Source: Squalus acanthias
Lineage: Eukaryota
NCBI GenBank assembly: GCA_030390025.1
Contig: JASTWF010000277.1
Location: 558,001 to 622,000, forward strand
Direction of reading: 5' to 3'
DNA length: 64,000 bases
A program made the translations under genes and the position numbers. Numbering within the stretch: the first letter of the stretch is position 1; every line of letters begins with the position of its first letter. This document shows positions 1 through 64,000 of this stretch, one piece after another. Under the pieces are notes generated by a model that saw nothing but the letters and a program-made list of their open reading frames with translations, searched no databases and was not told the DNA's origin.

Positions 1-1425
1 CCCGGCCCCACCCGACCCGCTACCGACCCCGGCCCCACCCGACCCCCCACCGACCCGGCCCCACACGATCCACCATCGACCCTGGCCCCACCCGACCCGA
101 CCACCGACCCGGTCCCACACGACCCCCCACCGACCCCGGCCCCCACCCGACCCACTATCGACCCCGACCCCACCCGATCTGCCATCGACCCCCCCACCGA
201 CCCCGGCCCCACCCGACCCACTATCGACCCCGGCCCCACCCGATCCGCCATCGATCCCGGCCCCACCCCCCCGGTCCACACGACCCCCCACGACCCCGGC
301 CCCCCACCCGACCCACTATCGACCCGACACCACCCGATCTGCCATCGACCCCCCCACCGACCCCGGCCCCCACCCGACCCACTATCGACCCCCGGCCCCA
401 CCCGATCCGCCATCGATCCCGGCCCCACCCCCCCCCGGGCCCACCCGATCCGCACCGACCCCGGCCCCACCCACCACGACCCCGGCCCGCCACCCGACCC
501 CCCACCGACCCCGGCCCCACTCGACGCGAACACCGACCCCGGCCCCCCCACACACCGACCCCGGCCGCACGACCCCCCACCGACCCGGCCCCACTCGACC
601 CCGACCTCGGACCCCGGACACTCGACCCCCGACCACGACCCGGCCCACCCGACCCGACACCGACCCCGGTCCCACACGACCCCCCCCACCGACCCGGCCC
701 CCCCGACCCACTATCGACCCGACCCCACCCGATCTGCCATCGACCCCCCACCGACCCCGGCCCCACCCGACCCACTATCGACCCCGGCCCCACCCGATCC
801 GCCATCGATCCCGGCCCCACCCCCCCCGGTCCCACACGACCCCCCACCGACCCCGGCCCCACCCGACCCACTATCGACCCCGACACCACCCGATCTGCCA
901 TCGACCCCCCCACCGACCCCGGCCCCACCCGACCCACTATCGACCCCGGCCCCACCCGATCCGCCATCGATCCCGGCCCCACCCCCCCCCGGGCCCCACC
1001 CGATCCGCCACCGACCCCGGCCCCACCCACCACCGACCCCGGCCGCACCCGACCCCCCACCGACCCCGGCCCCACTCGACGCGACCACCGACCCCGGCCC
1101 CACCCACCACCGACCCCGGCCGCACCCGACCCCCCACCGACCCCGGCCCCACTCGACCCGACCTCGGACCCCGGACCACTCGACCCGACCACCGACCCCG
1201 GCCCCACCCAACCCGCCACCGGCCCCGGCCCCACTCGTCCCGACACCTACCCCAAACGACCCACACCGACACTGTCCCTTCCCGACCCGACACCGACCCC
1301 GGCCCCACCCGATCCGCCACCGTCCCCGGCCCCACCCGACCCCCCACCGACCAGGGCCCCACCCGACCCGCCAACAACACCGGCCTCACCCGACCTTACC
1401 CGACCCCGGCCGCACACGACCCGCC
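1..1425. repeat. C-rich/CpG-rich degenerate tandem repeat (CGACCCCGGCCCCACC-type units), probably intronic in the NLR gene
   Basis: Continuous reiteration of cgaccccggccccacccgacc variants; the Gly/Val/Ser-rich minus-strand ORFs are by-products of it. Confidence 0.9.
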
Positions 1426-1560
1426 CAGGGGGGAAATCGCGGTTGAAAACATGTTTATTAATACCCTGAAGTACTTTCAGTGATTGCTGTAATATCGGAG
1501 AGAAAAATATATCAGATTCGGTGTTTAATTCAGTTTGTTTCTCTCTCTCATTGTGTTTAG

Positions 1561-1647
1561 ACTGCGCGGCAATGGACTGGAAGGTTCAGCAGTGAAAATA
1601 CTGTCTGCGGCTCTGAGGAACCCGGACTGCAAAATACAGGAACTGGA
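1561..1647 (+). CDS. NLR (NLRC3/NLRP-like) LRR exon, 87 bp
   Basis: tttag acceptor and GTAAGT donor; encodes LRGNGLEGSAVKILSAALRNPDCKIQEL, a ribonuclease-inhibitor-type LRR; 87-bp phase-2 exon typical of fish/shark NLRs. Confidence 0.9.
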
Positions 1648-1788
1648 GTAAGTACCAGACTGCGTGAGATTGTGTTTATAATAACTGGATGTCTGACACT
1701 GAACATTATTATTATTATCAGTAATAGTGTTATTAATAAACTCTGGGGATTTACTCTCATTCCTGTTATTTCTCTCTCTGATCCCCAG

Positions 1789-1956
1789 TCTATGGGGTTT
1801 CGGAATCACAGATTCTTGTGCCAAGGATCTCTCCTCCGCTATCAGTACAATCCGATCACTGACGGATCTGGACCTGGGAGCAAACTCCTTCACAGACCGC
1901 TCTGTCCCCGTTCTCTGCCGCCTCATACTGAATTGCGGGAGTCTGGAGCGGATCGG
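1789..1956 (+). CDS. NLR LRR exon, 168 bp (two LRRs)
   Basis: cccag acceptor and GTGAGT donor; encodes LWGFGITDSCAKDLSSAISTIRSLTDLDLGANSFTDRSVPVLCRLILNCGSLERI; phase matches the neighbouring exons. Confidence 0.9.
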
Positions 1957-2125
1957 GTGAGTGTTTGTGTTAATGTTTAATGTAATAAATAAAATATCAA
2001 TGGGATTCAGTCAGTGTGGGTAATATATGTCTGTAATTATTATTGAAATATTAACCCCAGTCTCGCGGTTATTTACACTGTTGTTCAATCTGTTTATTTC
2101 CTGTTTGATCTTTAATCTGTTTCAG

Positions 2126-2219
2126 GCTGGGGTTAAATGAGTTCAGTGCATTCGGAAAGAGACAGCTGGAGTTACTGCAGGAAACAAGACCCGGATTGAG
2201 CGTGACCGTCCACTTTTAA
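2126..2219 (+). CDS. NLR terminal coding exon
   Basis: ttcag acceptor; encodes LGLNEFSAFGKRQLELLQETRPGLSVTVHF* with TAA at 2217-2219, in frame with the two upstream exons. Confidence 0.85.
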
Positions 2220-2289
2220 TTTAATTTAACGTTTGCGTCATCTCCCATTGTGAGGTCAGAAGCCCAGCCCCAGGGTCACGTGACTCAGC

Positions 2290-2605
2290 CGCTCCCAGGC
2301 TGCACCCCTTTCAAAATGGATGTGTGAGAGTGTGAGTTTCTGCAAATTGCAGAGTGTGTCTGTATGTAATTTTGGTTTTAATCTTCCAACTCGGAAGTCA
2401 TCCCTCTGCAGGCTGGCCAGGCTGTGATTTTGTGTGTGACAAGGCAGGCTGGCAGGCAGTGAGAGAAATCAAGACAACATGCAGAATAAAATACTGAAAA
2501 CGGTCTGTTGGATTTTAAACTCCCAGAGCAAAGCTATGAAAGAAATCAACTTTCTTTCATTGCTGATAGTAATTCGTGGCAATTTTGCAGGCTTGCTGTG
2601 TGTGC

Positions 2606-2644
<39 letters not shown>

Positions 2645-5600
2645 ACAGACAGACAGTCAGCAAAAGCTGGTGTGCATGCAGGGCTTGTCTGTGTTTAAGT
2701 TCTCTTGCATGTGCATTGGTAATGCATCTCATGTCAGAAAAAAACAGAAAGTATACACAATTAGATCATACTGATTTAACTCCAGACTACGCTATGGTGG
2801 GATCTTACTTTGCCTTTCATTTAAGAATTTTGTATAAAGCAAACCTGCATATATACATCAAGCCATTTGATATTTTTCTGGACTGGACTTTATTGGGGAA
2901 TGTTTGTGGAATGTTGCATGGCACATCCTCGTGTGGGATCTTACTCTCCCCTTCAGCCCAACCCAAACAAGACAAGACATGTGTTTAAAATAAGTATATA
3001 TTTTATTTTTAAAAATATTTTTAGAATTATCCATTTGATTTTTTTCTGGACTGGGCTTTATTGGGGAATGTGTTGGTATGTTTTCAGAGCAAAAGCTGCT
3101 GTGCGATCTTTCCATTCATTTTATTACACTCCAGACAAACCACAGACAGACAGACATTTAATTGCCAGAAGTAAAGTATATATATTATTAATTATTGCTG
3201 ATTGTATTTACTTCTTTTCACCCTCCCGTGCTTTCATTTCCTCTGGGAGACACGGATTTCTGGGGTCTCGGCTTCACTTCTTCCTGTTTGATTGCCCTCA
3301 TCAAACATGGCCGCACAGCCAGGAAGGGACATCATCAAAAATAGACATTCCCAGGCTCCACATCTTTCAAAATGGATGTGTGTGTGTTGTAGGGTGAGTT
3401 TCTGTAAATTGCAGAGTGTGTGAGTGTGTCTGTGTGCGTGGGTGTCTGTGTGTCTGCAAATTGCAGAGCCTGTGTGAGTGTGTGGTTCATGTTACGGTAA
3501 ATTTTAGTTCAATGTGGTTGGGAGGGTGTCTGTGTGAGTGAGAGACAGATAGAGAGTCAGTGAGAGGGAGAGCGACATGAAAGCAAAAGGCAAGTAGCAG
3601 AATAGAAAGCCTGTTTCTGTAGGCCATAAAGTGAAAAGATAAGATACTGAAAAGTGTCTTTTTGGTTTTAATCTTCCAACACGGCAGTCATCCCTCTGCA
3701 GGCTGGCCAGGCTGTGAGTGTGTGAGTGAGAGAGAGAGAGAGAGGGCAAAAGCTGGTGTTTGTGTGAGATGTGGTCTGCTGTCTTATTACCTGCTGTTGT
3801 TGTATTAAACCCTGTTGATTTCATTCTGGCCTGGTCCACATGTAATGCTGTTGTGTATCACTTCATTGCACTTTATTTCATTTCACTTCACTTCAAGACA
3901 GATACTGAAAATGTCTTTGTGGACTGTCTGACAATAAAAGCTGTCTGGGATCTTTGTATTCTTTTTATTCCACTCTACTCAAATCAACACAAGGTAGACA
4001 GGCAGGCTGGTAGTGAGAGAGACACATGAAATCAAGACAACATGCAGAATAGAAATAAAAACAGAAAATGCTGGAAATACTCAGTATGTTAGGCATCATC
4101 AGTGGAGAGACACGGAAACAGAGTAAATGTTTCAGCTCGATGACCTTTCGTCAGAACCTTGCCAGAATCTGACAAAAGGTAATCGAGCTGAAACATTAAC
4201 TCTGTTTCTCTCTCTCTCCACAGATGCTGCCTTACCTGCTGAGTATTTCCAAAACTTGCTGTTATTTCAGATTTCCCACTTCCACAGGATTTGCTTTTGA
4301 TGCAGATTAGAAAGCCTGTTTCTGTAGGCCGCAAACTGAAAAGATAAAATACTGAAAACTCTCTGTTTGCTTTTAAACTCCCAAACAGAGCAGAGTAATG
4401 ATATAAATCAACTTTCTTTCATTGCTGACAGTTATTTGTGGCAATTTTGCCGGCTGGCCTGTGTGTGTGTGTGTGTGAGAAAGAGAGACAGACAGACAAC
4501 AAAAGCTGGTGTGTATGCAGGGCTTGTCTGTGTTCAAATTATCTGCCATGTGCATTGGTATTGCATCTCATGTCTGTAAATAACAGAAAGTATACAACAT
4601 TAGATCATACTGATTTAATTCCAGACTGCGCTGTTGTGGGATCTTACTTTCCTTTCTTACAAGATTTAGTAAAAAGCAAATCTGCATATATACTTCAAGC
4701 CATTTGATATTTTACTGGACTGGACTTTATAGGGGAATGTTTGTGGATTGTTTCATGTCATTTCCTGTAGTGGGATCTTACTCTCCCCTTCAGCAAAACC
4801 CAAACAAGACAAGAAATGTGTTAAAGAAAAAGTATATATTATATTTTATTAATGTTTTTCAGAATAATCCATTTGATTTTTTTCCGGACTGGGCTATAAT
4901 TGGGGAATGTGCTTGGGATGTTTTCACAGCAAAAGCTGCTGTGGGATCTCTCTATTCATTTTATTACACTCCAGGCAAATCAGAGACAGGCAGACATTTC
5001 GTTACCAGAAGTAAAGTATATATATTATTATTTATTCCTGATTGTATTTACTTCTTTTCACCCTCCCGGGCTTTCATTTCCTCTCGGAGAACGGGATTTC
5101 TGGGGCCTCGGCTTCACTTCTTCCTGTTTGATTGTCCTCATCAAACATGGCCGGACAACCAGGAAGGGACATCATCAAACATTGACACTCCCAGGCTGCA
5201 CATCTTTCAAAATGGATGTGTGTGTGTGAGTATCTGCAAATTGCAGAGTCTGTCTGAGTGTGTGTCATGTTACTGTAAATGTTAGTTCAATGTGGGTGGG
5301 AGGGAGATTGTGTGAGTGGCAGACAGACAGAAAGTCAGTGAGAGTGAGAGAGACATGAAATCAAAAGGCAAGTAGCAGAAAAGAAAGCCTATTTCTGTAG
5401 GTCATAAAGTGAAAAGATAAGATACTGAAAAGTGTCTTTTTGGTTTTAATCTTCCAACACGGCAGTCATCCCTCTGCGGGCTGGCCAGGCTGTGAGTCTG
5501 TGTGAGTGGGAGAGAGAGGGCAAAAGCTGGTGTTTGTGTGCGATGTGGTCTGCTGTCTTATTACCTGCTGTTGTTTTATTAAACCCTATTGATTTCATTC

Positions 5601-7460
5601 TGGCCTGGTCCATATGTATAGCTGTTGTGTATCACTTCATTGCACTTTATTTAATTTCACTTCCCTTCAAGACAGACAGTCAGTCAGTGAGATACTGAAA
5701 AATGTCTTTGTGGACTGTCTGACAATAAAAGCTGCTCTGGGATCTTTGCATTCTTTTTATTCCACTCCACTCAAATCAAGACAAGGCAGGCAGTGAGAGA
5801 GACACATGGAATCAAGACAACATGCAGAATAGAAATAAAAACAGAAAATGCTGCAAATACTCAGTATGTTAGGCAGCATCAGTGGAGATACAGAGCAACA
5901 GAGTAAATGTTTCAGCTCGATGACCTTTCATCAGAACCTTTCCAGAATCTGACAATAGGTAATCGAGCTGAAACATTAACTCTGTTTCTCTCTCTCTCTG
6001 CAGATGCTGCCTTACCTGCTGAGTATTTCCAACAGTTTCTGTTTTGATTTCAGATTTCCTACATCCACAGCATTTGCTTTTGATGTAGAATAGAAAGCCT
6101 GTTTCTGTAGGCCGCAAAATGAAAAGATTAAATACTGAAAACAGTCTGTTTGCTTTTAAACTGCCAAACATAGCAGAGCTATGAAATAAATCAACTTTCT
6201 TTCATTGCTAACTGTAATTTGTGGCGATTTTGCAGGCTGGCTGTGTGTGTGTGTGTGTGTGTGTGGGAGAGACAGACAGCAAAAGCTGGTGTGTATGCAG
6301 GGCTTGTCTGTGTTCAAGTTATCTGCCGTGTGCATTGGTATTGCATCTCCTGTCTGAAAAAAACAGAAAGTATACTCCATTATATCATACTGAATTAATT
6401 CCAGACTGCACTGTTGTGGGATCTTACTTTGCCTTTCTTTCAAGAATTTTGTAAAAAAGCAATTCTACACATATACATCAAGTAATTTGATATTTTTCTG
6501 CACTGGAATTTATTGGGGAATGTTTGTAGAATGTTTCATGGCACATCCTGCTGTGGAATCTTGCGCTCCCCTTCAGCCCAACCCAAACAAAACAAGACAT
6601 TTAAAAACAAAGTATATATTATATTTTTAAAATTATTTTCAGAATAACCCATTTGATTTTTTTCTGGACTGGGCTTTATTGGGGAATGTGCTTGGGATGT
6701 TTTCACAGCAAAAGCTGCTGTGCGATCTTTCCATTCATTTTATTACACTCCAGGCAAACCAGAGACAGGCAGACATTTCATTACCAGAAGTAAAGTATAT
6801 ATATATTATTATTTATTCCTGATTGCATTTACTTCTTTTCACCCTCCCGGGCTTTCATTGCCTCTCGGGGACCTGGATTTCTGGGGCCTCGGCTTCACTT
6901 CCTGTTTGATTGTCCTCATCAAACATGGCCGCACAGCCAGGAAGTGACATCATCAAAAATTGACACTCCCAGTCTCCGCATTTTTCAAAATAATTGTGTG
7001 AGTGTGAGATTCTGCAAATTGCAGAGTATGTGTGAGTGTGTATGCATGTGCGTGGGTATCTGTGTGTCTGCCAATTGCAGAGTCGGTGTGAGTGATGTTA
7101 CTGTAAATTTTAGTTCAATGTGGGTGGGAGGGAGACTGTGTGAGTGGCAGACAGACAGACAGACAGTCAGTGAGAGGGAAAGAGACATGAAATCAAAAGG
7201 CAAGTAGCAGAATAGAAAGCCTGTTTCTGTAGGCCGCAAATTGAACTGATAAAACACTGACAAATCTCAGTTTGCATATAAACTGCCAAACATAGCAGAA
7301 CAATGATAGAAATAATTTTTCTTTCATAGCTGACAGTGATTTGTGGCGATTGTGCAGGCTGACAGTATGTGTGTGGGAGAGAGAGACAGACAGCAAAAGC
7401 TGGTGTGTATGCAGGGCTTGTCTGTGTTCAAGTTATCTGCCATGTGCATGGGTACTGCAT
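2290..7460. repeat. ~1.8 kb macrosatellite, about 3 diverged copies plus partial copies
   Basis: Marker aaaagctggtgtgyatgcagggc recurs at ~2660, 4500, 6280 and 7395; ctcccag..tttcaaaat recurs at ~2292, 3348, 5188 and 6965. Confidence 0.9.
4050..4275. mobile_element. Palindromic non-autonomous element (Penelope-like terminus) with degenerate hammerhead-ribozyme core; second copy ~5830-6060, remnant ~27785-27895
   Basis: Long inverted repeat centred at ~4160 (gaaatactcag...ctgagtatttc); the minus strand reads CTGACGA-AAGGTCATCGAGCT-GAAAC. Confidence 0.55.
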
Positions 7461-8370
7461 CTAATACAGCCCCTCAAACTAATACAGTACCTCAAACTAA
7501 TACAGACCCTCAAACTAATACAGACCCTCAAACTAATACAGACCCTTAAACTAATACAGCCCCTCAGACTAATACAGACCCTCAAACTAAAACAGTACCT
7601 CAAACTAATACACTCCCTCAAACTAATACAGCGGCTCAAACTAATACAGACCCTCAAACTAATACAGGCCCTAAAACTAATACAACCCCTCAAAGGAATA
7701 CAGCCCCTCAAACTAATGCAGCCCCTCAAAATAATACAGCACCTCAAACTAATACAGCTACTCAAACTAATGCAGTACCTCAAACTAATACAGTACCTCA
7801 AACTAATACAGCCCCTCAAACTAATACAGCCCCTCAAACTAATACAGCCCCTCAAACTAATACAGCACCTCAAACTAATACAGCCCCTCAAACAAATAGA
7901 GCCCCTCAAACTAATACAGCACCTCAAACTAATACAGCCCCTCAAACTAATGCAGCCCCTCAAAATAATACAGCACCTCAAACTAATACAGTACCTCAAC
8001 TATTACAGCCCCTCAAACTAATATAGCCCCTCAAACTAATGCAGCCCCTCAAACTAATAGAGACCCTCAAACTAATACAGCCCCTCAAACTAATACAGCC
8101 CCTCAAACTAATACAGCCCCTCACACTAATTCAGCTCCTCAAACTAATACACACCCTCAACCTAATACAGTACCTTAAACTAATACAGCCCCTCAAACTA
8201 ATAAAGCCCCTAAATCTAATAAAGCCCCTCAATCTAATACAGCACCTCAAACTAATACACCACCATAAATTAATACAGCTCCTCAAACTCATACAATCCT
8301 CAAGCTGATTTTACCCCTCAAAATAATACAGCCCCACACACGAACGCAGCCCCTCAAACTAATACAACCT
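7461..8370. repeat. 18-bp minisatellite (CTAATACAGCCCCTCAAA)n, ~50 units
   Basis: Direct reading of the unit; gives LKLIQP pseudo-ORFs. Confidence 0.95.
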
Positions 8371-8384
8371 CTAATCCACAAAAA

Positions 8385-9755
8385 GCTGGTCAATTGCAAT
8401 CCGGCCAATTAGCGCCCCATCAGTCTACTCTCAATATACAGCAAAGTGATGGAAGTCGTCGGCGATAGTGCTATCAAGCTGCACTTACTCACCAATAACC
8501 TGCTCACTGATACCCAGTTTGGGTTCCGTCAGGATCACTCGGTTCCCGATCTTATTACAGACTTGGTACAAACATGGACAAAGGAGCTGTATTCCAGATT
8601 GAGCAGAGAATGACATCCCTTGACGTCAAGGCAGTATTTGACCGAGTGTGGCATCAAGGAGGCCTAGTAAAACTGAAGTCAATGGCAATCCGGGGTAAAA
8701 CGCTCCACTGGCTGGTATCATACATCGCACAAATAAAATGGTTGTCGTGGTTGGAGTTCAATCATCATTACCCCAGGATATCACTGCAGGAGTTCCTTAG
8801 GGCAGTGTCCTAGGCCAAACCATCTTCAGCTGCTTCATCAATGACCTTCCCTCCAACATAAATACAGGAATGGGGATGTTCGCTGATGACTGCACAGTGT
8901 TCAGTTCCATTCGCAACTCCTCAGATAATGAAGCAGTCCATGCCCACATCTTGCAAGACAACATTCAGGCTTGGGCAGATAAGTGGCAGGTAACACACAT
9001 GTGCCAGGCAATGACTATCTTCAACAAGCGAGAGTATGACCACTGCCCCTTGATATTCAACGGCATTTCCATCGCCGATTCCCACACCATCAACATCCTG
9101 GGGGTCACCATTAATCAGAAATTTAACTGGACCAGCCAAATAAATATTGTGGCAACAAGAGCAAGTCAGAGGCTAGGTATTCTGCGGCGAGTGTCTCATC
9201 TCCTGACTCCCCAAAGTTTTCCATCATCTACAAGGCACAAGTAAGGAGTATGATGGAATACTCTCCCCTCGCCTGGATGAGTGCAGTTCCAACAACACTC
9301 AAGAAGCTCGACAGCATCCAGTACAAAGCAGCCCGCTTGATTGGCAACCCACCCATCACCTTAAGTATTTACACCCTCAATCGCCGACGTACCGTGGCTG
9401 CAGTGTGTACCATCTACAAGATACACTGCAGCAACTCGCCAAGCCTTCTTCGGCAGCACATCCCAAACCCGCGACCTCTACCACTTAGAATGACAAGGGT
9501 TAGCGGGTGAGTGGAAGTACCACCTCCTCCAAGTTCCCCTCCATGTCAACACACCTTTCCGACTGGAAATGTATCGCCGTGCCTTCATCGTCGCTGTGTC
9601 AAAATCCTGGAAATCACTGCCTTACAACATTGTGGGAGCACCTTCAACACACGGACTGCAGCGGTTCAAGAAAGCAGCTCACCACCACCTTCTCAAGGGC
9701 AATTAGGGATGGGCATTTTCCAACGAAGCTCAAACACCGTGAATGAATAAATTAA
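8385..9755 (+). mobile_element. Degenerate 5'-truncated non-LTR retrotransposon (CR1-group RT, a family distinct from the main CR1s here)
   Basis: Broken RT motifs AVFDRVWH, FADDCTVF and MEYSPLAWMSA; short gaatgaataaa tail. Confidence 0.85.
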
Positions 9756-9764
9756 ATAGAACTT

Positions 9765-12020
9765 CCTCCGTCTTGCCTCCCCTTGCTGACTCTCCGGTCT
9801 GTCACGACCTGTCTAATTCCCCCGTCCATCTCACTGTCTCTTTGTCACCGCGTCTGTCTCTCTTTCTGTCTCTCACCCCATCAGTCTCCCCTGTCTTTCT
9901 CCTCACCATCTATCTCCCTGCGGCTGTCTGCGTGGCTCTCGCACCGAACCCATCCCCCCATATCCGCCGCCCTTCTACCAATTTCTGTCTCTCGCGCTCT
10001 CTCCACCATATGTTTCCTTCGTCTGCCTCCTGCCGTCTGTCTCCCAATCTGTCTCATTTTGTCTCTGTCTCTCCCGTGTCTATCTCACCCTGTCTGTCTT
10101 TCTGTCTGTCTGTCTCTCTCTTCCTCAACCCCTCTTTCTCCCCTGGCTTTCTCTCTCTCTGACTGCCTGTCTGTCGATCTCGCTCTTTCTCCACACCACA
10201 CCCGTCTGTTTCGCTCTTGTCCCATCCTGTCTAAACTGCTCCACATCAATGTCCCCTGCTACTCACTGTCTCCCTCTGTCTCTCCCGCGTAAATCTCCTG
10301 CGTCTCTCCCTCTCGTCCATCTCCTCCCCCGCCTGTCTCAACATCATGCGCCGCCCATCTAACTCCCTCTCGGTCTCCCATTTTGTCTGTCTCTCTGACG
10401 GATCGTCGTCTGTGTCTCTCTCTGTCTCAATCAGTTTGTCTCTCTCTCTGTCTCCCAACGTAAGTCTCCCCATCTCTCACTCTTGCTGTCTCCCCCATCA
10501 CTCTCTCTCTCTCTCACACAACCTTCCCACCACCGTCTTGCACTCCCGTCTGTCTTTCTTTCTTTCTGTCCCCGTCTGTCTCCATCAGTCTCTCCCCCAT
10601 CCTTCTTCCACCGATCTTTCTCTCGCTCTTTCTCCCCAGTCTGTCGCTCCCAAGAGTCTCACGCTGTCGGCCTCCCTGTCTGTCTCCCCCATCTGTATTT
10701 CTCACTGTCTCCCCGTCTCTCTCTCTCTGTCTCTCCCGCATTGATTTCACCCAGCCTGTCCCTCTCTCTGACCCACACTCTGTCTGCCTCTCTCTCTCTG
10801 TCGCTCCCGCATTGATTTCACCCAGTCTGTCCCTCTCTCTGTCTCACACTCTGTCTGTCTCTCTCTCTCTGTCCCTCCCGCATTGATTTCACCCAGCCTG
10901 TCCCTCTCTATGTCTCACACTCTTTCTGTCTCTCTCTCTCTGTCTCTCCCGCATTGATTTCACCCAGTCTGTCCCTCTCTCTGTCTCACACTCTGTCTGT
11001 CTCTCTCTCTGTCTCACACTCTGTCTGTCCCTCTCTCTGTCTCACACTCTGTCTGTCTCTCTCTTTCTGTCTCTCCCGCATTGATTTCACCCAGCCTGTC
11101 CCTCTCTCTGTCTCACATTCTGTCTGTCTCTCTCTCTCTGTCTCAACTCCGTCTATTCTCTTTCTGTCTCTCTCTTTGTCACCGACCATCTATCTCATCC
11201 AATCTGTCTCCATCCGTCTAACTTCTCTTCAGTCTGTTTGCCCCCCTAGTCCTATCTCTCATGATAGGTCTCACTCTCTCTGTCTGCCCCAGTCTGTCTC
11301 TTCCCCCGTGTCTGAAACTCCGTCTTTCTCTCTCGCTCTGTGTAATCACCTCTGTCTCCCCCGACTGACACTGATGCTTTGTCTTCCCGTCTGCCTCACT
11401 GCTTATATGCCCTGTCTGTCACACCACGGCAGGCTCCCCGTCTCTCACTCCGCACAACCTCTCTCTCTCTTTCCACAGTCTGTCTCTCTCTGTCATCCCC
11501 CATCCTGCCTCCCGATTCTCTCTCCCCCGTCTGTCCCATATGTCTTCTCTGCCCATCTCAATCTCTCTCTCGTCTCCGCGTCTGTCCTTATCTCGCTGTC
11601 TCACCCCTATGTCTCCCCTGTATGTCTCCTCACCGTTTATCTGCCCGCATCTCTCTCCTTCTCTCTCTCTATCCCCATCCTTCTCCCCATGATCTGTGAC
11701 TCGCACTTTCTCCCCCGATGTCTCTCTCACACTGTCACCCCAGACTGTTTCCCCAGTCTGTCTCCCCAGTCTGGGTTCCCTGTCTGTCTCCTGCCGCTTT
11801 TCTCCCCCAATGTCTCTGTCGCTGTCTCAATTCGGTCTGTTTTTTTTGTCTGCTAATTATGTCTCCCCTCAATGTTTCTCTCAGTAACCCCATCTGTCTT
11901 TCTCGCTCAGATTTCCACTTCTGTCTATCTGTCTGTCTGTCTCACCCCGTCTGATTACTCCCCATCATCTCCACCTCTGGTCTGTCTGTATCTCTGTCTG
12001 TGTCTCTCTCTCCCGGTCAG
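9765..12020. repeat. CT-rich low-complexity/simple repeat tract
   Basis: Polypyrimidine (TC/TCTG)n with a locally repeated cccgcattgatttcacccag unit at 10735-11100. Confidence 0.9.
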
Positions 12021-13960
12021 CCTGAGGATTGGGATCGTTTTAGAAATCAGATAAGAAATTGATAAAGAAAGGGAAAATGGAATATGAGCACAAACTAGTG
12101 AAAAATATAAAAACGGATTGTAAAAGCTTCTACAGGTATGTGAAAAGGCAAAGACTGGCGAAGGTAAATGTAGGTCCTTTACAGTCAGAGACGGGAGAAT
12201 TTATAATGTTGAATGAGGAAATAGCAGAGAAATTAAATAAATACTTTGTTAATGTCTTCACGGAGGAAGACACAAAAAACCTCCCAGAAATACAAGAAAA
12301 CCAAGGGTGTGACGAGAATGACGAACTTAAAGAAATTATTATTAGTAACAAAAACAGTACTAGCAAAATTAATGGAACTAAAAGCCCATAAATCCCAAGG
12401 ACCTTGACCTACATCCTAGGGTTTTTGAAAGAGGTGGTCATTTGGATACTGGACGCATTGGTTATCATCTTCCAAAATTCTATAGATTCTGCAACGGTTC
12501 CTGCAGATTGGAGGATTGCAAATGTAACCCCATATTTAAGAAAGGAGGGAGAGAGAAAACGGAGAACTACAGACCTGTTAGCCTCATATCAGTAGTTGAG
12601 AATATGTTGGAATCTATTATAAAGGATAACTGGGCACTTAGAAACTAATAGTAAGATTGGGTAGAGTCAACATGGAATTATGAAAGAGAAATACTGTTTA
12701 ACAAACCTATTAGAGTTCTTTGAGGATGTAACTAGTGGAGTAGACAAAGGTGAACCGGTAGATGTGGTGTTTTTGGATTTTCAGAAGGCCTTCGATAAGG
12801 TCCCACACAAGAGGTTGGTGAACAAAATTAAGGCACATGGAATTGGGGTAATATACTAGCATGGATTGAGAATTGGTTAACAGACAGATAACAAAGAGTA
12901 GGGATTAACGGGTCTTTTTCAGGATGGCAGGTTGTGACTAATGGGGTAACGCAAGGGTCGCTGATTGGGCCCCAGCTATTCACAATCTGTATCAATGATT
13001 TGGATGAGGGAACTAAATGTAACATTTCCAAATTTGCTGATGATACAAAGCGAGGTGTCCGTGTCAGTTGTGAAGAGGATGTGAAGAGGGTTCAAGGGGA
13101 TCTCGACAGGCTCAGTGAGTGAGCGAGAACATGGCAGATGGAATATAATGTGGATAATGTGAAGTTATCCACTTTGGTAGAAAAAAAAGGAAGAGTATTT
13201 CCTAAATGGTGAAAGATTGGGGAATGCAGATGCTCAAAGGGACCTGCGTGTCCTTGTACATGAGTCACTGAAAGTGAATGTGCAGGTACAGCAAGCTATT
13301 AGGAAGGCAAATGGTATGCTGACCCTCATTCGAAGAGGATTTGAGTACAGGAGTAAAGAGTCTTACTCCAATTATATCGAGCCTTGGTGAGACAACACCT
13401 GGAGTACTGTGCACAATTTTGGTCTCCTTACCTAATGAAGGATAAACTTGCCATGGAGGGAGTGCACCGAAGGCTCACGAGGTTGATTCCTGGGATGGCG
13501 GGACTGTCGTATGAGAAGAGATTGAATAAACTAGTCCTGTATTCTCTTGAATTCAGAAGTATGAGAGGGGATCTCATTGAAGCATACAAAATTATTACAG
13601 CGCTTGATAGGGTGGATGCTAGGAGAATGTTTCCCTTGGTTGTGGAGTCTATAACCAGGGACCACAGCCTCAGGATAAAGGGTAGGCCATTCAGGACTGA
13701 GATGAGAAGAAATTTCTTCACACAGAGGGTCATGAATCTTTGGAATTCTCTACCCCAGAGGGCTGAAGAGGCTCAGTCATTGGGTATATTCAAAACAGAA
13801 GTCGATATATTTCTGACTGGTAAGGGCATCAGGGGATATGGCGATAGGGACGGTGAATGGAGTTTAAGCAGAAGATCAGCCATGATCTCATTGAATGCTG
13901 GAGCAGGCTCGAAGGGCCTAATGGCCTACTCCTGCTACTATTTCTTAAGTTCTTATGTTC
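12021..13960 (+). mobile_element. Degenerate 5'-truncated CR1 LINE
   Basis: Frameshifted ORF2 pieces (KSFYRYVKR, NYRPVSL, KFADDTK, HLEYCAQFWSP, RRNFFTQRV) and CR1 3' hairpin/tail. Confidence 0.93.
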
Positions 13961-14860
13961 TCCCTTGTCTGTCTCCGCCCGTCTGTCTAACCATCTGTCT
14001 CTCTCGCTGTCTCCCCTCTGACTCCCTCCCATCTGTCTTCACTCTATTTGTTTTTTTCTCTCTGTCTCTCCCACGTCTGTCTCACAGCGTCTTTCTCGCT
14101 CGCAGTCTTACCGCCCACGTCTGCCTATCGCTTTCAGTCTCAATGACGTCTAATCTCTTTCAGTTTCCCCTTCTGTCTACCCTGCATGTCTCTCGCTTCT
14201 GCCTCTTCCTGTCTAAACCCGCGCCCCGCAACGCTATCTCTCTCTATCTTCCCCATCTGACTCCCCGCATATTTATCCATCTGTCTCGCTCTCACTGTCG
14301 ACACCCTTCAGTCGCACGCTTTATTTTCACGCCCCCGCGGATCCACCCGTCTGCCTTCACATGTCTGTCTCTCCCTCTGTTTCCCTTGTCTGTCTCTCCC
14401 TCTTTTTGCCTTGTCTGGCATACCCTCTGTTTCCCTTGTCTGTCTCTCCCTCTGTTTCCCTTGTCTGTCTCTCCCTCTCTTTCTCTTGTCTGTCTCTCCC
14501 TCTCTTTCCCTTGTCTGTCTCTTTCTCTGTTTCCCTTGTCTGTCTCTCCCTCTGTTTCCCTTGTCTGTCTCTCCCTCTGTTTCCCTTGTCTGTCTCTCTC
14601 TCTGTTCCCCTTGTCTGGCACTCCCTCTGTTTCCCTTGTCTATCTCTCCCTCTCTTTCGCTTGTCTGTCTCTCCCTTTCTCTCTGTCTCTCTCATTTGTC
14701 TTCATCAGTCACTCTCCCCCCATTCTTCTCTGCCCTGTCCCTGATATATCACTCTCGCTCTGTCTCCCCTCTCTGTCTTCATCTGCCTCCCTTCCATCTT
14801 CCTCTCCGATCTGCTACCTCCCATCTGTCATCCCCGTTTGACTCCACCATCTGCCACTCT
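13961..14860. repeat. CT-rich tract containing a 25-bp repeat (TCTGTCTCTCCCTCTGTTTCCCTTG)n at ~14360-14680
   Basis: Direct reading of the unit. Confidence 0.85.
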
Positions 14861-15089
14861 CTTTGCTATCGATCAGACACGCACCACACAGCCGGATCAG
14901 AGGCTGAACATCGTCAACCACATGTGCTGAATAGAATCTCGACTTGAATATAACTAATTTACAATTTAATTAAAAGCATGTAAAACAATGCTTCAGGCTG
15001 TTCTATTATGTTGGGTGCAGTGGAATATCACATTTCTACATCAAAGCGAACAACACATGCTTGCTCTCAATTCTATGTAATTCCATGTA

Positions 15090-16030
15090 AAGGGAAGAAT
15101 TTCTCTGACAGAACCCGGGAGGACAGTGTGTGATTGACAGATGCAGGTTCTTTGCAGGGAGATAAGTGCAGGAAGTTCTCTGACAGAACCCGGGTGGAGA
15201 GTGTGTGATTGACAGATGCAGGCTCTTTGCTGCGAGATAAATGCAGGAAGTTCTCTGACAGAATCTGGGAGGAGAGTGTGTGATTGACAGATGCAGGCTC
15301 TTTGCAGCGAGATAAGTGCAGGAAGTTCTCTGACAGAACCCGGGAGGAGAGTGTGTGATTGACAGATGCAGGCTCTTTGCAGAGAGAGAAATCAAGGAAG
15401 TTCTCTGACAGAAACCGGGAGGAGAGTGGGTGATTGTCAGATGCTGGCTCTTTGCAGAGTGATAAGTGCAGGAAGTTCTCTGACAGAACCCGGGAGGAGA
15501 GTGTGTGATTGACAGATGCAGGCTCTTTGCAGAGAGAGAAATCAAGGAAGTTCTCTGACAGAAACCGGGAGGAGAGTGGGTGATTGTCAGATGCTGGCTC
15601 TTTGCAGAGTGATAAGTGCAGGAAGTTCTCTGACAGAACCCGGGAGGAGAGTGTGTGATTGACAGATGCAGGCTCTTTGCAGAGAGAGAAATGCAGGAAG
15701 TTCTCTGACAGAACCCGGGAGGAGAGTGTGTGATTGACAGATTCAGGCTCTTTGCAGAGTGATAAATGCAGGAAGTTCTCTGACAGAACCCGGGAGGAGA
15801 GTGTGTGATTGACAGATGCAGGCTCTTGCAGGGAGATAAGTGCAGGAAGTTCTCTGACAGAACCCGGGAGGAGGGTCTGTGTTTGAAACTGCTGACTCTT
15901 TGCAGAGAGAGAAATGCAGGAAGTTTTCTGACATTTCCCTAGAAAAAGTGTTTATGTTTGACAGCTGCAGACTGCATGTAGAGCGATCAGTGCAGGAAGT
16001 TCTATAACAGTTCCTGGGAGGAGAGTGTGT
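15090..16030. repeat. 75-bp satellite, variant A
   Basis: Unit GCAGGAAGTTCTCTGACAGAACCCGGGAGGAGAGTGTGTGATTGACAGATGCAGGCTCTTTGCAGAGAGATAAGT; 25-aa periodic pseudo-ORF. Confidence 0.93.
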
Positions 16031-16049
16031 TCAAAGTATTCATAAGTAT

Positions 16050-16740
16050 TTTCAGCAGAGAAAGTGGCCATTCAACCCAACAGGTTTCTGCTCCACAATA
16101 ACTTCTTCGCACCCATCTCCATCTAACCGCATCCAGATATCCTTCTATTCCTTTCTCCCACATGTGTTTATATTTTGCTTCCCTTTAAATGCATCTATGC
16201 TATTCACCTCAAATTTAATTAACTTCTCTGCATTACAATTTTACCGCTCTACAAACGTTGCCCAGTGCTTTTTTTTTAGAGGATCTATTTACCTGCGTCG
16301 CTATCTTTACTGATGTTGTTTCTGTACATCAGATATCAATGTTCCTCTACCCCATTTAGAAACTTACCATCCAAGGAGTCCACTTCGTTTAAGTAAATAG
16401 AGAACAACCGTGGTCCCAGCATCGATCCCACCATTTTACAATCTGAATAATTCCCTTTAGTCCCTATTCTCTGTGTGTTGCTTTGTTGCAGCTGGCTGTC
16501 CATTCTACTACTTGTCCCCTGACTCCACATGTTCTGACCTTAGCGTTCAGTGTATTATGCGGTACATCAACAAAGGTATTTTGAAATTCAAAAATATTAC
16601 GGCCACTGAATTAATCTGATCTGCCTTTCTGGTACTTCTTCAAATAATTCAATAAGGCTGGTCAAGCATGTCCACCCATTTGTAATCCGTGCTGGCTACT
16701 CTTTCTCATACTTCAGTTTCTAGATGATTATCTATTACAG
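16050..16740 (-). mobile_element. Old CR1 fragments (3' tail and RT piece)
   Basis: ggccattcaaccc tail-like motif and an LGPRLFSIYLN RT remnant. Confidence 0.6.
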
Positions 16741-16779
16741 CACAGAATAAGAAAACTATCACTTTCCAACAGCAGCAGA

Positions 16780-17780
16780 CTTTGAGCAGAGAGATAAGTG
16801 TAAGATGTTTCCTAATAGTTAACGGGAGACAGTTTATGATAAACAGCTACAGAGTGCATGCAGATTGATCAGTGTAGAAATATCTCTGATAGTTCCCGGG
16901 AGCAGTGTGTGTGATTGGTAGCTGCCTATTTTAGGCACATTGATCAGTGTATTAATGTCTCTGATAGTTTCCGGGAACAGTGTGTGTGATTGGTAGCTGC
17001 CTATTTTAGGCACATTGATCAGTGTAGAAATGTATCTGATATTTCCCGGGAGCAGTGTGTGTGATTGGTAGCTGACTATTTTAGGCAAATTGATCAGTGT
17101 ATTAATGTCTCTGATAGTTCCCAGGAGCAGTGTGTGTGATTGGTAGCTGCCTATTTTAGGCAGATTGATCAGTGTAGAAATGTCCCTGATAGTTCCCGGG
17201 AGCAGTGTGTGTGATTGGTAGCTGCCTATTTTAGGCACATTGATCAGTGTAGAAATGTCCCTGATAGTTCCCGGGAGCAGTGTGTGTGATTGGTAGCTGC
17301 CTATTTTAGGCACATTGATCAGTGTATTAATGTTACTGATAGTTTCCGGGAACAGTGTGTGTGATTGGTAGCTGACTATTTTAGGCACATTGATCAGTGT
17401 ATTAATGTCTCTGATAGTTTACGGGAACAGTGTGTGTGATTGGTAGCTGCCTATTTTAGGCACATTGATCAGTGCAGAAATGTATCTGATATTTCCCGGG
17501 AGCAGTGTGTGTGATTGGTAGCTGCCTATTTTAGGCACATTGATCAGTGTAGAAATGTCCCTGATAGTTTCCGGGAGCAGTGTGTGTGATTGGTAGCTGA
17601 CTATTTTAGGCAGATTGATCAGTGTATTAATGTATCTGATAGTTCCCAGGAGCAGTGTGTGTGATTGGTATCTGCCTATTTTAGACAGATTGATCAGTGC
17701 AGAAATGTCTCTGATAGTTCCTGGGAGCAGTGTGTGTGATTGGTAGCTGCCTATTTTAGGCAAGTTGATCAGTGTAGAAA
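16780..17780. repeat. 75-bp satellite, variant B (left part, interrupted by CR1)
   Basis: Unit TTGATCAGTGTAGAAATGTCCCTGATAGTTCCCGGGAGCAGTGTGTGTGATTGGTAGCTGCCTATTTTAGGCACA; resumes in register at ~24991. Confidence 0.93.
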
Positions 17781-17880
17781 TATAGAAATATAGAAACATA
17801 GAAAATAGGTACAGGAGTAAACCATTCGGTCCTTCGAGACTGCACCGCCATTCAATGCGTTCATGGCTGAACATGCTACC

Positions 17881-20816
17881 TCAGTACCCCATTCCTGCTT
17901 TCTCGCCATACCCCTTGATCCCCCTAGTTGTGAGTGTTGTATCGAACTCCCTTTTGAATATATTTAGCGAACTGGCCTCAACAACCTTCTGTGGAAGGGA
18001 ATTCCATAGATTCACCAATCTCTGGGTGAAGAAGTTCCTCCTCAGCTCAGTCTTAAATGGCTTCCCCTTAATCCTTAGACTGTGACCCCTGGTTCTAGTT
18101 TTCCCTAACATTGGGAACATTCTGCCCGCATCTAATTTGTCTAAACCAGGCAGGATTTTAAATGTCTCTGTAAGATCCCCCCTCATTCTTCTGAACTCCA
18201 AAGGATACAAGTTCAGTTGACCCAATCTTTCTTGATATGTCAGTCCGGCCATCCCAGGAATCAATCTAGTGAACCTTCGCTGCACTCCCTCAATAGCAAG
18301 AATGTCCTTCCTTAAGTTAGGATCCCAAAACTGCGCACAATACTCCAGGTGTGGCCTCACCAAGGCCCTGTACAACTGCAGCATCACCTCCCTACTCCTG
18401 TACTCAAATCCCCTTGCTATGAAGGCCATCATTCCGTTTGCTTTCTTGACTGCCTGCTGCACTTGCATTCCCATCTTCAGTGACTGATGTACCATGACGT
18501 CCAGGTCTCGTTGCACCTCCCCTTTCCCTAATCTGCCACCATTCAGGTAATAGTCCGCCTCTCTATTTTTACCACCAAAGTGGATAACCTCACATTTATC
18601 CACATTGTACTTCATCTGCCATACATTTGCCCATTCACCCAACCTGTCCAAGTCACTCTGTAGCCTCCTAGCATCCTCCTCATTGTTCACACTGCCTCCC
18701 AATTTAGTGTCATCCGCAAATTTGGAGATATTACATTTAATCCCTTCGTCCAAATCATTAATATATAATGTAAACAGCTGGGGTCCTAGCACCGAACCCT
18801 GCTGTACCCCGCTGGTCACTGCCTGCCATTCTGAAAAGTACCCATTTACTCCTACTCTTTGTTTCCTGTGTGCCAACCAGTTCTCAATCCACATCAACAC
18901 ATTACACCCAATCCCATGTGCTTTAACTTTGCTCACCAATCTCTTGTGTGGGACCTTGTCGAAGGCCTTCTGAAAGTCCAAATACACCACATCTACTGGT
19001 TCCCCTCTGTCCACCCTATTGGAAACATCCTCAAAAAATTCCAGAAGATTTGTCAAGCATGATTTCCCTTTCACAAATCCATGCTGACTTGGACCTATCA
19101 TGTCGCCACTTACCAAATGGTCTGTAATGACATCTTTAATAATTGCTTCCATCATTTTACCCACCACCGATGTCTGGCTGACCGGTCTATAATTCCCTTC
19201 TTTCTCCCTCCCTCCCTTTTTAAAAAGAGGGGTTACATTCGCCACCCTCCACTCCATCGGAACTGATCCAGAGTCTAAGGAATGTTGGAAAATGATCGCC
19301 AATGCATCCACTATTTCCAAGGCCACCTCCTTAAGTACTCTGGGATGCAGACCATCAGGCCCCGGGGATTTTTCAGCCTTCAGTCCCATCAATTTCCCCA
19401 ATACCTTTTCCCGACAAATTAGGATTTCCCTCAGCTCCTCCCTCTTACCAGATCCTCTGACGCCTTTTATTTCCGGCAGGTTGTGTGTGTCCTCCACAGT
19501 AAACACCGAACCAAAGTACTTGTTCAATTGATCAGCCATTTCCTTGTTCCCCATTACGATTTCCCCTGTTTCCGACTGCAGGGGACCTACGTTTGTTTTT
19601 ACTAACCTCTTTCTTTTTACATATTTATAGAAGCTTTTGCAGTCCATTTTAATGTTCTCTGCAAGCTTCCTTTCATATTTTATTTTCCCTGCCCTAATCA
19701 AACCCTTCGTCCTCCTCTGCTGAGTTTTGAAGTTCTCCCAGTCCCCGGGTTTGCTGCTACTTCTGGCCAATTTGTATGCAAATTCCTTGGTTTTAATACT
19801 ATCCCTGATTTCCCTTGTTAGCCATGGTTGAGCCACCATCCCTTTTTTATTTTTACGCCAGACCGGGATGTACAATTGTTGTAGTTCATCCATGCGATCT
19901 CTAAATGTCTGCCATTGCCCTTCCACTGATAGCCCCTTAAATATCGCTTGCCAATTTAACCTCGCCAATTCACGCCTCATACCATCAAAGTTGCCCTTAT
20001 TTAAGTTCTGGACCATGGTCTCTGACTTAACTGTTTCCTTCTCCATCCTCATGTAGAACTCCACCATACTATGGTCACTCTTCCCCAGGGGGCATCGTAC
20101 CACAAGATTGCTGATTAGTCCTTCCTCATTACACAACACCCAGTCCAGGATGTCCTCCCCTCGAGTTGGTTCCTCAACATATTGGTTTAGGAAACCATCC
20201 CTTAAACACTCCAGGAAATCCTCCTCCACCGTATTGCTTCCAGTTTGAGTAGCCCAATCTATATGCATATTAAAGTCACCCATGATAACTGCCGTGCCTT
20301 TTTTGCACGCACCTCTGATTTCCGGTTTCATACCCTCCCCCACCTCACTACTGCTGTTTGGAGGTCTGTACACAACTCCCACTAACGTTTTCTGCCCTTT
20401 GGTGTTCTGCAGCTCAACCCATATTGATTCCACATCCTCCAAGCTGATGTCCTTCCTAGCTATTGCATTAATCTCCTCTTTAACCAGCAATGCTACCCCA
20501 CCCCATTTTCCTTTTATTCTATCTTTTGTGAATGTTGAATACCCCTGGATGTTCAGTTCTCAGCCTTGATTGTTCTGGAGCCATGTCTCTGTAACCCAAT
20601 CACATCGTATCCATTAACATCTATTTGCACAGTCAATTCATCCACCTTATTACGGATACTCCTTGCATTAAGACACAGAGCCTTTAGGCTTGTTTTATTA
20701 ACATCCTTTGTCCTTTTAGACTTATGATTTAGTATGGCCCTTTGTGTTTCTTGCCTTTGTTTACTCGGCCTTCCCCTATTGTTTCTCACCCTTCTAACAT
20801 TTGTTTCTGACTGCAT
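17881..20816 (-). CDS. CR1 ORF2 (APE endonuclease + reverse transcriptase), one frameshift near 20595
   Basis: CLNARSIRNKVDEL then (frameshift) [32 protein letters not shown] and FADDTK; the 869-aa open part is 17881-20490. Confidence 0.93.
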
Positions 20817-20863
20817 ATTACTTCCCCTTGTTTCGCTACATAGGTTCCCATTCCCCTGCCATA

Positions 20864-21808
20864 TTAGTTTAAATCATTCCGAACTGCATTAGCAAATATT
20901 ACCCCGAGGACATCGGTTCCAGTCCTGCCCAAGTGCAGACCATCCCTTTTGTACAGGTCCCACTTCCCCCAGAACTGGTTGCAATGCCTCAGGAATTTGA
21001 AACCCTCCCTCCTGCACCACTGCTCAAGCCACGTATTCAATCTCACTATCCTGTTCTCTCTATTCTGATTAGCACGTGGCCCTGGTAGCAATCCAGAGAT
21101 TACTACCTTATAGGTCCTACTTTTTAATTTAGCTCCTAGCTCCCTAAATTCTGCTTGTAGGACCTCTTCCCGCTTTTTACCTATATCGTTGGTACCGACA
21201 TGCACCACGACAGCTGGCTGTTCACCCTCCCTCTTCAGAATGTTCTGCAGCCGCTCCGAGACATCTTTGACCCTTGCACCAGGGAGGCAACATACCATCC
21301 TGGAATCTCGGTTGCGGCCACAGAAATTCCTGTCTATTCCCCTTACAATTGAGTCCCCTATCACTATAGCCCTACCACTCTTTTTCCCGCCCTTCTGTGC
21401 AGCAGAGCCAGCCATGGTGCCATGAACCTGGCTGCTGGTGCCTTCCCCTGGTAGGCCATCTCCCCCAACAGTATCCAAAGCGGCATACCTGTTTTGGAGG
21501 GAGAAGACCACAGGGGACTCCTGTACTACCTTCCTGATATTGCCCTGCTTCTTTGTCACCCATTCACTGTCTGTCCTAGCCTTTACCTGCGGTGTGGACA
21601 ACTCACTAAATGAGCGATTCACCGAGTTCTCAGCATCGTGCATGCTCCAGAGTGAGTCCACCCGCAGCTCCAGCACCGCCATGCGGGCTGTCAGGAGCTG
21701 CAGCTGGACGCACTTCCCGCACACGTAGCTGTCAGGGACACTGGAAGTGTCCCTGGTTTCCCACATTGCACAGGAGGAGCATGAAACGGGTCCGAGACTT
21801 CCTGTCAT
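20864..21808 (-). CDS. CR1 ORF1 (zinc finger/leucine zipper + SGNH esterase domain), 314 aa
   Basis: CSSC...CGKC, heptad leucines, GDSIVRG, CLPGA, HVGTND and DGLH motifs. Confidence 0.93.
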   Translation of the reverse strand: MTGSLGPVSCSSCAMWETRDTSSVPDSYVCGKCVQLQLLTARMAVLELRVDSLWSMHDAENSVNRSFSELSTPQVKARTDSEWVTKKQGNIRKVVQESPVVFSLQNRYAALDTVGGDGLPGEGTSSQVHGTMAGSAAQKGGKKSGRAIVIGDSIVRGIDRNFCGRNRDSRMVCCLPGARVKDVSERLQNILKREGEQPAVVVHVGTNDIGKKREEVLQAEFRELGAKLKSRTYKVVISGLLPGPRANQNRENRIVRLNTWLEQWCRREGFKFLRHCNQFWGKWDLYKRDGLHLGRTGTDVLGVIFANAVRNDLN

Positions 21809-22161
21809 GACTTATCCCTTATGTTACTTTATTACTAAAATTTAAACTTATTTATCTTAGGTCCAGGAGTTAAGTCCCTGAAAACAAATATAAAATCAAA
21901 CCTACCTTTTAAATTCCCTCTACCCCTAATGGTTAGAGGAGGTGGGAGGGTGGGTGTCACTACTAGGGTAGTGTCTCGGCTTTAGCAACCGCTCCACCTA
22001 TATACGGGTACCAATGAATTGGCCCCGCCCCCTGCCTTTGAAAAAGCCCGCGAAGCTCTTTCCCCGCTGGGGAAAAAGTCCACGTCGGTGAGTTTAATGA
22101 CTCCCCTCAGGCCTCCGCCGCTCCAACCAGGACCGCCCCTCCCTCCCCGCTGCCGACCGCT

Positions 22162-24940
22162 ATACATAGAACAGTACAGCACAGTACAGGCCCTTCGGCC
22201 CTCGATGTTGTGCCGAGCATTGTCCGAGACCAAGATCAAGCTATCACACTCCCTATCACTCTGGTGTGCTCCATGTGCTTATCCAATAACCGCTTGAAAG
22301 TTCCTAAAGTGTCCGACTCCACTATCACAGCAGGCAGTCCATTCCACACCCCAACCACTCTCTGAGTAAAGAATCTACCTCGGACATCCTTTTTATATCT
22401 CCCCCCATGCACCTTATAGTTATGCCCCCTTGTAACAGCTGCGTCTACCCGAGGAAATAGTCTCTGAACATCCACTCTATCTATCCCCCTCATCATCTTA
22501 TAAACCTCTATTACGTCGCCTCTCATCCTCCTCCGCTCTAAAGAGAAAAGCCCCAACTCCCTCAATCTTTCTTCATAAGACCTCCCCCCCAAACCAGGCA
22601 GCATCCTGGTAAATCTCCTTTGCACTCTTTCCAATGCTTCTACGTCCTTCCTATAGTGAGGTGACCAGAACTGCACACAATATTCCAAATGTGGTCTCAC
22701 CAAGGTCCTGTACAGTTGTAGCATAACCTCACGGTTCTTAAACTCAAACCCTCTGTTAATAAACGCCAACACACCATAGGCCTTCTTTACTGCTCTATCC
22801 ACTTCAGTGGCAACCTTCAGAGATCTGTGGATATGAACCCCCAGATCCCTCTGCTCCTCCACGTTCCTCAGAACCCTGCCGTTGACCCTGTAATCCTTAT
22901 TCAAATTTGCCCTACCAAAATGAATCACCTCGCACTTATCAGGGTTAAATTCCATCTGCCATTTTTCGGCCCAGCTCTGCATCCTATCAATGTCTCTTTG
23001 CAGCCTACAACTGCCCTCCACCTCATCCACTACTCCACCAATCTTGGTGTCATCAGCAAATTTACTGATCCACCCTTCAGTCCCCTCCTCCAAGTCATTT
23101 ATAAAAATCACAAACAGCAGAGGACCCAGCACCGACCCCTGTGGCACACCGCTGGTAACTGGTCTCCAGTCCGAAAATGTTCCATCCACCACCACCCTCT
23201 GCCTTCTATGAGATAGCCAGTTACTTATCCAATCGGCCAAATTTCCCTCTATCCCACAACTCCTTACTTTCTTCATGAGACGACCATGGGGAACCTTATC
23301 AAACGCCTTACTAAAATCCATGTATACGACATCAACTGCTCTACCTTCATCTACACACTTAGTTACCTCCTCAAAGAATTCAATCAAATTTGTTAGGCAA
23401 GACTTACCCTTCACGAATCCGTGTTGACTATCCCTGATTAAGTTGCCCCTTTCCAAATGGTCATAAATCCTATCCCTCAGGACTTTTCCATTATCTTACC
23501 AACCACCGAAGTAAGACTAACCGGACTATAATTACCAGGGTCATTCCTATTTCCTTTCTTGAAGAGAGAAACAACATTCGCCACTCTCCAGTCCTCTGGC
23601 ACCATCCCCGTGGACAGTGAGGACCCAAAGATCAAAGCCAGAGGCTCTGCAATCTCCTCCCTTGCCTCCCAAAGAATCCTAGGATATATCCCATCTGGCC
23701 AGGGGTCTTATCGACCCTCAGGTTCTTCAAAATTGCTAAAACATCTTCCCTCAGAACATCTACCACCTCCAGCCTATCCACCTTTATCACACTCTCATCC
23801 TGAAGAACATGGCCCCTCTCCTCGGTGAACACTGACGAAAAGTATTCATTCATCACCTCTCCTATCTCTTCTAACTCCATGCACAAGTTCCCACTACTGT
23901 CCTTGACCGGCCCTACCCTCACCCTGGTCATTCTTTTAAATCTCACATAAGAGTAAAAAGCCTTGGCGTTTTTCTTGATCCGACCCGCCAAGGACTTCTC
24001 ATGCCCCCTCCTAGCTCTCCTAAGCTCTTTTTTTAGCTCATTCCTTGCTACCTTGTACCCCTCAATCGAAACAACTGAACCTTGTTTTCTCATCCTTACA
24101 TACGCTTCCTTTTTCCTCTTGACTAGACATTCAACCTCTTTTGTGAACCATGGTTCTCTCACTCGGCCATTTCCTCCCTGCCTGACAGGGACATACCTAT
24201 CAAGGACACGCAGTAATTGCTCCATGAAAAAGCTCCACTTTTCGTTTGTGCCTTTCCCTGATAGTTTCTGTTCCCATCTTATACTCCCTAATTCTTGCCT
24301 AATCGCATCATAATTACCCCTCCCCCAATTATAAACCCTGCCCTGCCGTATGGCCCTATCCCTCCCCATTGCAATAGTGAAAGTTACCGAATTGTGGTCA
24401 CTATCTCCAAAGTGCTCTCCCACATACAAATCAAACACTTGGCCCGGTTCATTACCCAGTACCAAATCCAACGTGCCCCCACCTCTTGTCGGCCTATCCA
24501 CATATTGTGTCAGGAAACCCTCCTGCACACACTGTGCAAAAACTATCCCATCCGAACTGTTTGACCTATAAAGGTTCCAATCAATATTTGGAAAGTTGAA
24601 GTCACCCATGACAACTACTCTGTGACCTCCACACCTATTCATAAGCTGCTTTGCAATTTCTTCCTCCACATCTTTATTACTATTTGGGGTCCTGTGGAAA
24701 ACTCCTAACAACTTGACCGCTCCTTTCCTATTTCTAACTTCAGCCCATATTACCTCAGACGGCAGATCCCCCTCGAACTGCCTTTCTGCCGCTGTTAAAC
24801 TATCCTTGATTAACAATGCTACTCCTCCACCTTTCTTACCAACTTCCCTACTCTTACTGAAACATCTATACCCCGGAACTTCCAACAACCATTCCTGTCC
24901 CTGCTCTAACCATGTCTCCGTAATGGCCACCACATCGTAG
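22162..24940 (-). mobile_element. 5'-truncated CR1 of a second subfamily, abutting or nested in the 5' UTR of the full-length CR1
   Basis: ORF2 pieces 23632-24933 (VAITETW, GDFN, SDH) and 22236-23456 (RT, FADDTK); different 3' tail (gtactgttctatgta). Confidence 0.93.
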
Positions 24941-24990
24941 TGGGAGAGAGAAAGAAAGAAAGGCTCCTCCTACACCGCTGTCGACGCTGA

Positions 24991-26220
24991 TGTCTGTGAT
25001 AGTTCCCGGGAGCAGTGTGTGTGATTGCTAGCTGCCTATTTTAGGCAGAGTGATCAGTGTAGAAATGTCTCTGATAGTTCCCGGGAGCAGTGTGTGTGAT
25101 TGGTAGCTGCCTATTTTAGGCAGATTGATCACTGCATTAATTTCTCTGACAGTTTTCGGAAGCAGTATGTCTGATTGGTAGCTGCCTATTTTAGCCAGAG
25201 AGATATGTGCAGAAATTTCTCTGCCAGTTCACTGGAGGAGAGCGGGTGATAAATAGTTGCAGACTGTAGGCAGGGAGATAAGTTTAGGAAGTTCTCTGAC
25301 AGTTCCCGTGATGGCAGTGCGCAATTGATGGCTGCAGACTTTCTGCAGAGAGATACATGCTGAAATTCCCGGGAGGAGAGTTTGGGATTGGCAGCTGGAG
25401 ACTGTATACAGAGAGGGAAGTTCAGGTATTTTTCTGCCAGTTCTCTGGAGGAGAGTGGGTGATTGACAGCTGCAGACTGTATACAGAGAGGGAAGTTCAG
25501 GTATTTTTCTGCCAGTTCACTGGAGGAGAGTGGGTGATTGGCAGCTGCAGACTGTATACAGAGAGGGAAGTTAAGGAATTTATCTGCCAGTTCACTGGAG
25601 GAGAGTGGATGATTGACAGCTACAGACTGTATACAGAGAGGGAAGTTCAGGTATTTTTCTGCCAGTTCACTGGAGGAGAGTGGGTGATTGACAGCTGCAG
25701 ACTGTATACAGAAAGGGAAGTTCAGGAATTTATCTGCCAGTTCACTGGAGGAGAGTGGGTGATTGACAGCTGCAGACTGTATACAGAGAGGGAAGTTCAG
25801 GTATTTTTCTGCCAGTTCACTGGAGGAGCGAGGGTGATTGACAGCTGCAGACTGTATACAGAGAGGGAAGTGTAGGAATTTATCTGCCAGTTCACTGGAG
25901 GAGAGTGGGTGATTGGCAGCTGCAGACTGTATACAGAGAGGGAAGTTAAGGAATGTATCTGCCAGTTCACTGGAGGAGAGTGGGTGATTGACAGCTGCAG
26001 ACTGTATACAGAGAGGGAAGTTCAGGTATTTTTCTGCCAGTTCACTGGAGGAGAGTGGGTGATTGACAGCTGCAGACTGTATACACAGAGGGAAGTTCAG
26101 GTATTTATCTGCCAGTTCACTGGAGGAGAGTGGGTGATTGGCAGCTGCAGACTGTATACAGAGTGGGAAGTTAAGGAATTTATCTGAAGGCTGCCGGGAG
26201 GAGAGGGGTGATTGGCAGCT
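24991..26220. repeat. 75-bp satellite, variant B grading into variant C
   Basis: Variant C unit GCCAGTTCACTGGAGGAGAGTGGGTGATTGACAGCTGCAGACTGTATACAGAGAGGGAAGTTCAGGTATTTTTCT; 25-aa periodic pseudo-ORF. Confidence 0.93.
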
Positions 26221-26264
26221 TCAGATGACGTGTACAAAGTAAAATACAAGGATGGAAAAGAAAA

Positions 26265-26378
26265 AAGATTGTCTTACATTTTGTTTATGCGCCTTTCACC
26301 ACCTCAGGACGTTCCAAAGCGCCCTGCTGCCAATTAAGTGCTTTTGAAATGTAGCCATTGTTGCAATGTCGGAAAACT
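26265..26378 (-). mobile_element. 3' fragment of Deu-type SINE (SacSINE1/AmnSINE-like tail)
   Basis: Reverse complement resembles the tail of the SINE at 56800-57215 (gcgctttggaacgtcctgaggtggtgaaaggcgc). Confidence 0.7.
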
Positions 26379-26714
26379 AAATGTAATATAATGCAAAACG
26401 AAATTCAATCAGGCGGAAGAAACGAAAAGTCAATGGGTTCTCAACTTAGTTTGATACAAGGCCAAGGTCGGGGGCTCAAACACCGGACGGAGCACAGAAT
26501 TTTTTGGGGGGAGCGGGAAAATTCTTATTTTTTTCTCATCTTAAAAATGGAAAGACTGGAAGGGAAAGTACCGCAATCAGAACAAGGGAACAGCGGATTT
26601 TAAATAATTATTCTTGTATTTCAATAAAAAAAAACATTGAACAAATTACAGGGAGAGCTAAATTAAAAAAAAACACGTTGTTTTTTTAAATAAAACTGTA
26701 GTGTTATGAGCACG

Positions 26715-26960
26715 AGACACAAACATGGCCGACCGCATGTCATGCAAACATTGCCGAAAGAACGTCAAAAAGCATAGCCGAAATACGTCACATAAACAGG
26801 TTGAACGTCTGTCAAACAAAAATGGCCGAGCATAGGCCACACAAACATGGCAGACCAGACATCACACAAACATGGCAGACCAGACATCACACAAACATGG
26901 CAGACCAGACATCACACAAACATGGCAAACCAGACATCACAGAAACATGGCGGACGGCAC
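26715..26960. repeat. 23-bp repeat (CACAAACATGGCAGACCAGACAT)n with YY1-like AANATGGC motifs
   Basis: Four near-perfect units at 26840-26940 with degenerate flanking units. Confidence 0.85.
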
Positions 26961-27304
26961 ATATTTGAGTCAAATGAGGTCTACCATGTTGATATTATGA
27001 CTCGGAGACTCTGTATGTGAGAGAGATTGTCAAAATCTGTGTGTGAGGGATTGGGTCTCAGAGATACTGTGTGTGAGAGAGTGAGTCACGAGATCCTGTG
27101 TGTCTCGAGTCTGTGTGTAAGTGGTTGAGTTTCTGATTATGTGGTGAGAGATTGAGTCTCAGAGATAATGTGTGTGAGAGAGTGTTTCTTGAGTTTGTCT
27201 GTGAGAGAGTGAGTCACAGCTGCTGTGTGTGAGGGAGTAAGTGTCAGAGATACTGTATGTGCGAGAGTGAGTCTCGAGTCTGTGTTTCAGCCAGTGAGTC
27301 GGTG

Positions 27305-27700
27305 GCCTAGAAATTGGGCTGTTTATCACCACCCGTCCTGTCGCTGCACTGGCGAAAATGGCGTCCGCCTCTCTATCGCCCTTCTCTGCCGCGGGATTCG
27401 GCGGCCGCCATTTTAATGAGGGACGATAGCAGCGCTGGCCATGGAGCTGGAAACGAAGAGAGTGTGACATCATTTGGGGTGCAACCCCTTGTAACTTCAC
27501 GCTCTTCGAACTTAAACGTTAGCGCTGAGTTTAGCGCAGGGTCCTGAGCGCGCTTGAAAACTCAGCGTGCAGCAGACCTACAGAGACGCTCTCAGCACCT
27601 CTTAAAGGGAAGCACACATCTTCCAGGCGAGTTTGTAGTTAAGCTTTTGGACTCGATTTTATTTAGGTCATTGAAGGATTGGCTTGCTGCAATACATATT
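27305..27700. mobile_element. Probable end of a non-autonomous DNA transposon (MITE-like)
   Basis: Begins GCCTAGAAATTGGG, similar to GCCCAGAAATTTGGG at 59223; CpG-rich with internal palindromes. Confidence 0.4.
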
Positions 27701-27989
27701 TAAACAGCTTTAATAAATACAGGGGTTCAGCGAGTGCTGCTGGACGTTTGCAAGGCTGTGGATGGTAAAGGAGGGCCTCTGGCAAGACATAAAATACTGG
27801 AAATACTCAGCATGTCAAGCAGCATCCGTGGCTTGAGAGAAAGAGTTCACCTCGGAGGTCGAAATTCTGCCTGACTTGCTGAGTATTACTGGAAAATTAT
27901 GACTTGATTTTTTATTTACAGCACCCACTGGTAGATGGAAGAGTAAGATGCTGAAGATAAAGATGCAGAAGAGCAGGAACCCTTCAGAC

Positions 27990-30900
27990 ATTGGAAACAG
28001 TTTCTCTTTATTTACTCTGTCTAAATGCTTTTGAACACCTCCATCAAAGCTATTCTTTTCACTCTCTGCTCTAAGGAGAATATCCTCAGCTTCTGAATCT
28101 ATCCACGTAATTCTAATCCCTCAGCCTTCGAACCATTATGGTAAATCTCTTCTGAAGCCTCTACAAAGTCTTAACCTACTTTTTAAAGTGCGGAGACCAG
28201 AATTGGACACAATACTCCAGCTGGGGCCGGTATAGCGTATTTCATAGGTTCAGCATAACTTCCTGGCTCTTGTACTCTGTGCCTCGATTTAAAAAGTCCA
28301 GGATCCTGTCTGCTTTATTAACTGCTTGTTAACCTTTCCTGCCACCTTCAACAACTTGTGCACAAACACCTCCAGGTCTCTCTGTTCTTACACCCAATTT
28401 ATAATTGTAATATTTAACTTCTGCTGTCTCTCCTCATTCTTCCTTCCAAAATGTATCACCTCACAACATTCTGCGTTGATTTACATCTGCAACGTATACT
28501 CCCATCCCACTAGCCTCTCGATTTCCACTTGAAGTTTATCACTAGCTGTCTCAGTGGTCACTACACTTCAAAATTTCGTGTCATCTGCAAATTTCGAAAA
28601 TGAGCCCTTTACCCAAAAGACCAAATCATTAATGTTTATCAAAGCAGCAGTGGTTTTGTACTGAACCTCGGGAAACACCACGGTAAACCTCCCTGCAGTC
28701 AGAAAGACAGCGTCTCACCACAACTCTCTGTTTTTATCTACAAGCCAATTTTATATCCATGCTACTACAGCCCCTTTTATCCCATGTGCTTCAATTTTGC
28801 TAGCAAGCCTAGTATGTGACAATTCATCAAACACCTTTTGAAAGTCCATATACAAAACACCAACCGCACTGCCCTCATCCACCCTCTCTATTAACTGAAC
28901 AGCAAACTCAATCACGTCAGGCAAACATGATTTGCCCTTAACAAATCTGCGCTGATTCTCCTTTATTAGGCCATACTTTTCCCAGTGGCTGTTAATTTTC
29001 ACACAGATTATTGTTTCAAAAAGCGAGGCCACCACCGACATTAAACTGACTGGTCTGTAATTGCCAGGTTCTTCCTTCTACCCTTTCTTGAACAAGGATC
29101 TAACATTTGCAACCCTCCAGTCCTTTGGCACCACCCCTGTCTCTAAGGAGGATTGAATGATTGTGGCCAAAACCTTCCCGAATTTACTACTCTTACATCC
29201 CTCAGCATCCTACGCTGAATCCCATCCGGATCGGATGACTCATCCACTTAAATGACCACCAGCCTTTCAACTACCTCATCGTTATCTATGTTTATCTCAA
29301 CTAGTATCCCGACAACCTCCTCGTTAACCACAGCATTGGCAAAGTCCTCTTCCTTGGTAAATACTGACACAAAGTATTCATTTGCTACCTCAGTCAGGCC
29401 TTCTGCCTTCACCAATAGATCTCCATTTTGTTCTTTAATCGGCCCCACCGCTCCTCAGACAACCCTTTTACTGTTAATATGCCAATAGAAGACCTTTGGA
29501 TTCATCTTTATGTTCGTCGCCAATCTATTCTTGTACTGTCTCTTATTTATTTTTTCACTTCCTCTCTGAACTTTCTATATTCAGCCAGATTCTCCCTTAT
29601 ATTATCAAGCTGACATCTGTCACACACTCACCATTTTCTGCTTCATCCTACTTTCCAACTCCTTCATCATCCAGGGTGCTCTCTATTGGCTGCCCGCCCT
29701 TTCTCCCTTGTGGGAATGTACCTGGCCAATAGCCGGACCATCTACTATTTAAAGACTTCCCACTGCTACATTACATTTCTGCTTGCAAGACCTTGACACC
29801 AAGTTAACCGGGAGAGAACCCTCCTCAATTCGCTGAAAGTGGCTCTCCTCCACTGAAGTATTTTTCTCCAGAATGATCCTTGTCCTTCTCCATAACTAAA
29901 CAAAAGCTTCGGATACTATGATCGCTATTTCGAGATGTTCCCCTATTCTGACATTCTCCAGTTGACGCATTTCATACCCCAGGACTAGATCCAGCAGATC
30001 TTCCGTCCTCGTTGTGCAGGAAACATGCTGATTATTTACTGCTAAACACATTTCAGAAATTCCTCCCCCTCTCTGCCCTTAACTCAGTCACTGCTCTATT
30101 CAATGTGGTATTTAATGTCTCACATTGACGCTGATCTATAGTTCATGCACCTCTCAGTAATTTACCCGCAAATCTGCTCCTCTATCTCCATCCCACTATT
30201 TGGCCCATAAAATACAACAAGTGGCGTATTAGCTCCTCCATTGTTTCTCAACTCCAACCAAATAGTTTCTGCCTTTCAGCTTCAAGGACAGTCTGTCGTT
30301 CTAGCATTGGAATATTTTCCTTATTCATAAATGCGACCTCACCTACATGTTTTTCTTTCCCATATCATTACTGTATACCTTTTACCCAGGAATATTAAGC
30401 ATTCAATCCTCCGCTTTTTGAGCCAGCACTCCAAACCTATCTTAGACCTCTTTGTATTTTCTATGGTCTCACCTAAATCTCTAGTATTTATACATCGAAA
30501 TCTCTCTCCAAGTCCTCTGTTCACCTTCTTTCTACTTTTTAATACTACAGCTTGTTGCCCAACTCTCTGCCGAATTCGTGTAAATCCTCTCCACGTCAGT
30601 AGTTATCCTGCCCGCAGGAGATTGGTAGCGGCTCAGTTCAGGTACAACATGCCCATCTTGAACAGGTTCCTCCTGCCACAGAACTGGTCGAAATGCCCCA
30701 GAATTCTGAAGTCCTCCCTCCTGCGCCATGTCTCTAGCCACGCATTAACCTGCCATATCCTCCGAATTCTAGTCTCATTAGTGCGTTGCACTGGGAGTAA
30801 TCCAGGAAGTAATTTCCTCCCCAGTCTCGACCCTTTTCATCTGTATTTCGTTGATTCTAACGTGAACCAGGATTCTGGCCCTTCCTCATCCCCCCGCCAA

Positions 30901-31040
30901 ATTTTCTGCACCCTCTCGGTGCTGTCCCTTACCGTGCACCAGGGAGGCAAAATATCATATCGGTCTCAACTCTGCGGTAGCAGAACTGCCTGTCTGTCCA
31001 CCTGACTATCGATTTCCCAATTACTAGCTGGTACCGATGG
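27990..31040 (-). mobile_element. Ancient, heavily mutated near-full-length CR1 (RT, APE and ORF1 esterase remnants)
   Basis: FVKGKSCL, MDFQKVFD and NEYFVSVFTKE remnants; a CLPGA-like esterase remnant at ~30930-31020. Confidence 0.8.
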
Positions 31041-31099
31041 AATTGATTGAATGGTTTCAAGGTTTGAAGGGTGGAAATTACACGGTATTACCCAGTAGT

Positions 31100-32290
31100 A
31101 AAAAGTATTTGCAGAACAGAAACAGGTCATTCGACTCAACAGATCCATGTTGTGTTTATGCCCACATGAGCGAACTCCCAGCCCTCTTTATCTCAACCCA
31201 TTAGAATAGCGGTCGATTCCTTTGTCCTTCATTAACTTTCCTAGCTTTCACTTGATGCCATCTACGCTCTTCGCCTCAACTACTCACCGTGGTAAGGATT
31301 TTCACATTGTAACTATTCTTTGTTTAAAGACCTTGCTCCTGAATTCCCTGTTGGATTTAATGGTGACTCTCTTATATGTGTGGCCCCTAATCCTGGTCTC
31401 GCCCTCAAGTGGAAACATCGTCTCTACGTCTCTCACAGGAACAGAGGAACAGCAGCAGCCCATTGAGCCCCTCGAGACTGATCCGCCATTCAATGAGATC
31501 ATGGCCGTTCTGTGACGTAACTTCATATACACGCTTATGTCCCGTGTCTCTTGATATCTTTGGTTCACAGAAATATATCAATCTCAGGTTTAAAATTAAC
31601 AATTGACCCAGAATTAACTGACATTTGTGGAAGAGAGTTTCAAACTTCTACCACCCTTTGTGTGTAGAAGTGTTTCCTAACTTCACTCCTGAAATGCCTG
31701 GCTATAATATTTAGACTATGGCCCCCAGTCCTAGAATCAACAACAAGTGGATTCACTTTCTCTCTCTGTGCCCTTTCTGTTCCCTTTAATATTTTGAAAA
31801 ATTCTATCAAATAACCCTGTAATCTGCTAAATCCCAGGGAATGCCACCCTAGGTTGTGTAATCTCTCCTGGTACTGGAACACTTGGAGTTACGCTTTCAG
31901 TCCAGTAAATCTGCACTCACTCCATTAAGGCCGATATCTCCTTCCTAATGTTTGGTGCCCAGAACTGCTCCCAGTGCTCCAGGTGTGGTCTAACCAGGGC
32001 TTTGTACAGCTTTAGCATGATTTACAACACTTTGATTTCTAGTCCTCTAGATATAAAGGCCAACATTCCATTAGCCTTTTTGAATATCTTCTGTACCTGT
32101 CCATGACATTTTAGTGATCTGTGTACATGGACACCTAAGTCTCTTTGGACCTCCACTGTTTTTAGATTTTCACCATTTAGAAAAGAACCTGTTCTTTCCT
32201 TTCTAGCTCCAGAGTTGATGCCCTTATTGAAATTCATTTGACACAGTTGTCCCGTTTCATCTTTGCCTTGCAACCTATCGCCCTTTTTGC
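31100..32290 (-). mobile_element. Two stacked old CR1 3' fragments
   Basis: MFPLEGETRIRGH and RKHFYTQRVVEV remnants; two CR1 tails at ~31110 and ~31435. Confidence 0.8.
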
Positions 32291-32309
32291 AAATCCTAAT
32301 GTTTCAGAA

Positions 32310-33500
32310 TGTTTCAGAGTTTCGATAAGGTCTCGCATAAGAGATTAGCGTGCAAAGCACACGGGATTGGGGGTAAGGTACTGATTTGGATAGAGAACTG
32401 GCTGGCAGAAAGGAAGCAAAGAGTTGGAATAAACGCGTCTTCTTCCGATTGGCAGGCAATGAAAAGTGGGGTACCGCAGAGATTGGTGCTAGGACCCCAG
32501 CTATTCACAATATATATTAATGATCTAGACGAGGGAACTAGATGTAATATCTCCATGTTTGCAGACAACACAAAGCTGGGTGGCGTGTGTGCTATGAGGA
32601 GGATGCAGAGAAACTCCAGTATGATTTGGACAGTTTCGGTGATTGGGCAGATGCATGGCAGATGCTGTATAACGTGGATAAATGCGAGGTTATGCACTTT
32701 GGTGGGAAAAACAGGAAGACAGATTATTATCTGAACGGCAATAGATTGGGAAAAGGGGAAGTGCAACGAGATCTGGGAGTCCTTGTGCACCAGTCGCTGA
32801 AGGTAAGCATGCAGGTGCAGCAGGCGAATATGAAGGCGAATGGTATGTTGGCCTTCATAGCGAGAAGATTCGAGTACAGGAGCAAGGATGTCTTGCTGCA
32901 GTTGTACAATGCCTTGGTGGGACCACACCTTGAGTATTGTGAGCAGTTTTGTTCGTCTTATCTGAGGAAGGATGTTCTTGCCATGGAAGGAGCGCAGCGA
33001 AGATTTACCAGACTGATACCTGGGATGGCAGGAATGACGTATGAAGAGAGATTGGGTCGATTAGGCTTATATTCGCTAGAGTTCAGAAGAATGAGAGGGG
33101 ATCTCATTGAAACTTATACAATTCTGACAGGACTAGACAGACTAGATGTAGGAAGGATGTTCGCGATGGCGGGGGAGTCCAGAACCATAGGTCATAATCT
33201 AAGGATAAGGGATAAGCCATTTAGGACTGAGATGAGGAGGAATTTCTTCACCCAGAGAGTGGTGAACCTGTGGAATTCTCTACCACAGAAGGCAGTTGAG
33301 GCCAATTCATTAAATACATTCTAGAAGGAGACAGATATATTTCTTAAGGCTAAAGGGATCAAGGGATATGGGGAGAAAGCAGGGACAGGGTACTGAATTT
33401 GGATGATCAGCCATGATCGCATTAAATGGCGGAGCAGGCTCGAGGGGGCGAAAGCCCTACTCCTGTTCATATCTTCTATGCTTCTATGCATCTTCTATGT
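32310..33500 (+). mobile_element. 5'-truncated CR1 (RT C-terminal half, frameshifted)
   Basis: FDKVSH, FADNTK, HLEYC and RRNFFTQRVVNLWNSLP; ttctatg tail. Confidence 0.93.
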
Positions 33501-33559
33501 TTTTTATTGCAGCTTTTACAAATTGTTCTCTCACTTTCAGAGATATGCCTGTGCACTCC

Positions 33560-33770
33560 TGACACGTATTGTTAGAAGTGATGATGGAATTATCAAGAGG
33601 AAATGTTTTTCGCAGATACTTACGGTGGGTGAAAATAAGCCAGGCTTTGTAATTGCTCTGCAGAATTATCCAGGTGTAATAAGTAATTGTGACAGAGGAC
33701 ACCGAGGCCATATATGTCTTAATGGGATCCAGCCAGGTCTGGTGAATGATGACTAAACGTCGACATTGGA
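33560..33770 (-). mobile_element. Old L2-like LINE fragment
   Basis: IIHQTWLDPIKTY...YYTWIILQSNYKAWLIF resembles the L2 ORF2 linker. Confidence 0.5.
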
Positions 33771-34189
33771 GGTCAGCTCTTGTTTCCGTTTGACGCCCTG
33801 TGATTGGTCCTCTCACTTTCTGAATCAGAGATCAGATTTGGCCACGGACTCCATATCTCGCTGTTACAAGGCTGCTGACAGCTGGTTCCACACAAGTGGC
33901 CACATTTCAAGTGTGAACATGGACGAAATCGAATCAGTCGCCCTTGTACACCGCGCCCGAATTCAATGATGTCGAAGATTGGGCGCGATATTAAAGGGAC
34001 ATCTAATTTGAAATCGCAATGTTTACACAATCGCTCAGTTAAAATTATAAACATCTTTTTGCTGAAGGGAGAGACAAAAGGGGTAAGGATCGTTAGAATG
34101 TTGAAAATATTTCAATCTCTGGGATCAATCATTAACCGTTTATTTTGAAAAATAGTTGTTGGGAAAAAATGCGAAGAGGACATTGATCA

Positions 34190-35545
34190 AAACTAAGATT
34201 CATATCGAGATTTACAGTGAAATGACGTCACAATGCAAATCACAGAAGCGTCATCGAACAGAAGCGGAAGCTGCAACAAAACTAAAAGTAAACATTCGGC
34301 GGGGCGACTGAACATTTTGCTGGAGGGCCGGGTTTTAGGGAGGATCTCAAAGGAGGAAAGAAGATGGACAGTCGAAAGGTTTAGATAGGGAAATCCAGAG
34401 CATGGGACTTGGGCGGCTGCAGACAGGGTGGGCAATGTTAAGGCGACAGTGGAGCATGGATAGGTAGCAGATATTTGGGTGGTTGAGTCTTAAGGCTGGA
34501 GGAGGTAACAGACAGAGGCAGCAGCAAGGACATGATGAATATTTTACATTGGAGGTGGCGCGCGACAGCAACATTGGGTAAGCGGGACTTTGGAAAAGTG
34601 CAGCAGAGCTTTAAATGTGTTCAGATTTGCTGCGCTTGGGGAATGTCAGCCATGAGAGCTTTGGAATAGCAGGGACTGAAGGTGGAAAAGGCACAGATGA
34701 GGGTTCAGTAGCAGATGGGCTGAGACAGGGAGGCAGCAGGGCAATGCTGCAGAGGAGGAAGTGAAGGAAACGTTATACTGTCACAGGCTCGCCTGGAAAT
34801 GCAATAGACCACGAAACTTTGAACATCCGGGTTCAACCACAGACAGAGGTTGGACAATACAAGTTGCAACAGGGGCCAGGGCACAGTGTTTGGGACAAGG
34901 GGAGAAGACGATGGTGCCGGATTTCCCAATGATTAACGAAGAATTTGCGGTTCATCCAGCGCTGTAAAATCCTCCGATAATCTGACAGCACATCGGCAGT
35001 GGAGAGATCGAGAGAGGTGGTGGAGACGTAGAGATTGGTGTCGTCAGCGTACTTGTGGAAGATGACTCCTTGTGTCCAGATGATGTTGCCAAAGGAGAGC
35101 ATGTAGATGAGCAATCCGAGAGAGCAGAGGATTTATCTGTGGGAGAAACTAGACCAAAATGTGCGGGGCAGGCAAATAAGCCGTTGCTGGAGATGCCCTG
35201 GCATTGATTTGATAGGGGTGACTAAAACCAGTCGAGAGCAGTCCAAATGGATTGGACACTGAAGGAGAGGCTTTGGAGGAGGAAGGTGTGGTTGGCTGCG
35301 TCAAAGGCCGCAGACAGGTGGAGGAGGACAAGATAAACACGGTCAACGGGGATGTCAGCTGTAGTCATGGATCCTTCACTGCTGTGGCAGGGGCGGGAAT
35401 CTGATTGGAAACTTCAAACATGGAGTTTCTGTCAAAATTGGCACGGAATTGGGAGGTGACAAAACAGTCATGGTGTTTGGTGAGAGAAAACAGGTTGGAA
35501 ATGAAACGGTTGTTTCCAAGACCAGAGCGGGTTCAGGGTGGCTTT
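34190..35545 (-). mobile_element. Degenerate L2 LINE (RT and 3' end)
   Basis: IYMLSFGNII..GVIFHKYADDTNLY and ctgtctgcggcctttgac (LSAAFD) motifs. Confidence 0.8.
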
Positions 35546-35664
35546 TCTGATCCTGAGAAATTTATTTTCCAATAATGTTATGAAGACTTGAAAGTAAAGT
35601 GGAGCTGAAGCCGCATGAACTAAAATCGATAATGAATATTGTGAACGAACAGAATCGGTGACCC

Positions 35665-37055
35665 TAGAAAATCCAATCCGGCCAATTAGCGCCTCATCAG
35701 ACAGCTCTCAATCATCAGCAAGGAGCTGGAATGTATCGCCGACAGTGCTATTAAGCGGCATTTACTCACCAATAATCTGCTCACCGATGCCTAGTTTGGG
35801 TTCCACAAGTAGCAGTCGTCTCCACCCTCATTACAGCCTCGTCTAAATATGGACCAAAGAGCTGAATTCCAGGGGTGAGATAAGAATGACTCTCCTTTAC
35901 ATTAAGTCAGCATTTGAGCGAGGGTAGCACCAAGGAGTCCGAGTTAAATCGAGGTCAATGAGAATCAGGGGTTAATTCTACACTGGCTGTAGTCATACCT
36001 AGCATATAGGAAGATGTTTGTGGTTGTTGGTGGTCGGTCATCTCAGGCCCAGGGCATCGCTGTAGGAGATCCTCATGGCAGTGTCCTAGACCCGAACACC
36101 TTCAGCTGCTTCATCAACGACCTTCTCTTGATGATAAGGTCAGAAGTTCGCTGGCGATTGCACATTATTCAGTTCCATTCGCAATTCCTCAAATAATGAA
36201 TCAGTCCATGCCCGCATGCAGCAAGCAGGGGACAACATCGAGGCTGCTCCGATAATTGGCAAGTAACATTATCGCCACACAAGTGCCCAGCAATGATGAT
36301 CTAAAACAGGATAGAGTGCAGCCAGCTCCCGTTGACATCCAATGGCAGTAACATCGTCGAATCCCCCACGATCAACATGCTGGGGCTTACCAATTACCAA
36401 AAACCTAACTGGATGAGCCACCTAAATATTGTGGCTACAGGAGCACGTAAGCGGCTGGGTATTCTGCGGCGAGTGTCTCACCTCCTGACTCCCCAAAGTC
36501 TTACCATCAGCTACATGGCAAAAGTAAGGAATGTGATGGAATACTCTCCACTTGCCTGGATGAGTGCAGATCCGACAAAACTCAAAAAGCTCGCCACCAT
36601 CCAGGACAAAGCAGCCCGCTTGATTTGCACCCCATCCACCACCTTAAACATTCACTCCCTCCACCACCGGCGCACTGTGGCTGCTGTGTGTACAATCTAC
36701 AAGATGCACTGCAGCAACTCCCCAAGGCTTCTTCGACAGCACAACCCAAACCCGCGAAATCTAACACCTAGAAGGACAAGGGCAGCAGGCGCATTGGAAC
36801 ACCATCACCTCCAATTCCCCTCCAAGTCAAACACTATCCTGACTTGGAAATATATCGCAGTTCCTTCAGCGTCTCTGGATCAAAAATCTGGAACACCCTC
36901 CCTAACAGCACTGTGGGAGGACCATCACCACACGGACTGCAGCGGCTGAAGAATGCGGCTCACTATCACCTTCTCAGGAGCTGTTAGTGATGGGCAATAA
37001 ATGCTGGCCTTTCCAGCGACGCCCAAATCACATGAATGAATTCATTAAAAAAAAC
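35665..37055 (+). mobile_element. Second copy of the LINE family seen at 8385-9755
   Basis: VRNVMEYSPLAWMSA and LHHRRTVAAVCTIYKMHCSNSPRLL; gaatgaatt/poly-A tail. Confidence 0.88.
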
Positions 37056-37059
37056 TCTT

Positions 37060-37910
37060 GTTATTTTCTTAAATACGTTTATTAGATCATCTCTCAATCT
37101 TCTATACTCAAGGAAATAAATGTCTAGTCTATTCAATCTGACCTCATTATTTAATCTTTTCTGTCCCAGTATCGATCTTGTGAATATGCACTGCACTCCT
37201 TCCAGAGGTGCGGTGCCTAGAACTGAACGCAATACTCTAAATGGGCTCTAACCAGAGCTTTATATAATTGTAACATCACTGCCACCCTTTTGTATTCCTG
37301 CCCAATTGAGATAATGGCTAACTTTCATTTAGCTTTTTAAATTATTTTTGTACCTATCTTTTTGTATTTTTTACTAATTTCTGAACTTAGGCGCCTAATA
37401 GTTTTTACTTTTCAATAGTTGCTATCTTCTCGCAGTTTAGAAAATACTCTGTTCTTCACCTCACATTGCTCCATATTGTACTCCATCTGTGACAGCTATT
37501 TCCACGCTCTTAATCTGACAATGTCCCTTTTCAACTTTATGCTCCGAACTACATTATTTACTGAGCCACCTAATTTTAGCTAATTCATTTATAAATATAG
37601 TGAAAATCTGAGGCCGCAGTACAGATCCCTGGCGGACATCACTAGACCCATCGTGCCAATGGAGTACATACCCATAATCCTTAGTCTCTGTCTCCTACAT
37701 TCTGATAAATTACAAAACCATGATAATAGGTTGCCTCCAGTTAAATGTGCTCTCATTTTTATTAACGGCCTCTTCTGTGTAACAGTATCGAATGCCTTCT
37801 GGGAAAACATAAGTTACATCGATAGACACGATCTTGTGAACGGCATTATTTAACCCTTCAAAAAAATCAACAAGGTTCGTTAGACAGGATTTATCCTATA
37901 TAAATCCAAG
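37060..37910 (-). mobile_element. Old CR1 fragment
   Basis: QKAFDTV and LEYRRLRDDLI remnants. Confidence 0.7.
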
Positions 37911-38090
37911 CTAGGAGATGTGGCAGCGACAACTGAACAGATAGTCTCAATCTTAGCGACTGAAGACCCTGAGCTCCTCACACTTGTTTTTGGAGGTGAC
38001 GGTGAAAGAGACAGCGTAGAGGGATTTAAGGAGATTGTTTGTCGTGGGATATCTTTGATCTACTGGAGTAGTGGGCCGATTTTGCAGTGT

Positions 38091-40252
38091 TACATAGATA
38101 CATAGAAGATAGGAGCAGGAGTAGGCCAACCGGCCCTTCGAGCCTGCTCCGCCATTTAATGAGATCATGGCTGATCCTCGAATTCAGTATCCCGTCCCCG
38201 CCTTCTCTCCGTAACCCTTAACCCCTTTTGCCTGTAGAAATATATCTAATTCCCTCTTAAATATATTTAATGAGCTGGCGTACACTGCCCTCTGTGGCAA
38301 TGAGTTCCACAGGTTCACCACCCTCTGAGTGAAGAAATTCCCCCTCATTTCTGTCCTAAATGGTTTAGCCCTTATCCTTAAATTATGTCCTCTAGTTCTG
38401 TTCTCACCCGCCAAGGGAAACATTCCTTCTGCATCTAGTCTGTCTAGACCTGTCAGAATTTTATACACTTCTATGAGGTCCCCTCTCAATCTTCTAAACT
38501 CCAGTGTGTACATCCCTAAACTACATAGTCTCTCCTCATAGGTCAATCCCGCCATTCCTGGTATCAGCCTGGTGAATCGCCGCTGCACCCCCTCCATGGC
38601 AAGAACATCTTTCCTCAGATGAGGCGACCAAAACTGTACACAGTACTCGAGGTGTGGTCTCACCAGTGCCCTGTACAGCTGCAGCAAGGTATCCCTGTTC
38701 CTGTATTCCAACCCTTTTGCTATGAAGGCCAGCATACCGTTTGCCTTCTTGACCGCCTGTTGCACCTGCATGCTCGCCTTCAGTGACTGGTGTACAAGAA
38801 CACCCAGGTCTCTCTGTACTTCCCCCTCTCCCAATTTATTGCCATTTAAATAATAATTTGCCCTCCCGTTCCTGCACCCAAGGTGGATAACTTCGCACTT
38901 GTCCACATTATAGTGCATCTGCCATTTATCCGCCCAATCACCCAGTCTGTCCAAATCGCTCTGGAGCTTCCTGGTCTCCTCCTCTGAGCCCACCCCCCCT
39001 CCTAGTTTAGTGTCGTCTGCAAATTTGGAAATGCTGCATCCGACTCCCTGATCCAGGTCATTAATGTAAATTGTGAACAGCTGGGGACCCAGGACAGATC
39101 CCTGTGGTACCCCACTTGTTACTGCCTGCCATTCAGAAAATGAGCCGTTTATTCCAACTCTCTGTTTTCTATCTGACAGCCAGTTCTCTATCCACGTCAA
39201 TACTTTCCCCTTTATCCCATGAGCTTCAATTTTCCATGCTAATCTTTTATGTGGGACCTTGTCGAAGGCCTTTTGGAAGTCCAGGTACACCACATCTACT
39301 GGCTCTCCCCCATCTATTTTACCAGTTACTCCCTCAAAAAATTCCAATAGATTAGTCAAGCACGATTTACCCTTTGTAAATCCATGTTGACTCTGTCCTA
39401 TCCTGTCCCCATTTGCTAAGTGCTCCGCTATTTCATCCTTAATGATGGACTCCAGCATTTTGCCCACAACTGATGTAAGGCTTACAGGTCTGTAATTACC
39501 TGCTTTTTCCCTACCCCCCTTTTTGAATAGTGGGGTAACGTTAGCTACCCTCCAATCCATGGGCACTGTTCCCGAGTCTAATGAATTCTGAAAAATCATA
39601 CTTAGTGCATCCGCTATCTCTAGGGCCACCTCCTTCAGTACCCTAGGATGCATGTTATCAGGCCCTGGGGATTTGTCCGCCTTCAATCCCTTTAGCTTCC
39701 TTAACACCATATCCTTAGAGATATTGATTTGCGTCAGTTCCTCCTTTGCCCATGTCCCTATTTTTCCCGATATCCCAGGGAGGTTTTTTGTGTCTTCCTT
39801 CGTAAAGACTGACCCAAAGTATGCATTTAGTTGGTCTGCCATTTCCTTATTTCCCGTTATATATTCCCCCGTATCTGACTGCAATGGACCAACTTTGGTT
39901 TTCACCAGTCTTTTCCTCTTGATATACTTATAAAAGCTTTTGGAGTTAGTTTTTATATTTTCCGCCAGCTTGCTTTCGTAAGCTATTTTGCCCCTCTTGA
40001 TTAAGCCCTTTGTCCTCCTTTGCTCTATCTTAAACCGTTCCCAATCTTCCGCTCTGGCGCTTTTTTTGGCTATTTTATACGCCCTATCTTTGGATTTTAT
40101 GCTGTCTCTAATTTCCCCTGTTATCCACGGTTGAGTCACCTTTTTAGATTTCCTTTTATGCCAGATTGGTATAAACAATTTTTGCAATTTTGTCATTCTA
40201 TCTTTAAATGCTTGCCATTGTTTATCTACCTCCAGTCCTCCCAGGAATGTTG
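38091..40252 (-). mobile_element. Young 5'-truncated CR1 with an uninterrupted 670-aa ORF2 portion (38184-40196), inserted in an older L2-like remnant
   Basis: Intact RT motifs; tctatgta tail; flanks 37915-38090 and 40253-40400 appear to continue one old element. Confidence 0.95.
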
Positions 40253-41624
40253 AGCTCGGTCTGACTGTGCTTGACGGATCTAGTGATGGAAGAACAAGGT
40301 TTGCGCCGCATACTCTGAAATCTGTGGCTCTTAGAATTGACGGAGTGAAGATGGAGCCAAACCTCGTGGAAAAAGCAAGTTGTTACTAGGGACAAGGTCA
40401 TCAACGTTGGAGGCGAATGAATAAATCGAGGACATGGAGTAGACAGTGAGAGAGATTCAAAAGTGAGAGAATCATGAGGGAGTCTTACGTGTTGGAGCTT
40501 TGTGCTTAATTAACTATCCAACCAAATTAGAGAACTACAAGAACACCAGCACTCTCCAATATACTTCTACGAATCTGTAATACATTTATTCATAACTGAA
40601 AGCTTACAATAACTGTACAATCAAACGCACATTATTTTATATTGCTATTAAAAACCTCTTAAATCTGGTAACAGCAATGCAGCAATACCCTGCAAACAGT
40701 AGTTCAGCAAACTACTGTGAAACCTGAGTAAAATTTGTATTTCCCTCATGGGTGTTAAGCATCGGCTGGGCGTAGTGTAGGGAGGCAAATCTGGAAGGGG
40801 CGGATCTCACGGTTATAGCTAAAATGGAACACCATTAATATTAATGGACAGGAAGTCAGTCGTGTTCCATAAGGAGAGTTAGATCACTGGCGCTAAAAAA
40901 AACAAATACCAGGAGGTAGGATGGGCATCACTCGCAGATTGCATTTCTATATACGGCCATTTGCAAACAAAAGTTTCTCTGGATAATATTGAAAGGTGTT
41001 AAATGGCAATGACAATTGGCTTGCTCGGCTCTGGACCTCTTGTTGAGTGGGGCGCACCTTTTCCGGGGGGAGCTGCAAATATTCTACTGGTGCACCATCT
41101 TGTAGATGTTGGAGTCGTCACCGAATGTTTTGAAGGTGTCTCGATGAGTCTAAAAGGAAGAACGGCAAAATGCTAAAAAGAGCATTGTTCCAGTCGGCGG
41201 TCAGTAACGGAAAATATTGCACCACTGTAACGGATTTTGATTGTCTGCTGACAGTTATATTTTCAGATGAAGTTATCAGCTCATGTTCATTTGTGTAAAA
41301 ACCAGGAAGGACTCGCGAGCAGCAACAAGGAAACAGGAGATTCTGGAAACAATTAGCGGCCTGAACTTTCCGGTGTACGAGGCATAAACCGCGTGTGATG
41401 AGATTGAACGCCCGCAGAACTGACATGGATGGAATGGAAATCGGGAATGTTCACAAAGGCAGAATCCATATCGTCTGTTTTTCACCCCCCAAAAGGTGAA
41501 AGTTCCAGCGCCTACTTCCCACAGCACACACAATGAGTAGGGACACATGACGAGTCCAGGAGGTTTACAAAAAAATATTGTTGTAAGACATGGAGACCTC
41601 ACAATTCGAGCTATCTGGAGCTCC

Positions 41625-41890
41625 TCCCCACCCCACCTGATATCCACAGCTCATCCTCACCCCACCTAATGTCTTCAGTTCCTCCCCACCCCAACTAATA
41701 TCTTCAGCTCATCTCCGCCCACCTACTAGCTTCAGCTCCTCCCCACCCCGCCGAATTACTTCATCTTCACCCCACCCCACCTAATATCTGCACCTTCTCC
41801 CCAGGCCATCTACTATACTCATCCCCGCCCCACCCCACCTAATATAATATGGTCCTCCCCACCCCACCAATTATCTTCAGCTGATCTACA
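41625..41890. repeat. 29-bp degenerate repeat (AGCTCCTCCCCACCCCACCTAATATCTTC)n
   Basis: About 9 units read directly. Confidence 0.85.
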
Positions 41891-41894
41891 CCCT

Positions 41895-42385
41895 TTAAGC
41901 TACAAGGTGCATGTTTACAGGTCTGGAAGATTAGTAAGGGCAACTGAACGTGTTCTGTTGGTTTAACTTACATGGTGCATGTTTATAGGCCTGTTGGACA
42001 ATTAAGGGCGAGCGTTCGCCCCCTGATGGTTTAAGCTACATGGTGCATCTTAACAAGTCTGCAGTATGAGTAAGGGCGAGTGTGCGCCCCCTGGTGGTTT
42101 AATGTAGAAAGTGCATATAACCAGGTCTGTAGTTTGAGTAAGGGCGAGTGTGCGCCCCCTGGTGGTTTAATGTACACAATGCCACTTACCAGGTCTGTAG
42201 TGAGCGTAAGGGTGCGTGTGCGCACCCTGCTGGCTTAATGTACACAATGCATTTTACCAGGTCTGCAGTGAGGGTTGGGGTGAGTGTGCGCTCCTGGACT
42301 TAATGTGAACAATGCATTTTACCAGATCTGTAGTGTGAGTAAGCGCGAGTGTGCGCCCCTGGTGGTTTAATGTGGAATGTGCGGT
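41895..42385 (-). promoter_or_regulatory. 68-bp tandem repeat carrying co-oriented CTCF-consensus motifs
   Basis: CCACCAGGGGGCGC on the minus strand at 42084-42097 and 42152-42165; near matches at 42017-42029, 42220-42233 and 42353-42365. Confidence 0.7.
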
Positions 42386-44334
42386 GCTGTTTCATGCAAC
42401 TTCGAGTTTCAGATCGTGAATTAAATCTTTATAAAACAGTTGAGGGACCATTACATATTTTACACAGAAATAATTATTTTCCGAAGAGTAATTCTAAAAG
42501 CCAATAATTTATTCGACAGTTTGAAGGAATGACTAACGTGGTTACAGAGTGACGGGGATAACTTTATTAACCTCTGCCCCATTGCACTGAATTTGATGAA
42601 CTTTCATCTTTTCTCACTTTATAGACTATTTTTAGGGTCTTGGTAAAAATCTTCAATGTTTATAACACAGGGAACTCAGTGAGAAACTGTTCAGTTTAAC
42701 AGGGTCCGGTCTGTCTGAAGACTAACAGACAACCAGTTACACAAGGCACTGGTTGGGAATCCGGGGAATGTAAGTCTCTGCTAGAAACAGAAGCATCGTG
42801 TCGGAAACAAAGTTCAAGTGCCCGCAGAAACAGAGACTTGCAATGGAAATAAAACTGCCCAGAGTTTAGCGCTCACACATCTGTTTGTTACACCTACACG
42901 TTAAAGACTCAAAGCTCTGCACAACTCTGTCGCAGTAATATCTTGATTCCTAGGAATAGGCAGTAATGCGCTGTCTAAGGCGGCCATCGCTGCTATCCGC
43001 CGTCGCCTCGCTCACTCTGGGAACCTGGGAGCAGCGAAAAATTGATTCGCAAAAATCTGTTTAGAGTTTCGAGTTTGCACATAATTTTACAAAGAAAGAG
43101 ACATTTTACAGGTGTTTTGATGTATTGCATTATATTAATAGTTAGATACAAACTTTAATTATTACTAAAGGGCACTGGGGGAGGGCGCATACAGACGCAA
43201 GAATAATTTATTGAGGACACTGCACGTTTATCCTCCTCTCCGTTCACAGACAAAGACACTGTGGGTTCGGGATCAAGGTGGGGGAATCAGGCACTGTTTG
43301 GATGAGGTGCTGTGAACTGTGAAAATTGGGTTTGACTGACAGGCCAGGGTTATATGAGGGGAGGCAGAACGAGTGGTCTCTCTATCTGCTCCTCGGTTGT
43401 GCTGTGAAGGAAATAGCCATATTCCAAGAAATACATGATCCTATAAACAAATTTGATAATATTAAAACATGACAAACTGGGGTTAAAAATCTAAAAGCCT
43501 CAACGACACAAGTCATAAAACAGAAATAAAGGCTTCTGAGATAAAGATCAGTTGTTAACAAAGTTGCAATGGGAAATGTTTATAAATACAAAGACATGGC
43601 CCTATTGAAACAGCAGGCTGGAGGTTCCTCTATGTCTGAACATTGGAACCAACACAATGGAATGACGGAAGTAAAGTGACAAAATCTAACACGTCGAACA
43701 GGTGCACACAACATTAAAAAATCAAGTGCCTTTGAAAAAATGACCAAGTAAAAGAAATACCTGTCGTTAAATAGTTTTATGTTAAAATTAGAACAAGGAG
43801 ACATGATTCTTAATATAACCAAGTGAAATAACTAAGAAATGTAAAGAACACCCTAGATGAAGTGTTTTTGAATTACAAATTGTAAAAATTACCTACAGAG
43901 AGACTTTGTAGCTATTACATCAGTAGACGACCCCAAGCAATTACATTGTTTATGTGTTAAACTTGGAACGCAAAGAGACAGGAGTCTGTGTTACAAACAG
44001 CAGACGTGATTTAGAAATTCAATCGAAAGACTTCCTAAGAATGGCATCAAATAGATAAATCGATAATAAACATAAAAATGATAAGTTATTGAAACACCTA
44101 AAGGTAGAGACACAATCTGTTTGCAACAGTTGAAACGAAAGTAAGAATAGAAAACAATTCAATAGTGTATCACAAGAGACAATTAGCTTACATTAAGAGA
44201 ATACTTCAAAGACAATAACACTAAAAAGAGTATAAAAATAAGAGCTTTTCAGATGAAAAGTCAGAAGTCGCTGGATGGGCAAGCGTTTACAGAAAGTTGA
44301 CAGAATCCCCACAGTGCAGATAGAGGCCATTTCG

Positions 44335-47300
44335 GTGGTGCAGTGGGTTATCAATTGCCCTTTCCCCTCTCTCTGGTGGGGGAGAGTGGGTACAGTGGGT
44401 TAACAATTGCCCTTTCCCCTCTCTTTGGTGGGGGAGTGCGGGTACAGTGGCTTAACAACTGCCCTTTCCCTTCTCTCTGATGGGGGAGTGGGTGTACAGT
44501 GGGTTAACAATGGCCCTTTCCTCTCTTTCATTTGGGGAGTGGGGTTACAGTGGGTTATCAATTGCACTTTCCCCTCTCTTTGTTGGGAGAGTGGGGGTAC
44601 AGTGGGTTAACAATTGCCCCTTCATCTCTCTCTGGTGGGGGAGTGGGGATACTGTGGGTTAACAATTGCCCTTTCCCCTCTCTTTGGTGGGGGAGTGGGG
44701 GTAGAGTGTGTTAACAACTGCCCTTTCCCCTCTCTCTGGTGGGGGAGTGGGGGTACAGTGGATTAACAATTGTCCTTTCCCCTCTCTCTGGTGGGAAAGT
44801 GGGGGTACAGTGGGTTAACAATTGCCCTTTCCCCTCTCTCTGGTGGGAGAGTGGGGGTACAGTGGGTTAACAATTGCCCTTTCCCCTCTCTGTTGGAGAG
44901 TTGGTAAATAGTGGGTTAACAATTGTCCTTTCCCCTATCTCTGGCGGGGGTGTGGGGGTACAGTGAGTTAACACTTGCCCTTTCCTCTCTCTGTTGGAGA
45001 GTGGGGGTACAGTTGGTTAACATTTGCACTTTCCTCTCTCTGCTGGGGATTGGGGGTACAGTGGGTTAACAATGGCCCTTTCCTCTCTTTCTGGTGGGGG
45101 ATTGGGGGGTACAGTGGATTAACAATTGCCCTTTCCCCTCTCTCTGGTGGGGGATTGGGGGGTACAGTGGGTTAACAACTGCCCTTTCCCCTCTCTCTGG
45201 TGGGGGAGTGGTGGTACAGTGGATTAACAAATGTCCTTTCCCCTCTCTCTGGTGTGGGAGTGGAGGTACAGTGAGTTAACACCTGCCCTTTCCTCTCTCT
45301 GTTGGAGAGTGGGTGTACAGTGGGTTAACAATTGCCCTTTCCCCTCTCTCTGGTGGGGGAGTGAGGGTACAGTTGGTTAACAACTGCCCTTTCCCCTCAC
45401 TCTGGTGGGGGAGCGGAGGTACAGTGAGTTAACAATTGCCCTTTCCCCTCCCTGTTGGGGAGTGGGGGTACAGTGGGTTAACAATTGTTCTTTACTCTCT
45501 CTCATGTGTGGAAGTGGGGGTACAGTGGGTTAACAATTGTTCTTTACTCTCTCTCATGTGTGGAAGTGGGGGTACAGTGGGTTAGCAATTGCCCTATCCC
45601 CTATCTCTGCTGGGGGAGTGCGGGCGCATTGGGTTAACAATTGCCCATTCCTCACTCTCTGGTGGGGGCGTGGGGGTACAGTTGGTTAACACTTGCTCTC
45701 TCCCCTCTTTCTGGTGGTGAGTGGGGGTACAGTGAGTTATCAATTACCCTCTACTCTCTCTGTTGGTGAGTGGGGGTACAGTGGGTTAACAATTGCCCTT
45801 TCCCCTCTCTCTGGTGGGAGTTGCAGTACAGCGGGTTAACAATTGCCCTTGCCTCTCTCTCTGGTGGGGGAGTGGGGGTACAGCGGGTTAACAATTGCCC
45901 TTTCTCCACTCTCTGTTGGTGGATTGTGGGGTACAGTACGTTAACAATTGTCCTTTCCTCTCTCTCTGATGGGTGAGTGGGGATACAGTGGGTTAACAAT
46001 TGTCCTTCCCCGTCTCTCTGAGGGGGAGTGGGGTACAGTGTTTGAACTTTTGCCCTTTTCTCTCTCTCAGGTGGGGGAGTTGGAGGTTAATTGGGTTAAC
46101 TATTGCCCTTTTATCTCTCTGGTGGGGGAGTGGCGGTACAGTGGGTTAACACTTGCTCTCTCAACTCTTTCTGCTGGGGGTGTGGGGTACAGTGGGTTAA
46201 TAATTGCCATTTCCCCTGTCATTGGTGTGGGAGTGGGGGTAAAGTGGGTTAAAAAATACCCTTTCCCCTCTCTCTGGTGGGGGAGTGGGGGTACAATTGG
46301 TTAACAATTGCCCATTCCCCTCTTTCTGGTTGGGGAGTGGGGGTACAGTAGGTTAACAATTGTCCTTTCCTCTCTCTGTTGGGAGTGGGGGTGCAGTGAG
46401 TTAACAATTGCCCTTTCCCCTCTATCTGTTGGGGGCGTGGTGTTACAGTGGTTTAAAATTTCCCTTTCCTCTCTCTCTGGTGGGGGAGTGGGGGTACAGT
46501 GGGTTAACAATTGCCCTTTCCTCTCTCTGATGGGGGTGTGGGGGGTACAGTAGGTTAACAATTGCCCGTTCACCTCTCTCTGATGGGGGAGTGGGGGCAC
46601 ATTGGGTTAACAAACGCCCTTTCACCTCTCTCTGATGGGGGAGTGGGGGTACAGCCGGTTAATAATTGCCCTTTCCTCTCTCTCAGGTGGGGGATTGTGG
46701 GTACAGTGGTTTAACAATTGCCCTTTCCTCTCTCTCTGCTGGGGGAGTGGAGGTACAGTGGGTTAACAATTGCCCTTTCACCTATCTCTGCTGGGGGAGT
46801 GGGGGTGCATCGGGTTAACTAATGCCCATTCCTCACTCTCTGTTGGGGGCGTGGGTGTACAGTGGGTTAACACTTGCTCTCTCCCCCCTTTCTGGTGGGG
46901 GATTGTGGGTACAGTGGGTTAACAATTGTCCTTTCCTCTCTCTCTGGTGGGGGAGTGGCGGTACAGCGAGTTAACAAATGCCCCTTCCCCTCTCTCTGGT
47001 GCGGGAATGGGGTACAATGTTTGAACTATTGCCCTTTCATCTCTCTATGTTGGATAAGTGGGGATACAGTGTGTTAAAACTTGCTCTCTAACATCATTCT
47101 GGCGGGGGAGTGGGTGTACAATTGGTTAACAATTGCCCTTTCCCCTCTCTCTGTTGGGGGAGTGGGGGTACAGTGAGTTAACAATTGCCCTTTCCCCTCT
47201 CTCTGGTTGGGGTTGGGGTTACAGTGAGTTAACAATTATTCTTTCCCCTCTATCTGTTGGGGGCGTGGGGTTACAGTGAGTTAACTATTGCCCTTTCCCC

Positions 47301-50300
47301 TCTCTCTGGTAGGGGAGTGGGGGTACAGAGGGTTAAAAATTGCCCTGCTCCCTCTCTCTGTTGGGGAGTGGGGTACAGTGGGTTAACAATTGCCCTTTCC
47401 CTCTATCTGGCGGGGCAGTGTGGGTACAGTGTGTTAACAATTGCCCTTTCCCTCTCTCTGGTGGGGGAGTACGGGTAAAGTGGGTTAACAATTGCCCTTT
47501 CCCCTCTCTCTGGTGGGAGTTGCAGTACAGCGGGTTAACAATTGCCCTTTCTCCACTCTCTGTTGGTGGATTGTGGGGTACAGTACGTTAACAATTGTCC
47601 TTTCCTCTCTCTCTGATGGGTGAGTGGGGATACACTGGGTTAACAATTGTCCTTCCCCGTCTCTCTGAGGGGGAGTGGGGTACAGTGTTTGAACTTTTGC
47701 CCTTTTCTCTCTCTCAGGTGGGGGAGTGGGAGGTTAATTGGGTTAACTATTGCCCTTTTATCTCTCTGGTGGGGGAGTGGCGGTACAGTGGGTTAACACT
47801 TGCTCTCTCAACTCTTTCTGCTGGGGGTGTGGGGTACAGTGGGTTAATAATTGCCATTTCCCCTGTCATTGGTGTGGGAGTGGGGGTAAAGTGGGTTAAA
47901 AAATACCCTTTCCCCTCTCTCTGGTGGGGGAGTGGGGGTACAATTGGTTAACAATTGCCCATTCCCCTCTTTCTGGTTGGGGAGTGGGGGTACAGTAGGT
48001 TAACAATTGTCCTTTCCTCTCTCTGTTGGGGAGTGGGGGTGCAGTGAGTTAACAATTGCCCTTTCCCCTCTATCTGTTGGGGGCGTGGTGTTACAGTGGT
48101 TTAAAATTTCCCTTTCCTCTCTCTCTGGTGGGGGAGTGGGGGTACAGTTGGTTAACAATTGCCCTTTCCTCTCTCTCTGGTTGGGGAGTGTGTGTGCAGT
48201 GTTTTAACAATTGCCCTTTCCCCTCTCTCTGGTGGGAAAGTGGGGGTATAGTGGGTTAACAGTTGCCCTTTCATCTCTCTCTGGTGGGAAAGTGGGGGTA
48301 TAGTATTTTAACAATTGCCCTTTCCTCTCTTTCTGGTGGGGGAGTGTGGGTGCAGTGTGTTAACAATTGCCCTTTCCCCTCTCTCTGGTGGGGAGTGGGG
48401 GTACAGTGGGTTAACAGTTGCCCTTTCCCCTCTCTCTGGTGGGGAGTGGGGGCACAGCGGGTTAATAATTGCCCTTTCCTCTCTCTCAGGTGGGGGAGTG
48501 GGGGTACAGTGGGTTAACAATTGCCCTTTCCTCTCTCTCTGGTGTGGAAGTGGAGGGACAGTGGGTTAACAATTGCCCTTTCACCTATCTCTGCTGGGGG
48601 AGTGGGGGTGCATTGGGTTAACTAATGCCCATTCCTCACTCTCTGGTGGGGGAGTGTGGGTACAGTGGGTTAACAATTGTCCTTTCCTCTCTCTCTGGTG
48701 GGGGAGTGGCGGTACAGTGGGGTAACAAATGCCCTTTCCCCTCTCTCTGGTGCGGGAATGGGGTACAATGTTTTAACTATTGCCCTTTTATCTCTCTATG
48801 GTGGGGGAGTGGGGATACAGTGGGTTAATACTTCCTCTCTAACCTCATTCTGGCGGGGGAGTGTGGGTAAAGTGGGTTAACAATGGTCCTTTCCTCTCTC
48901 TCTGATGGGGGAGTGTGGATAAAGTGGGTTAACAATTGCCCTTTCATCTCTTTCTGGTGGGTGAGTGTGGGTGCAGTGTGTTAACAATTGCCCTTTCCCC
49001 TCTCTCTGGTGGGAAAGTGGGGGTATAGTGGGTTAACAGTTGCCCTTTCCTCTCTCTCTGGTGGGAAAGTGGGGGTATAGTGGTTTAACAATTGCCCTTT
49101 CCTCTCATTCTGGTGGGGGAGTGGAGGTACAGTGGGTTAACATTTACACTTTCCTCTCTCTGTTGGGGAGTGGGGTACAGTTGGTTAACAATTGCCCTTT
49201 CCTCTCTCTCTGGCCGGGGAGTGGGGGTACAGTGGGTTAACGATTTATTCTCTCCCCTCTTCCTGGTGGCGGAGTGGGGTACAGTGCGTTATCAATTGCC
49301 CTTTCCCCTCTCTCTGGTGGGGGAGTGAGGTACAATGGGTTATCAATTGCCCTTTCCCCTCTATCTGGTGGGGAGTTGGGGTACAGTGTGTTAACAACAT
49401 CCCTTTCCCCTCTCTCTGGTGGGGGAGTGGGGGTACAGTGAGTTAACAATTGTCCTTTCCTCTCCCTCTGTTGGGGAGTGGGTGTACAGCGGGTTAACAA
49501 TTGCCCTTTCCCCTCTCTCAGGTGGGGGAGTGGGGGTACAGTGGGTTAACAATTGTTGTTTCCTCTGTCTCTGGTGGGGGGCTGTGTGTACAGCGGGTTA
49601 ACAATTGTCATTTCCCCTCTCCCTGGTGGGGGAGTGGGGGTACACTGGGTTAACAATTGTCCTTTCCTCTCTCTCTAGTAAACAAGGGGAATTATGATGC
49701 CATTAGACGGGAACTGAGTAGGTCTGATTGGACAACGTTCCTGGGAGGACTGGAGGTAGATAAACAATGGCAAGCATTTAAAGATAGAATGACAAAATTG
49801 CAAAAATTGTTTATACCAATCTGGCATAAAAGGAAATCTAAAAAGGTGACTCAACCGTGGATAACAGGGGAAATTAGAGACAGCATAAAATCCAAAGATA
49901 GGGCGTATAAAATAGCCAAAAAAAGCGCCAGAGCGGAAGATTGGGAACAGTTTAAGATAGAGCAAAGGAGGACAAAGGGCTTAATCAAGAGGGGCAAAAT
50001 AGCTTATGAAAGCAAGCTGGCGGAAAATATAAAAACTAACTCCAAAAGCTTTTATAAGTATATCAAGAGGAAAAGACTGGTGAAAACCAAAGTTGGTCCA
50101 TTGCAGTCAGATACGGGGGAATATATAACGGGAAATAAGGAAATGGCAGACCAACTAAATGCATACTTCGGGTCAGTCTTTACGAAGGAAGACACAAAAA
50201 ACCTCCCTGGATATCGGGAAAAATAGGGACATTGGCAAAGGAGGAACTGACGCAAATCAATATCTCTAAGGATATGGTGTTAAGGAAGCTAAAGGGATTG

Positions 50301-53300
50301 AAGGCGGACAAATCCCCAGGGCCTGATAACATGCATCCTAGGGTACTGAAGGAGGTGGCCCTAGAGATAGCGGATGCACTAAGTATGATTTTTCAGAATT
50401 CATTAGACTCGGGAACAGTGCCCATGGATTGGAGGGTAGCTAACGTTACCCCACTATTCAAAAAGGGGGGTAGGGAAAAAGCAGGTAATTACAGACCTGT
50501 AAGCCTTACATCAGTTGTGGGCAAAATGCTGGAGTCCATCATTAAGGATGAAATAGCGGAGCACTTAGCAAATGGGGACAGGATAGGACAGAGTCAACAT
50601 GGATTTACAAAGGGTAAATCGTGCTTGACTAATCTATTGGAATTTTTTGAGGGAGTAACTGGTAAAATAGATGGGAGAGAGCCAGTAGATGTGGTGTACC
50701 TGGACTTCCAAAAGGCCTTCGATAAGGTCCCACATAAAAGATTAGCATGGAAAAGTGAAGCTCATGGGATAAAGGGGAAAGTATTGACGTGGATAGAGAA
50801 CTGGCTGTCAGATAGAAAACAGAGAGTTGGAATAAACGGCTCATTTTCTGAATGGCAGGCAGTAACAAGTGGGGTACCACAGGGATCTGTCCTGGGTCCC
50901 CAGCTGTTCACAATTTACATTAATGACCTGGATCAGGGAGTCGGATGCAGCATTTCCAAATTTGCAGACGACACTAAACTAGGAGGGGGGGGTGGGCTCA
51001 GAGGAGGAGACCAGGAAGCTCCAGAGCGATTTGGACAGACTGGGTGATTGGGCGGATAAATGGCAGATGCACTATAATGTGGACAAGTGCGAAGTTATCC
51101 ACCTTGGGTGCAGGAACGGGAGGGCAAATTATTATTTAAATGGCAATAAATTGGGAGAGGGGGAAGTACAGAGAGACCTGGGTGTTCTTGTACACCAGTC
51201 ACTGAAGGCGAGCATGCAGGTGCAACAGGCGGTCAAGAAGGCAAACGGTATGCTGGCCTTCATAGCAAAAGGGTTGGAATACAGGAACAGGGATACCTTG
51301 CTGCAGCTGTACAGGGCACTGGTGAGACCACACCTCGAGTACTGTGTACAGTTTTGGTCGCCTCATCTGAGGAAAGATGTTCTTGCCATGGAGGGGGTGC
51401 AGCGGCGATTCACCAGGCTGATACCAGGAATGGCGGGATTGACCTATGAGGAGAGACTATGTAGTTTAGGGATGTACACACTGGAGTTTAGAAGATTGAG
51501 AGGGGACCTCATAGAAGTGTATAAAATTCTGACAGGTCTAGACAGACTAGATGCAGAAGGAATGTTTCCCTTGGCGGGTGAGAACAGAACTAGAGGACAT
51601 AATTTAAGGATAAGGGCTAAACCATTTAGGACAGAAATGAGGGGGAATTTCTTCACTCATAGGGTGGTGAACCTGTGGAACTCATTGCCACAGAGGGCAG
51701 TGTACGCCAGCTCATTAAATATATTTAAGAGGGAATTAGATATATTTCTACAGGCAAAAGGGGTTAAGGGTTACGGAGAGAAGGCGGGGACGGGATACTG
51801 AATTGGAGGATCAGCCATGATCTCATTAAATGGCGGAGCAGGCTCGAAGGGCCGGATGGCCTACTCCTGCTCCTATCTTCTATGTAATCTATGTAATCTA
51901 GTGGGGGATTTGTTGTACAGTGGGTTAACAATTGTTCTTTGCTCTCTCTCTGATGTGGAAGTGGGGGTACAGTGGGTTAACAATTGCTCTTTCCCCTATC
52001 TCTGGTGGGGGTGTGTGGTACAGTGGGTTAACAATTGCCCTTTCCCCTATCTCTGGTTGGGCAGTGGGGGTGCATCGGGTTAACAATTGCCCTTTCCTCT
52101 CTCTCTAGTGGGGGATTTGTTGTACAGTGGGTTAACAATTGTTCTTTGCTCTCTCCCTGGTGTGGAAGTGGGGTTACAGTGGGTTAACAATTGCTCTTTC
52201 CCCTATCTCTGGTGGGGGTGTGTGGTACAGTGGGTTAACAATTGCCCTTTCCCCTCTCTGTGGTTGGGGTGTGGGGTACAGTGGGTTAACAATTGCTCTT
52301 TCCCCTATCTCTGGTGGGGGTGTGTGGTACAGTGGGTTAACAATTGCCCTTTCCCCTATCTCTGGTGGGGGTGTGTGGTACAGTGGGTTAACAATTGCCC
52401 ATTCCTCTCTCTCTGGTGGGGAGTGGGAGTACAGTGTGTTAACACTTGCTCGCTCCTCTCTTTCTGCTGTGGGTGTGGGGGATCAGTGGGTTAACAATTG
52501 CCCGTTCCTCTCTCTTGTGGGGGAGTGGGGGTACAATTGGTTAACAAATGTCCTTTCCCCTCTATCTTGTTGGGGAGTGGGGGTACAGTGAGTTAACAAT
52601 TGCCCTGCTCCCTCTTACTGGTGGGGGAGTGTGGATACAATGGGTTAACAATAGCCCTTACTCATCTCTCTGGTGGGGAGTCGGGGTTCAGTCGGTTAAC
52701 ATTTGCCCTTTCCTCTTTCTGTTGGGGAGTGGCGTACAGTGATTTAACAATTGCCCTTTCCTCTCTCTCTGGTCGGGGAGTGGGGGTACAGTTGGTTAAC
52801 AATTGCCCTTTCCCCTCTCTCTGGTGGGGGAGTGGGAGTGCATTGTGTTAACAAATGCCCTTTCCCCTCTATCTGGTGGGGGAGTGGGGTTACAGTGAGT
52901 TAACAATTGCCCATTCCCCTCTCTGGTGGGGGTGTGGGGGTACATTGTGTTAACAATTGCCCTTCCCTCTCTCTCTGATGGCGGAGTGGGGGTACAGTGT
53001 TTTAACAATGGCCCTTTCCTCTCTCTCTGGTGGGGGAGTGGGGGTACAGTGGATTAACAATTGCCCTTTCCCCTCTCTCTGGTGGGGGAGTGGGAGGTAC
53101 AGTTGGTTAACAAGTCCTTTCCCCTTTCTCTGGTGGGGGAGTGGGGGTACAGTGGGCTAACAATTACCCTTTCCCCTCTCTCTGGTGGGGGAGTGGTGGT
53201 ACAGTGGGTTAACAATGGTCCTTTCCCCTCTCTCTGATGGCGTATTTGGGGTACAGTGGGTTAAGAGTTGCCGTTTCCCCTCTCTCTGGTGGGGGAGTGG

Positions 53301-54635
53301 GGGTACAGTGGATTAACAATTGCCCTTTCCCCTCTCGCGGATGGGGGAGTGGGGGGTACAGTGGGTTAACAATTGCCCTTCCCCTCTCTCTGGTTGGAGA
53401 GTGGTGGTACAGTGGGTTAACAATTGCCCTTTCCACTCTCTCTGATGGGGGACTGGGGGTAAAGTGTGTTAACAATTGCCCTTTCCCCTCTCTCTGAAGG
53501 GGGACTGGGGGTAAAGTGTGTTAATAATTGCCCTCCCCCTCTCTCTGGTGGGAGAGTGGGGTTACAGTGTGTTAACAATGGTCCTTTCCCCTCTCTCTGA
53601 TGGGGGAGTGGGGGTACAGTGGGTTAACAATTGCCCTTTCCCCTCTCTCAGATGGTGGGTGGTGGTACAGTGAGTGAACTATTGCTCTTTTCTCTCTCTC
53701 TGGTGGGGAGTGGGGGTACAGTGAGTTAACAATTGCCCTTTCCCCTCTCTCTGGTTTTGGAGAGGGGTACAGTGAGTTAACTATTGCTCTTTTCTCTCTC
53801 TCTGGTGGGGAGTGGTGGTACAGTGTGTTAACAATTGTCCTTTCCCCTCTCTCTGGCGGGGGAGTGTGTGTACAGTGAGTTAACAATGGCCCTTTCCCCT
53901 CTCTCTGGTGGGGGAGTGGGGATACAGTGGGTTAACAATTGCCCTTTCCCCTCTCTCGGGTGGGGGAGTGTGGGTACAGTGGGTTAACAATTGCCCTTTC
54001 CCCTCTCTCTGATGGGGGAGTGTGGGTACAGTGTGTTAACAATGGCCCTTTCCCCTCTCTCTGGTGGTGAGTGGGGGTACAGTGGGTTAACAATTGCCCT
54101 TTCCCCCCTCTCGGGTGGGGGAGTGTGGGTACAGTGGGTTAACAATTGCCCTTTCCCCTCTCTCTGATGGGGGAGTGTGGGTACAGTGTGTTAACAATGG
54201 CCCTTTCCCCTCTCTCTGGTGGTGAGTGGGGTTACAGTGGGTTAACAATTGCCCTTTCCCCTCTCTCTGGTGGTGAGTGGGGTTACAGTGGGTTAACAAT
54301 TGCCCTTTCCCCTCTCTCTGGTGGGGAGTGGGTGTACAGTGAGTGAACTATTGCTCTTTTCTCTCTCTCTGGTGGGGAGTGGGGGTACAGTGAGTTAACA
54401 ATTGCCCTTCCCCCTCTCTCTGGTGGGGAGTGGGGGTACAGTGAGTTAACAATTGCCCTTTCCCCTCTCTCTGGTTTTTGAGAGGGGTACAGTGAGTTAA
54501 CTATTGCTCTTTTCTCTCTCTCTGGTGGGGAGTGGGGGTACAGTGAGTTAACAATTGCCCTTTCCCCTCTCTCTGGTTTTGGAGAGGGGTAAAGTGAGTT
54601 AACTATTGCTCTTTTCTCTCTCTCTGGTGGGGAGT
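44335..54635. repeat. 52-bp satellite (TACAGTGGGTTAACAATTGCCCTTTCCCCTCTCTCTGGTGGGGGAGTGGGGG)n, ~8 kb, interrupted by a CR1
   Basis: Direct reading of the unit; internal higher-order duplication with 1647-bp offset (~45770-46500 vs ~47480-48150). Confidence 0.95.
49678..51900 (+). mobile_element. Young 5'-truncated CR1, near-identical to the copy at 38091-40252, with frameshifts
   Basis: ORF pieces 49657-50226, 50232-51047 and 50992-51801 match the 670-aa ORF almost residue for residue; TCTAGT on both sides is a probable TSD. Confidence 0.95.
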
Positions 54636-55099
54636 ACTTTTCGTGTTCGTGTGTGGCCCTCACTTCAGTTACCAGTGGCTGAGAAAGAAATGTGCTTTCC
54701 GCTGAAATTGATGAAGGAATTATTTTCTCCTCTGCACCCTGTTCAGTTTCCAGCCCGCAGCTGAGGAATATGCAATCCTTCTCTCTGAGTGCTTGGAGAG
54801 TTGAATTTACAGCACAGAAACAGGCCTTTCGGTCCAACAGCTCTGTGCCGAAGTTTTTCCGCCACAGGAGACACCTCCCACCTTACTTCAGCTTACCCCA
54901 ATAATATATCCTTCTATTCTTTTTTCCCTCATGAACTTATCTCGCTTCCCCTTAAATGCATGTTCTCGGGTCCCAGAATATTTCGTCAGTGGAATAACCA
55001 ATCTGAATTATCAGAGTAGTCCATTATAGCACTTGGCCCTTACACAAACATTGGAAATAGACACAGTGTTTCACTTATTGCTACAATCTCACCGCTCAC

Positions 55100-55408
55100 C
55101 TGTTTCCTTCTGGATGGAATCTCTTATCGCACTCGGAATATCCTGATGGCTCACCACGCAGTAGAACTCATCCCCACTCAGCCAGGCTTGTGTCGAGATG
55201 TTGATGTTGCTGATCACGCTGTTGGGATCCTCTCCGGGTTGAACGGCACTGTCTCATTTCAGAATCTCCTTTTCTCGGGTCCAGGTCACGGTGACTCCAT
55301 CAGGAGCCTTGGACACGACGCAGGTTAAGGTCACCGTCGCCTCCAGTAAGACCTGTTCTAATGACGGTTGCCGAAGTGTAATCACTGGACCGTTGCTTGA
55401 GGAAGGAT
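55100..55408 (-). pseudogene. IGHM: IgM heavy chain Cmu3 exon with in-frame stop
   Basis: ttcacag acceptor and G|GTGAG donor, 309 bp; [102 protein letters not shown] resembles shark Cmu3; TGA at 55254-55256. Confidence 0.92.
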
Positions 55409-56094
55409 CTGTGAAACAGAAATGAAAGTCAAGCAATGCCTCATCTTCAGAATCCGGACACCAGTATTCAGCCATTACTGTCTCAAAGCTACTAAATCTC
55501 CTTTGAGATATCAACATCTCGCTGTAGCTTAAGCACCATCGTTAATAGAAGGACAATGAATTGGCAACGATTCCGGGAGACTCTTTAACATTTCCTGTTC
55601 TTTTGCACCCAGAACTTCCTGTAATGGGCTGTGAAGCAAATACCCGGCGTTAAACAATGAATAAATTCGGGCGCAATTGTTTTACGCACAGAATAGCGCT
55701 CTTCCCGAAATCTCTTGCTCCTTTACGCTCGTTTATAGATCCTGGTGCCCGAATACATCTCCGCTCATTATAATGGCCCCGCCCCCAGGTCAAGAGCTCT
55801 ACACGAAAATCACACTGGTTCAAAACGAGTGCCAACAAAATTCAGGATTTTAGGTGCAACAGGAAAAACGTGATTTTTTTGGTCTCTTGTTGCGATTTTT
55901 GGGGCGATGAAAATGTGCAAGAAATAGTCAGAGAAGAAGTGAAAGGTCGGGTGATTGGAATTCTGAAGGGGTCTTTTTCGTGGGGAATAATTTGTAATGC
56001 CGGTGTGAGGTAGTTTCTTAATTTCTGTCATAGTGAGCATTTCTCATGCCTGGTGAGAGATAGTCGGAATGAAATATGACCTCAGGGCAGCAAT

Positions 56095-56600
56095 AGCAAC
56101 ACAGGAACAGGAGGGGGCCATTAAACCCATCCAGCCTGTCCCGGCATTCAAGAGATCATGGCTGATCTGGAGCTCAAAACCATCTACCTGCATTGTTTCT
56201 GTAACCCTTGATACTCTTGCCTAACAAAAATCTGCAATCTCAGTTTTGACATTTTCAATTGACGCCCATCTTCAACAGCTTTTTGAGAGTTCCAGATTCC
56301 CACAGTCCTTTGCACAAAGAAGTGGTGCCTGACATCACCCCTGAACGGCCTAGCTCTGATTTTAAGGTTATTCCCGCTTGTTCTGGACTCCCCAGCAGAG
56401 GAAATACTTTAACTCTATCTAACTACTGATTACAAAAATTATCTTAATTAGTTCACCCCTTAATCTTCTATACTCAAAGCTATACAAGCCTATTCAGTGC
56501 AACCTGTCCTCATAATTTAAACTTTTAACCCCGTATCGTTCTGGGTAAATCTGCACTGAACCCGCTCCAAGAGCCCAGAATTGAACGCAGTTCTCTAAAT
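56095..56600 (-). mobile_element. Old CR1 3' fragment in the Cmu2-Cmu3 intron
   Basis: ggccatt...gatcatggctgatctg CR1 tail motif. Confidence 0.75.
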
Positions 56601-56799
56601 AGGGTAGATGTCCTTTCTAGCAGTGGGTACATGGACAGTTACCAGTAAAGGCCTCCAGACACCTACTGCCGCTCGGAAATGATCTGCCAACTCAGGGTAA
56701 ACCTGAGCCCAAGGACACCTCACTCACTGTCTGACATCATAGCAGAGGGAAACCTTCTTTGGCGAGGTTAATACATCCTGAACCGTGAGGAATCCTAAT

Positions 56800-57215
56800 T
56801 CAGAAGATGGTGGGTTCAAGTCCTCCTCCAGAAACTTGAACACAGAATGGAAGCTGACAGTCCCAATGCAGTACTGAAGGAGGGCGAGCCTGTCTTTCGG
56901 ATGAGGTGTTAAACCGAGGAACCGTCTGCCCTCTCAATTGGACTTAAGAGATCCCATGGCACCATTTCAAAGAAAAGCAGGGAGTTCTCCCGGTGCCGTG
57001 GCAAATATTTACTCCTCAACAAATATCACTAAACAAAAAAAAATCTGGTCATTATCACATTGCTGTTTATGGGAGCTTGCTGTGCACAAATTGTCTGCCG
57101 CTTTTTGAACATTACAAAAGTGGCCACATTTCAAACGTATTTCATTGTCTGTCAAGCGGTTTGGGACAGTCTGAGGCCCCAAAAGGCGCTGTATAAAGCC
57201 AATTTTTTATTTTCT
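56800..57215 (+). mobile_element. tRNA-derived Deu-domain SINE (SacSINE1-like)
   Basis: Pol III B box GGTTCAAGTCC, Deu-like core (gtctttcggatgag...gatcccatggcac) and aaaggcgctgtataaa tail. Confidence 0.8.
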
Positions 57216-57515
57216 TTTACTTCGGAAGGACACACAAACTGCCTGATTGTACATTAGAAACAGAGCTAACTCAGGATAAACCTGAGACCAAGGACACCTC
57301 ACTCACTGTCTGACATTACAGCTGAGGGAATCCTTCTTTACAGGCGAAGTTTTGGAATTCTGAACCGTGAGGAATCCCACTTACATGGGAAGAAAACACC
57401 AAACTGCTTGATTGTAAATTAGACAGTGTGCTGTGCTTTGGACTTATTCCAATAAAATCCTGACTCAGATCGGCACTCGACACGGTCTGGAACTTCCAGG
57501 GTCTGTGTCTCTTAC

Positions 57516-57824
57516 CCTGAGAGCTGACGATGTTTCAGCTTTGGGTGACCCCATCATGAGTGACCTGGCAGGTGTAGACCGAGCCGGTGAACCAATCCCC
57601 GGCGGGCACTGTCAGCAGACTGATCGCCGAGAAGATCCCGTTCACTTCAGAGACGGGAGAGGTGACGAAGCCCGAATGCATGAGTTGTCCATTCTTCAGC
57701 CAATTCACGGTCAGTGACTCTGGACGGAAATCCATGATTGAACACACGACGGTTGCATATTTGCTGCTGGTGATTTGGTCCCTGGCACTCCCCGTGAGGA
57801 TAACAGTTGGATGGATGGAGTCAT
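57516..57824 (-). pseudogene. IGHM: IgM heavy chain Cmu2 exon with in-frame stop
   Basis: ccctag acceptor and G|GTAAG donor, 309 bp; [102 protein letters not shown] is a C1-set Ig domain like shark Cmu2; TGA at 57535-57537. Confidence 0.92.
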
Positions 57825-57939
57825 CTAGGGAAGACATGTTATTGACATTCATTGCGAAATAAATGACTAAGAAATGCATAGTGTCCTTATATTTAAACAG
57901 GTCCTTTACTGACAGGCTCACACTAACCTGGCATTTCCA

Positions 57940-59215
57940 GAGACCAGAACACTGCACAGTATTCTAAGTGTGAAATGGAGACAAGGATTCTGCACAGTAT
58001 TCTAAGTATGATATGGAGACCAGGACTCTGCACAGTATTCTAAGTGTGATATGGAGACCACGACTCTGCACAGTATTCTAAGTGAGATATCGAGAGCAGG
58101 ACTCTGCACAGTATTCTAAGTGTGATTTGGAGACCAGGACTCTGCACAGTATTCTAAGTGTGATATGGAGACCAGGACTCTGCACAGTATTCTAAGTGTG
58201 ATATGGAGACCAGGACTCTGCACAGTATTCTAAGTGTGATTTAGACACTAGGACTCTGCACAGTATTCTAAGTGTGATATGGAGACCAGGATTCTGCACA
58301 GTATTCTAAGTGTGATATGGAGACCAGGACACTGCACAGTATTCACAGTGTGATATGGAGACCAGGGCTCTGCACAGTATTCGAAGTGTGATATGGAGAC
58401 TAGGACTCTGCACAGTATTCTAAGTGTGATATAGAGACCAGGACTCTGCACAGTATTCTAAGTGTGATATGGAGACAAGGATTCTGCACAGTATTCACAG
58501 TGTGATATGGAGACCAGGGCTCTGAGCAGTATTCTAAGTGTGATATGGAGACCAGGACTCTGCACAGTACTCTCAGTGTGATATAGAGACCAGGACTCTG
58601 CACAGTATTCGAAGTGTGATATGGAGACTAGGACTCTGCACAGTATTCTAAGTGTGATATAGAGACCAGGACTCTGCACAGTATTCACAGTGTGATATGG
58701 AGACCAGGGCTCTGAGCAGTATTCTAAGTGTGATATGGAGACCAGGATTCTGCACAGTATTCTAAGTGTGATATAGAGACCAGGACTCTGCACAGTATTC
58801 TAAGTGTGATATGTAGACCAGGGCTCTGCACAGTATTCGAAGTGTGATATGTAGACCAGGACTCTGCACAGTATTCGAAGTGTGATATGTAGACCAGGAC
58901 TCTGAACAGTATTCGAAGTGTGATATGTAGACCAGGACTCTGCACAGTATTCGAAGTGTGATGTGGAGACCAGGATCATGTACAGTATTCTAAGTGTGAT
59001 ATGGAGACCAGAACTGTGCACAGTAATCTAAGTTTGATATGGAGACCAGATTTGTGCTCAGTATTTTAAGTGTGATATGGAGACAATAACTTTGCACAGT
59101 AATCTAAGTGTGATATGGAGACCAGATCTGTGCACAGTACTCTAAGTGTGACATGGAGACCTGAACTGTGCACAGTACACCAAGTGTGATATGGAGTCGA
59201 GGACTGTGCACTGTA
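57940..59215. repeat. 38-bp minisatellite (CTGCACAGTATTCTAAGTGTGATATGGAGACCAGGACT)n, ~33 units, CR1-derived
   Basis: The minus strand encodes HLEYCAESWSPY, compared with HLEYCVQFWSP in the CR1 ORF2s of this window. Confidence 0.9.
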
Positions 59216-59222
59216 CACTAAA

Positions 59223-59700
59223 GCCCAGAAATTTGGGTCCCCACGGGTGAGTACACGCTGTGTACTCACCCGTAGGGGCACCGGAAGTGCCGGTTTCGCG
59301 CATGCACTGCGCATGCACGGGAAACCGGAACTTCCGGTCTTGTGAAGGAAGTGGTTCGCGGGTCAACCGCGTGGGCCGGGAGAGGCAGCGCGAACGTAGC
59401 GAACACTCGGCTTTTTTTTACAGGTTTCTCCCTGCGGGTAGGTCCCTGGCAGCTGCGCGGCAAAAAGCAGGCGCAAGGCCTGCTTTTAACAAGATAAGTG
59501 GTGAATTAAGTAAAATTAAAACATTTTTTCCACAGATTTATTATTTTTAAATACTTTAAAGAAAGCTAAGTTTATTTTTAGCCACGTTAAAAACTGTAAT
59601 TATTTTTTTGAAATGTTCAAATTATTGTTTAAAATAGTGATTTTATAGAATTTATAGTTATTTTAAAAATATGATTTTTGTTGAAATGAACTTAATGAAT
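59223..59700. mobile_element. Probable MITE/DNA-transposon end with two hairpins
   Basis: Starts GCCCAGAAATTTGGG; perfect 14-bp stem 59243-59256/59260-59273; second hairpin ~59280-59338; AT-rich interior. Confidence 0.5.
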
Positions 59701-62700
59701 TTGGGAAATGAGCTGTCTGTGTTTTTGTAATCAGCTTTCAATGTCGGTGAATGTTGCTGTCTGAGTCTGTGAATGGATCTGTCTGGGTCTGTGAATGGAG
59801 CAGCCTGGGTCTGTGAATGGAGCTGTCTGGGTCTGTGAATGGAGCTGTCTGGGTCTGTGAATGGAGCTGTCTGGGTCTGTGAATGGAGCTGTCTGGGTCT
59901 GTGAATGGAGCTGTCTCGGTCTGTGAATGGAGCTGTCTGGGTCTGTGAATGGAGCTGTCTGGGTCTGTGAATGGAGCTGCCTGGGTCTGTGAATGGAGCT
60001 GTCTGGGTCTGTGAATGGAGCTGTCTGGGTCTGTGAATGGAGCTGTCTGGGTCTGTGAATGGAGCTGCCTGGGTCTGTGAATGGAGCTGTCTGGGTCTGT
60101 GAATGGAGCTGTCTGGGTCTGTGAATGGAGCTGTCTGGGTCTGTGAATGGAGCTGTCTGGGTCTGTGAATGGAGCTGCCTGGGTCTGTGAATTGAGCTGT
60201 CTGAGTCTGTGAATGGAGCTGTCTGGGTCTGTGAATGGAGCTGTCTGGGTCTGTGAATTGAGCTGTCTGAGTCTGTGAATGGAGCTGTCTGGGTCTTTGA
60301 ATGGAGCTGCCTGGGTCTGTGAAATGAGCTGTCTGGGTCTGTGAAATGAGCTGTCTGGGTCTGTGAATGGAGCTGTCAGAGTCTGTGAATGGAGCTGTCT
60401 GGGTCTGTGAAATGAGCTGTCTGGGTCTGTGAAATTATCTGTCTGGTTCTGTGAAATGAACATACTGAGTCTGTGAATGGAACTGTCTGGGTCTGTGAAT
60501 GGAGCTGTCTGGGTCTGTGAATGGAGATGACTGGGTCTGTGAATTTAGATGACTGAGTCTCCGATTGGAGCTGTACAGGTCAGTGAAATTAATTGTCTGT
60601 GTCATGAATGGAGCTGTCTGGGTCTGTTAAATGAACTTTCTGAGTTTGTGAAATGAGCTGTCTCTGTTTTTGAAATCAGCTTTCCATGTCTGTGAATGTT
60701 GCTGTCTGTTTCTCTGAATGTAGCAGTCTGGGTCTGTGAATGGATCTGTCTGGATCTGTGAATGGAGCTGTCTGGATCTGTGAAATTAAGTTTCGGAGAC
60801 TGTGAATGGAGCTGTCTGAGTCTGTGAATGCAGCTGTCTGGGTCTGTGAAATTAGCTTTCTGAGACTGTGAATGGAGCTGTCTGTTTCTGTGAATGGAGC
60901 TGTCTGAGTCTGTGAATGGAGCTGTCTGAGTCTGCAAATGGAGCTGTCTCGGTCTGTGAATGGATCTGTCTGTGTCTGTGAATTGAGCTGTCTGGGTCTG
61001 TGAATGGAGCTGTCTGAGTCTGTAAATGGAGCTCTCTGGGTCTGTGAATGGAGCTGTCTGGGTCTGTGAATGGTGCTGTCTGGGTCTGTGAATTGAGCAG
61101 TCTGGGATTCTGAATGGAGCTGTCTGGGTCTGTGAATGGTGCTGTCTGGGTCTGTGAATTGAGCTGTCTGAGTCTGTGAATAGAGCTGTCTGTGTCTATT
61201 AATAAGTTGTCTGGGTCTGTGAAATGTGCTGTCTGTGTCAGTGAAAGGAGCTGTCTGGGCCTGTGAATGGAACTGCCTGTGTCTGTGATTGGAGCTGTCT
61301 GGGTCTGTGAAATGAGCTGTCTGAATCTGTGAAATGAGCTGTCTGAATCTGTGAATGGAGCTGTCTGGATCTGTGAAATGTGCTGTCTGGGTCTGTGAAT
61401 GGAACTGTCTGAGTCTGTGAATGGAGTTGTCTGGGTCTGTGATTGAAGCTGTCTGAGTCTGTGAAATGAGTTGTCTGATCTGTGAATGGTGATGTCTGGA
61501 TCTGTGAATGGAGATGTCTCGGTCTGTGATTGGAGCTGTCTGGGTCTGTGACTGGAGCTGTCTGGGTCTGTGAATGGAGCTGTCTGGGTTGGTGAATGGA
61601 GCTGGTTGGGTCTGTGACTGGAGCTATCTGGGTCTGTGAATGGAGCTGTCTGAGTCTCTGAATGGAGCTGTCTGGCTCTGTGAATGGATCTGTCTGAGTC
61701 TGTCAATGGATCTGTCTGAGTATGTCAATGGATCTGTCTGGGTCTGTGAATGGAACTGTCTGAGTCTGTGAATGGAGTTGTCTGGGTCTGTGATTGAAGC
61801 TGTCTGAGTCTGTGAAATGAGTTGTCTGATCTGTGAATGGTGATGTCTGGATCTGTGAATGGAGATGTCTCGGTCTGTGACTGGAGCTGTCTGGGTCTGT
61901 GAATGGAGCTGTCTGGGTTGGTGAATGAAGCTGTCTGGGTCTGTCAATGGATCTGTCTGAGTATGTCAATGGATCTGTCTGGGTCTGTGAATGGAGCTGT
62001 CTGGATCTGTGAAATGATCTTTCGTCGTCTGTGAATGGAGCTGTCTTGGTCTGTGAATGGAACTGTCTGCGTCTGTGGAAGGAGCTGTCTTGGTCAGTGA
62101 ATGCATCTGTGAATGGAGCTGTCTGGGTCTGTGAATGGAGCTATCAGAGTCTGTGAATGGAGTTGTCTGGGTCTGTGAAATGAGCTATCTGGGTCTGTGA
62201 AATGATCTGTCTGGTTCTGTGAAATGAACATTCTGAGTCTGTGAATGGAACTGCCTGTGTCTGTGATTGGAGCTGTCTGGGTCTGTGAAATGAGCTGTCA
62301 GAATCTGTGAAATGAGCTGTCTGAATCTGTGAATGGAGCTGTCTGGATCTGTGAAATGTGCTGTCTGGGTCTGTGAATGGAACTGTCTGAGTCTGTGAAT
62401 GGAGTTGTCTGGGTCTGTGATTGAAGCTGTCTGAGTCTGTGAAATGAGTTGTCTGATCTGTAAATGGTGATGTCTGGATCTGTGAATGGAGATGTCTCGG
62501 TCTGTGATTGGAGCTGTCTGGGTCTGTGACTGGAGCTGTCTGGGTCTGTGAATGGAGCTGTCTGGGTTGGTGAATGGAGCTGGTTGGGTCTGTGACTGGA
62601 GCTATCTGGGTCTGTGAATGGAGCTGTCTGAGTCTCTGAATGGAGCTGTCTGGCTCTGTGAATGGATCTGTCTGAGTCTGTCAATGGATCTGTCTGAGTA

Positions 62701-64000
62701 TGTCAATGGATCTGTCTGGGTCTGTGAATGGAACTGTCTGAGTCTGTGAATGGAGTTGTCTGGGTCTGTGATTGAAGCTGTCTGAGTCTGTGAAATGAGT
62801 TGTCTGATCTGTGAATGGTGATGTCTGGATCTGTGAATGGAGATGTCTCGGTCTGTGACTGGAGCTGTCTGGGTCTGTGAATGGAGCTGTCTGGGTTGGT
62901 GAATGAAGCTGTCTGGGTCTGTCAATGGATCTGTCTGAGTATGTCAATGGATCTGTCTGGGTCTGTGAATGGAGCTGTCTGGATCTGTGAAATGATCTTT
63001 CGTCGTCTGTGAATGGAGCTGTCTTGGTCTGTGAATGGAACTGTCTGCGTCTGTGGAAGGAGCTGTCTTGGTCAGTGAATGCATCTGTGAATGGAGCTGT
63101 CTGGGTCTGTGAATGGAGCTATCAGAGTCTGTGAATGGAGTTGTCTGGGTCTGTGAAATGAGCTATCTGGGTCTGTGAAATGATCTGTCTGGTTCTGTGA
63201 AATGAACATTCTGAGTCTGTGAATGGAGCTGCCTGGGTCTGTGAATTGAGCTGTCCGAGTCTGTGAATGGAGCTGTCTGGGTCTGTGAATGGAGCTGCAT
63301 GGGTCTCTGAATGGAGCTGTCTGTGTCATGAATGGAGCTGTCTGGGTCTGTGAATGGAGCTGTCTGGGTCTGTGAATGAAGCTGTCTGGGTCTGTGAAAG
63401 AAGCTGTCTGGGTCTGTGAAAGGAGCTGTCTTGGGCTTTGAATGGAGCTGCCTGGGTTTGTGAATGGAGTTGTCTGGGTCTGTGAATGGAGCTGTCTGAG
63501 TCTGTAAATTGAGCTGTCTGGGTCTGTGAATGGAGCTGTCTATGTCTGTGCATGGAGCTGCTAGAGTCTGTAAACGGAGCTGTCTGGGTCTCTGAATGGA
63601 GCTGTCTGTGTCTGTGAATGGAGCTGTCTATGTCTGTAAATGCAGCTGTCTGGGTCTGTAAATGGAGCTGTCTGGGTTTGTGAATGGAGTTGTCTGGGTC
63701 TGTGAATGGAGCTGAGTCTGTGAATGGATCTGTCTTGGTCTGTGAATGGAGCTGTCTGGGTCTGTGAATGGAGCTGTCTGGGTCTGTGAATGGAGATGAC
63801 TGGGTCTGTGAATTTAGATGACTGAGTCTCCGATTGGAGCTGTACAGGTCTGTGAAATTAATTGTCTGTGTCATGAATGGAGCTGTCTGGGTCTGTTAAA
63901 TGAACTTTCTGAGTTTGTGAAATGAGCTGTCTGTGTTTTTGAAATCAGCTTTCCATGTCTGTGAATGTTGCTGTCTGTTTCTCTGAATGTAGCAGTCTGG
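59700..64000. repeat. 22-bp AGCT-rich satellite (TCTGTGAATGGAGCTGTCTGGG)n, running off the window end
   Basis: Direct reading of the unit; 978-bp higher-order duplication (ORFs at 61624 and 62602 identical) and a ~3.27 kb recurrence (60520 vs 63790). Confidence 0.95.

Follow-up and report, generated by a model that had tools for sequence, protein, structure and literature searches.

A 68-bp minisatellite of co-oriented, predicted CTCF sites between NLR and IgM sequences of Squalus acanthias

Introduction

Sharks possess 15-200 IgH miniloci, and the independent rearrangement of these miniloci is described as a long-standing question (PMC2435157). In Squalus acanthias, a short tandem-repeat array with matches to the CTCF motif lies between an NLR gene and IgM exons, which raises the question of whether it is a boundary of the immunoglobulin genes, as had been proposed from the letters of the DNA (the sequence-only reading), or a repeat with a history of its own. 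Here, the array is analysed within a stretch of 64,000 nucleotides (contig JASTWF010000277.1, positions 558,001 to 622,000), referred to below as the window. According to PMC5504073, the two-part CTCF motif is common to lamprey, chicken, and human, and PMC10115646 reports that CTCF motifs at skate TAD boundaries point inward, i.e., that the orientation rule holds in skate. Together, these reports make it reasonable to use the convergence rule, as well as the motif itself, in a shark.

Anatomy of the array and its CTCF cores

TRF calls a period of 68 over 41955-42373, and manual phasing of the copies on a shared anchor resolves seven minus-strand units of a 68-bp minisatellite at 41894-42384, together with a half-unit at the left edge, in which the upstream motif is present and the core is absent. 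The approx. seven units counted earlier are thus borne out. Pairwise identity among the units ranges from 51 to 84%. Read along the minus strand, each unit consists of a 10-nt upstream motif, a 6-nt linker, 3 nt, a 14-nt CTCF core, and a tail of approx. 35 nt. The core occupies the same offset in all seven units, and all cores share one polarity, that of the minus strand; the earlier statement that the motifs face lower coordinates, along with the orientation reasoning built on it, therefore holds.

Cores were scored with a matrix of the JASPAR MA0139.1 type. With this matrix, the best scores per unit are, from left to right, -6.7, 11.1, 19.5, 19.5, 12.8, -6.1, and 0.5 bits, which corresponds to two perfect cores (19.5 bits), two moderate cores (11-13 bits), one core that is one base short, and two dead cores. 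Four of the seven co-oriented cores thus reach at least 11 bits and span approx. 240 bp, while the remaining three do not score. Both 19.5-bit sites (p = 1.5e-7) outscore everything else in the window, in which the best score outside the array is 11.7 bits.

The best predicted two-part CTCF site is located at 42082-42116 (minus strand, as for all units) and combines a perfect core at 42084-42097 with an upstream motif at 42107-42116. The second site, at 42150-42184, has a perfect core at 42152-42165, found by pattern search and by the matrix, and an upstream motif in which TGCA has changed to GGCA. TGCA is intact at both moderate sites, namely 42218-42252 (core at 42220-42233, 12.8 bits, found by pattern search and matrix) and 42014-42048 (core at 42016-42029, 11.1 bits, found by the matrix). 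Scoring with the matrix also characterises the three remaining units. At 42351-42384, the G run of the core (42353-42365, 0.5 bits) lacks one base, for which either a true deletion or a read error in the homopolymer may be responsible. The core at 42286-42317 is dead owing to a 3-nt deletion and substitutions (-6.1 bits), and that at 41946-41980 is dead with six of 14 positions changed (-6.7 bits) and its CpG retained. Hence, the two perfect minus-strand cores of the sequence-only reading are recovered; of the three near matches that it listed, two score (11.1 and 12.8 bits), whereas the third is the core that falls one base short.

The two-part motif and its chance expectation

Five of the seven units retain TGCA intact, on the same strand as the core and starting 18 nt 5' of it, and the TGCAC/GGCAT/CGCAC-type 5-mers that had been noticed to start at this distance are present as named. 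The upstream 10-mer of the 42082-42116 site matches the IL3 insulator motif at eight of ten positions, and those of the other six units match at five to seven. A consensus core and TGCA occur together in one unit of seven, the one with the 42082-42116 site (one match in the pattern search versus none in 100 shuffles). In the data of PMC12885311, the linker between core and upstream motif ranges from 2 to 7 bp, with 5 bp being the commonest; the 6-nt linker of the shark units falls within this range. Moreover, two spacings that differ by one base are reported for two-part CTCF sites in PMC3368268.

The copies in an array descend from one unit and are not independent; therefore, the chance expectation was counted with one unit per array, over the 22 distinct tandem arrays of the window (1106 unit bases, both strands). 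Only one of the 22 array consensus units exceeds 10 bits. Over these units, approx. 3e-4 cores of 19.5 bits are expected, and approx. 4e-6 if TGCA at either spacing is also required; the corresponding expectations for the whole window are 0.02 (core) and 2e-4 (core and TGCA). So low an expectation for the combined motif argues that the ancestral 68-bp unit was probably a genuine two-part CTCF site.

Decay of the copies and retention of the core CpG

Whether the sites have been maintained since then can be approached by comparing the copies with one another. Among the seven paralogous copies, divergence from the consensus amounts to 18/98 (0.184) in the core, a figure slightly inflated by counting the unit with a deletion by base, and to 69/378 (0.183) outside the core (P = 1.0). 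Motif bases are thus not better conserved than the spacer among these copies, in a comparison whose power is low at n = 7. When neutral evolution is simulated (substitutions only, star tree, per-unit rates), an average of 3.3 units reach at least 10 bits, compared to four observed (P = 0.43), and an average of 0.67 cores are perfect, compared to two observed (P = 0.135). At this low power, there is no sign that the copy number of good sites is maintained. It has been reported that redundancy permits site turnover in real boundary clusters (PMC6945661).

The core with the incomplete G run affects this result. If its missing base were a read error, the array would contain three perfect cores, which exceeds neutral decay (P = 0.019) and would favour selection. 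Two near-identical CR1 copies in the window are three single-base indels apart in 2165 bp; thus, single-base indels do arise here, as errors or as mutations.

The core CpG is kept in all seven copies, including both dead cores, whereas a CpG located 8 nt from it has changed to TG/CA in three of the seven. A direct comparison of core and tail CpGs gives a Fisher P of 0.096, with copies that are related. Two 75-bp arrays, which served as a control for CpG decay, have lost six of 25 CpGs at approx. 6% divergence; scaled to the 68-bp array, this rate predicts 3.8 core-CpG losses (P = 0.003 for none), while at the ordinary site rate, retention has a P of 0.056. Given the relatedness of the copies, retention of the core CpG does no more than hint at protection from methylation. 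The CpG o/e of the array (0.58) is slightly above the window median (0.48). Within the CTCF cores, the CpG is at C12 and none is at C2, and it is methylation of the motif-strand C2 that dominates inhibition of CTCF binding according to PMC10325916. Methylation alone thus need not block binding, which weakens CpG methylation of the cores as the ground on which the sequence-only reading would have given up its proposal.

Proposed amplification of a single CTCF site

The account that we favour, with fair though far from full confidence, is local tandem amplification of one CTCF site, whose copies are now redundant and decaying, and predicted to be still bound and to act as a one-way barrier. The array would have started as a single two-part CTCF site comprising a core for ZF3-7, an upstream motif for ZF9-11, and a 6-nt linker. 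Such a site would have been copied head to tail approx. seven times by local tandem duplication, as would the other minisatellites of the window, with slippage or unequal exchange as the presumed origin. The redundant copies would since have diverged at the background rate, so that two strong and two moderate sites remain.

CTCF occupancy probably persists, as one peak. Owing to the common polarity of the cores, it is proposed that the cluster acts as one barrier with raised occupancy, which would stall cohesin arriving from lower coordinates, i.e., from the NLR side; the predicted barrier is thus probably one-way and faces lower coordinates. One CTCF site spans approx. 33 bp, and ZF3-11 have been crystallised on a 35-bp duplex (PMC10484683), so that a 68-bp period leaves room for all sites. 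The period also equals approx. 6.5 helical turns, which would place neighbouring CTCF molecules on opposite faces of the DNA, perhaps by coincidence. The LINE- and satellite-rich region may form closed chromatin.

Such chromatin is central to one alternative, namely that the array is an unbound, functionless minisatellite and its motif a fossil or a lucky match in methylated, closed chromatin. Decay of the cores at the background rate, a window of which two-thirds is LINE or tandem repeat, and the conversion of the neighbouring CpG to TG/CA in three of seven copies are all compatible with this alternative, as is the report that motif scans alone are poor predictors of bound sites in Hox clusters (PMC5504073). 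However, pure chance is an improbable source of the motif (approx. 4e-6), C2, the dominant position for methylation blocking (PMC10325916), carries no CpG, and the core CpG has been kept in seven of seven copies. We therefore regard an unbound array as unlikely.

The repeat landscape around the array

Tandem repeats account for 33% of the whole window and LINE coding sequence for another 33%. The array lies in a non-LINE island of 4 kb (40253-44336), which has CpG-richer patches at approx. 41.1-41.4 and 42.75-43.2 kb and contains two minisatellites, the 68-bp array and a C-rich 29-bp minisatellite of 9.4 copies (41612-41882) that abuts it and has no CTCF motif (best score, -1.3 bits). Among the 44 island ORFs of at least 38 aa, none exceeds the curated Pfam cut-off, one being sub-threshold (E = 0.014), and none is transposase-like. 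The N-termini of five named elasmobranch NLRs match nothing in the island better than E of approx. 1. One 110-aa island ORF has no homologue among three candidates, and one 111-aa island ORF has a single unnamed match (E = 4e-5, 36% identity over approx. 49 residues). A structured RNA was also considered and rejected, with no Rfam match in the window at gathering thresholds.

A search of the island with 13 simple enhancer and promoter patterns reveals no clear excess and no octamer or NF-kB site; ETS motifs number three versus 1.3 expected, and three palindromic MEF2-like sites account for six strand hits versus 1.7. Right of the array, the CpG-richer patch at 42750-43300 (o/e 0.9-1.0) is rich in GAAA/GGAA along several stretches. 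It also holds a candidate donor near 43111 and a 28-nt sequence at 43250-43277 (plus strand) that might be a micro-exon. The patch has no protein match and could be the 5' end of some transcript.

The array might also belong, as an internal tandem repeat, to a non-autonomous transposon or to another dispersed repeat that spreads CTCF sites genome-wide. There are precedents for such spread, namely hAT and LTR elements in lamprey (PMC5504073) and B2 SINEs in rodents (PMC3368268), and the array does lie in a non-coding island beside another minisatellite. Nonetheless, a search of positions 40200-44400 for terminal inverted or long direct repeats turned up nothing convincing (the longest arms are 21-22 nt, with 73-81% identity), neither the 68-bp unit nor its flanks have a second copy in the 64-kb window, and a transposase-like ORF is missing from the island. 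This origin thus appears quite unlikely.

Several other repeats of the window deserve description. A 52-bp satellite of approx. 157 copies (44337-49676 and 51897-54635) lies directly 3' of Cmu3 and has a weak CTCF-like motif in the orientation of the array's cores, with 35 copies scoring at least 8 bits and three at least 10. Its consensus (8.2 bits) is mismatched at two key core positions and within chance for 22 arrays; it would clear the score-8 threshold used in the skate study (PMC10115646). Kinship between the 68-bp and 52-bp units was tried and rejected, as the best nhmmer match in the 52-bp arrays has an E of 5.2. Two CR1-type LINE copies (38090-40252, minus strand, and 49733-51896, plus strand), which are 99.35% identical and nearly the same in their 5' truncation points, form an inverted pair on either side of the array, with 9.5 kb between them. 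Were they to recombine, the segment would be inverted and the CTCF sites would change polarity. Farther to the left, a near-complete CR1-type LINE (17881-21811, minus strand) encodes an SGNH/GDSL esterase-like domain in its ORF1 (314 aa) and, in an 891-aa open stretch of ORF2, endonuclease and RT domains. The 75-bp-unit arrays are three in number, separate, and related (65-85% alike), and are located at 15097-16030, 16860-17781, and 24993-26225.

The neighbouring NLR and IgM sequences

On the left of the array, an elasmobranch NACHT-LRR gene is represented by its last three LRR exons (1561-2219, plus strand). The exons, at 1561-1647, 1789-1956, and 2126-2219, are in frame to a stop codon at 2217-2219, and the middle one matches five elasmobranch NACHT-LRR proteins, out of 24 candidates, with 58-68% identity. 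From the end of the NLR gene to the array, the distance is 39.7 kb. The NLR intron just ahead of these exons contains a 27-bp-family tandem repeat (1-1425; 78% GC, CpG o/e of approx. 1.2, strong C-strand skew), and the stop codon is followed immediately by approx. three tandem copies of a unit of approx. 1.85 kb (2486-7465), which are approx. 85% identical.

On the right, a tblastn search with the Heterodontus membrane IgM as the query identifies two minus-strand exons, Cmu3 (55104-55406) and Cmu2 (57517-57822), that are 70 and 68% identical to Heterodontus, respectively, and are interrupted by in-frame TGA codons at 55254-55256 and 57535-57537. The splice sites of this orphan pair are intact, with one TGA per exon, and the pair has 38-bp and 22-bp satellites on its upstream side and the 52-bp satellite on its downstream side. 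Separate queries with Cmu1, Cmu4, and TM matched only Cmu2 and Cmu3 crosswise in the 64-kb window, and a motif search of the window revealed no V, J, TM, or secretory tail; in particular, Cmu4 and TM are absent from the 55 kb downstream of Cmu3, where an intact gene would have them. RSS-like sites (heptamer-12/23-nonamer) above 12/16 matches are likewise absent from the window. The IgM is a truncated two-exon pseudogene fragment. That the array might itself be an RSS or D-segment array was also rejected, as its best candidate has 11/16 matches and 136 of the 14,718 window candidates reach at least 11. Between two satellites, positions 59215-59500 hold a short GC- and CpG-rich element, which may be a non-autonomous DNA element. 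It contains palindromic stretches that we take to resemble ETS and NRF1 sites.

The NLR and IgM exons are arranged tail to tail around the array. The distance between Cmu3 and the array, previously given as approx. 13 kb, is 12,720 bp, and 80% of this interval is satellite or LINE; thus, the original 3' flank of the IgM is not evidently preserved. Of the setting proposed earlier, the elasmobranch NLR and IgM exons are confirmed, whereas the IgH "cluster" is reduced to two stop-bearing exons.

Polarity of the array and an IgH boundary

In mouse, ten 3'Igh CBEs are described just downstream of Igh (PMC10293834, PMC7826415). These elements are convergent with IGCR1 CBE2 and the VH CBEs, so they point into the locus (PMC10293834). 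In the shark window, the array is 3' of Cmu3, and the cores and the IgM exons are all on the minus strand; hence, the cores point away from the IgM. In mouse tests, insulation was found to be independent of orientation (PMC7087399), and polarity thus excludes the label of a super-anchor but not insulation as such. Moreover, as the IgM is a two-exon pseudogene fragment, the array does not stand at the 3' end of an intact unit. The reading as a super-anchor of an IgH unit is therefore rejected, given the broken IgM and a polarity opposite to that of the 3'CBEs.

A broader proposal is that the array is under selection as a boundary element in shark IgH (or IgH/NLR) clusters, where it belongs to the duplicated unit and insulates each minilocus; its survival beside a dead copy would then explain its decay. 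This proposal draws on the four co-oriented cores of at least 11 bits, on the position of the array 12.7 kb 3' of Cmu3 between two tail-to-tail immune genes, and on published work, including the orientation independence seen in mouse (PMC7087399), a screen in which two to four tandem sites were required for insulation (as cited in PMC12885311), and the independent rearrangement of shark miniloci (PMC2435157). It is at odds with an IgM that is broken off after Cmu3 and separated from the array by sequence that is 80% satellite or LINE, with the polarity of the cores, opposite to that of the 3'CBEs (PMC10293834), with the lack of excess core conservation among the copies, and with an island that has no octamer, no NF-kB site, and no clear excess of enhancer motifs. 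We consider it improbable. The specific claim that the array insulates a multicluster IgH unit is not sustained, since the IgM is dead, the polarity is reversed, and the cores show no excess conservation. As for a boundary made by tandem amplification, the amplified two-part motif stands, and the role as an IgH boundary or super-anchor does not.

A related and bolder idea, which we hold to be very doubtful, is that elasmobranch immune-gene duplicons regularly include the 68-bp two-part CTCF minisatellite. Equally doubtful is its corollary that the minisatellite provides a compact, copy-number-variable CTCF barrier for each IgH minilocus or NLR cluster. If this were true, the barrier would confine rearrangement and enhancer action to one minilocus, the present copy would be decaying because its IgM died, and the period of 6.5 turns, which places neighbouring sites on opposite faces, would allow full CTCF co-occupancy.

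Returning to local amplification of one site, the array has a regular anatomy, a single polarity, a motif that is not due to chance, and cores that decay at the background rate, and the IgM beside it is dead. We think it reasonably probable that any role of the array was already that of the single ancestral site, or is incidental, and is not that of a dedicated IgH boundary. The array is a real feature, and the CTCF cluster predicted from it is probably genuine, while its reading as an IgH super-anchor is unsupported by the window.

Significance and comparison with known CTCF arrays

The array would be a clean case from a cartilaginous fish in which CTCF sites multiplied because a minisatellite was amplified, which is a different route from dispersal by transposons. 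In lamprey and mammals, repeats are known to have spread CTCF sites (PMC5504073, PMC3368268), and both subtelomeric CTCF sites (PMC7374410) and the effects of upstream motifs on CTCF occupancy (PMC13470930) have been described. In the literature searched, outside which most subscription papers lie, no CTCF array at shark IgH or NLR loci and no 68-bp repeat of this kind was found, which does not prove their absence. Recurrence of the unit at intact IgH miniloci would provide a testable cis-element for independent minilocus rearrangement; as the IgM here is a dead fragment, such recurrence cannot be shown from this window.

CTCF arrays built into tandem repeats are already known, and the shark array appears to resemble them in outline. 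The Xenopus rDNA repeat organizer consists of approx. seven tandem repeats of roughly 100 bp with CTCF sites and enhancer-blocking activity; unlike the shark array, it belongs to an rDNA context. In Dxz4/DXZ4, FIRRE, and ICCE, the repeat unit likewise carries CTCF motifs of one polarity (PMC6985041), and a directional cohesin barrier would be the expected behaviour common to Dxz4-type arrays and the shark array. However, DXZ4 has a 3-kb unit, and its CTCF binding and boundary activity have been demonstrated (PMC6985041), whereas the shark array measures 0.5 kb in all, is built of 68-bp units, and has three non-scoring cores out of seven. The CTRL1/CTRL2 and CTRS1-3 insulators of HSV-1 are also compact clusters of short reiterated CTCF motifs (PMC12106088); in contrast to the shark array, they are viral and their occupancy and insulator activity have been demonstrated (PMC12106088); no sequence relation is implied.

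The mouse 3'Igh CBE super-anchor shares with the shark array several co-oriented CTCF motifs 3' of immunoglobulin heavy constant exons. In mouse, the ten elements follow the 3' regulatory region of a locus that is functional (PMC7826415, PMC10293834), whereas the shark cores point away from a two-exon pseudogene. Finally, two-part sites of the IL3 insulator type (M1+M2, or core+U) combine, as the shark unit does, a core with an upstream TGCA-type motif (PMC3368268, PMC12885311). Compared to the sites described there, the shark array has a linker of 6 nt instead of the commonest 5, and its copies conserve the motif no better than the spacer.
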